Assembly (NCBI GenBank): GCA_964658305.1
Contig: OZ210885.1
Span: forward strand, 10,168,001-10,232,000
Length of the DNA stretch: 64,000 nucleotides
Direction: 5' to 3'
From: Leptogorgia sarmentosa
Taxonomy: Eukaryota
Every line of letters begins with the position of its first letter. The stretch's first letter is position 1. Under the pieces are notes generated by a model, which saw only the letters and a list, made by a program, of their open reading frames with translations, made no database searches and was not told where the DNA came from. The translations under genes were made by a program, and so were the position numbers. This document shows positions 1 to 64,000 of this stretch, piece by piece.

Positions 1-793
1 ACGAGAACGGGACTGGATCCAATGCACGGTGTCAGCCTGACTAAAAATATACAAACTACTAGGGTAACTATTATAATATTTTTATACAAGCATTTAAATA
101 GATAAAATTAGGAATGACAAGTAGACGTCCTATCTAAAGAATATATTAATAAGTACAGGGTAAATCGGGATCGAATGTTGTTGTGAAAAGTTCCGGATAA
201 GTGTTGTACAAGATTTTTTTGTACAAGTTCCAACCTGCGAAAGGTTAATAGAACAGGAAGAGCGTAATTGTATCTTACGTTTTATTCTATTGCACTCTTA
301 TGTTAATTTCCATCTATATCTTTGTAGCATGCAAGCATTTTATTCTATATTCAATGGTTACTTTCTATGTGCAAGCCCTGCGGACCGTGCAGTTCATATT
401 TCTTCTCCCCCTCTGGAATAGTTTGTGACAACAAGTTTAATAAATTCATGATAACATGCTTCAACATCTGGCTACAGTTTAGGTATAACGGATAACTACA
501 TCAATAAACAAAAATTGTTCAGACTAACTACTTGTCCCCCATTCCCCCCTGAAACAATCTTGTAACAACGATCTCACGCCATCTGGTTTGCTCAAAAAGA
601 TCCAGGCAGAATTGTTAACGGGGGAAGGGGGGAAATATTAAAACAAATTGAAGAAGATCTGGATAAATTCATGTGTGAATATGGGAAAAATGTTTGAAAT
701 AGCTAATTAAAAGTCTCATTTTGCACGGGAATTGTAGATCCATCCCTGTTTAGTTGTATTCATCCAGCATATTCCGTTTATTTTATATTGTAG

Positions 794-1131
794 TTGCGTA
801 TGGATTACGCAATCTACCTCGTGACATGGTGGAAAGACCATCAGAAGTGAACGACATATTGAAACTACTTACGGAAGGAAATAATCGAGTTGGTGTGGTC
901 GGGAATCGTAGCGGCGACGTCGTTGGTATCCGTGGTATGGGGGGTCTGGGTAAGACCATCTTAGCTCTGGCTGTCGCTTGGGCTGCCAAAGAATCTCGTC
1001 AGGTAATATGGCTTGATGTTGGAGAAACTCCAGACTGCTTATCACTCATTAACCTGCTTATAAAAGTTCTTGGTGGCGAAGCCTCGTTCACTGACATCCG
1101 GGCAGCGCAATCCTGGGTCACAGCAAACACG
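794..1131 (+). CDS. APAF-1-like exon: NB-ARC P-loop
   Basis: ttgtag|TT...ACG|gtatgt; encodes VVGIRGMGGLGKTILA. Confidence 0.9.
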
Positions 1132-4100
1132 GTATGTGTGAATTATTTGAACTTTTTGTAATACTCATTGATGCGTTATTACACAAAATCGTTGTCAAAA
1201 GTTACTGGTGATGCAAATAGCGCGTTAACTATATAAACTTCCATTCATTCCGCCATAAGCGGAAAACAGGGAAAGTGATTAGCGTGATGAGATGGATATC
1301 AGGTTTTTTCGTTGCAAAGTAACGAACACATACGTAAGCTTTTTACCACTTACAGTATGCTTATCAGAAAGACGAGAGGATACACTAGTTGAGGGTCGAC
1401 CTTTTAATCAGTGCCATACATAGCCCGATAATGCGCGGGGATCATATTCATGTATATTCGTATTCTTAATGACTTTTTCGAAATCTAGTGTCTTTGAACT
1501 TAGTAAACGCGGATATATGAATGTGCCTTCTCCAATTATCGATTTGGCTACCCATCTATTGATAATTCTGAAGCAGTGGCAACGTTGCTTTACCTTCGAC
1601 CCAGTTAATTTTACCCAAGAAACTCGAAAAGCATCAGCACAACGACTGTATATAAAGCAGTTTTCTATGTATTGCAGAGTGACAAGGATTGCTTGGTGAT
1701 TCTTGATGATGTTTGGAGTGTAAACCACGCTTCTGTATTTGATCATCTCTCTGGAAAATGCCAATTATTAATAACTACAAGGAATTCTGAAGTTGTCCGC
1801 GGTTTACAAGGTTCTGCTTTGTATACACTGAAATTTTTAGAACGGACTGGATCTTACAAGCTCTTGTATCAAAGCGCCCAAGTCACCGAGGACGAGCAGT
1901 CTGAGTTTAGCTCAAACATGAGGCGAATTATAGAGGAATTGTTAAACCATTGCGGCGATCTACCGCTAGCTCTGTCCCTAGTAGGTTCAAGTTTAGCCGA
2001 CACTCGCGACGAACAAGACTGGGAAGACGTTTTAAATGACCTCAAAACAGCAGACTTGGTAAAATTACGTTCAATATATCCCGCCAACGCTTATCCTTAC
2101 GACAACGTTTTAACAGCCATTAACGCCAGCTTTCAAAATTTGGACGAGGAAATACGAGAAAAGTTTCTACATTTCGCTTTATTTCCAGAAGATACGGATG
2201 TACCATCAGACATTCTTGAACTGTTTTGGTCTTCCAAAGTAGCCGGAAGAACTGGGTGCAGCCGTCGTGAAGCAAGACGTATACTTGATGAGCTCGAAAA
2301 GAAGTCGATGATTCAAAAAGGTAAATGAAGGCAGGGTGCATGATAATAGACAAAAGTCTTCGCCACAGTTTGGAAATAGCGTGCAAAAATACTATAACTG
2401 CAAAGTTTAAAGAAGAAATATCGTAAAATGGGAATACCATTGCCAGACACAGTTCATTTTGCGTACTATTGTATCAGCACAAACTAAATTATGTCCATTT
2501 CAGACGATAATTAAGAAATAAATAACGAGTCGCGTGCCATTATGCTGTTATAATGCACGAGGGAAATGTTGGGAGAATACGAGAGAATCGCGTAAAATAC
2601 GAGGCGTAGCCGAGTGTTTTAAGCGATTCTCGAGTATTCTCACAACATTGCCCGAGTGCAATTATAACAGCATAATGGCACGCGACGAGTTTTTCTATTT
2701 CTTTTATAATATAAGAGAATATTAGCGCAACAAAAAACTTCGTTACGAAGATCAAGATTACAATTCTCTTTACATGTAATCAAGCGTGTTCTCAAAAGTT
2801 GCCAAGCAGCAACACAGCTTTATTCCTTTAGCTGAGCGAAAGCAAACAATTCAAGCGTTTTTTATGGATGTATTTTTAGTATACATGTATTTTTATTGTC
2901 TTTTTGTGAAACCAAAGAGTCGGGAATTTAATAGCTAGATGCGTGCATTACGCTGCTATAATGCACGCTCATTAGCCAATCACGTCACAGATTTTACCCT
3001 ACTTATATTAAGGACTTATTAACCGAGTGCGAGGTCTGTACGGGAAAGTATTGCCTGAGGGTTTTCGTACAGACCGAGCGACGAAGGAGCGAGGTCTGTG
3101 CGTTAAAAACCGAAGGCAATACTTTCCCGTACAGACCGAGCAAACGAGGTTAATAAGGGATTTATTATATGGCTTTGTTCGATCGCAATTTGTTCTGACA
3201 TTGTAGAAAGAACTAGAAAACACTTTCGCTGCTGAAACGTTCAGCCGTATACACTGGCATACTGAATGGCGGTTTCTGGCCGTTCACTGCTGTACAACAA
3301 CAAAACAATAAAAATACAACAAAGGAAAAAATTGAATAAAAAAATATAATGTAAATGTCGTGATAAACAACAAATGTTCGATGCGAAATGAAGCTATTTA
3401 AGTGCTGTGAAAACAATGTTCGCAACAGTTTTCGAACTGTTGTTTTGTTCGTCGTTATTTTCACTTTAAAACTCAGCATTTTGGATCGTGTGTTTTTCTG
3501 GGACAGCAAAATTCAATCGGGGAGTGTTCTTCAACGTCACCGTACGGCATAATAAGATTTAGTTTCCTTAAAAATTTAATTTGTATAATAGTTTCACGAG
3601 CGGGCAAGATGACTTTCCTGAGCGGGCAAGATGACTTTCCTGAGCGGGCAAGATGACTTTTTCCGGACCGCTAATCAACCAATCAGCGTGCGCCATTTAT
3701 GTCAGCCATATAATAATATAATGGTATTAAATTACTTCTGCGTTATAAATAGTTTGTAAATTGTGCGAAATTTGCATGGGCACAATTTCCCCATTTTATG
3801 AATTCTTCAAACTTTGCATTCATACTATTTTCAGCACGCTGTTTCCAACTGTGATGTTAGTTTTGTGCTTGTTGTCTTATTTTTAAACTTTTGCGATCGC
3901 TAAATTTGTCTGTTGCTCCCTGCATCATAGCTAATCAAATGAAATTCACGAAAACGACGTGAGGTTTTTGAAACATTTTTTTTTACTGTAGTTCCTTTGC
4001 CAAACCTTTATATTAACTGTCAACAAGTTGTTAGGCTGAACATTTGAACAAACCAATGTCAAACAAGTTTGAGAAAAATATATTATTCAGCTATAATCGT

Positions 4101-7100
4101 AATTACGTTCGCAATTTAATTCCGTATGTCGGCAAGCCAAATTTGCCCGTTCATTTGCCCAGTGTTATCCACAGACATTCCTAGATGAGCAAATAATCGA
4201 ATTGAAGGGGAAATACTTCCATCTCCCTGGGGTATGCTAAATCCGAAAAATTATTGTACTATAGCCCGCCTGGGCCCCAGACTGCTGTACTGTCCTGTCA
4301 CAAAGAATACTCAAAGTGAATAGTCTAGCGATAATTTTTAGGATCTGGTATCAATGGGAAGAAGAGCTACCGTCTCCACGATCTCCTTTTGGGTTTTGCA
4401 CGTGCAAAACTAGGAGGCAAACTAAGTTCTGTCCAATGTTTGTTCGTGAAGGCAGTTCGTGGTCATTGCGAGAATGGTGATTGGGGAAAATTTGAAGGCA
4501 ACAAGGATTATTATTTCAAGTACCTGACCTATCACCTCCACTCCTCCGAGCAATTTGATGAACTACATAAACTGTTCTTCAATTTTAACTGGCTTTATGA
4601 AAAGGTGAATCAATTCGATCTCCCCTCCTTAATGTCAGATTTTCGTTTTCTGGATCAGCCCTCGAAAGAAATCGAACTGCTCAAGACGTCGTTGATGCGG
4701 TCTTTCGTAGTTATCGAGGAGAATTTGCATTCTATTGGTCCACAGCTGTTAGGTAATTACTTTCTTTTTTTGCTAGATTTTGTTTCACTGCCTACACGAT
4801 ACGATAAGCAGGGGCGTAGCGAAGGGGGGGAGGGGGGGGGGAGTCCGGGGGGTACCGTTACCCCCCCCTAATGTTGTCTCTGTCGGCACAAATTGCACTT
4901 CTGTCGGCAAATTTGATGCGAGAGTTAGGTCTTATGCAGATAATTAGAAAAATGTTGGACAATTTTAAAATTTCTCTAAAATTTTTTAAAATGCTGACGG
5001 AAGATTAAAAATGACGATGTTATATCGGAAAATTCAGAAAATGCCGACGAAATGTCGGCAAAATTGAGGGAGAAACAAGGAGAATTGCTATCACTGACGT
5101 TTAATCCGCACACCCCCCCCCCCTCCCAATATTTTATGCAGGGGGGCCGAAATATCTTTGCACTCTGAAATAACACTCTGAAATGGCCGTTTCCGGCGAT
5201 CTATAGAGGCTCTAAATTCTCAAAAACCATTCCTACGCCCCTCGTTTAATCAGAATTGGACATATTTTGTTAACAGAGAACAATTTAGTTACTAGTGGTT
5301 ATCTGTTCTATGTAATTTAATTTGTTTGTGAAACGTTTGGCTTGCTCAAAATTTGTTCAGAACTTACTCTAATATCGATACAACGTGCAAATAGAAAATA
5401 TATCTTATTAGATATTAAAAAGTCAAAGAATTTTTATCTGACAATTCTTATAAAAAATTAACGCGTTTCGAAAACCACGCCGAAACCACACGTACGCCAC
5501 GCCCATTTTGTCGGCAAAGTTGGTGTATCAAATCCATCCGATTGGTTTTTACTTAGTTTCCATATATTCACTAATATAAAAACCCTTGTGTTTTCCCCCG
5601 ACCCCACTACTAATTAGGCCTTTGCCCGATACGCCGAAACGGCTACCAACAGTGCCCAAATACGCTTGCATATAGATGAATGGCAACTGTTTTGGGTTGC
5701 TACCACACTATATAACGCGAAGTATTACCTTATGAATGTTATGCCTATCTTTATAAAAACTCCATTAGGCATGCTATCAGAAAACAAAGATTCTCTATTG
5801 TTAACCAGCTGTTAACCAGCTAGTTCGTATGTATACGGTTCTTACATATGATGCGTCTCCGTTGGTAATTCACGCCCATGATTCACACAAAGTATCAGGC
5901 ATGCGATCGGTCAATTTTAACAGTCATTGTCATTCACCCACGCCATATGTTATTGGAGATTGGAATCAAATTGAGTTAGACATTATAAATAATCAATAAT
6001 ATGACGAATTTTAAAAACTGTAGGAAGTAACGTTTCTGTTGTATTAGAGTAACGTATTTTTTAGTTGTTAAGCATGAGATCGGTGCTTTGAGAATTCCCA
6101 GAACTTTATCAGTCGTTCTATTTTTGTTTTGTGATTCGATGTTTTGTGCTTTCTGCCATTGTAAAAAGGGCGTCAATGGACCGATTACATAAAAGAACAA
6201 AAATTTTGAAAAAGTTCGAAATAGTACAATTCATAATAACAGCGCTGAGGAGCATTCCAAAGTTAGTAAGATTGCTGAGTTTGGTTGCGAAATGGTGTAA
6301 AATGCGAGAAATATACCCCTGTGAAGTTTGCAAATTTTGTATAATATTTTAGTATTACGCACAGAAAATTGATACCCTTCTCACGACAATTAAGGGTATC
6401 AATTTGCCGCACAGAATGGTTGAAACTCTACCCAGGAAAATAGATTTTGTAGCATGTAATAAAATGGATTTGTGTGTTTATTAAGCGCGAGACAAAATAA
6501 ACGAAATCGTATATAGTTTCAAGTATTTTGTTTTGAACCTACGCGCATACCGATCATACACTTTAGCGTCCAGGCAAATGCTGCATGAATGAACAGAACA
6601 TAGTGTACATAAATATATTATTATAATATGGTTTTGAAAAGAGTAAATTTGGTTTTTAGAAAGCCACATTTTTCACAAACAATCGCAAAGCGCTGTCTCT
6701 ATTTTAAAGGCGCAATAACATAAAATCCGATATTATATGTCGTCAAGTTTCAATATCTTACGCAATTTGATATGATTGCGCGAATTCCGGAATGCGAGAT
6801 AGTCATGAAAGCTTATATCAAGTATTGAATACGTCTCACGTTTTAACCACGCACAACCTCATGTCTTAAAAGACATTAGTTTTTGCGCTATTCGCCTATT
6901 CCCTAGCAGTAAATCATTTTATAATGCCAGATCGCAGATAAGATGCGTGTGTCGAAAAGCTGAAAACAAATAAGACTTGATCATCACTGATAATCAAGCT
7001 ACATAGGCGCAGATGCATGTACATTTTGTGTACCTATTTTTTCATGACGTTGTTGGGGGGGGGGGGGGGGTGTGCAGTAATCAGCCAAGGGCCCATGCAG

Positions 7101-10100
7101 GCCAGGCAATGTTTGTGCCAAGGGCCCAAGCAAAATTAAGCAATGTTTGTGCCAGAGATCCCTGGCAAGCTTTATCCGCCCTTTAGTTAATGCCTGCAGC
7201 TATTGTTAATTCTACTGTAAGCGTTTTACAAAGACCAATTGATGAATCGCAAACAATTTCAATTAATTTAAAACGACGCCTTGGTTACAAACACCATTAT
7301 CAATTTCAGAATGCTATTAGTAAAGCTTCAGAAGCAGCTCAATACTTAGATCATACCAGTGAAATATTTGAAAACGAAGGAATACAAATAATGGACAGTT
7401 AATCAAGTCGATAATAATAAAGAGGAGTGGTTAGGGTTAGAATTTATTTCCATGGATGGAATGGAGACTTCAGAAAATCTGAACGCTCACAGTCAAGAAG
7501 TAGTTGAGAGAAATGAAAGTAATGACTTGATTGATAATGATACAGATGATGAGTGCTGTGCAGCGACTGAACGGTCATCAGGTCTTATGGATACATCATT
7601 ACTAGAAATACATATATGCAGCAACCCCTCGCCTTACTCGCAAAAAAATTCAACTATATTTTTGGAGCATGAAGCACTTTTAGTAAAGCAGTCAGAGGTT
7701 GTTGTCATGGCAACACGATCGGAATTCATATTTCTGTATATTTTTTCAAAACAGTCAGAATATCAGCTTTTATTTTTTCCCGGTCCGTAACTCCCGGTCC
7801 GTAACCTAAATAGAGCTTTCTGATTGGTTGCTGAGCGGTCCGTATCGTCTGTACGGACCGCTCGCATTCTCGTAGATATAAATATAGTCAATGTTTTTGT
7901 TTTTTAAAATTGAATGGCCGCTTTTTTAAACATTCAAAACGAATTTAGGCGATAAAGAACACATGAAAGTTCATTTTATGCTAAGGGATATTTTAGGGGG
8001 TATTTACAGCGACAAAAACTCATAAATATCAACAAAGTCTCATCAGTATGAACAAAACAAAACATTCTCGGCGAAATATTTCGGTGTCTAAAGCGTATTT
8101 TAACCATGTTTGTATCGTGAAACGAACGGAAAAATAAATAATTTTAATAAGTTTACCTTTTTCGTAGTAATGTTGAGTGGAAAAGCGTCAATATTGAAGC
8201 AAAATTAATGCGTCAATATTGAAGGGTTTTTTCTCACTTCGTCTTGGCCGTCTAGCAGCCATACTTGCGATAGAGTAGCAAAGTAAACAAACAAACTGAT
8301 CTCAAAATCTAGTTCGCAACACTGGAATTTTTGACGAATTTTATCATAACTTCGAGGGGGAAAAATAAATAAGTTATTTACCATTTAGGTCGGTCCGTAC
8401 TGGAAAATATTTTGTCTCGGTGTCAAGAACGTCCCTCGGCCTTTGGCCTCGGGCCGTTTTTGAGACCTCGACAAAATATTTTCCAGTACGGACCTCCCAG
8501 CTGGTAAATAACATATATTTATTATATAGAAAAATACAGATGAAAACTGCTGAAATTTAAAACTAGCTATAGTTTAAACGAAACGTCGACTATTTTAATT
8601 CCGTAACTGTTGTTTTTTCCGTGCTTTTTGGCGTGTATTTATCAAGTAAAACTGTTTTTGTAAATATGTCGATTTCAAAGCGATAGAACACTTTGAAATT
8701 ATATTCAGTTATTTAAAATACAAATAAATTTGGAAGTTTTTTATGTCCAGCGCTTGTGTACATAATAAAACAGTTATTCTGCTCACTCTCGTCGTATATG
8801 ACTGATAGTCGCTAGTACTATTTATAACAATTAGTCGCTCGGCGCTTCGCGCCTTGGTGACTATGAGCTTGTAATCACCGAAGCCTGAGGCGACTAATTG
8901 TCTTAGTATAAATTCCCAGGTCAAACTGATTTGATTCAAACTGTCTTTTAAGTAGAAATTCTAGTTTTGTTTAAATAGATAACGAGTCGCGTGCCATTAT
9001 GCTGTTATAATGCACGAGGAAAATGTTGGGAGAATACGAGAGAATCGCGTAAAACACGAGGCGTAGCCGAGTGTTTTACGCGATTCTCGAGTATTCTCAC
9101 AACATTGCCCGAGTGCAATTATAACAGCATAATGGCACGCGACGAGTTTTTCTATTTCTTTTATAATATAAGAGAACATTAGCGCAACAAAAAAACTTCG
9201 TTAGGAAGATCAAAATTATAATTCTCTTTACATGTAATCAAGCGTGTTCTCAAATGTTGCCAAGCAGCAACACAGCTTTATTCCTTTAGCTGAGCGAAAG
9301 CAAACAATTCAAGCGTTTTTTATGGATTTATTTTTAATATATATGTATTTTTATTGTCTTTTTGCCAAACCAAAGAGTCGCCGGAGAATTTTAATAGCAG
9401 ATGCGTGCATTACGCTGTTATAATGCACGCTCATTGGCCAATCACGTTGCAGATTTTACCCTACTTAAATTATAAAGCAGAATACAACATCATTTCAACA
9501 ATTGCAAAGTTTCAAAATTTGATAATAGTAGTCCAATTTGATATTACACTAGCTGCTTTCTGAAACTTAGATCCCTAGTTCTTTATTATTTGCCTCATTT
9601 GATGCCTGGCATAAAATAATGTTTGCTTACAAACTGAACATATAGCAAAGAAACCTGAGCCCATTACGCCTAATCCTGAACATTCTATAAATGTCAATCG
9701 ACTGGAGTCGGGAAATTGTGCAGTTAGAAATCACTTTAATTTAACTTTCGAAATCCATTAACTGTCAATTTAGGAAGCAAGGCAGAGGCTATATACAGGG
9801 TGTATAAAAAAAACTGAATGGATTTTAAATCGCTCTCAACTTCGCAAAGGGGCTCGGGGTACAAAATTTTCGGTTGATGTGGATTGGTTGAGTACTTATA
9901 ATGTAGAATAAACGAAAACATTTTGTAATTTGAATTTTCAAAAACCCGGGAGGAGTGTTTTTTCCAGCAGATAGAAAATGTCTCGCGCACGAAATTTAAA
10001 GGCTCAAAAGCAATTTTTAGTTGATGGACGGAAACGTTGTCAGGTTTTGTATTTCTGTTAAAAATCTCAGAAGAAATGCTTGAGTTTAAGCCCTTGAAAA

Positions 10101-13100
10101 CGCCGCGCAAACTTTCATTTTTTAGTATTATTAGCTTTTTGCATGCTTAATTTATTCTTGTATCTCATTTGCATAATGCTCGTATCTTATTTGCATATGC
10201 AAATTTGGCAGTTTTTATTCCAAAAAATTAAATTATTATTAAATTATTATTAAATTTCGAATTATTCCAAAAAATGAATGTTTGCGCGGCGTTTTCAAGG
10301 GCTTAAACTGAAACATTTTTTCTGAGATTTTTAACAGAAATACAAAACATGACAAATTTTCCGTCCATCAACTAAAAATTGCTTTTGAGCCTTTAAATTT
10401 CGTGCGCAATACATTTTCTATCTGTTGGAAAAAACACTACCCCGGATTTTTGAAAATTCAAATTACAAAATGTTTTCGTTTATTCTACATTATAAGTACT
10501 CAACCAATCCACATAAACCGAAAACTTTGTACCCCGAGGCCCTTTGCGAAGTTGAGAGCGATTTATAATCTGTTCAGTTTTTTTTATACACCCTGTATAT
10601 CGTGCAGTTTAAAACCAGTAATAATGTACTTGCGTATGCGTTGTGAATGTCGTTTTCAATCGTGCGGTTGAAGAATGTCTTTGAAGGGTTTGTGGATATA
10701 GGGAACGGCTCCACAACTTGGGATTCCAGTTTCAATACGGAATTGAATATTAATAGATGCGAGAATGCTGAACGCTAGTTACTGAGATATTCACGCAAAG
10801 TGTGCTCCATTTTAATAAACTTAATATTTTTTGTCCCCTTTATATGAAAATCACTGAAGGGGAACGAACATTTTGTTTGAACAATCAGAAACTTCCATTA
10901 GAAATTACAAAAGAACTCATATAACGAATTTTATTAAACCTATTATGTTAATAATCACGAAACAGATATATATAGTAATATTATACCTCAAATTCAAATT
11001 GTCCAATGGAAAAACGGTGTTCGTACCACGTGACAATGAGATTTTTTAAGGTATTTCAATCAATTCAGTGATTTTTGAACTGAACGGTGAATTCAGAGGG
11101 TAATTCTTATCATTTATAGACCCGGAGCGAGGGGGATTCGGCGTAATATTTCCCGAAGTGATGATATTTTCCGAGGGGCTTTGCCCCGAAGAAAATATCA
11201 TTACTGAGGGAAATATTACGCCGAATCTCCCGAGCGGAGGGTCTATAAATGATATATTATACCGAACAAAACATTTTTGCATCATTGTTTTCAAGAAGTC
11301 TGTTTATTTCTTCGTCCGAGTCTTGCTCGCCCGCCATTTTGCATAGCTAATTAGCTATGCTAGGCGCGTGTTGCCCACGCGTCACGCGTGAGCGTGGGAT
11401 ACTATAATGAAACTTTACTTAAATAAAATTTTCGGTATTGCGCCCTCGGAAAAAATTTCATTCCTCGGGGTAATTTTTTGTGAAATACCCCTCGTTCCTG
11501 GTCGATAACTGATAATAATCAGATAGGCCCGTTAGTTTTTCAATTTTAATTTTTTCCCGGTCAGTAGGAAAATAGTCTTCATCTTTAAATACTATTTTAA
11601 ATATTCTGAATTTGTTACGTGCGCTAATACTGTTGTGTATTTTTGTTTTCCAGGCAGACTGCTATCTTATGAAGAGTATCCGGGGATAAAGACGCTATTA
11701 AAGCAACTCCGTGCAACATGCACGGAGACTTGCTGTCTTATACCGGAATCTTCATGTTTAGATCTTGGCGGCCCTGAGATCTTTCGAAAAACGTTTGATT
11801 CATGGGTATGCTCATTAGCGACGTCCAATACCTCATTCGCTACTCTTGTAATTTGTGGTTTAGAGAATGGTTCAATCACAATCTTTGATCTTGACACAGG
11901 TAGGTAACCATGTGGTAACGTACTATGGATAAACAAAATGGCAAGGATTGGGGGTTTCAATAGTTTTTTTTTCTTTTGACCGATCGTCGGTCCGAAAAAT
12001 TAAATCCCCCCTCTGCTTGTAATTATATGTGCAACCACATCCTCTCTCTGATTTCAAAGAATCATCAATTCTCAGTTATGCAAGTTGAGCGGCTACCGCT
12101 ATATAGGTGTATAAAAAAATTCACATTAAAAATTTTGAAATCGCTCTCAACTTCGCAAAGCGACTCGCGTTACGAAGTTTTTCTGTTTATATACATTGTT
12201 TGGGTACTTATAATGTGGAATAAACGAAAAGATAGAATTTTCAAAGTGCGGTGCGGTGTAAAATTTAAGTAAAATTTTGGATGTTCTATCTGTAACCTAA
12301 TTTCAGGCAGTTTCTACAATTGTATCCTTCAACTTTTTAGCACGCGTCCTGACAATTTTATATTTTGACTGTTTTTGTTTTCCAACTCTTGATGGATTTC
12401 AATAGATCTTCCACTAGGCCTGTCAAGCTAATAACGAACTAACAGTAGATTATAATTGCTACTATCTGGGTTAAACCGGAAGTTTGACACGTAGTCTCAC
12501 TATTTTTCTTGGTTATTAATTAACAAAACTTTGCAGTGCAAAATTACTCCTTGTCAAGAAACGTTGTACTAGCCTTCAGTTTCCATTCTTTATAATTTGT
12601 TAGCGCTGATAATGAACTAAATAGATGAAATGTTTAATAAAGCACATGTGTAACTTACCTGCCGTCACATGTACAGTAGTTCATTAAATCGGAAATTTAT
12701 GGCGCTATATTCTCAGGGAGTTCACTGGTACCGAATGGCCTCAGGGCTCCTCCCATTATGCTTCGCATTACTCTAGGTAATGTGGCTATGCTTTGCTTCA
12801 GGTACATGTGGCTATGCTTTGCTTTTCGAAATCGGCAAATAATTGATTCGCTCGCCAACGATAACTCGCAGTATTTCGTGCGACGTCGTCCAATAATTGA
12901 TAGTAGGGACCTTAAGATCTACAACGCCACAAACTCGACAACGGGGTCTAAATTTCAGCTTGGAAATGAGCGCTGACCTTTTTATGCTTTAAATAGATGT
13001 TGGAATTTTTTCAAGAAACAGTTACACAGGTTCAGCTAAAGCAATGCGATCGTTGCTGTGTAGTCACTTTGAATTTAAGTTTCACCCTTCACGTTGCTTT

Positions 13101-16100
13101 GAAGACGTGATAATGCTTAGCTCAAGATTGCGTGAATGACAGAAAAGTCTGATGATAGTTACAGTTTGATAAAATTTAAAAAAATATATATTGGTGCAGA
13201 GTGGCGTGGCCAGCGAAAAATGTTTGGTCCTGCTTCGAGAGCCAAAGGCGCGAGAACTGAAGGGGGGTCTGGGGGTTTCTCCCCCGGAAAATTTTGAAAA
13301 CTAGAACCTCGGAAATGCTATTTGCTGCGATGTTGGGACTGACTTATAACAACCAGTTTCACTGAAATAAGGGTTATAATTTTGGCAAATTTAACACAAA
13401 ACTAGACAAAAAATGTGATAGACCAAGATTTGACATGAAATCCGTTTGTTATTTCCGTTGAATATTAGCTCAGATAGGCATAGGCGTACGGGACCAAGTT
13501 ATTTTGGGGGGGCTGGGCAGTTTGCCCAAAAAATATTCCAAACATCTCTAAATCCCCTTTCCTCCCCCCCCGCTCAACAAATATTTTTTGGAGATTAGTA
13601 CGTGTGGAAACAGCTGTTATGCCATGAAAAATTTTAGTTATGTTCAATTTTCTTGAACATATTTGACGAAAAACCGGAATATTTTAATATATTGCCCGAA
13701 AAACCTAAATATATTGCCCAAAAATCGAAATATATTGCCCAAAAATTGTCCATTTAATCCAAGCTGGGGGCTGCAGCCCCCGCAGCGCCCCCGCCTCGTA
13801 CGCCTATGCAGATAGGTCTTATGACTTGATTACCACGTACAGACATAAACACTGTAATAACTGGGCCCTGTGCAATGCAGACGCAGTCGTATTAAATGTT
13901 TATTTCAAAATAATATGTACTGTAGTTGTTGTTGGCTGTGCATTGAAACCTTGTGCTTATCATGCTATTATTGTTACGTCTATTGACATCTCACCTTGAA
14001 GCATCAAGTCTTGATTTAGTAAAATGCTCTATACCATCTGCCGAGACATTATGAATATCACATAAAATATACAGCCTATACGTGTCTTTAAACGGACAAA
14101 AACTACACGTGTCTGTAGTCACGCTGAAAGCTGGTTGCGTAGTTGTTATTTAGTCGCACCACAACAGCCACAGTAAAACACGTGAAATCACGCAGAAAGC
14201 TTGCTTTATAAATAATACATTTTTGGCAGTCCTGCCTTCGCGAGAGAGCAGGACCTCGTCGTTGTAAACAGCCGTCCTGAGCATATGCGCAGGCCAAAAT
14301 ACCCAATCAGAAACCAAAATTTTTTTGTATTAAATAGTATTGCAACTCCTGCCTTCAAAAAATAGCAGGAGTGAAACACGAGTCGCGTGTATATGTAAAT
14401 CAATGATTATCCGGAATTTGACGCTTGTAGAGTCGCAGTTGCTAGGTAACAGACATCAAATTGCGTAAATCTTTTAGTAAGCGGGATTCTTTGCTTAAAT
14501 TGTTTTAAAAAATAATGAAAAATGACCAGAATTTCTACGAGAGAAAGGAAAAGAAAAAAGGAATAATTTAAGGTTTGTTGGAAAATGATTTGTCCATTTT
14601 ATGGAAATCTTTTAGTCCTGCTGAGCTCAGCAGAACCAGCAGGACCGCTAGTTACGCCACTGTTGGTGCAGTGTAAAATAAACCACTGTATACACACGTC
14701 ATATTTCGCGCAAATAAGTAAGTATTAATAATATTACGCCATCCAAATCTCATTTCGTTACACGGATAATTATACAAATTTTTTAGACCTGCAGCCCACT
14801 TCCCCGGTTTTTGAGAAAAGTTTCAGTTTTGGAAGCAGAAAAATTGAATTATAGCGTATATATTATGACTATATTTTAAACATATTCATACATGCCTTTT
14901 TAGCTAAACAAAAGCTTTGATCTTGGTTATTCATTGAAATGAGAATATAGTTAATGTGTAGTTGATATGGGTGAGGGAACAAAGGTTTACACTCAAAGTA
15001 ATTGATAATTCATTAGAAAATTAGCCAATGATGTACGGTAGTCGTCGTCATATGATGATATTTGAAATTTAGATACTTGAAGAGACATGTTCATCCATCC
15101 AGATTTACGCTGGGATAAAAATTAATTCAGTCATTTCTTGAACAGGATCAATGTTTACTGGGTAAAAAATAAAAAAAATCTCACAAATGGCTGGAGGGAA
15201 TGCTTTTGTCTGCAACATATTAATCAAACTATAAAAACCAATTCGGACAGAGTGACAAATTATTTCTTCTAAACAATAAAACATACAATTATTAAGAAAT
15301 CGTGTGCATAAATGATATCTGCCAATTTTAAAATGTGAAAGTTCAGTAATTACAAATACAAGTAGGACAACATTTCTGTGCAATCATTGGTGTTCACTGT
15401 ATAGAACATTTCCTGTTTATGGCCTCATGCATGCTTTCCAATTATCTACTTTCTGTTCCACCACCAACATCAGCCACTAAATTTTAAACACTAGTAAATA
15501 TATTATAAGTTTCAGTAAACTGTTCGGCATTGACCGTTACTCTACCACTTTAGTTATCGAGGCAACAGGGACCGATAGCGAGTCTTACCCAAGCGTTCAA
15601 GTTGGCTCGATACCTATATCTATGGACTTGCACAACAAAGATGAGGGCATACATTTATGAAATCCCAAGAAGTAACGATTGAAAACACACGCCTGTTAAA
15701 CACGCCACAGTAAATTCCGGTTATTTTGTTTTTAGTATTAAAGATCGTTTCGGTGTTTGTCTATCGCTTACATTGCTGTTTAAGTTGCTCTAGCTACGTA
15801 ATAGTAAAAATGAAACAAAGCGGTGTAAGCAGAGTGTAGCTGATGGGTTAGTTAATGTAGTTACTTGTCTCAATCATTTATTTTATCGCCACAATGTTTT
15901 GAAAAATACTCCCAATGTAGTAACGATGTGAGTGAAAATGATCTATTAAACCCTTTTATATACGTGCTATCTTATTTTATAAACAGTGAGAGAAGTTCAA
16001 CAACTACTGGGACATTCTGGAGTAGTTAGCTGTTTGGCTGTGTCACAAAGTGGAACAATACTAGCGTCAGGGTCGTTGGACGGAAGTACAATCCTTTGGA

Positions 16101-19100
16101 GAATGGACAGTTATGAACAGCTTTTTGTGTTCCAAGGGAAGAGCAGAGTTGATGCCCTGGATTTCAGTGCAGATGATCAGCGAGTGTTTATTGGAACAAA
16201 AGACGGTAAGCATCTTAAACACAAGCCAAACAAGGACATTAAAATGTTGTTCAGAATCGGTAAAAGAAAATCTGCGTAAACGTTTTCTCGACTTCCATCT
16301 GCTTAAAATTCAGTATTAAAGTGCGCGAGTTTCGATAAGAGATATGATTTTGCTTCTGAAGGAACGCCAGCAACGATGCCATTAGAGAAAAAATTAAATC
16401 CTTTTCATACTATGTTTGTCAAATAACTCCGCAAATGGTCATGTACTTTCGGAAATATGTTACCCCGCCGGTACCAAATTCAATGTTGGAATATCTGTTA
16501 TTAAATTAAAATAATTATTTTATCTTGAAATGAAAATACTTGACTCACAAAATGTTTGTTTTACGTTGCAAATTCAATGGCGTAAATCTTCAGTGTCGGC
16601 ACTCTGTGGATGGCCTCTTTATTATACCTCTTAGCTTCACATTTTTACTATCATAATGCTAAATATTCTCCTGAATTCTGCATATTATTTGCATTTGAAT
16701 TCTGCTATTTCTTACAGAACATATTATAGCTATTTAACATCTCTACTGCATCAAAAAACATCCGTAAAAAGAAGCACACTAAAATAATTTCCTATAAAGC
16801 AGGAACAATGACAACAGTAAAAGTTCGACTGTAATATACAACAATTAATATACTGTCAACGTCCAAGCACATTTTAAAAGGCAACAAAATTGTTTCAGCT
16901 ACTTTCAGCTATCAAACATTTTGTTAACTTCGAACTTTTTTGCATCTTCAGTTTCAATAAAAATTATTTGAATTTCACATTAGCCACGGCCCTGAAGAAA
17001 CCTCTTCCCAGGGCCCCCGGCCAGGTTGGGCCCCTAGTAGTTACCCCACTGTGTACATCGCTATTTACTAAAAAAATTGTCTTCACATTTTAATACAAGA
17101 ACGTTTATGAAGCGGATTGATGCATATCGTTTCAGTTCTTGGGTTTAACGTAACGTTCCATATTTGAGTAGGAGTACACTCTAAATAGCGACGCAGTCAT
17201 CACAGTGAGTTAAATATTCACTGTATGTATTCAACTTGTGCTTCGTAGCGAATATGTGAAATTCAGAAGCATTTAGTCAGATTCGTGCAGCATAATCTTA
17301 ATACATTTTAGAGAAAAATGTACTACTTACGAAAAGTACTCTTTCTCTCCAACACCATATTAATTTAGGTCGAATTCGCCCTATGACTATAATTGGCTGG
17401 GGGGAGGGCGAAATTCCTGGGACACCTGTCGTGTTTTTTATGTCGTGTGCGAATAAACCAGAAGTGAGTTTATCCAAGACTGAAAAACATACGAATAGCG
17501 CACCCTACGTAATCAAAGGCATGTTTTCCACATGTTTCAGACTATTGCGCAACCTGATTTATCCTGTTTTAGTAAATGCCGTGCGCGTGCGGAAATTTTT
17601 GACAATTGCAAAAAAGCTGGTAGAAATGTTTTTATATGTGCAAATAACACGAACATAACACAGGTTTGATGAATATGCTGCTTCAGGGAGAAATAAGAAC
17701 ATGGATTTCAACATATTGGACACTGTTTTTCTCAGATTGATGCTAATGCCTTACGTTTCCGACGATCAATCTTTATTTTTTTTGTGTTGTGTTTTAACTA
17801 ACATGCGACACACCGTTCGAAAGATCATTTTATTAGGATTTCAATGGTGTTTGTCTTTATTTCGTGCGGTATATACTCAATGAAAAAAAAAGCATTAAAA
17901 ATTTGTATTTCAATTTTCGGAAACTGGTTAGAGAGAAAGAGAGCTCGTTCTTAATCCGTCGTACATTTCAACCATTTTATCTGAATTCGTACCTGTAACC
18001 TGTTGTACATAATCGACTACATTTGAAAACAAAGTATATTTTCATTATTTTGAACGAAGCCCAACTGCCATACATGGCCCTTGCTTCACGGATGTAACTT
18101 TCACGATCTGTAACCAAGTTTTACTAACAGTACCGCTGGTATGGATGACCTGTACAATGCATAAAATTTGACAACAATGTAGCTATGGTAGAGGGTGGGT
18201 TTATAAAATTTAGAAACGGCATCGTATCGTGTGATTGGACCATGTTGACTAATTCTTTTTGTGTTTGATGCCAGGAACAGCAGTTTTACAACGTAGCTGT
18301 AGTAAAATGATTTCCTGGGAAAACCAGATACGTCTGTTTTAGTAGCACCTCTCAACCTTCGCCAAAAGTACAAATTGTTCATATTTAAACAATAATTGCA
18401 ATTTGCAACAGCTGGTTTGAGGATTCCAGCGACTGCGTATCTTCAAACCAGCGGTTAACTGTAAACGTCGTGTAGAGCGCAGTGAAACGCAGTGTAAAAA
18501 CATAAGCCAGCAACAGCCAGAGCATGTTCAGCGCCGGAGAGGGACACAATTAAAAACAAGATTTCACAAAATCGTCTAGGGTTAGACATTATTGAAACAT
18601 CAGTCTGACGAGTATCCATCATGCGTTGTAGGGCTGAAAGTGTATTGTGTATCTACCGGAGAAAACCTCTCAACAAGTATTCCTGGGAGAGTCACGTCGC
18701 TGTGTACGACCAAAGATGGACAGTTCATTGCTACTGCTGGATATCCTGACAAGACTATCAAGTTGTTGAAAGCCGATACACTAAATTTCGAGGCCAGTTT
18801 GGTTGGCCATACAGATTGGGTGAGATGTGTTGTCGCAACAGGTATGCAATACTGTATGAGTTAATATTTCATAACATTTTGAAGATCTTACTTCAATAGA
18901 GTCTCTTCAGAATTATATTTGTAAATTTATTTGTTCTTTCGGATAAAACATATTCTTTACTATAAACTTCGTTAATGGTTCAATAAAGCAATGATTAATC
19001 AATTGGAGGGGAATATCATGTTTTGGAATAAATTTTCCCAATTATTGCACAAAAATACGTACCTGCTTGCAACAGCATTCTAATATTGTAATGAAAAATT

Positions 19101-22100
19101 ATGCCTAGAAAGAAAGCAAAGTCTTTCCTTAATTGTTAGTATGGTGGTAACCATTGCTTTCATGTACAAGCACTATATTAGGACTTTCTGATTTCTTTCA
19201 AATTTTTAGGCTGGTTGTATTTGTATATGCTAAGAGTATTTTAAAATGGCTATTAGATTTATCTATGCTAGCTTTCTAAAAATACTTTGAGACAATTTGC
19301 TTGTGTGTATATTTCAACTGATTACCCTGTGTCCCAGACCTTAATGTATAAATTGTAATACTGTACTAGTAGATTCAAAAGACTTGGCATTTAGGCCGGG
19401 TATTGTATATTTTATTAGCGTTTGGACCTCTTAAGTAATAATAGTGTGCTGCAAAAGTAGAAGCAGGCTATGAAACAAGGGCATACGAATCAAGTTGTAG
19501 TTTGGGGGGGGGGGGGGGGGGGGGAGACACAGGGAGAACAGAATCCAAATCTTTATTATTAAACGTTGCAACTTTCGATAACTTAGAAACAAGAAGACAT
19601 GATATTTTTGGTTGGGAAAACTTATTACTGTATTTGCAACTTGCAATCAGCAAGGCGGCATTTTGAAAAAAAAAAACATATAAAAGCTAGTGAATGATGG
19701 AATCCTACAAAATATCTCAGTACATTTGGGCAAATTTTCATGTCTATCAGAAAGCTGTACAAATTCTAGGGATGAAAGAAGGGCACTTTCTTTTTTAAGA
19801 GGACACTTTTTCTTATAACCGTGAAAGTTAGGGGGGGCTCCTTCCAAGTGCCCCACCATCCTACGCCACTGCTCTGAAATGCATTTCATAGGGATATTGT
19901 ATATCGACCAAGAACAATTCTAGCCGTTTCACATGTATCTAATTAATGCACACGTATCGAATTGAACTACAATATATAATAGAATTCAATTACCGGAGAA
20001 TGAATTGAATTACAAGCTGACAACAGAATATGACAGCATTTTATACCATTTGTTTTTGACTTATGAAATCATATAGATAAAGTATCAAATGGAAGCCAAC
20101 ATGAATGTTGTTTGTAAAGTAATATTGTTTTAGATATACTGTCCATTGCCAAGCTATATAGCCAGGTGTCGTTTGACTTATCTTGTCCATCTTGACCTCA
20201 GACCCTTTTATTCCAACAGACAAAATTGATATAGTTAGACCTGTTTTATAATTGTTGTGACAAACATTGTGCTGTACTGTTAGAACTTGGTAGGTTAGTT
20301 GCTTGAATAAATGTGATAATAATTGAATTTAATCAGTCAATTATCACAGCTACTCATTGACATGAAAGAGCAGTTAGGCAACAGTTAAGAGCAGTTAAAC
20401 ACAGTTATGTTCCCAAACATAAGTATGAATACATGTGCAAACTAATAATGATGTAATGCAGAAATGAAGATTTCCCATTGCGGTATGTGCTACAGTGTAC
20501 GTACTGTTCAGAACTGTTACACTCTGGTTTTGAGTAATTGCAACGACGCAGAGTTCTTACGATCTTTCATTAGACTTTTCCGTAACTTTATGTACAGTAC
20601 ATAGGTATGGATATAGGTAGAAATAGCAATTATAAATTTAGGTACTCGAATATTTCCTCAGGAAAAAACTTTTTAGACTTTTCAGAAGTTAAACTTAGTT
20701 TTAACACTTATATTATCAAAAATTAGGAAATAACTTCAACAAACATTTAGAACTTTGTGGCCCAAATTAAACGTTGATTACGACTGCGTATTTCCTATTT
20801 ATTTTTAATAAACGAGAAGGAAGTTTGTTTGTATAAAATCCAATTGAACACGTATGTATTGCGAAATTTACTATTCGATCAGCTTCAGCTTTTAGCCCCT
20901 TGGGGGATATTTATGTTTTCCTGCTTTCAGGTGGGCGCTTATCTGAAGAGGGGACTAAGCAGATGGTGGGGGCTTAGTAAATTTTCACTCAAATCTGGTA
21001 CAGTAAATATACTAATTCACACAACACATCCAGAATATCAATTAACCTCATTACGCGTTCATATTTAAAAAAAAAAAGCAACGAATGTTTTTTTTCATAA
21101 ATGTTTTACTTGATTCTCAGCCGAATTGAACCAAAATGTTATCATCTCTTCCTTGTGCAATGGCAAACAATTGTGCAAGATGTTCGATATTTCTCAAGTT
21201 ATCGTGTTCACAGACCAACACACACACACGCATACACACACGCACACCAAGATGATTACATAACCTCCTTGCGGAGGTAATGAGCTTTAACATAATATGC
21301 AAAACTAACTAGAAGAATGATGTTACTTTGCACTATTTATTCGTGATCATGACTGTTGTACGCGCCAGACGGTTCGGCCATATTTTGAGTATTTCAAGTT
21401 TATCCTGACACATTGGAATTTCTTTTTTGCGCAAATTTGTCTTCAATATCCTCATGGCTAGAAATATGCGACATGCAGTATTACGCAATGGGCGTTCGGA
21501 CTTTCAAAATGCTCGGAAATTTATAGTATGCAGCAACGCAAAATAGTATGTTTTCTTACATGCGAAGTATAAACATGGTAAATCGACTTGTAGCGAATCG
21601 AAAAAGCAAAATATTGTGATATTTAGAAGCCGATAAACCTTGTCCCCGAGCGATTCAAACGTATATTCATGGATTGTAGCGTATTAGCCGCCATTAATCA
21701 TCAATTCTTATATACTTCACTGAAAAAGAGCGGTGTTTTAGGATACATGAAATACAAATTCCAACATGCGAAGCTTGATTTGTCAAGATGGGGTTTCGGC
21801 GGCTTCAACTAATATAAAACCTATAAAAGGTTACGTATCTTTCCCTTGTCCAGCTTTACGTTTATGTTCCATAGTTATGGATATTTCAAGCAAAGCGAAG
21901 CACTTTGCCGAACATAAACGTAAAGCTGGACAAGGGAAAGATACGTAACCTTTTATAGGTTTTATATTAGTTGAAGCCGCCGAAACCCCATCTTGACAAA
22001 TCAAGCTTCGCATGTTGGAATTTGTATTTCATGTATCCTAAAACACCGCTCTCTTTCAGTGAAGTATATAAGAATTGATGATTAATGGCGGCTAATACGC

Positions 22101-25100
22101 TACAATCCATGGATACGTTTGAATCGCTCGGGGACAAGGTTTATCGACTTCTAAATATCACAATATTTTGCTTTTTCGATTCGCCACAAGTCGATTTACC
22201 ATGTTTATACTTCGCATGTAAGAAAATATACTATTTTGCGTTGCTGTATACTATAAATTTACGAGCATTTTGAAAGTCCGAATGCCCATTGCGTAATACT
22301 GCATGTCGCATATTTCTAGCCATGTAACGGTTTTAACAAAATCAACTTTCTGTATAGGGACGACTGCAAAATCCATTGCCTGGACTTGCAGAGTGCATTG
22401 TATGAAAATCTCTCCTGTCAACGATCGAGTTATTGAATATGTTAAATATGTATTTATTTGCACGAGGAGGGAATCGTTACAATGGTGCCTATGGTATTCC
22501 TACTGTCCGTTACGATCTTCCGTCTTCTTCTTCTTCTTAGCGTTGTTGTTTATTGTCGGTTTCTTCGTCGAGTTTGTCCTGTTTGAGTTTCGGTAGCCTT
22601 TTCATTTGCTACGCTTTTACTTCGGTCTACGTCCACTGACTCAAGTTGGGATGGGGAGTTCCTTTTATACTGACGGTCGAGGGGATCTCTGGGCACGTGA
22701 ACAGCGAGGTGGCACGATACTGAATCCACCAATCAGCGTTCATGTGCTGTACTATGAACCCTCGTTCCAGTTCTCCAATTCTGTTTGTTTAAGGTGTTGT
22801 CGCACTTCTCAAGTCAGTTTTACGCTCATTCTACCGATACTTAGACAGGTTAAGACTAACCTACTTTATTACTTACTAATAGCAAAATAGTTGAGGTGCA
22901 ACCTCTAGGCTTAGCTTCATAAGTTAACTTAATTTAGAAGGGAATTTAACGAACTGAGATTTTGATGACGTATTATTGTAATTACTCAATCGCGCGAATT
23001 ATCTTGAGGCGTGATTGATGGCAACCCAAAGCATACGCACAAGTTTCTATTTTCGCAATGTACACAGCCTGTTCAAACACCTCTGGCTTTTTTCCTCACA
23101 TTCCGGTCAAACTTTGACAGTATCCAAGATTGCTTATCTTCTTTATCCGCCTAATTGGAACCGTAGTTGACATTCTGCGTAGGTTCGAAACTTTATTATT
23201 TACTTTATCTGGATTTTGAAGCAAGAATGTCGCTTATCAGCTCCTCTTCGTGCGTAATGTTTATAGTTTACCTGCGAGACTTATCTTTAATGTTTACACA
23301 ATATTATGCACCTGGGTAACAAATATATTTAGGATATCATGTACTTTGCTTTCCCTTGTTTTTTTGTGCCAGTTCGACTAAAGTGCAAAGTTTCTCTTTT
23401 AGATTCAGGAAAAAACAATCCAATGCTTGTGTCTGCTTCAGACGATGAAACAATAAAAATTTGGGATTTAAAAACGTATCAGGAAATTCGTACCCTTGAC
23501 GTTCGATTTCGTGTTACCAGTATTGCTGTGAGCGGTGATAAAAAGTATATTATCTCTGGAGGCGATGAAGGAAGTGTGAGGTTGTGGTGTTTCCACACTG
23601 GAAAGTCCCTTTCCTGTTATGAAGGTCATTCCGCGGACATCAGGTGGGTTCACTCCAGGAACTATTTAATTTACCGCTATTTTCTCGAAAGCATCGTTAT
23701 ATGGCAAGGCAACAACGAAGACCCAATATATAACATTAAGCTTAAGGCGCTCCGTATTCTGTCTTATCAATTGTATACATTTAACACAATATTTCCCAGT
23801 CAGACTAAGACGTATACTGCTTCTTGAAATCGGTTTTTGATTACTTGAAAAGATAGCGAGCAACATGAAGTTAATTTTCAGTCATATAAGAATTTCTATT
23901 TATTTCACCATTATACTACATGGCTAGAAATATGCGACATGCAGTATTACGCAATGGGCATTCGGACTTTCAAAATGCTCGTAAATTTATAGTATGCAGC
24001 AACGCAAAATAGTATGTTTTCTTACATGCGAAGTATAAACATGGTAAATCGACTTGTAGCGAATCGAAAAAGCAAAATATTGTGATATTTAGAAGCCGAT
24101 AAACCTTGTCCCCGAGCGATTCAAACGTATCCATGGATTGTAGCGTATTGGCCGCAATTAATCATCAATTCTTATGTACTTCACTGAAAGAGAGCGGTGT
24201 TTTAGGATACATGAAATACAAATTCCAACATGCGAAGCTTGATTTGTCAAGATGGGGTTTCGGCGGCTTCAACTAATATAAAACCTATAAAAGGTTACGT
24301 ATCTTTCCCTTGTCCAGCTTTACGTTTATGTTCGATAGTTATGGATATTTCAAGCAAAGCGAAGCACTTTGCCGAACATAAACGTAAAGCTGGACAAGGG
24401 AAAGATACGTAACCTTTTATAGGTTTTATATTAGTTGAAGCCGCCGAAACCCCATCTTGACAAATCAAGCTTCGCATGTTGGAATTTGTATTTCATGTAT
24501 CCTAAAACACCGCTCTCTTTCAGTGAAGTATACAAGAATTGATGATTAATGGCGGCTAATACGCTGCAATCCATAGATACGTTTGAATCGCTCGGGGACA
24601 AGGTTTATCGGCTTCTAAATATCACAATATTTTGCTTTTTCGATTCGCTACAAGTCGATTTACCATGTTTATACTTCGCATGTAAGAAAACATACTATTT
24701 TGCGTTGCTGCATACTATAAATTTACGAGCATTTTGAAAGTCCGAATGCCCATTAATTGCGTAATACTGCATGTCGCATATTTCTAGCCATGAGTTGGCT
24801 CCCGGCTATAGTCGTGCTACATACTTTAAGCTTATTTGCAATGGACGACTTCCGCTTTAGAAAGATTTTAATGAGGGATAAACGAGGGACATTTTGTGAC
24901 GTTATCAAAATTAGAAAAACTAAATGTTTGCATGGTTGTGAAAAGTTGGATAATAAAAGGCCCATCGAAAAGAACTCACGATTGGGCGCTTGAAAATGCA
25001 TATTAGTGATTACCTTCTACCCGCGTTTGGGGAGAGACCAAATAAATCTTGTTGAAGTCTAGATTCCTTCATATATTTCATTTTTCCAAAAAGATCGTTG

Positions 25101-28100
25101 TCAGAATTCTGGCAAGTTATCGCAGGGGTGGGAGGGGGTGCAGTAGCCTGCCCGGCCCACTCGCCCGCTTCCGAGGTGTTGAATACGGAAAATGCTGAAT
25201 TGGTGCCCATTTGTATCACGGGCGCTGAAACTGATAATTAAATTTGTTACTAATTCACGCAAATACAAAAAGTATACAAATTTGTCAGCTTTTAAGGACT
25301 GACCTTTTGCGATTGAATTTTGCAGTATTACTAATTGGTGAAAGATTTTGTTCATCTTGCTCAGACTAAAATTTAGTCAGGAGCGTATGACATCTAATGC
25401 AACATTATTTTACCTGTTGTACATCTACGATTACTCTATCTTGTGTTGTTGCTTTCGTTGATATCAACAGTACTGAACTCCACAATATGTCTATATAGGG
25501 CTCCCATTGATAACAGCAATTTTTATTACTGACGGGACTACCCTGCGTAATTAATTGTTTTATCTATCTATCTATCTTCTTAATTGTTGTCGACTTAGTA
25601 ATAGAACGATTCTTGCTAAAGATAAAGTGACCATAGATGTAGTTTCCATTTGCAATAACATTTGATGAATAGGACATATTTCCCTGATCATTTGTGAATA
25701 AATTATACAGCATATTTTGATAATATTGGTTTGTTAAACAATCAATAGTCTGACAGAGATCGTCTTTGCCTTTTTTCGGTAGAAAAAATTATTATTAGAA
25801 ATAAACAATCAACTTGTAATATTTCAGCGGTCTTGCAATAATTCCCAATGCAAAGAAGGTATTGACGGCGTCAAGGGATGGAAGTATCAGGGTTTGGAAC
25901 CTGGGAACTGCTGCGTACATGGAACAAAACAATTTCTCTGATCATTCAAATGACGTCACAGATATTAAAATATCTCGTGATGAGTCTAGATGGGTTTCCG
26001 CATCTACAGATGGTACTTTCAAAGTTTGGAATCTTCACACACAGTGCTTTTCTGTCACAGGTATAGTTCAAATTGTCTATTTGCGCTAGCTTTCTTATAA
26101 ATAGGTTGCGGACGATCTCGTTTTCATTTCATTTCACTAAACTCATTTTCATTTTACTAAATTCATATGAACCGAATCTCAACCTTGTTAATTTTTGTGC
26201 TTCAAGTACTGCACCATGTTCAAAAACTACTATTTTTACGTAGAACAAATTTACCTGGAAATTCAAATCTTGGAGATACTCGTGTATAATAAGCAAATCG
26301 GAATAGTTAATGAGAAACGTTCTTATCTGCAACGCTCTGCACTGATATGAAGACAGAAAACCTGTGGTTAAGTACAGTTGAATGGATAGCAGGCTTTCGT
26401 AGATTAATTAGGCCTACGTTAATTTCCTTTTGATTTGTATGCCTAAGATAATTACATGTAAAGAAAAGAATTACTTTGGCCAAATTCTAAAACTAATTCT
26501 TATAACCAATCGTAATTACAAAATTTCAACTAGTTTCATGCAGAATGACGATATAAACCTCGTTGAAAACAAAACAATAAGTGCTAAGATATTTTATATT
26601 TTGATATTTCGCTCGTGTTGTGTCTGTCATTGTCGTCTCTGCGTGCTTCAAATATTCCATATCTCTACAATATTCCTTGTATTCATATAATAAACAAATT
26701 ACTTCATGCGCAGTTGGCTCGTTTGTTCAAATTTTATTATTTGCGAATCGTACACATCTCTATTTGCATCATTGACGAAAGGTTTTATGAGATTTGGGGA
26801 CTCTCTATGAGATACATAGAGATTGGCTACTTCACGGTTGGCGAGTGTATACAATTTTTATTTACCATTTGTGATGGATCGCTAAATACGATCTTAGCTC
26901 ATACGATCGTGAGCTTAGCGATCTCAACGAGTAAATAATAACGGTACAAACGAGCAACTGTGAAGTTATTTGTTTATTACAGCAGTATAAAGAAGACTGT
27001 AGAGATACGGAATATTTGATACTGACAGACAACAATGACAAACACAACGTAAGCAAAATATAAAATTTCTCACCACTTATTGCAACGGTGATTTTTTGCC
27101 TTGAACAGTGGATAGTTGCACGCTCATTTCTCTTCTGGTTTGAAATATGTCAATACGAAGTCCTGGAATAGATTTAATGTGAAGTTACAGGGTTCCACAT
27201 CAAGCGTATCACGGTTGTTGTGCAGTTTCAGCGTGCGTTTCCACTTTCCAGTCCATTCTTTTGATAGTCTATGGTCTAGTCCATTAGAATAGGGTTCAAT
27301 ATGCGACCACACTCCTAATATAAATTCCGAAGTGTTCAGCGGACACTAAATTAAGTGTAAATTTGCACAATTTTGGTGTGGCTAAATGGGTGAGAGGCCT
27401 ATATCGTGTTTTGCATTGATTAACTTCTTTGGAAATAAATACAAACCAGATTTTTTTATGAAATTTATATATATTTAAAATATTGACAAATGGTCCAGCA
27501 TGTGGGAACAATATTTAAGAAATAGATAACGAGTCGCGTGCCCTTATGCTGTTATAATGCACGAGGGCAATGTTGGGAGAATACGAGAGAATCGCGTAAA
27601 ACACGAGGCGTAGCCGAGTGTTTTACGCGATTCTCGAGTATTCTCACAACATTGCCCGAGTGCAATTACAACAGCATAATGGCACGCGACGAGTTTTTCT
27701 ATTTCTTTTATAATATAAGAGAATATTAGCGCAACAAAAAACTTCGTTAGGAAGATCAAAATTACAATTCTCTTTACATGTAATCAAGCGTGTTCTCAAA
27801 TGTTGCCAAGCAGCAACACAGCTTTTTTCTTTTAGCTGAGCGAAAGCAAACATTTCAAGCGTTTTTTATGGATGTATTTTTAGTATATATGTATTTTTAT
27901 TGTCTTTTTGTCAAACCAAAGAGTCGCGGGAGAAATTTAATAGCTAGATGCGTGCATTACGCTGTTATAATGCACGCTCATTAGCCAATCACGTTGCAGC
28001 TTTTACCCTACTTATATTATAATATATATTATTATATGGCCGACATAAATGGCGCACGCTGATTGGTTGATTAGCGGTCCGGAAAAAGTCATCTTGCCCG

Positions 28101-31100
28101 CTCAGGAAAGTCATCTTGCCCGCTCAGGAAAGTCATTTTGCCCGCTCGTGAAACTATTATAAAAATTAAATTTTTAAGGAAACTAAATCTTATTATGCCG
28201 TACGGTGACGTTGAAGAACACTCCCCGATTGAATTTTGCTGTCCCAGAAAAACACACGATCCAAAATGCTGAGTTTTAAAGTGAAAATAACGGCGAACAA
28301 AACAAGAGTTCGAAAACTGTTGCGAACATTGTTTTCACAGCACTTAAATGGCTTCATTTTGCATCGAACATTTGTTGTTTATCACGACATTTACATTATA
28401 TTTTTTATTCAATTTTTTCCTTTGTTGTAGTACAGCAGTGAACGGCCAGAAACCGCCATTCAGTATGCCAGTGTATACGGCAGAACGTTTCAGCAGCGAA
28501 AGTGTTTCCTAGTTCTTTCTACAATGTCAGAACAAATTGCGATCGAACAAAGCCATATAATAAATCCCTTATTAACCTCGTTTGCTCGGTCTGTACGGGA
28601 AAGTATTGCCTTCGGTTTTTAACGCACAGACCTCGCTCCTTCGTCGCTCGGTCTGTACGAAAACCCTCAGCCAATACTTTCCCGTACAGACCGAGCAAAC
28701 GAGGTTAATAAGTCCTTATTACATTACAATTTAAATTTGCATCTCAACTTTCACAATCCGCTAAATCGTATCGCATTCTAATGTTCTTTCTCACAATTCC
28801 TATAAATATCTAAAGGATGGTAGTCTAGTAGTTCATCGTAATTTATTGCTACAAAGTTATTTATCAATGCAACGTCATATGAACGGAGGTGCTTGCGATA
28901 GCTCAATGTGTGCATTTTTTTACAAGTAAAAAATACATCTCCATTTGTGATGATGAAAATATCTTCTATAATAAAAGAATGGCAATATCAAATGCTGGTA
29001 GACAACTGCTGTGTAGGTTCCGGATATAATAACATCAACAAGCAACAAAAGTTCTACTTACTACCTAAACGTTATAGAAAACAAATTCACTGCCTATATC
29101 GTTCAGTTGGTGAGTAGAACTTACTATCAAGTTATATTAGATACAGTATTGAATCCACGACTCAAGATTTTTCTTTTCATTGTATAATATGAATCCTTAA
29201 ATTGCAAAGATTTTTACATTAATTTTAATAACGCGTCCAACTTGATCATGCACAACCTATTTCTGACTGTTACAGAAAATATCCTTTTAATGTTTACTTC
29301 AATTTCTGAATTGATTATTTTTCCTTCCTGATCAATAGGTGACCTTGAATGGGCAAAACATGTTGCAGTCTCTGCTGATGATCGCTATGTCGTGTCGCTG
29401 TCAAAGAATTATCGCTTAACGAAGTCCTCGATAAAGGTGTAGTACACAAGCCTATACTAGTCATACTGTGCATATAAAAAAACAAAACAATAGAAACATC
29501 CAAACACAAGAAATTTTTTGAATTGTCTGTTCCACGTTTCGACTCGGCGTATTCATTATTAGGAATGTATACAATTTTTACAAAACATGGGTACATATAG
29601 CTACTTGTGAAACGCATTAATAATTCATGAAGAAAACAAAGAGGAAATCATCAGCATGCACTGGTGTAAGTATATGTAATACGCAAATTTCGGTTGACTG
29701 GCATAAACTATAAGTCTATAACTTTGATTTTCTGATGCTATATGATATCAGATGTGTTTTTAAAATTAAAGAAGGTTTGTATCAGACCCTAAAAATCGAA
29801 GGTATGGACTGGAAACTCTGGCTTAAATTGCACGACATCCGCGTCTTGCGCTTTGTTTTGAAACCTGTACTTCACATTTAATCCATTCCAGGACTTTGTA
29901 CTGACATATTTTAAACCAGAACCGAAAGAAATGTACATTTACATATAATATATAGTAAGAAAGCAAAAGAATGACCGTTTTAAGTAGGTTATATTTTAAT
30001 ATTAAAAATAGTCTAGTAAAATTGTATATCAGTATATGGATTATTATTATTATTATTATTTAATGACCTTGGATTTTGCAATCTTAAAGATTGAAATACA
30101 TCCATAGGCATAACAGCATGGTTACCTATTACATATAAAATATCAGAGTATATGGTAAAAATGTTAAAAACTAAAAATTCTAAAAAACTGTTGATTAAAA
30201 CTAAGCGTTAGTACTAAAAGTTATTAAAACGTTCAACAGAGGACGGAATAAAAGAGTTTTTGAGTACGAGCATTGAAGCATTGCCTTTCAATTTCATAAA
30301 CAGCTTTAAATTTCGACAGATTCAGTAAGTTACTAATTTACTATGTGTTATGGAATGGATTCTCATGCAAGATTTAAGACAAACTATACAGTACTGTGCA
30401 AAAGTTATAGGCACCTCGTGAAAAAACATTTGACGCCATCTTATTGTAAACTTATTGTAAACTTATACGATAAGTTTACAATAAGATGGCGTCAAATGCT
30501 TTTTCACGAGGTGCCTATAACTTTTGCACAGTACTGTACTTCATTCAGACCTGTATGATGACGGTTTCAGGTCAACGTACTCATAACCCATGATAGATAA
30601 TAATTGAAGTATGAATATGTGACCAGTGTAGGTAGCAGATGGCAACATCAACAACAAATAAAGGTCTACTCAATACCTATAAGTGTGACCGGATGATGCG
30701 TATCCGTATTTACTTATTTAGTTCGTTAAATGGCGTAGTTAGGCCACAGTAATTTCCTATGCAAACCCCAATTACGCAAATAGTTTCAAGCTTATCCAAG
30801 GTCATAGCAAGGAAAAAGGTCAAGGGAAGTCAAAACTGCAGAATCATGCTTCTAGCATTATCTTGCGACGCAGATCCTGTTTTTGTGGTTAATTTTCTGT
30901 AACTTAAAGTTGGTTTTAGCATGAGTGAGCAACCGCATGTCTTCCCTTACCATGCATTTTACGCAAATGCTACGCACGCGAAAATTGCTAATCTTCCTGT
31001 GTGTGATTATAAATTGAGCGCACAAAAGTATAATATCTTCAGTCGTTGTTGCGCAGTCACGGTTATATAGTATGGACTCATTCCAATAACGTATAATGTA

Positions 31101-34100
31101 CGGACTCTACGTGTATATTGGTCGTTCAATGGGGATATACGACGTATGTTTGTAAGAAACCACACGGATTCAAGCCTTGGGTGACATTAGGTAAATTGTT
31201 AGTTTTTACTGTGTAATCTGTGCATTTCATTGTATAATTAGCTTTATATGTATGCTTTGTTAATCTTTGCGCTTACTAGAGTGTAGTAACGACCTTTGCT
31301 TGACCTTCTGTCGACGTGTCGATTAGCAGTCGATTAGGGCTAACTGTTGTAGCTGCCAACTGCTTAATTGCCTAAATAGTTTAATCACTTATGTATTCTG
31401 TGCTTAATAATATGGCTTTAGTTATGCTTTAGATTGTTTTATTGCAACCTATTATCTTTAGCTTTTGATTTGTATTTTGATTCATATTATCTCAGTTAAT
31501 TGTCATATATTTAGTATATTTCCTTATTCTTGTTACATTAGTGTTCAATTTGTTCTCGTTTATTCGTTTATTGCATTTTGGTTTGTAATCGCTTATTAAA
31601 TTCTTTAAAAACTCACTTGTATCTTTGTGCGTAACCCGACCGTACCGGCCGTCTTACATTTTGGTGTCAGGAGTGGGATACGAGTTGTTCTGTTTGTCGT
31701 ATCTTGTGCGTAACCCGACCGTACCGGCCGTCTCACATTTTGCTGTCAGGAGTGGGATACGAGTTGTTCTGTTTGACAAGCTTGATAAGAATAATACAAA
31801 ACGAGAACGAATTAGCACTGTAGGTATGGCAACAGAAGAAGCTATTAAGGCGCTGGCCGATAAACTGAAGGAGTTGGAGACTCAACTTGCACAATCCCAG
31901 CCTGGACCGATAACGGTAAAAGTTCCAAGAGACAGGAAGCTACGAAGGTTCACGGGAGTACGGGACGGTAGCCTTCTCGAGGACTGGATCGTAGACGCCG
32001 AGCGGTCAATTGCTGGACAAACCGATGCCGACGCGGTGGATTTCCTGATGTACCATTTGGAGGGTGCAGCGAAGGACGGGATACGACTGAGACCGGCTGG
32101 GGAGAGAGAGAGACCTGCACAGCTGTTTAAGATCCTGCGTGATAGTTTCGGCGAGGGGCTAACCAGCACACAAGCCATGCGGAAGTTCTTCGAGCGTAAG
32201 CAACGGGATCGAGAGACGGTACGGGACTTCTGTCATGCGTTAATGCTCCTGTTGGCTCGTGTAGAACGCTTGCATAAGGGATATACAAATGGATTTGACG
32301 TATCCCGCAAAACGCCCTCGTCGGGAATTAGTGTAACACACTATTCGATCCCACCGAAGGGCCTCTGCTCGAAACGTAAAATCTGTTTATATTATTTAGG
32401 TGGAGAGTAGACTCTTTGCTGCCTGTTAATAAAGCCACTACCAATACAACTGAGTATTTTAAATACAACTCAGTTCATTGGTATTGTATGTAGTTAGATA
32501 ATCTGGAAGCAGATTAACCCGATCGTAAAATACCCCCATTACTAAAATCCCCAACATGCAATTTGTCATCTATACGGGAAAGACACTTACAGTACTATCT
32601 ATTTTGTGTTGCTGGAAGACCCAGCAACAACGTACTGAATGCTGAAGTTCTGTCATGTACGAGTTTGCATTTTGGTGATGCGACACACGATATATATTGT
32701 TCAAGATCTGTACCTATATAGATATGTATAATTGACATTTGATATAGTCTAATTAATGTGATGCTCGAGATAATCCTGTATATAATCGATGACTAGATGG
32801 GGCAAGAATCGTGGAAAAATTCATTGTGGACAACGCATGCATGAATAGTAATACTTGTCAACTGGTGAAAGAAATCAATTTTCAACTCTCCCCGCTCGTG
32901 TAGTGGAGGAGGTCTCATGCAGTTTACAATTTATAACGTTCCTGTAACGGGATGGTTGTTCACATGTAAGATTGCGCCATCCACTGAATAACTACATTAG
33001 TGAACACAGCAATTCCTGAGGAAGGACGTTTCATCGAAACGTTAAATCTGTTTCTATCGTTTAGGTGGTGAGCAAGACTGTTGCTCTTTGTTGAATTTCC
33101 TAAAACAACCCGTTAAAACTCTGACGAGAATAAAACTTAAATGTTTTGAAGTTGAATATTCTTTTTTATCAATTGGCTGCTCCGTATCTGCGATTTTATA
33201 CCTTCCCGAGCATTTTAACAACGGTTGAAATATTTGCTAACAAGTATCTAGCCCTATCTGACTTTTCCACAATTGGCCACCGTTCCATGGCGGTTCCATT
33301 ATTAGTCTAACGAACACTCCAATAGACTCCTGAACTCAAGCAAACAAGGCAAACTTTCTGCAGTAGCTTTATTCACGAGGTTGTATACATGCAGTTAAAC
33401 TGTTAAATGCATAAATAAAGTATGAAGACATAAATTGAACAAAATCATTAAAAGATTGTGTTACTGAGGGTAATGTGCTTTCCAGCCTATATATCCACTG
33501 ATCTCCTACTACCGGATTTATTATCCTTTTGGATTCAGTCTGGAATTTTGAAGTTAGAAAATTTCTAATGAGATAAGATTCTAAAATGAGTGACATTGAT
33601 CGCAGTTTCCATAAATGGTATCGCAACGTTCATGGTCGGATTATAAAGAAAATGTCTTTTGCAGTTTAAGACATACACAGAGCTGGTCATAACTTTTCTA
33701 GTGCTTTCTAGAACGTTTTAACAGCTTTGTAAAGAATCACACAGCGTACATCTTCGTGTGACCTCATTAGTTATTCACGGGCAAATTTAAAAGGAAAAAG
33801 ACACAATTTTTGGAGGAAATTTATTCAGACAATGTTTAATAAATATTTCAAGTAATAACCTAAAACTGCAGGAACTTCAAAAGCACCACAATGGATTTTA
33901 GATGGTGTCACCAATATGACCACATTTGGTTCATTTATGCATTTCCGAAGCTTTGTCCAGTCATTCTAGGTCTGTTCTTAATACGTATATCTCGGAAATT
34001 AAAAACGTAAAACCTAATCTAGAACGTATTAACTAATTTGTTGTGCTCTATCCCAATCCTTAAAAACTGCATAACTTCCGGTTTATAATCGCTTTAAGTA

Positions 34101-37100
34101 GCACGCATAATATAACTAATTAAACCTATTTACAAAGTCATTCATGTGCGTGTTAGTTATTATATTCATAATTAGTTTAGCTAAAATCAATGTAGTCACA
34201 AGTTTAAAGCGTTTTTTGCGTATCACACAGAAAAATTTTTCCTTTTATTTTCAAGGTGTGGAATTTGTCTGATGGCAGTGTGATCAATGGAATTGATAGC
34301 GATGGCACACCTGAGATAGTTCGCTTTAGTTCTGATGGGTTGCAAGTTATAATTGGATGCAAAGATAACCATGTGTTCATCTGGGACTGGCAAAAGCCAG
34401 ATGCGTCTTTGAAAGAAGTCATTTTACCCGCGTCCTACACAGTGGAATTAGCATGCGATCGCAACATGATTTACACATGCAGCCGGGATATGCATACTTG
34501 TGAAATCAATCTCGACTCACTACAAGTATCGACTGTTTGTCAAGGGTCGAGCGTTCCACCTGTAATATCACCCGACGGTAAAATAGTATTATTTGGGTCG
34601 CTTCAGAATAATGTGTTTTTCCACGGGAAACTGTCAACAAATAGTTTGGTCGAGCATAATGCAGGTGGGTAAATGAAGGAATATTTGAAACTTCTAAATA
34701 CTTAAGTCATTGATGCGACTACAGGGTATTGTACTATCTTTATACACGCAAAATTTATGTTTGTGAAATATCCGTTTTAGTTGACAATATATTTCTCCGA
34801 AAAAAACAGTGCATTCAAATTACTATTGGATTCGATTTAAGAAATTGTTATGGCTTCACATGCTATTTTCTGATTACGAACAATACAATGAAAACAGTTT
34901 CATCGCGAGTATCTACAAGCTAATATGCATTATTTAGGTCGTGTTGCATGTAGAGAAAGAATACCAACACTACAAGATTGCTGTGGTATATAGAAATCCT
35001 ATAGGATTTGCAGCACATCGTTGCTGCGGTGAATGTAAATCTCAATGCATTTTTAGCTGATCAATAATTTTTTCCCGTCATCCTTTTCAATTTATTTGCA
35101 TTATACTGTATGTTATGTATATTTAATTTTGACCTTATCAAGATTAGTTCAGTTATCTCACTGTTTGGAAGTGCTATAAAGGACCCCAACTACGAGCCCC
35201 AATTCTGTAATTCCAGTCATTTTTGACGCCAATATTGTATTTCCTGGGTCATCCTGCTGTTAAAAATGCGGGATCCAGTTAAAAATAAATTATCCATTCG
35301 ACTGTCAGTGATGAGTTTGATCGTCTACGATTTCCATTATCGCGCAACTTACCTTAATCCTTAAACTGCATTGTTCGTAAAACTGCATGATGACGATCTG
35401 CTACTGAAAACAATGCGATCTTGGAAAAAAAAAGAAAAAACGTAATTGTATGTAATTTGTCAATGATCTGGGTGTAACAGTGTGTATTTGTCTGAACCTG
35501 CTCGGCATGCAATAATTGACGACAAAACCAAGTATATAAAGATTTTATATAATGACAAGATGGACTATTAGGACAGATTTTATATAAATTGGCTCCAATC
35601 CTATGTTAAGAAGTATTTCTTATTCCATGATATTATTTTCATTGAATATAAACATCTCAAACAAGGTTATGAATGCAAAACAATCCGGTTAACAATTGAC
35701 GTGCACTTGTCTTGGAAAAATAAAACTGAAACTATTTGCCAAAAGGTAACAGCGTGAATTACTGCTGGCTAAGCGTTTCTTTACCACAATATACTTATTT
35801 TGATATATAACGCTATTGTTAGTCCGCACCATAGCCAGAATTCGCGGACATTTCAGCCCGCGCTATCTTCCCAGCGGCTGTACGAACAATGTCCTCAGAA
35901 TTCATCAATACCCCTCGATATCCCTCAGCGTTTTCTCATCAAAATAAAAATAGCAAAAACAGCTGGTACTGAGAAACATAGTCCAACTGTCGAAACCATC
36001 TAAATCATCCGACTTTTTTCAACAAGCATCTCTCCTCGTAAGGGGTCTCAGCCATTCTGAATTTAAATTTTCGCGCGTTGCTTTTTGGCAAAGCGCGTTT
36101 TCTGATGAATAGAGTCTCGGACTCAATACATATCTATAGGAAAATTCTTTCTCGCTCCACATGTTGGTACCAAACGCGGCATGTTATGTGTATTACGCTT
36201 GGGACAAATTGGTGAACGATAAACCTCAGTTCAATACTAATCGTACACGACTGTTCCGATAACATAGTGGACTTTATTGATTTCGTAACTTTAAAAAGCA
36301 GAGTGGCTATAGATCGCCAAAATCTTAGTGGCTTAGATCGATCCAAGATGATGAAATGAATTCAAAAGCCACTCGTTCAAACTAAAAGATTTCAACAATG
36401 ATCGATGCTGTCTAAGTATCGTGAAATTTAAATTTTAACCTTATCTTTCCGAAAAATATGTTGTTCCCCCTTCAAAATTATAAGTTAATTTCTTTGAGTA
36501 TTACTCGCAAAAAGCGGAGCCCGGCGTAAAAGTTTATGGTGATTTGTGTTATTCACAGACATGCTGTACTTATAAAATATTAAACAATTATTGAATGAGG
36601 CCGAGTAGGATATGAGGAATTATCCAGGCCGAGGTTTGTGTTATCTGCCAAAGCCGAAGGCTGAGGGAGATAATACAAACCGAGGCCTGAATAATTCCCC
36701 ATTCCTACGAGGACCGAATTCAATAATTGTTTCATTATTTATTTGTATATAGCGCTTGCAAAAACACGCAATTGCAAGGTATTAGAAATAGAACAATAAA
36801 ATAGTGTTCGCAAGACTGAATAAGCCAATCAGACTACAAGAGAAAATGTTCTTATAGCTGTTGTACATTTCAAGGTCGCAGTCAGAGCAATTCAACATAG
36901 CTAAACAAATATAAATCAAACAAATTTATTTCAACTCAATATAAACGTTTGGAAGAACCTTTCCTTTGAGGAAGCCATTTGTATTTCCCACTATTTTTCC
37001 GCTTTTGGCATATGCAGAATAAATTAGTCGACGTCATAATGTCGTATAATTTTCAATATACGACATAATTACGTCATAATGTCGTATATGAAGATTTAAT

Positions 37101-40100
37101 GCACTGCTCTTAACCAATCAAAACTCTTGAATTGTTTGAAATAAATAATACTAATTGATATACTTGACAACTTCTTATGACTTTAATTGAACATTTTACT
37201 TCCTTCATGCAGGTCACCCTGACGACTCGATAGTTACAGCAATTGACATCACATCGAATGGTAAATTTGCTTTGTCTGGAAGCAGTTCAGGAACATTGTC
37301 ACTGGTCGACATAGAGTGTTCTAAAATAGTTCAAACCTTCGCAAAGACCGAATCTGGAGTCGCCATACGTTTTGTGTGCTTATTAAGTGATGATGTCCGT
37401 TTCGTTTTTGTTGACGGGGCAAATAGGATCGATCTAAGAACCTTTAATGATATCGAGGCCAGCATTAATTTGGGTCAACCAGAAGTTAAAGTCACCTGCA
37501 TTACTGCTCTTGGTTCAAACTATGCATTGCTTGGTTGTGATGACGGAGAACTGTTATGGTTTCATCTTAACAATAAATCGCAGTTGAAATTCCCAGCACA
37601 CGAGGATGCCATTTCTCAAGTTAGACGCGAGCTAGGAGGTCACGATCGTTCACGTCGCTTCGCATCGGGGTCTATCGGTGGATCTGTGAAGCTTTGGAAT
37701 GTTGAAGAAAACTTGCCGACGTTAATATGGTCACATGATAACATTTGTTCTAATTCCATTACCGCGTTAGAATTCGTGCCCTGCTCGGATGATATTATAA
37801 TTGCTTCTGACGACGAGGTATGTATATCATTTTCCAAACGAGATTGTCAAACGTTAGCTATTTTTGGTGCGTGTTACTTGCTGTATAGGTTGAGCTGCAA
37901 TTCAAATTTCGTCATGTCTCTTTACCGAACAAGATTCTCAAACGTTATTTTTAGGGCTTAATATTTGTTGTAGTTGAGCTGCACTTCAAATTTCATTCCT
38001 TGCAGTACATGAAAAATAACACATACCATGCTTATTGTGAAGCGTTTCTAGAAATGTTGTGAATTAACTTTGTTCCAAGTATTATTTTGGAAATCGGGGG
38101 ACAAAATTAGAAGAAAGCTCCTAGTTCAGCCCTTGACTGGAAGAACACAACCAAGTAAATGCATGTGGTGATGAAGTCGTGTGCATGTTTAATTGTTTTT
38201 TCGCTAATCGATGTTTTGTGCACTGTGAAAAGTGTAAAAAAAAGAAAAAACATATGGTGGGCATGTCATTGTTACCGATTCCATGGCGAAAATCGCATTA
38301 AGATTAGATCTGTCCGCATGGTTAAGCACGCTACCTGAGTTTGTTCCACCTACTCGGTCTCGTCCAATTGTTAAATATTCCCTAAACTAATAAAAGCGCG
38401 AAAAAGTTCCGAAAACACGCGTTCAGTTAGCCTAGGTAGTTTAATATACTCTCGGCAGTCTCGTACATCTGCACGGCACTTCATTTATTTAAAAATAGGT
38501 ACACAAAGTGCTCATGTATTGCGCTCAAGCTACCAGCGCGGTGATACAAACTTGTCAATGCGCGACTTGTTGGATCTGTCCCGAATATGTGTCACCTTGC
38601 ATGTATAAAATTGTAATCCGCTGGCAATTAGCGCGACTGTTTTTTCGAAAGTACTGATTTCTGAAACGTGAGGTTGGGCGTTGAAGACTTGATATAAGCT
38701 TTCATAAATATATCGCATTCCAAATATCAAATTGCAATGGAATTCAACTGGGCGACATACGATATGGCATATTTTAAAGACCTCCTTCAAATTTATTGAT
38801 GTTGTCGCGTCTTGCGATTGCTTTTCGAAATTTGTTGCTTCCTTTAACCAAGTTTACCCTTTGTATAAAACCACTTACATACAACATATTCTGTCCATGT
38901 TTTTAAATTGTCAATGTCGTTTTGAATTGCAATTGGGCATTTACTGAGATGTAGAATGTCAAAATTGATTGCCTAAACTTTCGTTGTTGTAGACTACACT
39001 TTACAATGTATCGGTACAAACATTGCAACATTAACATGCTGCCATTTTGAATATTTTTCGAACTGTAATTGCACAATTACTGGGATTTATACTGCACAAT
39101 GCAACCGCAATACTGCGAGAGTAAATTTACAGAATCTCAATTTTTAATTCGACGAAATAACACGCTGATATTTATATTGCGCAGTACAACCACAATACTA
39201 CAGGATCAAGTTTACAGAATCGCAACTTCTACTTCGATGAAATAACACGCTGACTCCCGCTATCTCGAACTCTCAAGGGCAACAAAAATTCGTTGGAAAT
39301 AGGGGGAGTTCGACCTGGTTCGACTTAGCGAGGGTTGATGTGAATGTACTGTGAGTTCAATGGAACTGGCTTTCAGTTCGCGAGATAACGCAAGATTCGA
39401 GATAACCGAGTTCAAGATAGCGGGATTCTACTGTAGCGCTCCTGCCCTATTCCTTGACAATACAACTGACTAAAATAGATGCCGTGTGTAACGGTATAAG
39501 GCAAGTTAACTCTAACGCATAATTATGAACCTACAAAAATGGAACGATAACTGGACTGTTTGTGATGTATAGGTATTTTAGCTTCATGATAATACAGTAT
39601 ACGTAGGCTACAATTCATACATTATAGTTAAGACCAGCCTGAATGAACGTTAATTGAGAAATGTCTCACTAATATCCGGCCACGACATATACACATAACA
39701 ATACACATTAATGGACAATGGTCCGCATCGACTGCATGGATGGAAATTCTGGCGATTTACGTAAGAATGCACTTACAGACTTGCAAGACCTCAACGGGTA
39801 GTACCCAATATTTCTCAATTGAGAGCACGGGTAATGCCCACGCTGGACTATCGCCTAAGCTTGCTGGTTGGCGTTTCAGTATTACTCTTGATATAGTTAT
39901 ATTAGTGTTAGATATAAACCATTTTTCTATATACTAAGAATTTCCTTAATCCCAACCCAAACCCTAGAATCCTAACCCTGACCATTGTGGTCAGAAAAAT
40001 ATTGAGGAAAAAAAAGTTTTCATCACAAACGCTGAAAAAATGTGCCGAACTGGGGCTTGAACTATAGAACTGCAACGCACGCACCGCGCGCCTTACCACT

Positions 40101-43100
40101 TGAGCTACATCGAGCTCGCTGCTCACCACTCTGGCCTGGCTAAATGCATTCTGTCTGAGATTTCTATGTGGAGTTTATATTCATAAGTACATTAATTACT
40201 GATATTGTCAACATCAAGATGATCTCAATACACGGAAAAGGACTGAGACTAGTTGTCAAATTCAAATCCATTTTTCGATTGAAATCTCGCATAATATACT
40301 TTATTTCATTTCCATATTTTTGTCAGGGCTAAATTTCTCATAACCAAACATAATTACAAAATTTCAACTAGTTTAATACAGAATAACAAAAGATATAATT
40401 GAGTGAATATAGCAAAATGGATTTCTGTGCGGACAGCATTCTAAAAGTCACACCTTTGTCACAAGTTCAATAAAAATTGATATGTTTCCTAGAATTCACA
40501 TATAATTACATTATAGAAACAACGCCTTATGCATAACCTATGTGTTCGGAATCAATTTCATCCAATAAATGTAGCACTGAAAGCCACCAATCACTTATAG
40601 TCAAATTACTGGAATATTATAAACTGCTTTACACTTACAAAAATTTCAACCATCTGCAAGTTTGACAAAGAAATAATTCTTACAAAAAGAAAATAAATCT
40701 TGTAGCTATAACGTAAAGTTTGATCCACAAGCAGGAAAAACGGCGCGCATGCCTTCCCGAACTAAGTTTAAAAACAAAGTAAGAGAAAAATAACAAGATA
40801 TGACTGAATAAACAAAAATATTTATATTTGGGTCATAAAAAAAAGGAAAGGGTATGACAAAAAAATTATCTGAATAGAAGGAGGAAAATTCGTACAACAG
40901 ACACCAAAGTTAATATAAAATCTAACATGTTACAGCAATTTACTGGGAAAATAAATATACCAAGACGTAAATTATGAAGCGAATTGTATAATTCAACGCT
41001 TCATAATTATTTAAACTGAAGTAAGCACCAATGCAACTGTATCCTTCTTGCATGTGTAACAAGTTAACCCGGTGCGTAAACAATTTGAAAAGAGGTTTAG
41101 AATTCCGTTGATTGTCAAAACTTTCAAGAACTGTACGAATTAAACATTAATTACAGAGCCGTTTACTAACTATTTTTATTAATTACACCGTTCCGAGCCG
41201 GCGTTGATTTTAAAAACAACCAAAACAACGCAGTATTAATTGCATATATGTTTGTTGAAATACCACTCGTGCTTCGCACATATTACAGTAATTTAGCAGG
41301 ATAATTTACGAAACATAACTGCTGAATGCTTATACGATAATTGCGAAACGCCATACTTCATTTACATTTAAACTCAATGTTTCCTGCACACAAACAACCC
41401 CCCCCCCGACGATTTGCACGCTTGCCTTCAGTCACTAATACTGCATGTGTAAATTAAATTCAACAATTCCAATTCTGAAGGTAATTTTTAGTGCAAAGTT
41501 TCAAAGAAACTTTGCAGTATTGTGATGAGTGGCGAAAATTCACATCAGTCATGTAGTCATGTAGTCATTTAGTCATGTAGTCATGTAGTCATTCAGTCAT
41601 TCATAGTGTAAACTCCGAGGGGAGCGTCCCAAATTCTCATGACATGCGAAACTCGGTATTTGACTGATATCCATGAAATGTTTGAACAAAAATGATTCGA
41701 TTGCAGTTATATATCATTGGTCATCATTATTTACAGTTGTTCTCATTGATATGAAAGTTTGTTAGATGTGAAATGTGATCAAAGAAGCGCAGAAATACAG
41801 TACACAATGGCGGACGCCCTCCGGAATTTCAGTTTTTGCAAAAATTGCAACTCAGCATTTCTGGGGAATGAAATTACACAATATGGCGGACGCTAAGAGT
41901 GGGGCATTGAACTATATATAACTGGAAGGCTACCTTCATATTAACGGAAGCGAAAAAATTGAAGCCAAAATTTTGCGTGGAATTACCCCCAGACACGCGT
42001 GTCTGGGGGTAATTTCACGCGAGTTCAGCTGCGTGACATTCTCGCGCGGTAGAAAGGAGCGAACAAGTCAACAACATGTTTTGAAAAGAGAACGTAGGAA
42101 TTTGCGATGCGATAGAGAAGTGATTTTGCTGTTTTTTTACAGCTTCAAAGCCATTTCTAGTGGTATGAATACAGAAAAATTAAATTTTATGGCGATCAAT
42201 TGAATTTCTGTAACGTAAACTCGCCGAAAACAAACGATTGTGTCTCGATTAAAACGGATCTCATGTGCTTGACATATTGATTCGAAAGCTGGCTACAAAT
42301 GGAATCACAACAGATTTTAGTCTATGACTATGTCATGGTCGCCTGTGGGCGAACAATTTTTGAAAAATGTCAAGAATAGACGAAAAATGACAGCCCGACA
42401 TAGCAAAAGTGGCAAAACCTCAAAAGGCCACTTATCGCCGTTCGGTTTTTTTACAAAAAGCGCTAGTTTTTTCAGGCAGCACCATACAAAATTTGGCAAA
42501 AACTGGTCATTATTATGAAAACCAAACATTTACCAAATTTATGTTACATATAAATGATTCATATCCTCCTAAAACTATTTTTTGCGAATTTTGTACAAGT
42601 TTTTTCAACAAAAAACAGAAATGTTTTTGTTTTGGCCGTGTCTACATTACGTGGAAAGACTGGGGCCGATTTGGCTTCAAGTCTCCTGCCGGAAGTAGCC
42701 TTCCAGTTTTATTTAGTTCAATGGAGTGGGGCCATGAATCAGTAATTCAGTATGAACTGTATGATGATAATATAATGTGGCCAACATGTTTGAATGCGTT
42801 GATAAAGCAGTTAAAATGTTCTTTATATATCAGCAATGAATCTAGAGATTTGAATTGTTATCATTGTCAGTAGAGAACTTGTATTTGTCATGCACAATTT
42901 AAAATAGCTACTCGATACTGTTAACAGCCGCCGTGCGTATTTATATTAAAAATTTAGTTGGCCGACATTGCCATCGCAATTCGTGAATAGCGGGCGAACT
43001 AAGATGCGTAACACAGTAGAACTCGTCACAACAAGATAGCCATAATTTTAAATCGGTTGATGAAAGGCAACATATTTGCGAGCTTTCGCATTTATAGCTT

Positions 43101-45487
43101 TCGTGTTTGTTTTCGCTGTCTCCGACTCTTCGTCGCCTCGCGGTATTGCCATTTATGTACTAATGTACTCCTGATGCGAAAGAATGATTTACTAGAATTA
43201 AACTCAGTCACTTGCTCCTTGTTGCTTTGTAATGCGACGATATGATTCGACAACACTGGTCGACGGCATCACTAAGCTTGGGCTGTTTGTTTACCCTAAA
43301 ATACCGGGGATTTACAGAATTTTCGATACTAAAAGAACTAAACCACATATAGGCATACAAAAGTAAATTTAACGTTGGCTTGATACTGTGAATAAACTGG
43401 ATATTTTATTAAGACGCAGAAGTAGCGTGCCACTTTGTGACTTAACTCATTTAAGATCATTTGTTCAGTTTCAGTACGATGTGTAGATAATTTTAAAAAG
43501 GTCAGAGGTCAGAGATTTATCTGATTTGCTTTACACGCGCGCTGCTGCGATTGCCAGTTGCTTCCTGACAACAAAATAGTGATTATTTTCTCGTATCTCG
43601 TCAACAATGTTTCCTTAGTTTTCTTTTAAAAAATATGATTTTAATGCCTTCTAAGGCCTAGGTCAAACGTCGAACTTTTCATGTGCCGAACCTAATGTAA
43701 TATTGTTAATGAGGAAAGTTCTTTGTTTGAGCTCATTTGCATTAGGTTCGGCGCATGAAAAGTTCGACGTTTGACCTAAGCCTTAGAAACTTTGCACTAT
43801 CCTTGGATCCCTAGTTTCAATTACTTTGTTACGTTTGAAGCAGTTTCACGCAACGAAGCAAACAAACTTAGCATTCCGACCGGATTTTTTTAATGTAAAA
43901 TACATAATAATAAGTGTTAAAAATCGGGAGAAGTTCATCTTATTTTGCTGAGAAAATAACCAAAGCAACAATGTTGTATTAAGCAGTAAATTATATTTTG
44001 ACAGGTTGCGCGGGTAAATGCCAAAGGAATTGTGCATCGTTACTTTTTAGCGTGCGGTAGAATTGAAACAATTCGCGTGGCCCAGAACTTCCTCTTTGGT
44101 GTTTATTCTTCCAAGTATGGATTTGCTAATGGAGCGGAAAAGGGAACATCGGCCATAAAGTGGAAACTGAACGAATTGTGGTACGACGATAATTCTAAAT
44201 TTATTACCAGACGCGTTTTAAGGGTGAACAATTCTGACAGCCATGTGGCTATTTTAGGTAATTTATTTCATTTTTTAATCTCAATTGCAACAACGTGTGG
44301 TTGCGCAATTCTTCGAGTATCAGCACAGCTTTATTTACTCTCCAAGCAATGGAAGTAACATGCGAATATGCTGCATTTTGAATCTCCGAATGCGAAACCT
44401 CCCCTGCGAATATACCGCATTCCAGTAACCTCACGTAACACCAAGTGCATACCCGTTTGACTTGCAACTATGTTATCTAACAAGTATTCGCACGGAAACT
44501 TTGAGCATTGCCCACAGCTTAGTCTGTATGTATTTTCCCCGAGCGTACGAGCGTGAGGCCTGGCGAGGGTACTAAGTCCGCCCGGCATTTTCCCCCCGGG
44601 AAAATAAAAACCCAAGGCAAGTTGGAAGACCTGACGTGGATAGACCACCCACTGATCTGAGAAACACTACCAAGGTGTCAAGACGCGCATCCCTAAATTT
44701 ACGCCCGCAGCTGTTACTAATTTCTATTAAAGCATAAAAACGACTGTTGAAGAGGCGGCTCGGTACTCGAAATTGAATTGCCAGTTGCGACAAATTCCTT
44801 AGGGTAACATACCTGCAACATAAATCATTATGAAGCTAAAATTGTGTCACAAATATTGGCAAAATAATTATTCTGTATAACGTAGCCGTTAGATAACACG
44901 GCTAACAATCCAAGATCAGCTCGCAAGTGATGGCAAAAATTTATTCACGTGAAATGCCGGTTGGATAAAATGGCTGTAAATCCAAATTAAAATACGTCTC
45001 ACGTTGTACCAAAATTGCCTTGGGAAGGAAGAACATTGGGTATGCAATGCGATGAAAATCTTTCGTTCGTAACAGCCACTATAAATAGAAAACATGGCTA
45101 TCAATCCAAAATTGATCGCAAAAATTGCCTCGCGTAACATTGCCTTAACAGATTTAAAAAATTTAAATCACATTTTTAGGTCATGGTTCTTTGGTGATTA
45201 AGGACTTCAGAACTGGAAAGGTTCTCCACAGATTTCCAATTCAAAATGCTGAACGTATCAGAGCGTTCGCATTAGCGCCTGAAGGAGAATTTCTGCTGTC
45301 GTGCACGGATATTTATGATAAGAAGACGCTGAAACTGTGGAACCTACCAAATGGAGAGTGTGTTGAAGAATTTCATTTCGACCGGAATGTTTTAGCCATC
45401 GCATGTGGCTCAAATGGAATGGTTTGTGTTGGCCTGGCAGGAGGTCGGGTCTGCTTCCTTCGTCTTAATAAGTTATCCTCGCATTAA
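794..45487 (+). CDS. APAF-1-like NB-ARC + helical domain + WD40-repeat protein; 13 coding exons in window (794-1131, 1678-2320, 4342-4752, 11654-11899, 15987-16205, 18632-18841, 23403-23643, 25828-26060, 29339-29436, 34256-34664, 37213-37817, 44005-44257, 45180-45487); 5' end upstream of window
   Basis: All exons have AG/GT boundaries and consecutive phases match, giving ~1400 codons with no stop until TAA at 45487. Motifs: Walker A GMGGLGKT, Walker B LVILDDVW, LLITTR, GDLPLAL, LHD (MHD) motif, APAF-1-like helical region (YYFKYLTYHL...FNWLYEK), then many GH...WD-type repeats. Confidence 0.9.
1678..2320 (+). CDS. APAF-1-like exon: NB-ARC Walker B, GLPL motif, winged helix
   Basis: ttgcag|AGT...AAAG|gtaaat; LVILDDVW, LLITTR, GDLPLAL, FALFPED. 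Confidence 0.92.
2511..3010 (+). mobile_element. Non-autonomous hairpin element family A, copy 1 (possibly Crypton-like)
   Basis: Near-identical copies at 8973-9475 and 27515-28022; 5' hairpin 2513-2703 with CGAG/CGAG bulges and GTA loop; CCAATCA near the 3' end. Confidence 0.75.
3009..3716 (+). mobile_element. Hairpin element family B, copy 1
   Basis: Hairpin 3016-3156; 22-bp tandem repeat x3 at ~3598-3660; CCAATCA at ~3679; inverted copy at 28029-28718. Confidence 0.75.
4342..4752 (+). CDS. APAF-1-like exon: LHD motif and helical domain
   Basis: ttttag|GA...TTAG|gtaatt; YRLHDLL, YYFKYLTYHL, FNWLYEK. Confidence 0.9.
4809..5242. mobile_element. hAT-like MITE
   Basis: CAGGGGCGTAG ... CTACGCCCCT termini with G/C runs; TSD not clear. 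Confidence 0.55.
7190..7600 (+). mobile_element. Degenerate Helitron/Helentron Rep-Hel N-terminal fragment (DUF6570-like)
   Basis: Peptide NSTVSVLQRPIDESQTISINLKRRLGYKHHYQFQN...SEIFENEGI resembles that region of animal Helitron proteins (from memory); contains stops. Confidence 0.6.
7769..8515 (-). mobile_element. Hairpin element family C
   Basis: TGATTGG at ~7821; hairpin ~8373-8512 with CTCG/CTCG bulges on the plus strand; left boundary approximate. Confidence 0.6.
8519..8812 (-). mobile_element. Hairpin element family D, internally deleted copy
   Basis: Near-identical to 61188-61472; followed by another hairpin fragment to ~8910. Confidence 0.65.
8973..9475 (+). mobile_element. Hairpin element family A, copy 2
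   Basis: High identity to 2511-3010. Confidence 0.75.
9796..10595. mobile_element. Tc1/mariner-type MITE with ~310-bp TIRs
   Basis: TA|CAGGGTGTATAAAAAAAAC...TTTTTTATACACCCTG|TA; related fragments near 12104-12250 and ending ~45892. Confidence 0.85.
11107..11514 (+). mobile_element. Hairpin element family G with imperfect ~30-bp TIRs
   Basis: Hairpin ~11109-11253 with GA/GA bulges; TTATCATTTATAGACC... vs ...GGTCGATAACTGATAA; first 83 bp identical to 46526-46608. Confidence 0.7.
11654..11899 (+). CDS. APAF-1-like exon: linker and first WD40
   Basis: ttccag|GC...ACAG|gtaggt; GRLL...CGLENGSITIFDL. Confidence 0.85.
13199..14662. mobile_element. hAT-type non-autonomous element
   Basis: 8-bp TSD TTGGTGCA (13191-13198, 14663-14670); short TIR (G)AGTGGCGT / ACGCCACTG. 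Confidence 0.8.
13479..13808. mobile_element. hAT-type MITE nested in 13199-14662
   Basis: TIR CATAGGCGTACG / CGTACGCCTATG; 8-bp TSD CAGATAGG. Confidence 0.88.
15987..16205 (+). CDS. APAF-1-like exon: WD40
   Basis: aaacag|TG...GACG|gtaagc; GHSGVVSCLAVS...SGSLDGSTILW. Confidence 0.9.
18632..18841 (+). CDS. APAF-1-like exon: WD40
   Basis: ttgtag|GG...ACAG|gtatgc; DKTIKLL...GHTDWVRCV. Confidence 0.85.
21120..21283 (-). mobile_element. DINE/HINE-like (Helentron-associated) fragment
   Basis: Minus strand ATTACCTCCGCAAGGAGGTTATG short hairpin followed by a GT-rich microsatellite. Confidence 0.45.
21453..22324. repeat. Foldback/palindromic element copy 1 (~416-bp arms, 40-bp spacer)
   Basis: CATGGCTAGAAATATGCG...CGCATATTTCTAGCCATG; arms 21453-21869 and 21910-22324. 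Confidence 0.95.
23403..23643 (+). CDS. APAF-1-like exon: WD40
   Basis: ttttag|AT...CAG|gtgggt; SASDDETIKIWD, SGGDEGSVRLW. Confidence 0.9.
23919..24792. repeat. Foldback/palindromic element copy 2
   Basis: Near-identical to 21453-22324, same spacer orientation. Confidence 0.95.
25828..26060 (+). CDS. APAF-1-like exon: WD40
   Basis: tttcag|C...ACAG|gtatag; TASRDGSIRVWN, SASTDGTFKVWN. Confidence 0.9.
27515..28022 (+). mobile_element. Hairpin element family A, copy 3
   Basis: High identity to 2511-3010. Confidence 0.75.
28029..28718 (-). mobile_element. Hairpin element family B, copy 2 (inverted)
   Basis: Reverse complement of 3009-3716. Confidence 0.75.
29339..29436 (+). CDS. APAF-1-like small exon (not in ORF track): WD40
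   Basis: caatag|GT...AAG|gtgtag; translates GDLEWAKHVAVSADDRYVVSLSK...SIK; phase 1 to 0 bridges the flanking exons. Confidence 0.75.
30389..30536. mobile_element. Tc1-like palindromic MITE
   Basis: TA|CAGTACTGTGCAAAAGTTATAGGCACC...GGTGCCTATAACTTTTGCACAGTACTG|TA. Confidence 0.85.
30684..32275 (+). mobile_element. 3'-truncated Gypsy LTR retrotransposon: 5' LTR (~30684-31658), tRNA-Leu PBS (31662-31679), partial gag
   Basis: ...TTACA followed by TGGTGTCAGGAGTGGGAT, complementary to the tRNA-Leu(CAG) 3' end; LTR 5' boundary uncertain. Confidence 0.75.
31826..32272 (+). pseudogene. Gypsy Gag (PNMA-like capsid) N-terminal fragment
   Basis: MATEEA...RKLRRFTG...LEDWI...HLEGAAK...LRDSFG...FFERKQRDRETVRDF (major-homology-like region), abruptly truncated. 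Confidence 0.8.
34256..34664 (+). CDS. APAF-1-like exon: WD40
   Basis: ttcaag|GTG...GCAG|gtgggt; VWNL...IGCKDNHVFIWDW. Confidence 0.88.
36578..37150 (+). mobile_element. Hairpin element family F
   Basis: Hairpin 36582-36732 with CGAG bulges and GCC-GAA-GGC apex; CCAATCA ~37114. Confidence 0.65.
37213..37817 (+). CDS. APAF-1-like exon: WD40
   Basis: atgcag|GT...GAG|gtatgt; SGSIGGSVKLWN. Confidence 0.88.
39253..39433. mobile_element. pogo/Tigger-like MITE remnant
   Basis: TCCCGCTATCTCGAAC ... GTTCAAGATAGCGGGATTCTACTG|TA; repeated TTCGA motifs. Confidence 0.6.
40035..40117 (-). other. tRNA-derived Pol III-like unit (SINE head or tRNA pseudogene)
   Basis: Minus strand A-box TAGCTCAAGTGG, B-box-like GTTCAAGCC, followed by T6; stems poorly paired. 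Confidence 0.5.
41546..41603. repeat. 8-bp tandem repeat (TAGTCATG)n
   Basis: About 7 imperfect units visible. Confidence 0.85.
43655..43782. mobile_element. Tourist/Harbinger-type MITE
   Basis: TAA|GGCCTAGGTCAAACGTCGAACTTTTCATG ... CATGAAAAGTTCGACGTTTGACCTAAGCC|TTA. Confidence 0.8.
44005..44257 (+). CDS. APAF-1-like exon: divergent propeller segment
   Basis: tgacag|GTT...TTAG|gtaatt; open frame, and the phase 0 to 1 exon needed between 37817 and 45180. Confidence 0.75.
45180..45487 (+). CDS. APAF-1-like terminal exon: WD40 C-terminus
   Basis: ttttag|GT; KTLKLWNL...GLAGGRVCFLRL, stop TAA; AATAAA at 45636-45641. Confidence 0.88.
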
Positions 45488-46068
45488 ACAAAACTCTCAC
45501 CAAAAGGTTGAAGACTTCAGACAAATTGCAACATTGTCTGAAATGAATATTAAACGTGGAAACAAGGATATGTGGAGTAGCAATATCAATATTTCTTGCA
45601 ATGAAAAATATAATTCTAAAATGTATATAAAGTAGAATAAAGACTCAAAAAGCCAAAACCATTGAAATTAACGCATTGCTGGAATTTGAAAGCCCCTTCA
45701 ATTTGAACTCGAAAAGTGATTAAGAAATTGAGATATACAGTTGTAATGTGCGTCCGGAATGATTTAAACCAAATTTTGAATACACTAAATTACTGGCTCG
45801 CAAAATTAGCTTAGCTTAGGGATTAGCTTGGTGATAGGGCATTCAAATTCAAATAATCAATGGTTTTGCGTGTTTTTTTCTTATACACCCTGTATACTAA
45901 TATTCGATTATGACTATTTTTACCAAAACAACCAGAATTGTAGGTACTTCGGAGTCTCAATAGTAGAGATATTGAAAACTATTTGAATGTTCCAGTGAAA
46001 TTATTACGTAATATAATAGGCACAGTGTGTAAGAGGGCGACAATGCATTCCCAGAAGAGAAAGAAGAC

Positions 46069-46170
46069 GAAAAGAAGAGAAAGTACCAACAGAGAGTTTT
46101 AGAAGTTGAAATGGGCTCTTTTACACCCCTTGTTTTCGGGACAAATGGAGGAATGGGGATTGAATGCCAA
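46069..46170 (+). mobile_element. Fragment of a CRE/RLE-type non-LTR retrotransposon C-terminus
   Basis: Translates [34 protein letters not shown]. Confidence 0.6.
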
Positions 46171-46525
46171 TCTCACAAGGCGTCACCAAGGTTTGCACCA
46201 AATCAGAAAATTGTGAACATTTAAAACCTCTAGATCGCCGGAAACGACCATTTCAAAGCGCTAACTCTACCTCTTTGGTAAGATCATTTAAGTGTACGAA
46301 TCAAAGATCGCTTACATTAAGTATTATATTGCTGTATAACTTTTATAATTACTATTGTCACAAGTGAAAGAAAACGAGAGATGGTAAACAGTGGGGGACA
46401 GTTATATAGTCGTCCCCTAAGCCAAAAATTCGGGGACCCCACAAGATTAGCACCCTTTATATAGTATTTAGCACATGTGATTAGCTCATTTGTCGTCAAA
46501 TATAATGTTCCAACACCTCGCATTT

Positions 46526-46608
46526 TTATCATTTATAGACCCGGAGCGAGGGGGATTCGGCGTAATATTTCCCGAAGTGATGATATTTTCCGAGGGGCTT
46601 TGCCCCGA
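46526..46608 (+). mobile_element. Truncated left end of family G fused to the AcademH transposase
   Basis: 83-bp exact match to 11107-11189. Confidence 0.85.
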
Positions 46609-49600
46609 GCAGATGTACCTGCTATGCCTGTTGCCCAACCATTACCAATACCACCAGGAAATGCACCTGCTGTACCAGCGACTAACGTGACAGTGGAAGT
46701 ACGATGGGAAAGCGGGACCAAACGCCGAATTTTACCAGCAGATTTGTGCTCACTGGGCAAGATGCTTTGTCGTGGGACTTATACACAGATTGCAAGAGCA
46801 GCATGGCGAAATGAAAAGTTGAGAGAGCAATTAGTATTACTATTCCTAAAGGAGATTGATAACGAATGTACTGGTATGTGTTCTTTGAGAAGGCCCAGTC
46901 TGTTACGAAAAACAGCCAAGGAGGATATTTTGAAGTTTTCTCTCACAGCATACGAAGAAGAGCTGAAAGCAAGAATGCCTCTCTTCAGAAGTGTATTATT
47001 GGCGGCATCTGTACGGAAGAACGAAAAGAAGAATTCAGATCCCTTTTGGATGCCAGCTGTTTGCATGACTTCAGCAATTTGCTTGAAAAATAGATCTGCC
47101 TATATGACAGCCATGCAACTGTTGAATACTATATTCATTCAGCACTCTGGATTGATCGTAAGTTCATATGAGTATTAACTGCAAACTCTGTATTGACCCC
47201 TATTCTCAAATAAAAGTTATTAAGCCCTCCCTTCATTTGTTTCAAGTATCTGATTATTACATGATGATGAATGTAACCATATGTAAATATATGATTTTCG
47301 TAGTCCATGTTATGCAGACTTGGAGTTTATCGACTTGTTGTATCCCACACATTCCTCTACAAAAAGCTCGATGAGTATGGAAAAAATCACAACAAAAAGA
47401 TACTAGATAAGGTGATATGCGAAGGAAGAAGGCTTCAAGCTCTAGAAAAAGCAGAAGTAAATTCTGATGATGTTTGTGATGCAGCTGACACAGGAAGAAA
47501 AATTGTCTTTGACAATTTTGACTTCAAACAACAGGTACATAGTCTATACCAAATCATTATGATCATTAGCCATTTCTTTTGAAGTTGATTGTTTTTACAT
47601 TCTTTGAATGCAAAAATATTTGCATGTCTGACCAGATTGTCAGGAGGCTGGCTTTTCCACTGCGTTGAAGTCTATCATTGCCCATGCACTTGTGTAATAG
47701 TGGCATGTGATAGCAGCTCAGGAGAGGGGAAATTAAAATGAGAAGTGGAAAAGAATAGTCTAGGATTAATAATCATACAGCTAACTTTGCAACATGTAAT
47801 TGATAATCTTAATCTTAATCTTAAGGTACACCATATGAGTGAGACCCACCAAAATATTGACAAACACTGGGTGAGTCATATGTGCACAGAGAACAGAGTT
47901 GCAGGAAATCATTTGTCAACAGTACAACCCCCTATATCAAGGTTGCTCAACCTGGATAATGGTAAATTCATTCCTAATCATGTTGAACAACAACTTCAAA
48001 GAGAGGATTATGCTAGCCTTGTCGGTAGAATAATTGTGGAGAAGATTGCATGCCTGCATTTCTTGAAAACATGTGCTTCAAGGAATATCCAACACCCATA
48101 TTCAAGGGAAATGATGCAACCCACTGAGACAGTAAGTTTAGATTCATAATGATTGATGGATTTTATAAACAGTATAAATGTTATGAAACATACTGTGGCA
48201 GCAATACAATGTTGAGGAATCTATCTATCTAGATCCCCCTTTTTTGCATTTCTGAAGATTTCTTTGTTGAAACTTTTTGCTGAATATATAGTTTCATTTT
48301 TTCAATATATTACACTTATTTTTTCCTAGGTGTTTCTTGGAATGCTTTTTTCTGATGAAAATACCAATGAAGGCATTGCCAATGTACTCAGTGAGATACA
48401 ACAATATGTGCCTTGTTATGGAGAGGAGGAAGACAGAGTTTATGCAGGTCAAGGTGTGGTTGCAGATCAACTGTCTGTTGAACGAGGGGTGAATTATCTA
48501 CTGCAGGTTGCAAATGGATTGACTGCTAAGGAGAGAATGGATGGGATTCATTTGGAAGTGGCCGATTTTCACACAAAAATGAAATTCCTACAGGTATGGA
48601 GTGTTTCAGTTGCTTGCCTGGACAAAGGAAAATATTGTTGAGGGTGGAGCTTTGTTTACATCCTGTTTGTTATGCTGCAATCTCCAGTTTTCATCGTTGC
48701 ATTTCTCTGCAAACTATGGAATAATTATATATGCCTAAATACATTGTTCTTACTAATTTCTCATTCTTTATAGGTAGCATTTGATCACTTCTATAACACT
48801 GGTGCTCCAAATGATAAATGCACAATGTTTGCAGACCGGAACCTTGTGAATAGAAGAAATGTTGTGGAGGATGTAAAGAAAAAGTTCAGTGCGTGTCAAG
48901 AGTTTTTCCTGATGGAAGTTGAGACAAGAGTTGTGGCAGCAACTCTCAAAGTCCTTGGTCTTGATTCTATAGATGGAGAACCAGATGAAGTATCAATGCC
49001 TTTGTATTTGATGGACTCATCTACAGTTGCGAAGAAAACATTCCTAAATAGTCTGTCTTTAGATGTGGTCGACAAGTATGTTTTGCACCAAGAGCAGATG
49101 GACAGAATTATTGCTGGTGCCGAAAAAGAGAAGCAAGCTGATGTTGGCATTCTACCTGATGGTAAATTTCCATGTAGATTTCCTGGCTGCAAGAAATCCT
49201 TCGCGCATGACGGCAAGCGCAGGGAGGCACATGAGAAAACCCATGGATTAATATCAAACAAAGCTGATCCCACTCCAACTCAATGCTCTGACGACATGTA
49301 CAATTACCAACTGGCACTACTTGAGTATGGAATGTTGTACAAAAACTTCTGTGACGCTGTATCTGAAGGTGATGGGGGACGCTTAGTCCGTTGTTGGAAA
49401 TATTTCCTAATGATAATGAAAAAAGACGGTGCACGCAGCCGAAAGTATGCACTAGAAGGCCTAAATTTGCTGTGTCAAATTTACGCTATACTTTCCCCAA
49501 GAGATGCTCATCGATTGGTATGGAATCGGTCGGTGAAGGCAAAGTATGGTGCTGCAGCTAACATTCCGCTTGACCTGGCACTGGAGCATTATAATCGGGT

Positions 49601-49949
49601 GCTCAAAGAAGTAATTAAAAAAATGGGACCAAATGCTTCCAATGAAAAAGCAGTAAATAGATTTTGCAAGGCAATTCCAACAAACAAGCAATTAATGGAC
49701 AATTTTGACTATACCTGTAAAGTTTTACGACGATCTGGAAAACATGTTAAAACAGTAGCATCAAATGATTTTAACAAAATTGTCAAGGAACTTATGAAAT
49801 CTGATGCCTTTACACAGAATACACAACGCAAGCTTATGAAGTTCCACAACTGTGGGCCAAGTGTATTGACAAATTTCGATCTGCATTCCATGTTCAAATG
49901 GATAAATGAACACAGAAGTTCTATTTATCTGCACAAGACGGCACGTTAA
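46609..49949 (+). CDS. AcademH-type DDE transposase (DUF6589-like), spliced, 5'-truncated; exons ~46609-47157, 47304-47534, 47826-48131, 48330-48593, 48774-49949
   Basis: Four phase-0 GT-AG introns join into one frame. Candidate catalytic motifs VFDNFDF, GVVADQLS, IPLDLALEHYN; also ADFH, EGDG.R...WK, KYALE; C2H2-like finger CRFPGC...HEKTH. Paired convergently with a RecQ-like helicase. Confidence 0.8.
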
Positions 49950-50768
49950 TCTTGGTGAAAAGCAAATAACATTTTACCTGAATTACATTGTTGATTTTCC
50001 TGTAAATAATGCATGCACACTTCAATTGTTTATAATAATACAACATAAAACAAATGTTAGGTTATTTGCTGGTGTCCATAGCTTCCATGTGGATATTGTA
50101 TGAAGCTTCCATTGCAAATGCACTCAATATGCCACTTGTATTGACATGTTCGTCATCAGACTGATCAATCACATTCATAGCCATATCAATGTCCGACAGA
50201 TTAATAGTGTCATTAAGTGATATATTTACACTTGAGTCGTCACGAACATCTGCCCAATCTGAACCAATAGTGGTGACTAAATCATCCATGTCGTCCAAAT
50301 GGTCAAAATTAAGGTCAGCTGAGTCTATGTCATTAAAAATTTCTGAAAGAACAGTTAATATCTGCTGAGCATATTCTGATCTCCAGATTTCTACACAGTT
50401 GCATACATCTACTATTGAAAATAAATGTGTGCAGTTCTCCAACACCTGAGAAATGTGGAAAACACTAAATTCAAAATAGCCGTTTTCATATTAGAAGACA
50501 GACAAGTCGTCTAGACGAACAAATCGTCTCAGTCGAACAAATCATCTGATGTGAAAACGAGTCGGACAAAATTTTGGACGAACAAGTCGTCTGATTTTGT
50601 CCGACTGTTTGGCCGTCGGTGAAGACGATTTTTCAAGGACGATTTATTCGTCTGGACGAACAAGTCATCGAACATCGTCGTGAATTCGCATATGTCGAAC
50701 AAAGTCACGAACAAATTAACATGACGCACGCGCAAAAGGAATGGAACTACACGTGCATTGCATTCAAA

Positions 50769-51839
50769 ATGGCGTCTAACAACAAAAGACCACAAAAACG
50801 CAAACGTCCCAAAAACAAAAGCTGGAATGATAAAGAGGTCAACGCCTTCGTTAATGTTTTGACGTCGAATGAAGATAGGGATAATCCCTGGGCATTGACA
50901 CTAGAAACCATGGCACTAAAAAAAAGTTCAAACGAAGCTGTGTTTCGAAAAATTCTAGCAGAGCTGAAGTCACGGTGTCCTGAATCTACAGACTTTACAA
51001 TTGATCAGTTACGACGAAAGTACAAGTGGCTGAAACAGGAATGGAGAAAAATAAACAACAAGATAAGATCCGGAAGTGGTCTGGCTGCAAAGGATACAAA
51101 TTCACCAGAGTGGTATAGTTTGCTTGATCCAATTCTAACGGAGGCAGTGGATGGTATGATGACTTTAAGCTCCAAATCTACTGATATTGAAAGTCAAGAG
51201 GAAAGTCAGGGGGAGTCCAGTCAGGAAGAAACCTGGAGTGACACAGCTTCATCCTCCAGCAGAGTAACACCAAAGAGTCGCAGGTCCAGTGCATCTATAT
51301 TTGGAACTGATGATGAGGCATGGGTTGACGAAGATGGTTCCTTGAATGGTGAAGATGAAAATATTGTAGCAGCAGGAGATACAGTTCTTCGAGGCAAAGA
51401 AAGTACTGATGTTAAAGCATCTGCTACAAGTAAGTCAAAGAAAAGGGCACCAAAAACACAGACTGCTGCCCTATTCCAAATGGTAAAAGGTATGGAAGAG
51501 ATGAGCAAACTACAAGAAAAGAAGAGTGATGAACGATTGGCTACCATGTTGAAAATGGAAATGAAAAGGGATGAGATGCTTCTTGCCTTCCAGAAAGAGC
51601 AGGCAGCACAAAATAGACAACATGAGCTCATGCTGGCTCAGTTACTTGTTCACTCAGGGGTGCAGTCTCACTCTAGTTATCACCCCACTTCCTCTGGCAT
51701 AGGCAACCCATCATCATTTGGGTATAATGGCAGTCAAGCAAGTGGGCATCCTGTATGTGTATCCACTATTGCTGGCCTGGGTAATGATTGTTCCAGTTCA
51801 TTTGATGATGATATTTTGAAAGTATATCATAAACTCTGA
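50769..51839 (+). CDS. Harbinger Myb/SANT-like (trihelix/MADF-type) DNA-binding protein
   Basis: ATG 50769; basic NLS-like KRPQKRKRPK; SWNDKEV...FTIDQLRRKYKWLKQEW; acidic/Ser-rich middle; C-terminal coiled coil. Confidence 0.85.
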   Translation: MASNNKRPQKRKRPKNKSWNDKEVNAFVNVLTSNEDRDNPWALTLETMALKKSSNEAVFRKILAELKSRCPESTDFTIDQLRRKYKWLKQEWRKINNKIRSGSGLAAKDTNSPEWYSLLDPILTEAVDGMMTLSSKSTDIESQEESQGESSQEETWSDTASSSSRVTPKSRRSSASIFGTDDEAWVDEDGSLNGEDENIVAAGDTVLRGKESTDVKASATSKSKKRAPKTQTAALFQMVKGMEEMSKLQEKKSDERLATMLKMEMKRDEMLLAFQKEQAAQNRQHELMLAQLLVHSGVQSHSSYHPTSSGIGNPSSFGYNGSQASGHPVCVSTIAGLGNDCSSSFDDDILKVYHKL

Positions 51840-52443
51840 GTCTTGTTGATGAACACTAAGTGCTTGATGTTGATAAACACTAAGTTCAAGGTATTTTTAT
51901 TTGTTGTCCTTATTTGTTTGAATATTCTCAGTTCCTACATAACATGCAGTAAAGGTTCAAATTGTTCTATTTTAATTTAATGGAAGAAATTAATAAAAAC
52001 AAATTACCAACCATCTTAGTATTGTGTCTTTTTCCTCCATTGGAATTTTTTTATATTATACTTTTCCACTTATATACTTATCACCCAATAGCCATGTTTT
52101 CATTGGGTACTTAGTTGCATTTCATGCACAATAGGGTTAACAATATTAGTTTATGATTAAGTTAAGCTCAACAACAAGCAGATTCGTGCAGAAACATTGG
52201 AGACATAACCTTTAAATATGTCTGTTTGAACGAGCAGGCGTGGAAACAAAGCCATTGGGTAAACAAGAGTGATTAGTAAGGTGTATCAATCTAGAACAGG
52301 TGTAATGTAAACAGACATGATGTTCAAAGTATATACCTGTTGAAATTGCAAAATCTACACACAACTATATTTATAAAATCAGATATTTGAGTCTGACTGC
52401 AAGGTGATACGTATTACTCTAGGGATCACACTGTTATCATCTG

Positions 52444-53664
52444 TTAACGCAAAGACCATAGCCATCTCGAAATTATGTTCCTTACGTTCTCAGTAATTCT
52501 TTTGCTCTTTGTTCTCTTAGTAGCTTTCCTGATCAACTGAAGCTTTTTTACTTCAAGCTTCCACCTTGGGTTACAAGGATCATTTTTGGCTATACATATA
52601 TTGTGGAGAACAATACAAGCCATAATTATACACTTGATGTTTTTTCTCCTGCACTCTGTTTTCTTGTAGATGATCCTCCATCTACCTTTCAACATGCCGT
52701 ATGCATGTTCAGAGACAACTCTAGCAGCCCTCAACTTCTTATTAAAATGCTTCTCCTTGGAATTTTTTGTTGGAGTTGTGAATGCTTTAAGCAACCAAGG
52801 TCTGGGGGGAAAAGCTGAATCTCCAACTGTAGCAAAAGGGATTTCACCATACCCTGGTAACTTTAAAACTTGGTTAGGGAGTACTTGTCCCTGTTCAATG
52901 GAATTAAATATATCTGAAGACTGTAATATAGTGGAGTCATGCATGGACCCTGGTGCCCCAACACCAGCCCAAAGAAATCGCTTGTTAGATGCTATCAGTC
53001 CCATGTTTGTAACAGAATATCGCTTCTTGAAGCTGAAAAAGTTTTTCAAATGGCAGTTTATGAAGACGTGAAAACCATCCCAGGCTCCAACACAGGGAAA
53101 TTCCCAGTCCTCTAAAAATAGTGTGAGTTCTTCTTTCCACTCTTCCTCGCTCTTTGGTAGGACTACAAAACTGTCATACAACTTTCGCACAATTGTTTTT
53201 ATAACACTGATGAATATGGTACATGCAGTGGACGTGCCTACACCAAATAGATCCCCAACAGTTGTGTATGTGCACTCATGACTCAAGCGATAAAGAGTAA
53301 GAGCTAGCTGTAATTCAGGAGGCTTCGGCTCTTTAAAACGAGTCGTTTCTTTCCTGATGTCATCACCAATAGCATCAAGTACAAACTGAAATGTATCGCG
53401 TGTTACACGTAATCGTTTTTTAAATTGAGCGTCTGTCCAATTTTGATATCCATGCTCCCACCATGAGTGGTTCCTGTCTTCATTTGGGCCTTTCCTTTTT
53501 TTCACACATTTTGTTGCAATTATAGATGCTATTACCATCTTAACAGATTGTAAGTGATCTTCGTCACAGAGAAGGTACTTTGACCTTCTCTGTGACGTTA
53601 GGTCGCAAAGCGGACGTTTTCTTTTCAATAGCTGGCTGCACAAAAACAATCGATTGGCAGCCAT
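52444..53664 (-). CDS. PIF/Harbinger DDE transposase (HARBI1-like)
   Basis: FKKRLRVTRDTF, LALTLYRL HTH, GAWDGFH, PGSMHDS, VGDSAF, RVVSEHAYGMLKGRWR, ACIVLHNIC; intact ORF. Confidence 0.95.
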   Translation of the reverse strand: MAANRLFLCSQLLKRKRPLCDLTSQRRSKYLLCDEDHLQSVKMVIASIIATKCVKKRKGPNEDRNHSWWEHGYQNWTDAQFKKRLRVTRDTFQFVLDAIGDDIRKETTRFKEPKPPELQLALTLYRLSHECTYTTVGDLFGVGTSTACTIFISVIKTIVRKLYDSFVVLPKSEEEWKEELTLFLEDWEFPCVGAWDGFHVFINCHLKNFFSFKKRYSVTNMGLIASNKRFLWAGVGAPGSMHDSTILQSSDIFNSIEQGQVLPNQVLKLPGYGEIPFATVGDSAFPPRPWLLKAFTTPTKNSKEKHFNKKLRAARVVSEHAYGMLKGRWRIIYKKTECRRKNIKCIIMACIVLHNICIAKNDPCNPRWKLEVKKLQLIRKATKRTKSKRITENVRNIISRWLWSLR

Positions 53665-56600
53665 GTTGCTCTTACTTTGTAACAGCACCTAAATCATGGT
53701 TGTCGATTTGTCGGTCTAGAATTCATATTAGACGAACAAACTGACAGACGATTTGTTCGTCAAGACGACTTGTCCGTCTTCTAATGTGAAAAGGGCTAAT
53801 GAACATTTGGAAATAAGACAGGCTTTTTACAGTTCTGCCTTATTTTGTGCACATATTCCAACAATTTTGATTTGAGTAGTTCTTTTTGTTGTCCAGTAAC
53901 CACTCTTGACTTGGTAAAAGTGTGTTGACTACATTCTTCATCAATAGTGAGGGGAAATTTCAATGCACAATCACCAACAATTCCACTGCACTTACACCCA
54001 CTTGCACAAATATCACAACATTTGCATCCACTTTTAATTTACTCGAACTGGGAAATTGCTTCAACAGTTGTTGCCTTCGACATTTGTCTCCAGCAATGTA
54101 CTCACACATGTCAGAAGAACAGTTACTAGACAAGAATCCATTGTGGAGCAAAATACAAATGCTGTCTTTCCCGTCACGACCAGCTCTTCCACATTCCTGC
54201 ACATATGATTCAATATTTAAGGAAGGCCCAAAATCAATCACACGATAAACTCCCTTACAGTTCACCCCCATTCCAAATGCCACAGTGCATATTAGGATCC
54301 TGATATGACCATCGTGTTGTAAGATATTTTCAAGGATCAGACTCTTTGTTGAATCAGGGGTACCAGCATGGAACATTTGTACCAAATAATTACTTGGTGA
54401 TTCTATGCCATATGCATAAAAGTATCCTCCCAGTTGTAATTTGAAGACACGCCATAAGATTGCACATTGTTTTCTGGTCTGACAATATACAATAGTCCGA
54501 CAAGTTGATTCCTTCTTGTCTTTTACCTCGTTGATAATTTGACTAAAAATGACACTTAAGTCCAAGCTGTTATCAACATACTGGACGCAGTATTTGAGGT
54601 TTCCACGCTCAGGGCTCATTTCAACAACAAAGGTATCATGGCTGAGGCATAGCACATCAAAAATATGTCTTTTGGTTGTGGAGGTAGCTGTTGCTGTACA
54701 GACAACAAATGATACGCTTTCTAGTAAGGATCGCAGTTCCCCAAGGTTGCCATACCAATGTCTGAATGGTACTGATTTTGCCCCAGGTAAACCCCTATGT
54801 ATGTGAACAAACAGAGGAAAATTGAGATATTAAATTCTAATACAAATTATAAATTGTAATACAAAAACTTAAAATCTAGACACAACATAAAATAATATTT
54901 ACTGAAATTAAGTTAAACTGACCAGTGGCTGATACAATGCGCTTCATCCACAGCTACGACTACACAGTGCTCCTGGAAGGTTGGTGATTCTAACATTTTT
55001 CGCCAACGTTGATGAGACAACATGGACTCTGGCGATATATACACATGAGAATAGATCCCTTCTTCAACCTCTTCTAATACCTTCGGATCTTGATCAGCAT
55101 ACACAGCTACGGCGTTAATACCAAGAGATTGTAAATGAGCAACTTGATCAAGCATCAGTGAGGTTAACGGACAAATAATGATGCCAATGCTTGTGCCAAT
55201 GGCTTGATCAATCAATAGATCATGGAAAAGCGGTATTGCTTGGTATACAAGCGATTTCCCGTATCCCGTTCCTGCACTAAAATACACATCCTTTCCTCGA
55301 AAGAAAGCTTGTATACATTGTATTTGTTCTTTGTGAAGACTTTTCACTTGAAAAAAGTGGCAGATAACATCTGTTGCACTTTTAAAGTCTTCCCCTTCAG
55401 TGTCAATGGACGCCATTTTCTTCGCGAAAATATTATAATGCGTAATTTATGTATAAAATATGCATAATTACCAAATAACCAATGAGAGTCTTTCCCCGCT
55501 TTTAGGGGGAAATCCACGTGACCAGAACAAGCATTCGGCCGCCGATTCGCAGTCTCTACGTAAACATTTTCTTTAATTTGATCCGATAATTTGATCCCGT
55601 AGTTTCCCCTCCCCCGTTGAGACTGCGCGCAGGCTACGACCCCGCAGGTTCGATTCTCGCGTGTTGGCTTTTTGTAACTTTGTTTATTTTTTGTCATTTT
55701 GTTTGTTTTCTTTCAAGCTTTTTTCTCAACATCTTGTTGTTAGCGTTAGAATTAGTGTTTGGGCCTGGATTAGAAAAACAATATTTTGTGTTCAGAGTCA
55801 GAATTGCGCATATAATATTCTCGACGATAAAGTGTGTCAAGTGAAAAATATAGGTCAGTGCTTGGTAACCAAGCCTTAAAGTGATCCCAAAATTTCTGCG
55901 GCCAGAAGTTCGTGACCTTGAAGTGGGGGGGGGGGGAGGTGGCGGCAGGGGGCGGAGTTGTAGCCTAGTCTTTTCCGAGAGTCTACCATTTCTGGCCACA
56001 AATACAACCTGAAATCGATGTATTTGACAAATCTTCTTTAAAAAATTTTAATTTTCCAAACAAAAAGGGCACCTTTTGTGTTAATTTAGTACTTCCAGCG
56101 ACATTTTGGGCACTTTTCGTCACAAAAAAGGGCACTTTTCATTACAAAAAAGGGCACTTTTAGTCACTTGAAAAAAGTTGGGGGGGGGGGGCACGTGCCC
56201 CCTTTGCCCCCCCCTTCCTACGCCACTGAATAGGAAAAAGTTAAAAAATGATATAATTCCTTTTTCTAGGCGGTTCACGAAATGTTAAGATCTTGATATC
56301 GACAAATAATTTAGTTAGTATGAAATAAACCCAATGAATGTGTAATTTTAGTGTCTCATAGAAGAACATAATGATATGAAATGAACATTTCTCTCAACGC
56401 TACAATAGGATGCGTTTTTTCAGCAGTTGCTCGTGTTGTAAACGTATTAATATACTTGAGCTGATCATGTCATGCGACAGCAATTAAACAATCGTAAGTA
56501 CCGCGAACCTGAAAAAAATTACAAAAATAGGCTTTGAGAAAAAACCCTTTATTTATAATAACGAAAACGCACTAAGGGGTCTAAGCGGGTTCGTGTGTCC

Positions 56601-56749
56601 GTCCCATCTGGCTGTTTGGCATTATACAATTAAACTATAATTCTCGGTTGCCCTAATTCTTGAAAATTCTGGACACATGCCTGCTATTAACTGGCATAAA
56701 CAAAACATTAACACCAAAATATTTTTTTTTTAATTTCGTATCAACGCTT

Positions 56750-57072
56750 TCAGTTTCGATTTTGTTTTCTTCGCTGAATTTCAAAGCCACATTCTGGAGT
56801 TCCTTGGCTACCAAGACCTTCATTCCCAGATCTTAACGTCACCAGCGATGAATTTGGGAGTTGCGGCTCCCGTCTGAGCAATTTTTTAATCTCTTTGTTT
56901 ATGTCATTCTTCCATAAAGCATAAATGACAGGGTTCATGGCTGAATTTGCAACTAAAAGCAATCTTGAAATATTTGTAACATTCCATGACACTTCCATGA
57001 GCTCGTATTGTGTTACAATATTTCTGAAGGCTGTGAGACTCCAGCAGGCGACAAACATTGCCACAACAGTAC
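56750..57072 (-). CDS. Class A (rhodopsin-like) GPCR 3' fragment, TM6-TM7-helix 8
   Basis: FVACW (TM6) and NSAMNPVIYALW (NPxxY); no TM1-5 found nearby. Confidence 0.65.
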
Positions 57073-57249
57073 CTGACAAAAACACAACACACATTTTAAT
57101 GCACTGGCAGTTAACGTTATTCGGCAATTGTGGTTTCATATTCAGCCTAAAGAAATGAAAGTGTCTGATTACGGTTATATCACGGTTCGTTTACAGCAAC
57201 AACTAAGTCATCGGCTTCAGAATTTTTAGATCAATTTCTTATAGAAATA

Positions 57250-58014
57250 CCATAGGTAGCCCAACGCACGCATGACATAACATTCAGTAGTATAATATGA
57301 TCATATATATCATATTATTCTATAGACAAGCACTATATATGAGATATTCTGTAATCTGATTGGCTGAGCTACTCACTAGCTATTACTTCATATATAGTGA
57401 GTAGGACGAATTAATTATCTCACTCAAGTGAGCTTAAAACAAAATGGCTGAAAATGGCTGAGCGTTTCCCTCAAATGAATGATTTTAATAAATTTTATAA
57501 TGTTCGCCTTTTGTCTATATAATAAAACAATTATACCATTCGCCTCTCGTCGTATATGGCTGATAGTCAACTCGGCTGCGCCTCGTCGGCTATCAGCTCA
57601 TATACGACTCGAGCTCATGGTATAATTGCTAAATATATCATAATATATCATATTATTATATAGACAAGCACTATATATGAGATATTCTGTAATCTGATTG
57701 GCTGAGCTACTCGCTAGCTATTACTTCATATATAGTGAGTAGGACGAATTAATTATCTCACTCAAGTAAGCTTAAAACAGAATGGCTGAAAATGGCTGAG
57801 CGTTTCCCTCAAATGAATGATTTTAATAAATTTTATAATGTTCGCCTTTTGTCTATATAATAAAACAATTATACCATTCGCTCTTGTCGTATATGGCTGA
57901 TAGCCAACTCGGCTGCGCCTCGTCGGTTATCAGCTCATATACGACTCGAGCTCATGGCATAATTGTTAATTATACTACTGGATGTTACGTCATGCGTGCG
58001 TTGGGCTACTATGG
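57250..58014. mobile_element. Small palindromic MITE (CCATAG termini, AAATA TSD) split by the family E dimer
   Basis: Arms 57250-57294 and 57971-58014 are inverted copies; AAATA at 57245-57249 and 58015-58019. Confidence 0.8.
57312..57972 (-). mobile_element. Hairpin element family E, head-to-tail tandem dimer (period ~338 bp)
   Basis: Two near-identical units (TAGACAAG at 57323 and 57661), each with TGATTGG, AAAATGGC and a terminal CTCG-bulged hairpin. Confidence 0.75.
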
Positions 58015-58220
58015 AAATACTCCTCCAGCCGTATTATAACAAGATATGATCTTATATCAACGTATAACATGTGCATTTATATTTAATAAAGCACCGATCG
58101 TTCTACATGTGTTGTTAGATTATTGAAAGTTTGTGCACGATGGCGTTTCAACATGAGGCTGAATGGATAACACATTAAAAAACATACGACAGTTTCTTTC
58201 GTGTGGCGAACGACATGTAC

Positions 58221-60803
58221 TTCATCTCGTAACTCTCGAGATTCTTGAGCCAGACTTTGAAGTTGTGCTATCTATAATACAAAAAAACACGACTCAAAAA
58301 CATGTCACTGCTTTTTATCTTTTAATGTAATTGCTGCTCTTTAAATTCGATCTACTCACTCGCTCACACAAACTTAAGTGTTCTTTCTCGTATGAGTCGC
58401 ATCTAGTACAAAGTTCATCCCGATCTATAAATAATAGTGAAATTTGTAAAGAAAAAACCGACTCTTGAAAAAAGAAAGAAAACAAAATAAACAATCCAGT
58501 AGTAGGAAGAGTTTCAACACGAACATACTTGACTCAAGAGCGCAGTTCTCTTCCCTTAGTTGTTTCACCTCTTCCCTTAATTGTTCCGCATTTAGTCGAA
58601 GCCTGAAACATTCATCAGGATCTCTGCAAAAATAATTGCCTGCCAGGGACTGTAGTATCTTCATATCTCTGATTTTATGAGTAATACAAGCAAGCATTTC
58701 AAACGCTTCTTGAAAACTTTCCAGTAGTTAGTGCATACCGTAAACACATTGTTTATTGGACAACATAGAACCATAGAACTTAATTATACTATAGTCTTAA
58801 AATGTAATGCAATGTTAATGCAACAATGGGAGGCTCAGCTTGCTTTGCCCTGCATCGCACTTGTGCTTTACTGCAGTGTATAGTCCACTTTAAGAAAAAG
58901 ATTTATAAATTTTTAAAGCAGTTTACGAACCCATGTTGGTTGTTATGAGTTCTTAACCGTTTTTTAAGAACTCGCACTTTTAGTTCTTCATTTTCCGCTT
59001 CGAGAATAGAGTTGTTCTCTCTCAACAATGATAACTACATTGTAAGAATTAAAACAAATTTATATGTATACCTACAAGTCATCACTTTTCTTTATTGATT
59101 GTTGTAAACTTATGCTGACAAAAACCTGGTTTAGTCATTTACTCAGCGTTACACAATGTAATATGTGCCACTAAAAAAAATTAATGATCGACCATAACAG
59201 TACATATGCTCATACTTGACCATCTTATTCATGACATCTTTGCGAGATGTCTTCATTTTCTTGAATTGATAAATTCAATCGACTAGATCTTGAAATGCAT
59301 CATAATAAATATCAACAGGACTTGAAACATCCCCATTTTGTAACTACACCAACAAAAAAATGTTCACATTAATTTTTCTGTTCATTTTTCAATACATAAT
59401 GAGAAGACGCTGCACAATATACCTCTTGAATGGCATGCTTGATTACTTCTTGCACGTCATCTGCCAGTTTCATGATTTTTGTTATGAATTCTAATAGAAA
59501 ATATCTACCATTAATAAATTGTTTAATATCTATAGTGGCATTGCACTTGCACATGATCTACACCTTTTCCAGGTCATTTTCAGTGATTTCTAAACGAATT
59601 TCAGAAAACGCAGGTCAATTTCAGACATTTGCAAGTGAGGTTCAGTTAATACAAGTCTATTTCAGACATTGACACATTCATTTCAAAAGTGTTCAAATGA
59701 ATTTCAGGTTAAGGAAATGAAGGTGCAGAAGTGCAAGTGAATTTCAGAACTGTTCAAGTAAACTTCAGATAATGCAATACAATTTCACACAATTCATAAT
59801 GGATTTCAGACTCATTCATTTTGAATTCAAGAATATTTTAGCATTACCTTTATAAATTTTTCTTACATGATTATTACACACAAAATTTTTTTGCTACAAC
59901 CTAACAAATACCATGATATTACTTCTATCCCTGGGCGATATTCGATTATAAAGACAACGAGGCATTGTACTGTAGAGTAACTAGAGCAAACGAGGTTACA
60001 AGTAGGAGATTTACGTCCAACGTTTTATGATCGTCCGCTTGCCAACCAGAACTACAGCTCGTTTTAAACCTATCGTTGTTGCATTTGCATGTAATTTCCT
60101 ACGGTATTTTCTTGCTTATATGCACACAGGTATTAATCCCTGTAATTCTAAGGGAATAGACAGATTGAGCGTGTCTGAATTTTGTTTGGTATTCCCTGAA
60201 ATGTACTTGTTAATGTTTGAATTTCAATTGCAAATATCTGTTTTTGTTATGGAGAATCTGAATATCTTTTGGACTAATCTGAAATTTACCTGACATATTT
60301 GCAAACATTTGGAAATATATGAATTTCATTTGGAAAATTTGAATATCAGTTATAAAGTTCTGAAATTTATTTGTCTAAACTGAATATTATCTCTAAATAT
60401 TTGAATTTCATCTTGAATTGTCTGAAAATGACCTGGAAAAGGTGTAGTCTCTACATGCAGCTAAGCTAAAATTAGCCTGTAGGTGGTACACTTCAGGAAC
60501 CAAAGCAGCAGGGTAAGGTACAAGGTTAAAATGCACTGTTTTGTACAAAGATTACCTTCATTGTTTCCCATCACAAGTGACGGCACATCCGACTCCGAGA
60601 ATTAATTGGAGCAACCGCCCCAACTCCTTCTTGTCATGTTTTTCAGCTGTAATTTGGAAATATTGTGAACTCAAATACTGCAGCAATATCAAAGTGTTAA
60701 AATTCATAAAATCTGTGTACTGGTATAGATCTGTTAATTGGTAGGACTTACCAATACAAGCAACATCAGGCAGTGTAAATTGGTCCATTTCAATATTGGG
60801 AAC
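58221..60803 (-). pseudogene. HOOK: Hook-family microtubule/dynein adaptor, N-terminal portion, degenerate; exon remnants include 60803-60752, 60646-~60556, 59490-59423, 59343-59216, 59034-58978, 58271-58221
   Basis: DQFTLPDV...ELGRLLQLILG(VG)CAVTC, EFITKIM...VQEVIKHAIQE, QRCHE*DGQ and LAQESRELRDE match the Hook N-terminal domain and coiled coil. In-frame TGA at 60558-60560, a 128-nt frameshifted exon, and TAA at 59225-59227. Confidence 0.75.
59561..60444. mobile_element. TIR MITE (CAC...GTG termini, TA flanks) in a Hook intron
   Basis: CACCTTTTCCAGGTCATTTTCAG / CTGAAAATGACCTGGAAAAGGTG; degenerate internal TTCAGA repeats. Confidence 0.75.
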
Positions 60804-60850
60804 CTGTAGTTGAAATAAAGCTTTTTTTTACATGAAAAAGTAATATAAGG

Positions 60851-61543
60851 TATTATTATATACACAAGCGCTGGATATGAGCTATTCTGCAATCTGATTG
60901 GTTCTCTACTAGCAGGATATTAGCTCATATCCTGCTAGTACAGAAATGTAAACAAAATGGCTGAAAGAGCGAAGCCGGAATTGAAGTTTTCAACAGTTAA
61001 AAACGTCTTTGCGACCGATTAAAAGAATAAAACTCAAGAAGTTTAGTTGTAAATGTTTATTGTGCAGTTTTGAATCTGGAAAACCGGACTCGACGCTGTA
61101 AAATTCATCGCTTGACTGAGTTGGATCGCTTGTTGTTGTTTGTTGACATTTTACAACGGTAAAATTTGTGTTGCACTTTCAAATGCAGAAAAATACAGAT
61201 GAAAACTGCTGAAATTTAAAACTAGCTATAGTTTAAACGAAACGTCGACTATTTTAATTCCGTAACTGTTGTTTTTTCCGTGCTTTTTGGCGTGTATTTA
61301 TCAAGTAAAACTGTTTTTGTAAATATGTCGATTTCAAAGCGATAGAACACTTTGAAATTATATTCAGTTATTAACTAAAATACAAATTAATTTGGAAGTT
61401 GTTTTTGTCCAGTGCTTGTGTACATAATAAAACAGTTATTCTGCTCACTCTCGTCGTATATGACTGATAGTCGACTCGGCGCTACGCGCCTCGTCGACTA
61501 TCAGCGCATATACGACTCGAGTTCGCAGAATAACTGTTAAATA
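60851..61543 (-). mobile_element. Hairpin element family D, full copy
   Basis: TGATTGG ~60895, AAAATGGC ~60953, hairpin 61431-61538 with CTCG bulges and TAC loop. Confidence 0.7.
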
Positions 61544-61612
61544 TAGAGACGTAAATAAGTGGCTAATCCCCGAGCCACGGCGCGAAGCGCCGTCCGGGCG
61601 GTCATACTAAAT

Positions 61613-61720
61613 ACCGTCAACAACCGTCAACTACCGTCAACCACCGTCAACAGGTCGATAAATACCGTCAACAAGCGACAACAAGCAGCAAATACCGTCA
61701 ACAAGCAGAAAATTCCGTAA
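61613..61720. repeat. Degenerate tandem repeat of ACCGTCAAC-type units
   Basis: About 6-8 imperfect copies. Confidence 0.7.
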
Positions 61721-61777
61721 AATTTATATATCTAAACATGTTTAAATCTTAATTAACTAAATTCGATAAATTGGGTG

Positions 61778-61990
61778 CACTGTTATTTTCAGGGTGTTAT
61801 TTTAACACCAAAAAGAGGGGTTACGGCATTTAGTCTAAAATAATCCTTTTTTAGGGGTTACAAATAACTCCAATTAGGGTGTTAAAATTTAACCCCAGTT
61901 TTGGAGTTAAAATAACACCAGTTTAGGTGTTAAAATATAACACCTTTTGAGGAGTTAAATAAATCTAACTCTGTTTCAGGGGGTTAAAAA
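61778..61990. mobile_element. Probable CACTA/CMC-like element end with subterminal (T)AACACC/AACCCC repeats
   Basis: CACTG start followed by many direct and inverted AAATAACACC-like motifs; partner end not confirmed. Confidence 0.4.
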
Positions 61991-64000
61991 ATTCATTCGT
62001 CGAATTTCAGAAACAAACCTTCCCAAATGGTCCATTTATATCTTTAGCTATGTTATCGTCTTTGAAAAAACATTATTTTCCGTCATCATTAAATAATTTA
62101 AAATATCGAAGTGTCAGTTGCATAGCAACTGCGAAAGAATTACTGTTATCGCTATCCACAAATATACATGCACATATGTACACGGAAATATACAACTTAC
62201 TACAGAATCATAACAGAATTAAAGTCAATGAGTCGCATGCATATTGTTTAAGTATGTGCAGTACCAGCTTTGTTGATAGGCTTAAAAAGCATCACAAGAA
62301 TGTGCATGGCAAGGTCGTAAGGACAAGAAGTTTTGGTCAGTTCATTCTAAACCACATGTTGTGTAATTCAAGAATAACCCATATTAAAATTGTAGAGACA
62401 TTTGATTACTTTCCATCAACATATTGCTGTACTTCTAACTTTTTAGTGCCAAAATTAAAAGTTTACCCCATGGAATGTAAGATATTTAACTGTAGAGAAG
62501 TTGCTGAAGGTTTAGAATTTACAACAACACTTTTATACATATATTATATAAATTATATGCAAACATGTATGTTTTGTTTACCTTATACATAAAAAAATAT
62601 ACACATAACCATGTTTAAATGTGTAAAAGTATTTTGAAATAATTAAACTAAATGAGGGGAGTCTAAACTCTGACTCTAAAACCAAACCTGAAAAGAATTG
62701 TTCAAAACAGTACATGTCAAATTTGAATTTCATAGCAGTGAGCTAAAGAAATGCTTTTGTGGACTCCCAAAACCTATGATAAACACATATTATCTGTTAC
62801 TGCAAGTGGTCAGAAACTCAGAGATAGTACATTGTTTACAAGTTAGATATCTAAAATTTAATATAAACTGTCATTAAAATCTAATCCATTCATGGCAAGG
62901 GAAAACAGTGTTACCAGTATGCTGTCTTGTATAACTATAAGGAAGGGCTGGATTTGTTTCTTTATGTCTTCATCAAGGGTTCAGCAACATTCTAAGATGA
63001 AAGGAAATTCAAGTATTTAAAAAAATAGGCATTTTCCATATTGAGCTGGAGTTCACCCATGATGTCCTACATGGGCACATATTTAGGGTCTTATCATAAG
63101 TATGTAGCTGGCATCGATTTTAATGTATGTCAAGTGTCAACACAAATGTGTTTATTACATTGCTTAAAGGAATAGAAGTGTTTTTGAACAAAATGATAAT
63201 TTAATATCAAACTTAGACACAGCTGTTTTTGAAATTCTTCCATGTCATGTACCATACCGGTATTGATAATTGCAAAGTGAGATGTTGAATATGATTTCAA
63301 AATTTCTGGTAGCAGTTGCAGGTCTTTGCCTGAACACCTTAGGCCAAAATATAGAGCCATGTAGGCTATATAAATATGTTCAAGCATGAAATAGTCACAG
63401 TTCAAATTTACCCTGTCAGTGTCTTGTGTTAGAAGGCATTGGTTGTCATTATTTTACAAACTCTCCACAAATACATGGCAAACTAATGAACTATAAACAA
63501 ATTATTGATTTACCTGTGACTCATTCAACCAGAAGTCAACTATGCATGTCCTTTATAGTTTATACTGGTACTGTATACTGCATAATACATTGAGTCATTG
63601 CCATACTATTATCACATGGAAAAACCAGTTTCTTTGGGAAACCCTGAGCAGAAATAGTGTGTAAATACAAAAGAATACATAGCAGTATAAATATGGCTAA
63701 ATCATAAACACAGTCTGCTAAAATTCACCTGAATTTTGCGGCTCATATTTGTCGTTGAATGTTCACATATAATGCTAAAATTTTGGATGTAAATAAACGC
63801 TTTATTACTGCATAAATTCGTATAAAATTTGAGCATTGAGAATGGATAACACTTACCCAACAAAAGATCGTGTAGATACGACACAATTGGCACAATTTCT
63901 CCTTTTTTCCGTCGAAATTTCATCAAAAATCGCATCCAAAATAGCGTTAATTTAAAAAATTTAAAAATGCCGCTCCTTAAAAATAATCCCTTAAATGGAG

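What the first reader, a model, noticed from the sequence alone, without database searches (positions are those of the whole stretch)
2513..2703. Strand-specific tandem-GA hairpins shared by at least 7 sequence-distinct repeat families: a candidate ssDNA-folded recombination signal
Seen: in the family A hairpin, four regularly spaced mismatches are all CGAG opposite CGAG (C-G, G.A, A.G, G-C) and the apex is GC-GTA-GC. The same pattern recurs, with different stem sequences, in B (3016-3156; apex C-GA-C-GAA-G-GA-G), F (36582-36732; GAA loop) and G (11109-11253; TTT loop). It appears as the complement CTCG/CTCG in C (8373-8512), D (61431-61538; GTA loop on minus) and E (~57526-57628 and its repeat; GCA loop on minus). 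In A-F the GA strand always has the hairpin at its 5' end and CCAATCA ~30-50 nt from its 3' end. Established: tandem sheared G.A pairs and GNA triloops stabilise DNA hairpins, while the complementary strand gets destabilising T.C/C.T mismatches. Strand-selective folded ssDNA sites are used by integron attC (tyrosine recombinase) and IS200/IS605 (HUH). Inference: these elements have no clear TSD and resemble, as I recall, non-autonomous Crypton (tyrosine-recombinase) elements of marine invertebrates. They may be mobilised through a folded single strand recognised by structure rather than sequence. I am not aware of this being described for eukaryotic DNA transposons.
Basis: partly seen in the sequence, partly recalled or inferred. 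Interest (0 to 1): 0.88.

Follow-up and report, generated by a model that had tools for sequence, protein, structure and literature searches.

The report
GA-studded hairpin ends of Crypton transposons
These repeats are short, gene-less jumping elements whose ends match longer relatives in other animals that encode a Crypton-type tyrosine recombinase; their hairpin, predicted to fold better on one strand, and an internal mirror of their joined ends suggest that they likely move as folded single-stranded DNA, as bacterial integron cassettes do.

Summary
Eleven of 15 long hairpins in the window carry tandem GA/GA loops (33 of 40 two-by-two loops), never mixed with the complementary loops within a copy. 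They are one end of 317-749-nt multi-copy mobile elements; two empty sites show no target duplication. The hairpin is followed by a mirror of the element's joined ends: a 5-nt spacer faces a 7-nt leader, two letters short at the crossover. The same design occurs in 16 further sequence clusters from animal-type DNA. It also encloses DUF3504 tyrosine-recombinase genes (10 of 21 loci, in both gene orientations), and a D/E/F-type end leads into a decayed recombinase gene. They are non-autonomous CryptonA-type elements (about 0.88). The likely mechanism (about 0.55, untested): one strand folds, rebuilds a recombination site like integron attC, one strand is exchanged, and replication finishes. No partner gene was seen in this genome. 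This scan noted the same design before on other genomes; I found it in no paper searched.

The parts
2511..3008 (+). Family A copy 1; its last 5 nt lie at 3717-3721, displaced by B1. Hairpin 2513-2703, mirror segment directly after it, small hairpin and CCAAT box near the far end
   Evidence: empty site
3009..3716 (+). Family B copy 1, inserted in the far end of A1; hairpin 3016-3156
   Evidence: skipped together with A1
7770..8518 (-). Family C; hairpin 8364-8523, inserted at what looks like the far end of the D fragment
8528..8811 (-). Fragment of family D, cut inside its hairpin
   Evidence: 97.6% to 61187-61473
8970..9475 (+). Family A copy 2 (first letters altered or lost)
11108..11254 (+). 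Family G hairpin (GA loops, TTT cap); far end not identified
27515..28022 (+). Family A copy 3
   Evidence: empty site
28029..28718 (-). Family B copy 2, tail to tail with A3; outer stem fully paired, two GA loops lost
   Evidence: empty site
36581..37151 (+). Family F; hairpin 36572-36742 including flank pairing
   Evidence: left junction 36580|36581 from the joint, printed
46522..46608 (+). Half hairpin of family G ending just past the cap, 87 nt inside an open frame
57315..57632 (-). Family E copy 1 (318 nt)
57653..57969 (-). Family E copy 2 (317 nt), near-tandem with E1
60853..61540 (-). Family D (688 nt); hairpin 61431-61538; possible remnant of a recombinase C-terminus at 61046-61150 (weak)

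Best explanation
The hairpins are one end of short, gene-less mobile elements that are likely CryptonA-type transposons and likely move as a folded single DNA strand cut by a tyrosine recombinase supplied by longer relatives. Shown: on the GA strand each element reads leader (7 nt), arm a, hairpin, arm a', 5-nt spacer, b', body, b; b ends in AA and b' is its reverse complement. Insertions fall just after an A-(A/T) dinucleotide of the target with no duplication, often at the b end of another element. Longer elements with these ends carry a DUF3504 recombinase gene. Inferred: when the GA strand is exposed (replication fork or supercoiling), a pairs with a' and b with b'. This brings the two ends together on the internal mirror and builds a double-helical recombinase site: two AT-rich arms around an uneven 7-over-5 core. 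The recombinase would cut only the GA strand just after the AA, giving a dumbbell-shaped single-stranded circle, and would insert it by one strand exchange into a duplex target, with replication resolving the junction (copy-out, as for attC and CTX phage). The tandem GA pairs and the GNA cap would nucleate and stabilise the fold on this strand only and so fix which strand is used. Family-specific motifs shared by the stem and the far end would be sequence-specific binding sites. The CCAAT box is likely a promoter remnant.
For: Junction rule in 7 multi-copy families outside the window: a 7-nt leader, a 5-nt internal spacer, A at -2 in 87 of 93 and A/T at -1 in 80 of 93 pooled left flanks, and variable DNA right after the terminal AA. 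The rule reproduces the empty site of A3+B2 letter for letter (joint in 4 of 4 runs) and the left junction of F (2 of 4 runs); A1+B1 agrees at the junction with one extra letter just beyond it (3 of 4 runs). Stems co-vary: 26 of 39 pairs changed on both sides, 95.8% of cells paired, against 34-43% when slid. Loops not asked for by the search: 29 of 61 GA/GA against 1 TC/TC; homologues found by similarity: 53 of 82. Recombinase genes lie between hairpin and b in 10 of 21 DUF3504 loci, best L291 (28 of 29 nt) and L292. L295 begins with an end 84% like E (49 nt) and 83% like F (41 nt) and runs into a decayed recombinase. The predicted fold is Cre-like, E 5e-9. attC precedent: folded strand, AAC triplet, 5-6-nt unpaired spacer, folded strand about 2 kcal/mol more stable, replicative resolution (PMC5027507, PMC3458562, passages).
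Against: No single-stranded or circular form was observed, and no recombinase gene of families A-G was seen in this organism (no genome held). The predicted strand difference is small. In G001, loops beyond the apex were GA/GA in only 12 of 59 (GA/AA 16, GG/AT 12), b beat all 30 shuffles in only 7 of 51 hairpins, and none of 60 apex matches had a recombinase within about 4 kb. In 8 of the 10 enclosing loci b is a 9-15-nt match read by eye and not significant alone; 11 of 21 recombinase loci showed no enclosing ends. B2, L235 and L297 lost outer loops, and L285 has a flipped apex, so arm-to-arm copying can also produce co-variation. G does not fit the 7/5 rule. An algal CryptonF shows clean excisions (10.1101/2022.05.23.493040, passages), which a pure copy-out route would not leave.
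Confidence: 0.56

Rival explanations
1. Same elements and enzyme, but the standard Crypton route: double-stranded excision to a circle and two strand exchanges, tolerant of mismatched cores. The hairpin and mirror would be accessory binding sites or a cruciform, and the GA loops would persist as a by-product, being mismatches that repair overlooks, or would be read as direct CGAG repeats on the duplex.
For: It is the published model (PMC3212892 and PMC13565253, passages). Clean excisions are seen for an algal CryptonF. Arms are homogenised in B2, L235 and L297. Outer loops vary in G001.
Against: It does not explain why the mirror sits in register with both ends and is two letters short in every multi-copy family checked, why the GA polarity is tied to the leader-first strand, or why loops keep a spacing of about 20 nt from the cap in unrelated stems found without a GA query.
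Confidence: 0.26
2. The folded strand is real, but the GA hairpin is a priming or origin signal for making the second strand of a single-stranded circle, and the recombinase then acts on the duplex circle.
For: GC-GNA-GC mini-hairpins occur at phage single-strand origins and resist SSB binding (PMC13037366, passages). The GA loops lie 20-80 bp from the crossover. Bacterial strand-biased elements circularise one strand with tyrosine recombinases (PMC9345347, abstract).
Against: It leaves the conserved 7-over-5 core at the base of the hairpin unexplained for the insertion step. C and G lack the GNA cap.
Confidence: 0.09
3. Non-autonomous DIRS-like retroelements: the GA strand is the cDNA and the mirror is the ICR that templates the ends.
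For: The layout (internal segment complementary to both ends) is that of the DIRS ICR, and DIRS-1 has single-stranded cDNA intermediates (PMC7192593, passages).
Against: The GA strand is the coding strand in 6 and the non-coding strand in 4 of the 10 enclosing elements. The mirror is two letters short and often mismatched, so it cannot template the leader. The enclosing elements are 1.6-2.3 kb with a recombinase frame, too short for a DIRS gene set. There are no long inverted terminal repeats.
Confidence: 0.05
4. MITE-like passengers of a DDE transposase, or HUH (Helitron/IS200-like) elements.
For: They are short, multi-copy and AT-targeting, with hairpins; some flanks read TA on both sides.
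Against: The two ends are not inverted repeats of each other; there is no duplication at empty sites; the base after the far end is variable. No HUH domain was found, and no DDE domain inside an element's ends, among 63 plus 11 frames scanned (a Harbinger frame in L024 and RT fragments in L067 and L074 are flanking or inserted). The long copies found encode DUF3504.
Confidence: 0.04

Closest known systems
CryptonA DNA transposons and their non-autonomous derivatives (Kojima and Jurka 2011, PMC3212892)
   Same: Single DUF3504 tyrosine-recombinase gene in long copies, no TIR, no true target duplication, many short gene-less derivatives, animal hosts.
   Different: That paper reports finding no terminal repeats in animal Cryptons (supplement 1 lists none). 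Here there is a fixed end design: hairpin, 7-over-5 mirror, and 2-3 nt of target likeness instead of a 4-6-nt direct repeat.
Integron attC sites (and CTX phage attP, named in PMC3458562)
   Same: A recombinase site that would exist only when one strand folds: AA next to the crossover, a short unpaired core between two arms, unpaired features that differ between strands, a hairpin beyond.
   Different: A bacterial system with IntI and attI. attC selects its strand by extrahelical bases, not tandem GA pairs. Here the site is built from both ends of the element plus an internal mirror. The mechanism is shown for attC and only inferred here.
DIRS-1 internal complementary region (PMC7192593)
   Same: An internal segment complementary to both termini side by side; tyrosine recombinase; single-stranded intermediate.
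   Different: No reverse transcriptase and no long ITRs; the mirror is imperfect and two letters short; strand polarity is independent of the gene's direction.
Strand-biased circularising elements SE-6945/SE-6283 (PMC9345347, abstract only)
   Same: Tyrosine recombinases make a circle of one strand and leave the donor in place.
   Different: Bacterial, four genes; no such hairpin is mentioned in the abstract.
Eulor5/Eulor6 and salmon Crypton-N1_SSa, CryptonA-N2_SSa (PMC5753468, passages)
   Same: Non-autonomous animal Cryptons, similar to each other at the termini. I recall that Eulor5/6 begin with a similar capped hairpin; no call checked this.
   Different: The paper's text does not mention hairpins or palindromes (0 occurrences); the sequences could not be compared.

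Membership tests
CryptonA | Long copies encode a tyrosine recombinase of the DUF3504 type | tested here: met
   In other animals' DNA: 10 of 21 DUF3504 loci are enclosed by these ends. 10 of 10 aligned proteins match PF12012 and 8 of 10 Phage_integrase. R, H-x-x-R, H and Y are present in L275, L278, L279, L280, L291 and L292. The window copies themselves are gene-less.
CryptonA | No terminal inverted repeats and no true target-site duplication | tested here: met
   Empty sites; flank profiles.
CryptonA | Short direct repeat (4-6 nt) reflecting likeness to the target | tested here: inconclusive
   Only 2-3 nt are shared (A at -2 in 87 of 93, A/T at -1 in 80 of 93). None is reported for CryptonA either.
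CryptonA | Recombinase falls in the CryptonA clade of a tree | not tested
   No reference Crypton sequences were on hand; the assignment rests on Pfam DUF3504 and the animal-type host.
CryptonA | Autonomous partner in the same genome | not testable with these tools
   No genome held. Indirect only: L295 and a weak remnant in D (E 0.44).
DIRS retrotransposons | Reverse transcriptase/RNase H and long inverted terminal repeats | tested here: not met
   Enclosing elements are 1.6-2.3 kb with a recombinase frame; no long ITRs.
DIRS retrotransposons | ICR exactly complementary to both termini | tested here: not met
   Complementary to both, but two letters short and often mismatched in the core.
Integron attC system | IntI integrase, attI site and cassette array | tested here: not met
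   The enzyme is DUF3504-type; IntI ranks 27th, below Cre, in the fold search; no array is present.
Integron attC system | Only one folded strand is bound and cut | not testable with these tools
   Needs biochemistry; sequence design and predicted energies are consistent.
HUH elements (Helitron, IS200/IS605, Replitron) | HUH nuclease in long copies | tested here: not met
   None in the 63 of 101 frames scanned from hairpin-bearing metagenome loci or in 11 further frames; not a genome-wide test.
DDE MITEs | TIRs and a target-site duplication | tested here: not met

The most novel reading that the evidence does not exclude
Animal CryptonA transposons are eukaryotic counterparts of integron cassettes: one strand folds into a dumbbell that builds the tyrosine-recombinase site from both ends and an internal mirror, sheared GA pairs and a GNA cap select that strand, and insertion is a single strand exchange finished by replication. 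This would be a eukaryotic DNA transposon that recombines folded single-stranded DNA with a tyrosine recombinase, and a biological role for tandem GA pairs in genomic DNA.
Probability: 0.5. Interest if true: 0.87.

Novelty: new variant of a known kind. Interest (0 to 1): 0.72.

Why it matters
A 2026 review says that the Crypton mechanism has not been shown experimentally and assumes a double-stranded circle (PMC13565253, passages), and the founding paper found no end structure in animal Cryptons. The end rule here (7-nt leader, 5-nt mirror core, AA crossover, GA-marked strand) gives exact boundaries for annotating an abundant and polymorphic repeat class, and names the substrates for a decisive test-tube assay. 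If single-strand use holds, it extends integron-type chemistry to animals and offers a compact recombinase with a 2-3-nt target need.

Tried and rejected
No whole genome was held, so no genome-wide count was possible. Viral contigs: one pattern gave 4 loci, none a long hairpin (three are tandem arrays), a second pattern gave 0, and there was no relative of the L291 protein. Prokaryote genome contigs: 113 of 120 pattern matches do not fold; the 7 that do are low-GC stretches that I read as host-animal DNA in bins. Pfam scans of 63 of the 101 long frames near metagenome hairpins found no recombinase. L029, which scored under the hairpin cut-off and so was not among them, later showed a decayed DUF3504 gene next to a half hairpin; whether the two are one element is open. 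My first reading of a TA duplication (note) was dropped when multi-copy flanks showed a variable base after the far end. The automatic 7/5 finder slips in AT-rich DNA: it missed B and gave chance hits such as L277 and L286, so registers were read by eye. The recombinase remnant in D is the top hit of 2,842 segments but has E 0.44, and the motif that picks it out was written after seeing it. The hairpin-first search for long partners in G001 found none in 60, and the two long candidates held no recombinase. The DUF6589/helicase element next to the G half-hairpin was not taken as the partner: that copy is cut at the cap and sits inside a frame. Whole elements were not folded as circles, so pairing of b with b' rests on complementarity alone. 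Paper searches for motif letters found nothing. PMC9004415 (passages) had no bearing.

Full report
Setting. The window is AT-rich animal-type DNA: an intron-rich NB-ARC/APAF1/WD40 gene, a Harbinger element and a DUF6589/helicase element. No genome is held. The host group is inferred, not established.

Observation. Hairpin A has four CGAG/CGAG loops and a GTA cap. A scan blind to GA found 15 long hairpins, 11 of the reported kind and 4 plain. In the 11, 33 of 40 two-by-two loops are GA/GA on one strand with no mixing inside a copy; in the plain ones 0 of 3. The GA strand is predicted more stable in 11 of 11, by 0.5-5.2 kcal/mol. D and E are one cluster. C and G lack a GNA cap, B2 has lost its outer loops, and G has no CCAATCA. 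CCAATCA is 28-51 nt from the far end in 10 of 10 full A-F copies but is not enriched in the window. I take it as a CCAAT promoter box (recalled), and I did not see it in the copies of the largest metagenome family printed.

They are mobile. Contigs of public runs cover A, B and C far more deeply than the flanks and include joints that skip A1+B1 (3 of 4 runs), A3+B2 (4 of 4) and F (2 of 4). These may be paralogues rather than alleles. Compared by eye, the A3+B2 empty site equals the left flank, the 6 nt between the two elements and the right flank, with nothing duplicated or lost.

Anatomy beyond the finding. On the GA strand, the DNA right after the hairpin is the reverse complement of the element's far end (for D 17 nt, for E 15 nt). 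Arm a' and this b' segment together mirror the junction that the two ends would form. In seven multi-copy families from other animals, conservation at the left end starts 7 nt before arm a (for the largest family, 91-97% at each of the 7 positions in 32 copies, 56% at -1, 41% at -3), the mirror has a 5-nt spacer, and the far end stops at AA. Pooled left flanks have A at -2 in 87 of 93 and A/T at -1 in 80 of 93; the pool includes a few inner-arm matches, and arm a was defined by me. A-F fit this by eye; G does not. Two AT-rich arms ending in AA and TT around a 6-8-nt core is the usual shape of a tyrosine-recombinase site (PMC3212892, section 3 part 1).

Breadth. 74 of 87 with GC under 0.5 fold as long hairpins and 0 of 33 above it; they form 16 clusters that do not join the window's six. 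Several have animal-type flanking genes. Loops beyond the two demanded are GA/GA in 29 of 61 and TC/TC in 1, with GA/GA in 8 of 10 clusters. Homologues of A, B, D and E found by similarity alone in G004 have 53 of 82 GA-type loops in 28 of 40 loci, and the other 12 also fold with GA loops. An alignment of 11 D/E-type hairpins has 26 of 39 pairs changed on both sides and 95.8% of cells paired; the structure was drawn from D, and kinship and arm copying inflate such counts. Against: in G001, 51 of 60 cap matches lie in long hairpins, but loops beyond the cap are GA/GA in only 12 of 59, and b is individually significant in 7 of 51.

The enzyme. Two bins that appear to hold animal DNA gave 34 and 5 DUF3504 matches, with 0 in 14 control genomes. 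I fetched 22 matches (21 distinct loci) of the 39. Ten are enclosed by hairpin and b: L279, L280, L291 and L292 with the hairpin after the gene and GA on the non-coding strand; L275, L278, L282, L283, L285 and L287 with the hairpin before the gene on the coding strand. Only L291 (28 of 29 nt) and L292 have b matches strong by themselves; L275 and L278 have lost or degraded GA loops. Six of the ten show the full catalytic set. The model of L283 (mean pLDDT 66.5) matches Cre best, E 5e-9. The tie to the window is L295, whose first 49 nt are 84% like E and which runs into a decayed recombinase; its far end was not found. Both gene orientations occur while the GA strand stays leader-first, which points to a DNA-level process.

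Mechanism. Shown: the layout, the crossover position, the lack of duplication and the enzyme class in relatives. Inferred: folding of the GA strand, cutting after the AA on that strand, one strand exchange and replicative resolution. A single exchange on the GA strand between a folded circle and a duplex target gives exactly the observed product. An exchange on the mirror strand would flip the GA polarity, which was seen only as rare apex flips (L285, L314). GC-GNA-GC caps are unusually stable in DNA, more so than the RNA counterpart reported (PMC13037366, passages). The stability of tandem sheared GA pairs is recalled, not from a call. Each family repeats a motif of its stem near the far end, so recognition is likely both structural and sequence-specific. 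I put membership in CryptonA-type elements at about 0.88 and the single-strand route at about 0.55; the standard double-stranded circle is the main rival.

Literature. Seen: PMC3212892 (abstract, section 3 parts 1-2 of 7, supplement 1 of 6); passages of PMC5753468, PMC13465315, PMC9004415, PMC7192593, PMC13037366, PMC3458562, PMC5027507, PMC13565253, 10.1101/2022.05.23.493040 and 10.64898/2026.02.10.705023; the abstract of PMC9345347. Animal Cryptons are described as lacking terminal repeats, the mechanism as undemonstrated, an algal CryptonF as both excising and gaining copies, and Crypton-A insertions as polymorphic in an oyster. Searches listed no paper whose title, abstract start or read passages describe this end design or a folded-strand route for Cryptons. 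Repbase Reports, Dfam notes and Goodwin 2003 were not seen and may describe the hairpin; bioRxiv supplements are closed.

Earlier notes of this scan. Ten notes on other genomes reach the same reading. I had noted the mirror before the look-ups and the 7/5 rule before the second set. They are not counted as evidence. The sequence look-up for family A found none.

Verdict. A real feature, and a new variant of a known kind: an undescribed end design of CryptonA-type elements that makes an open mechanistic question testable. Interest 0.72.

Noticed in passing
window 754-45487 (+): Host gene with many introns: NB-ARC, APAF1 helical and WD40 exons. Most of the elements sit in its introns; contig depth and slightly different empty sites suggest several paralogues.
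   Followed up: partly
window 50477-53798: PIF/Harbinger element with 53-nt inverted ends, a DDE_Tnp_4 frame on minus and a second 414-aa frame on plus.
   Followed up: no
window about 46465-55446: DUF6589 frames on plus and DEAD/Helicase_C frames on minus around the Harbinger; recalled as the gene set of helicase-bearing Academ elements. Ends not mapped.
   Followed up: no
window 46522-46608 and 8528-8811: Two copies are cut at or near the hairpin cap; the G half adds 29 codons to an open frame without a stop. Suggests breakage or capture at the folded cap.
   Followed up: partly
window 8812-8915 (+), 11420-11520 (-), 61555-61620: Further pieces of related design: a branched hairpin with leader and mirror, a half hairpin of a G relative, and a GAA-capped small hairpin near another element's end (read by eye).
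   Followed up: no
window 3009, 8518, 28023-28029; L304, L321, L323, L333: These elements pile up at each other's far ends, which resemble the target, forming chains.
   Followed up: partly
window 57250-57296 and 57969-58014: The E pair sits in the middle of another palindromic element.
   Followed up: no
window 9791-10600, 21453-22324, 23919-24792, 30387-30538, 43649-43788: Ordinary inverted-repeat MITEs without GA loops; an empty site for 30387-30538 was seen.
   Followed up: partly
window 31589-32410 (+): Gag-like open frame of 273 aa by eye, with two 79-nt repeats; no clear Pfam match.
   Followed up: no
L001, L003, L004 (viral contigs): Tandem arrays of the GA-closed GAA mini-hairpin between genes of a giant-virus-like contig.
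   Followed up: no
L075, L077, L107: Tandem arrays of short GA-loop hairpins in metagenome contigs; element ends not mapped.
   Followed up: no
G001 and G004: Bins filed as bacterial genomes hold what looks like animal DNA: 34 and 5 DUF3504 matches, 92 and 26 cap motifs.
   Followed up: partly
L291 2450-2567: A palindromic MITE interrupts the 5' part of the recombinase gene, so this best-bounded long copy is probably dead.
   Followed up: no
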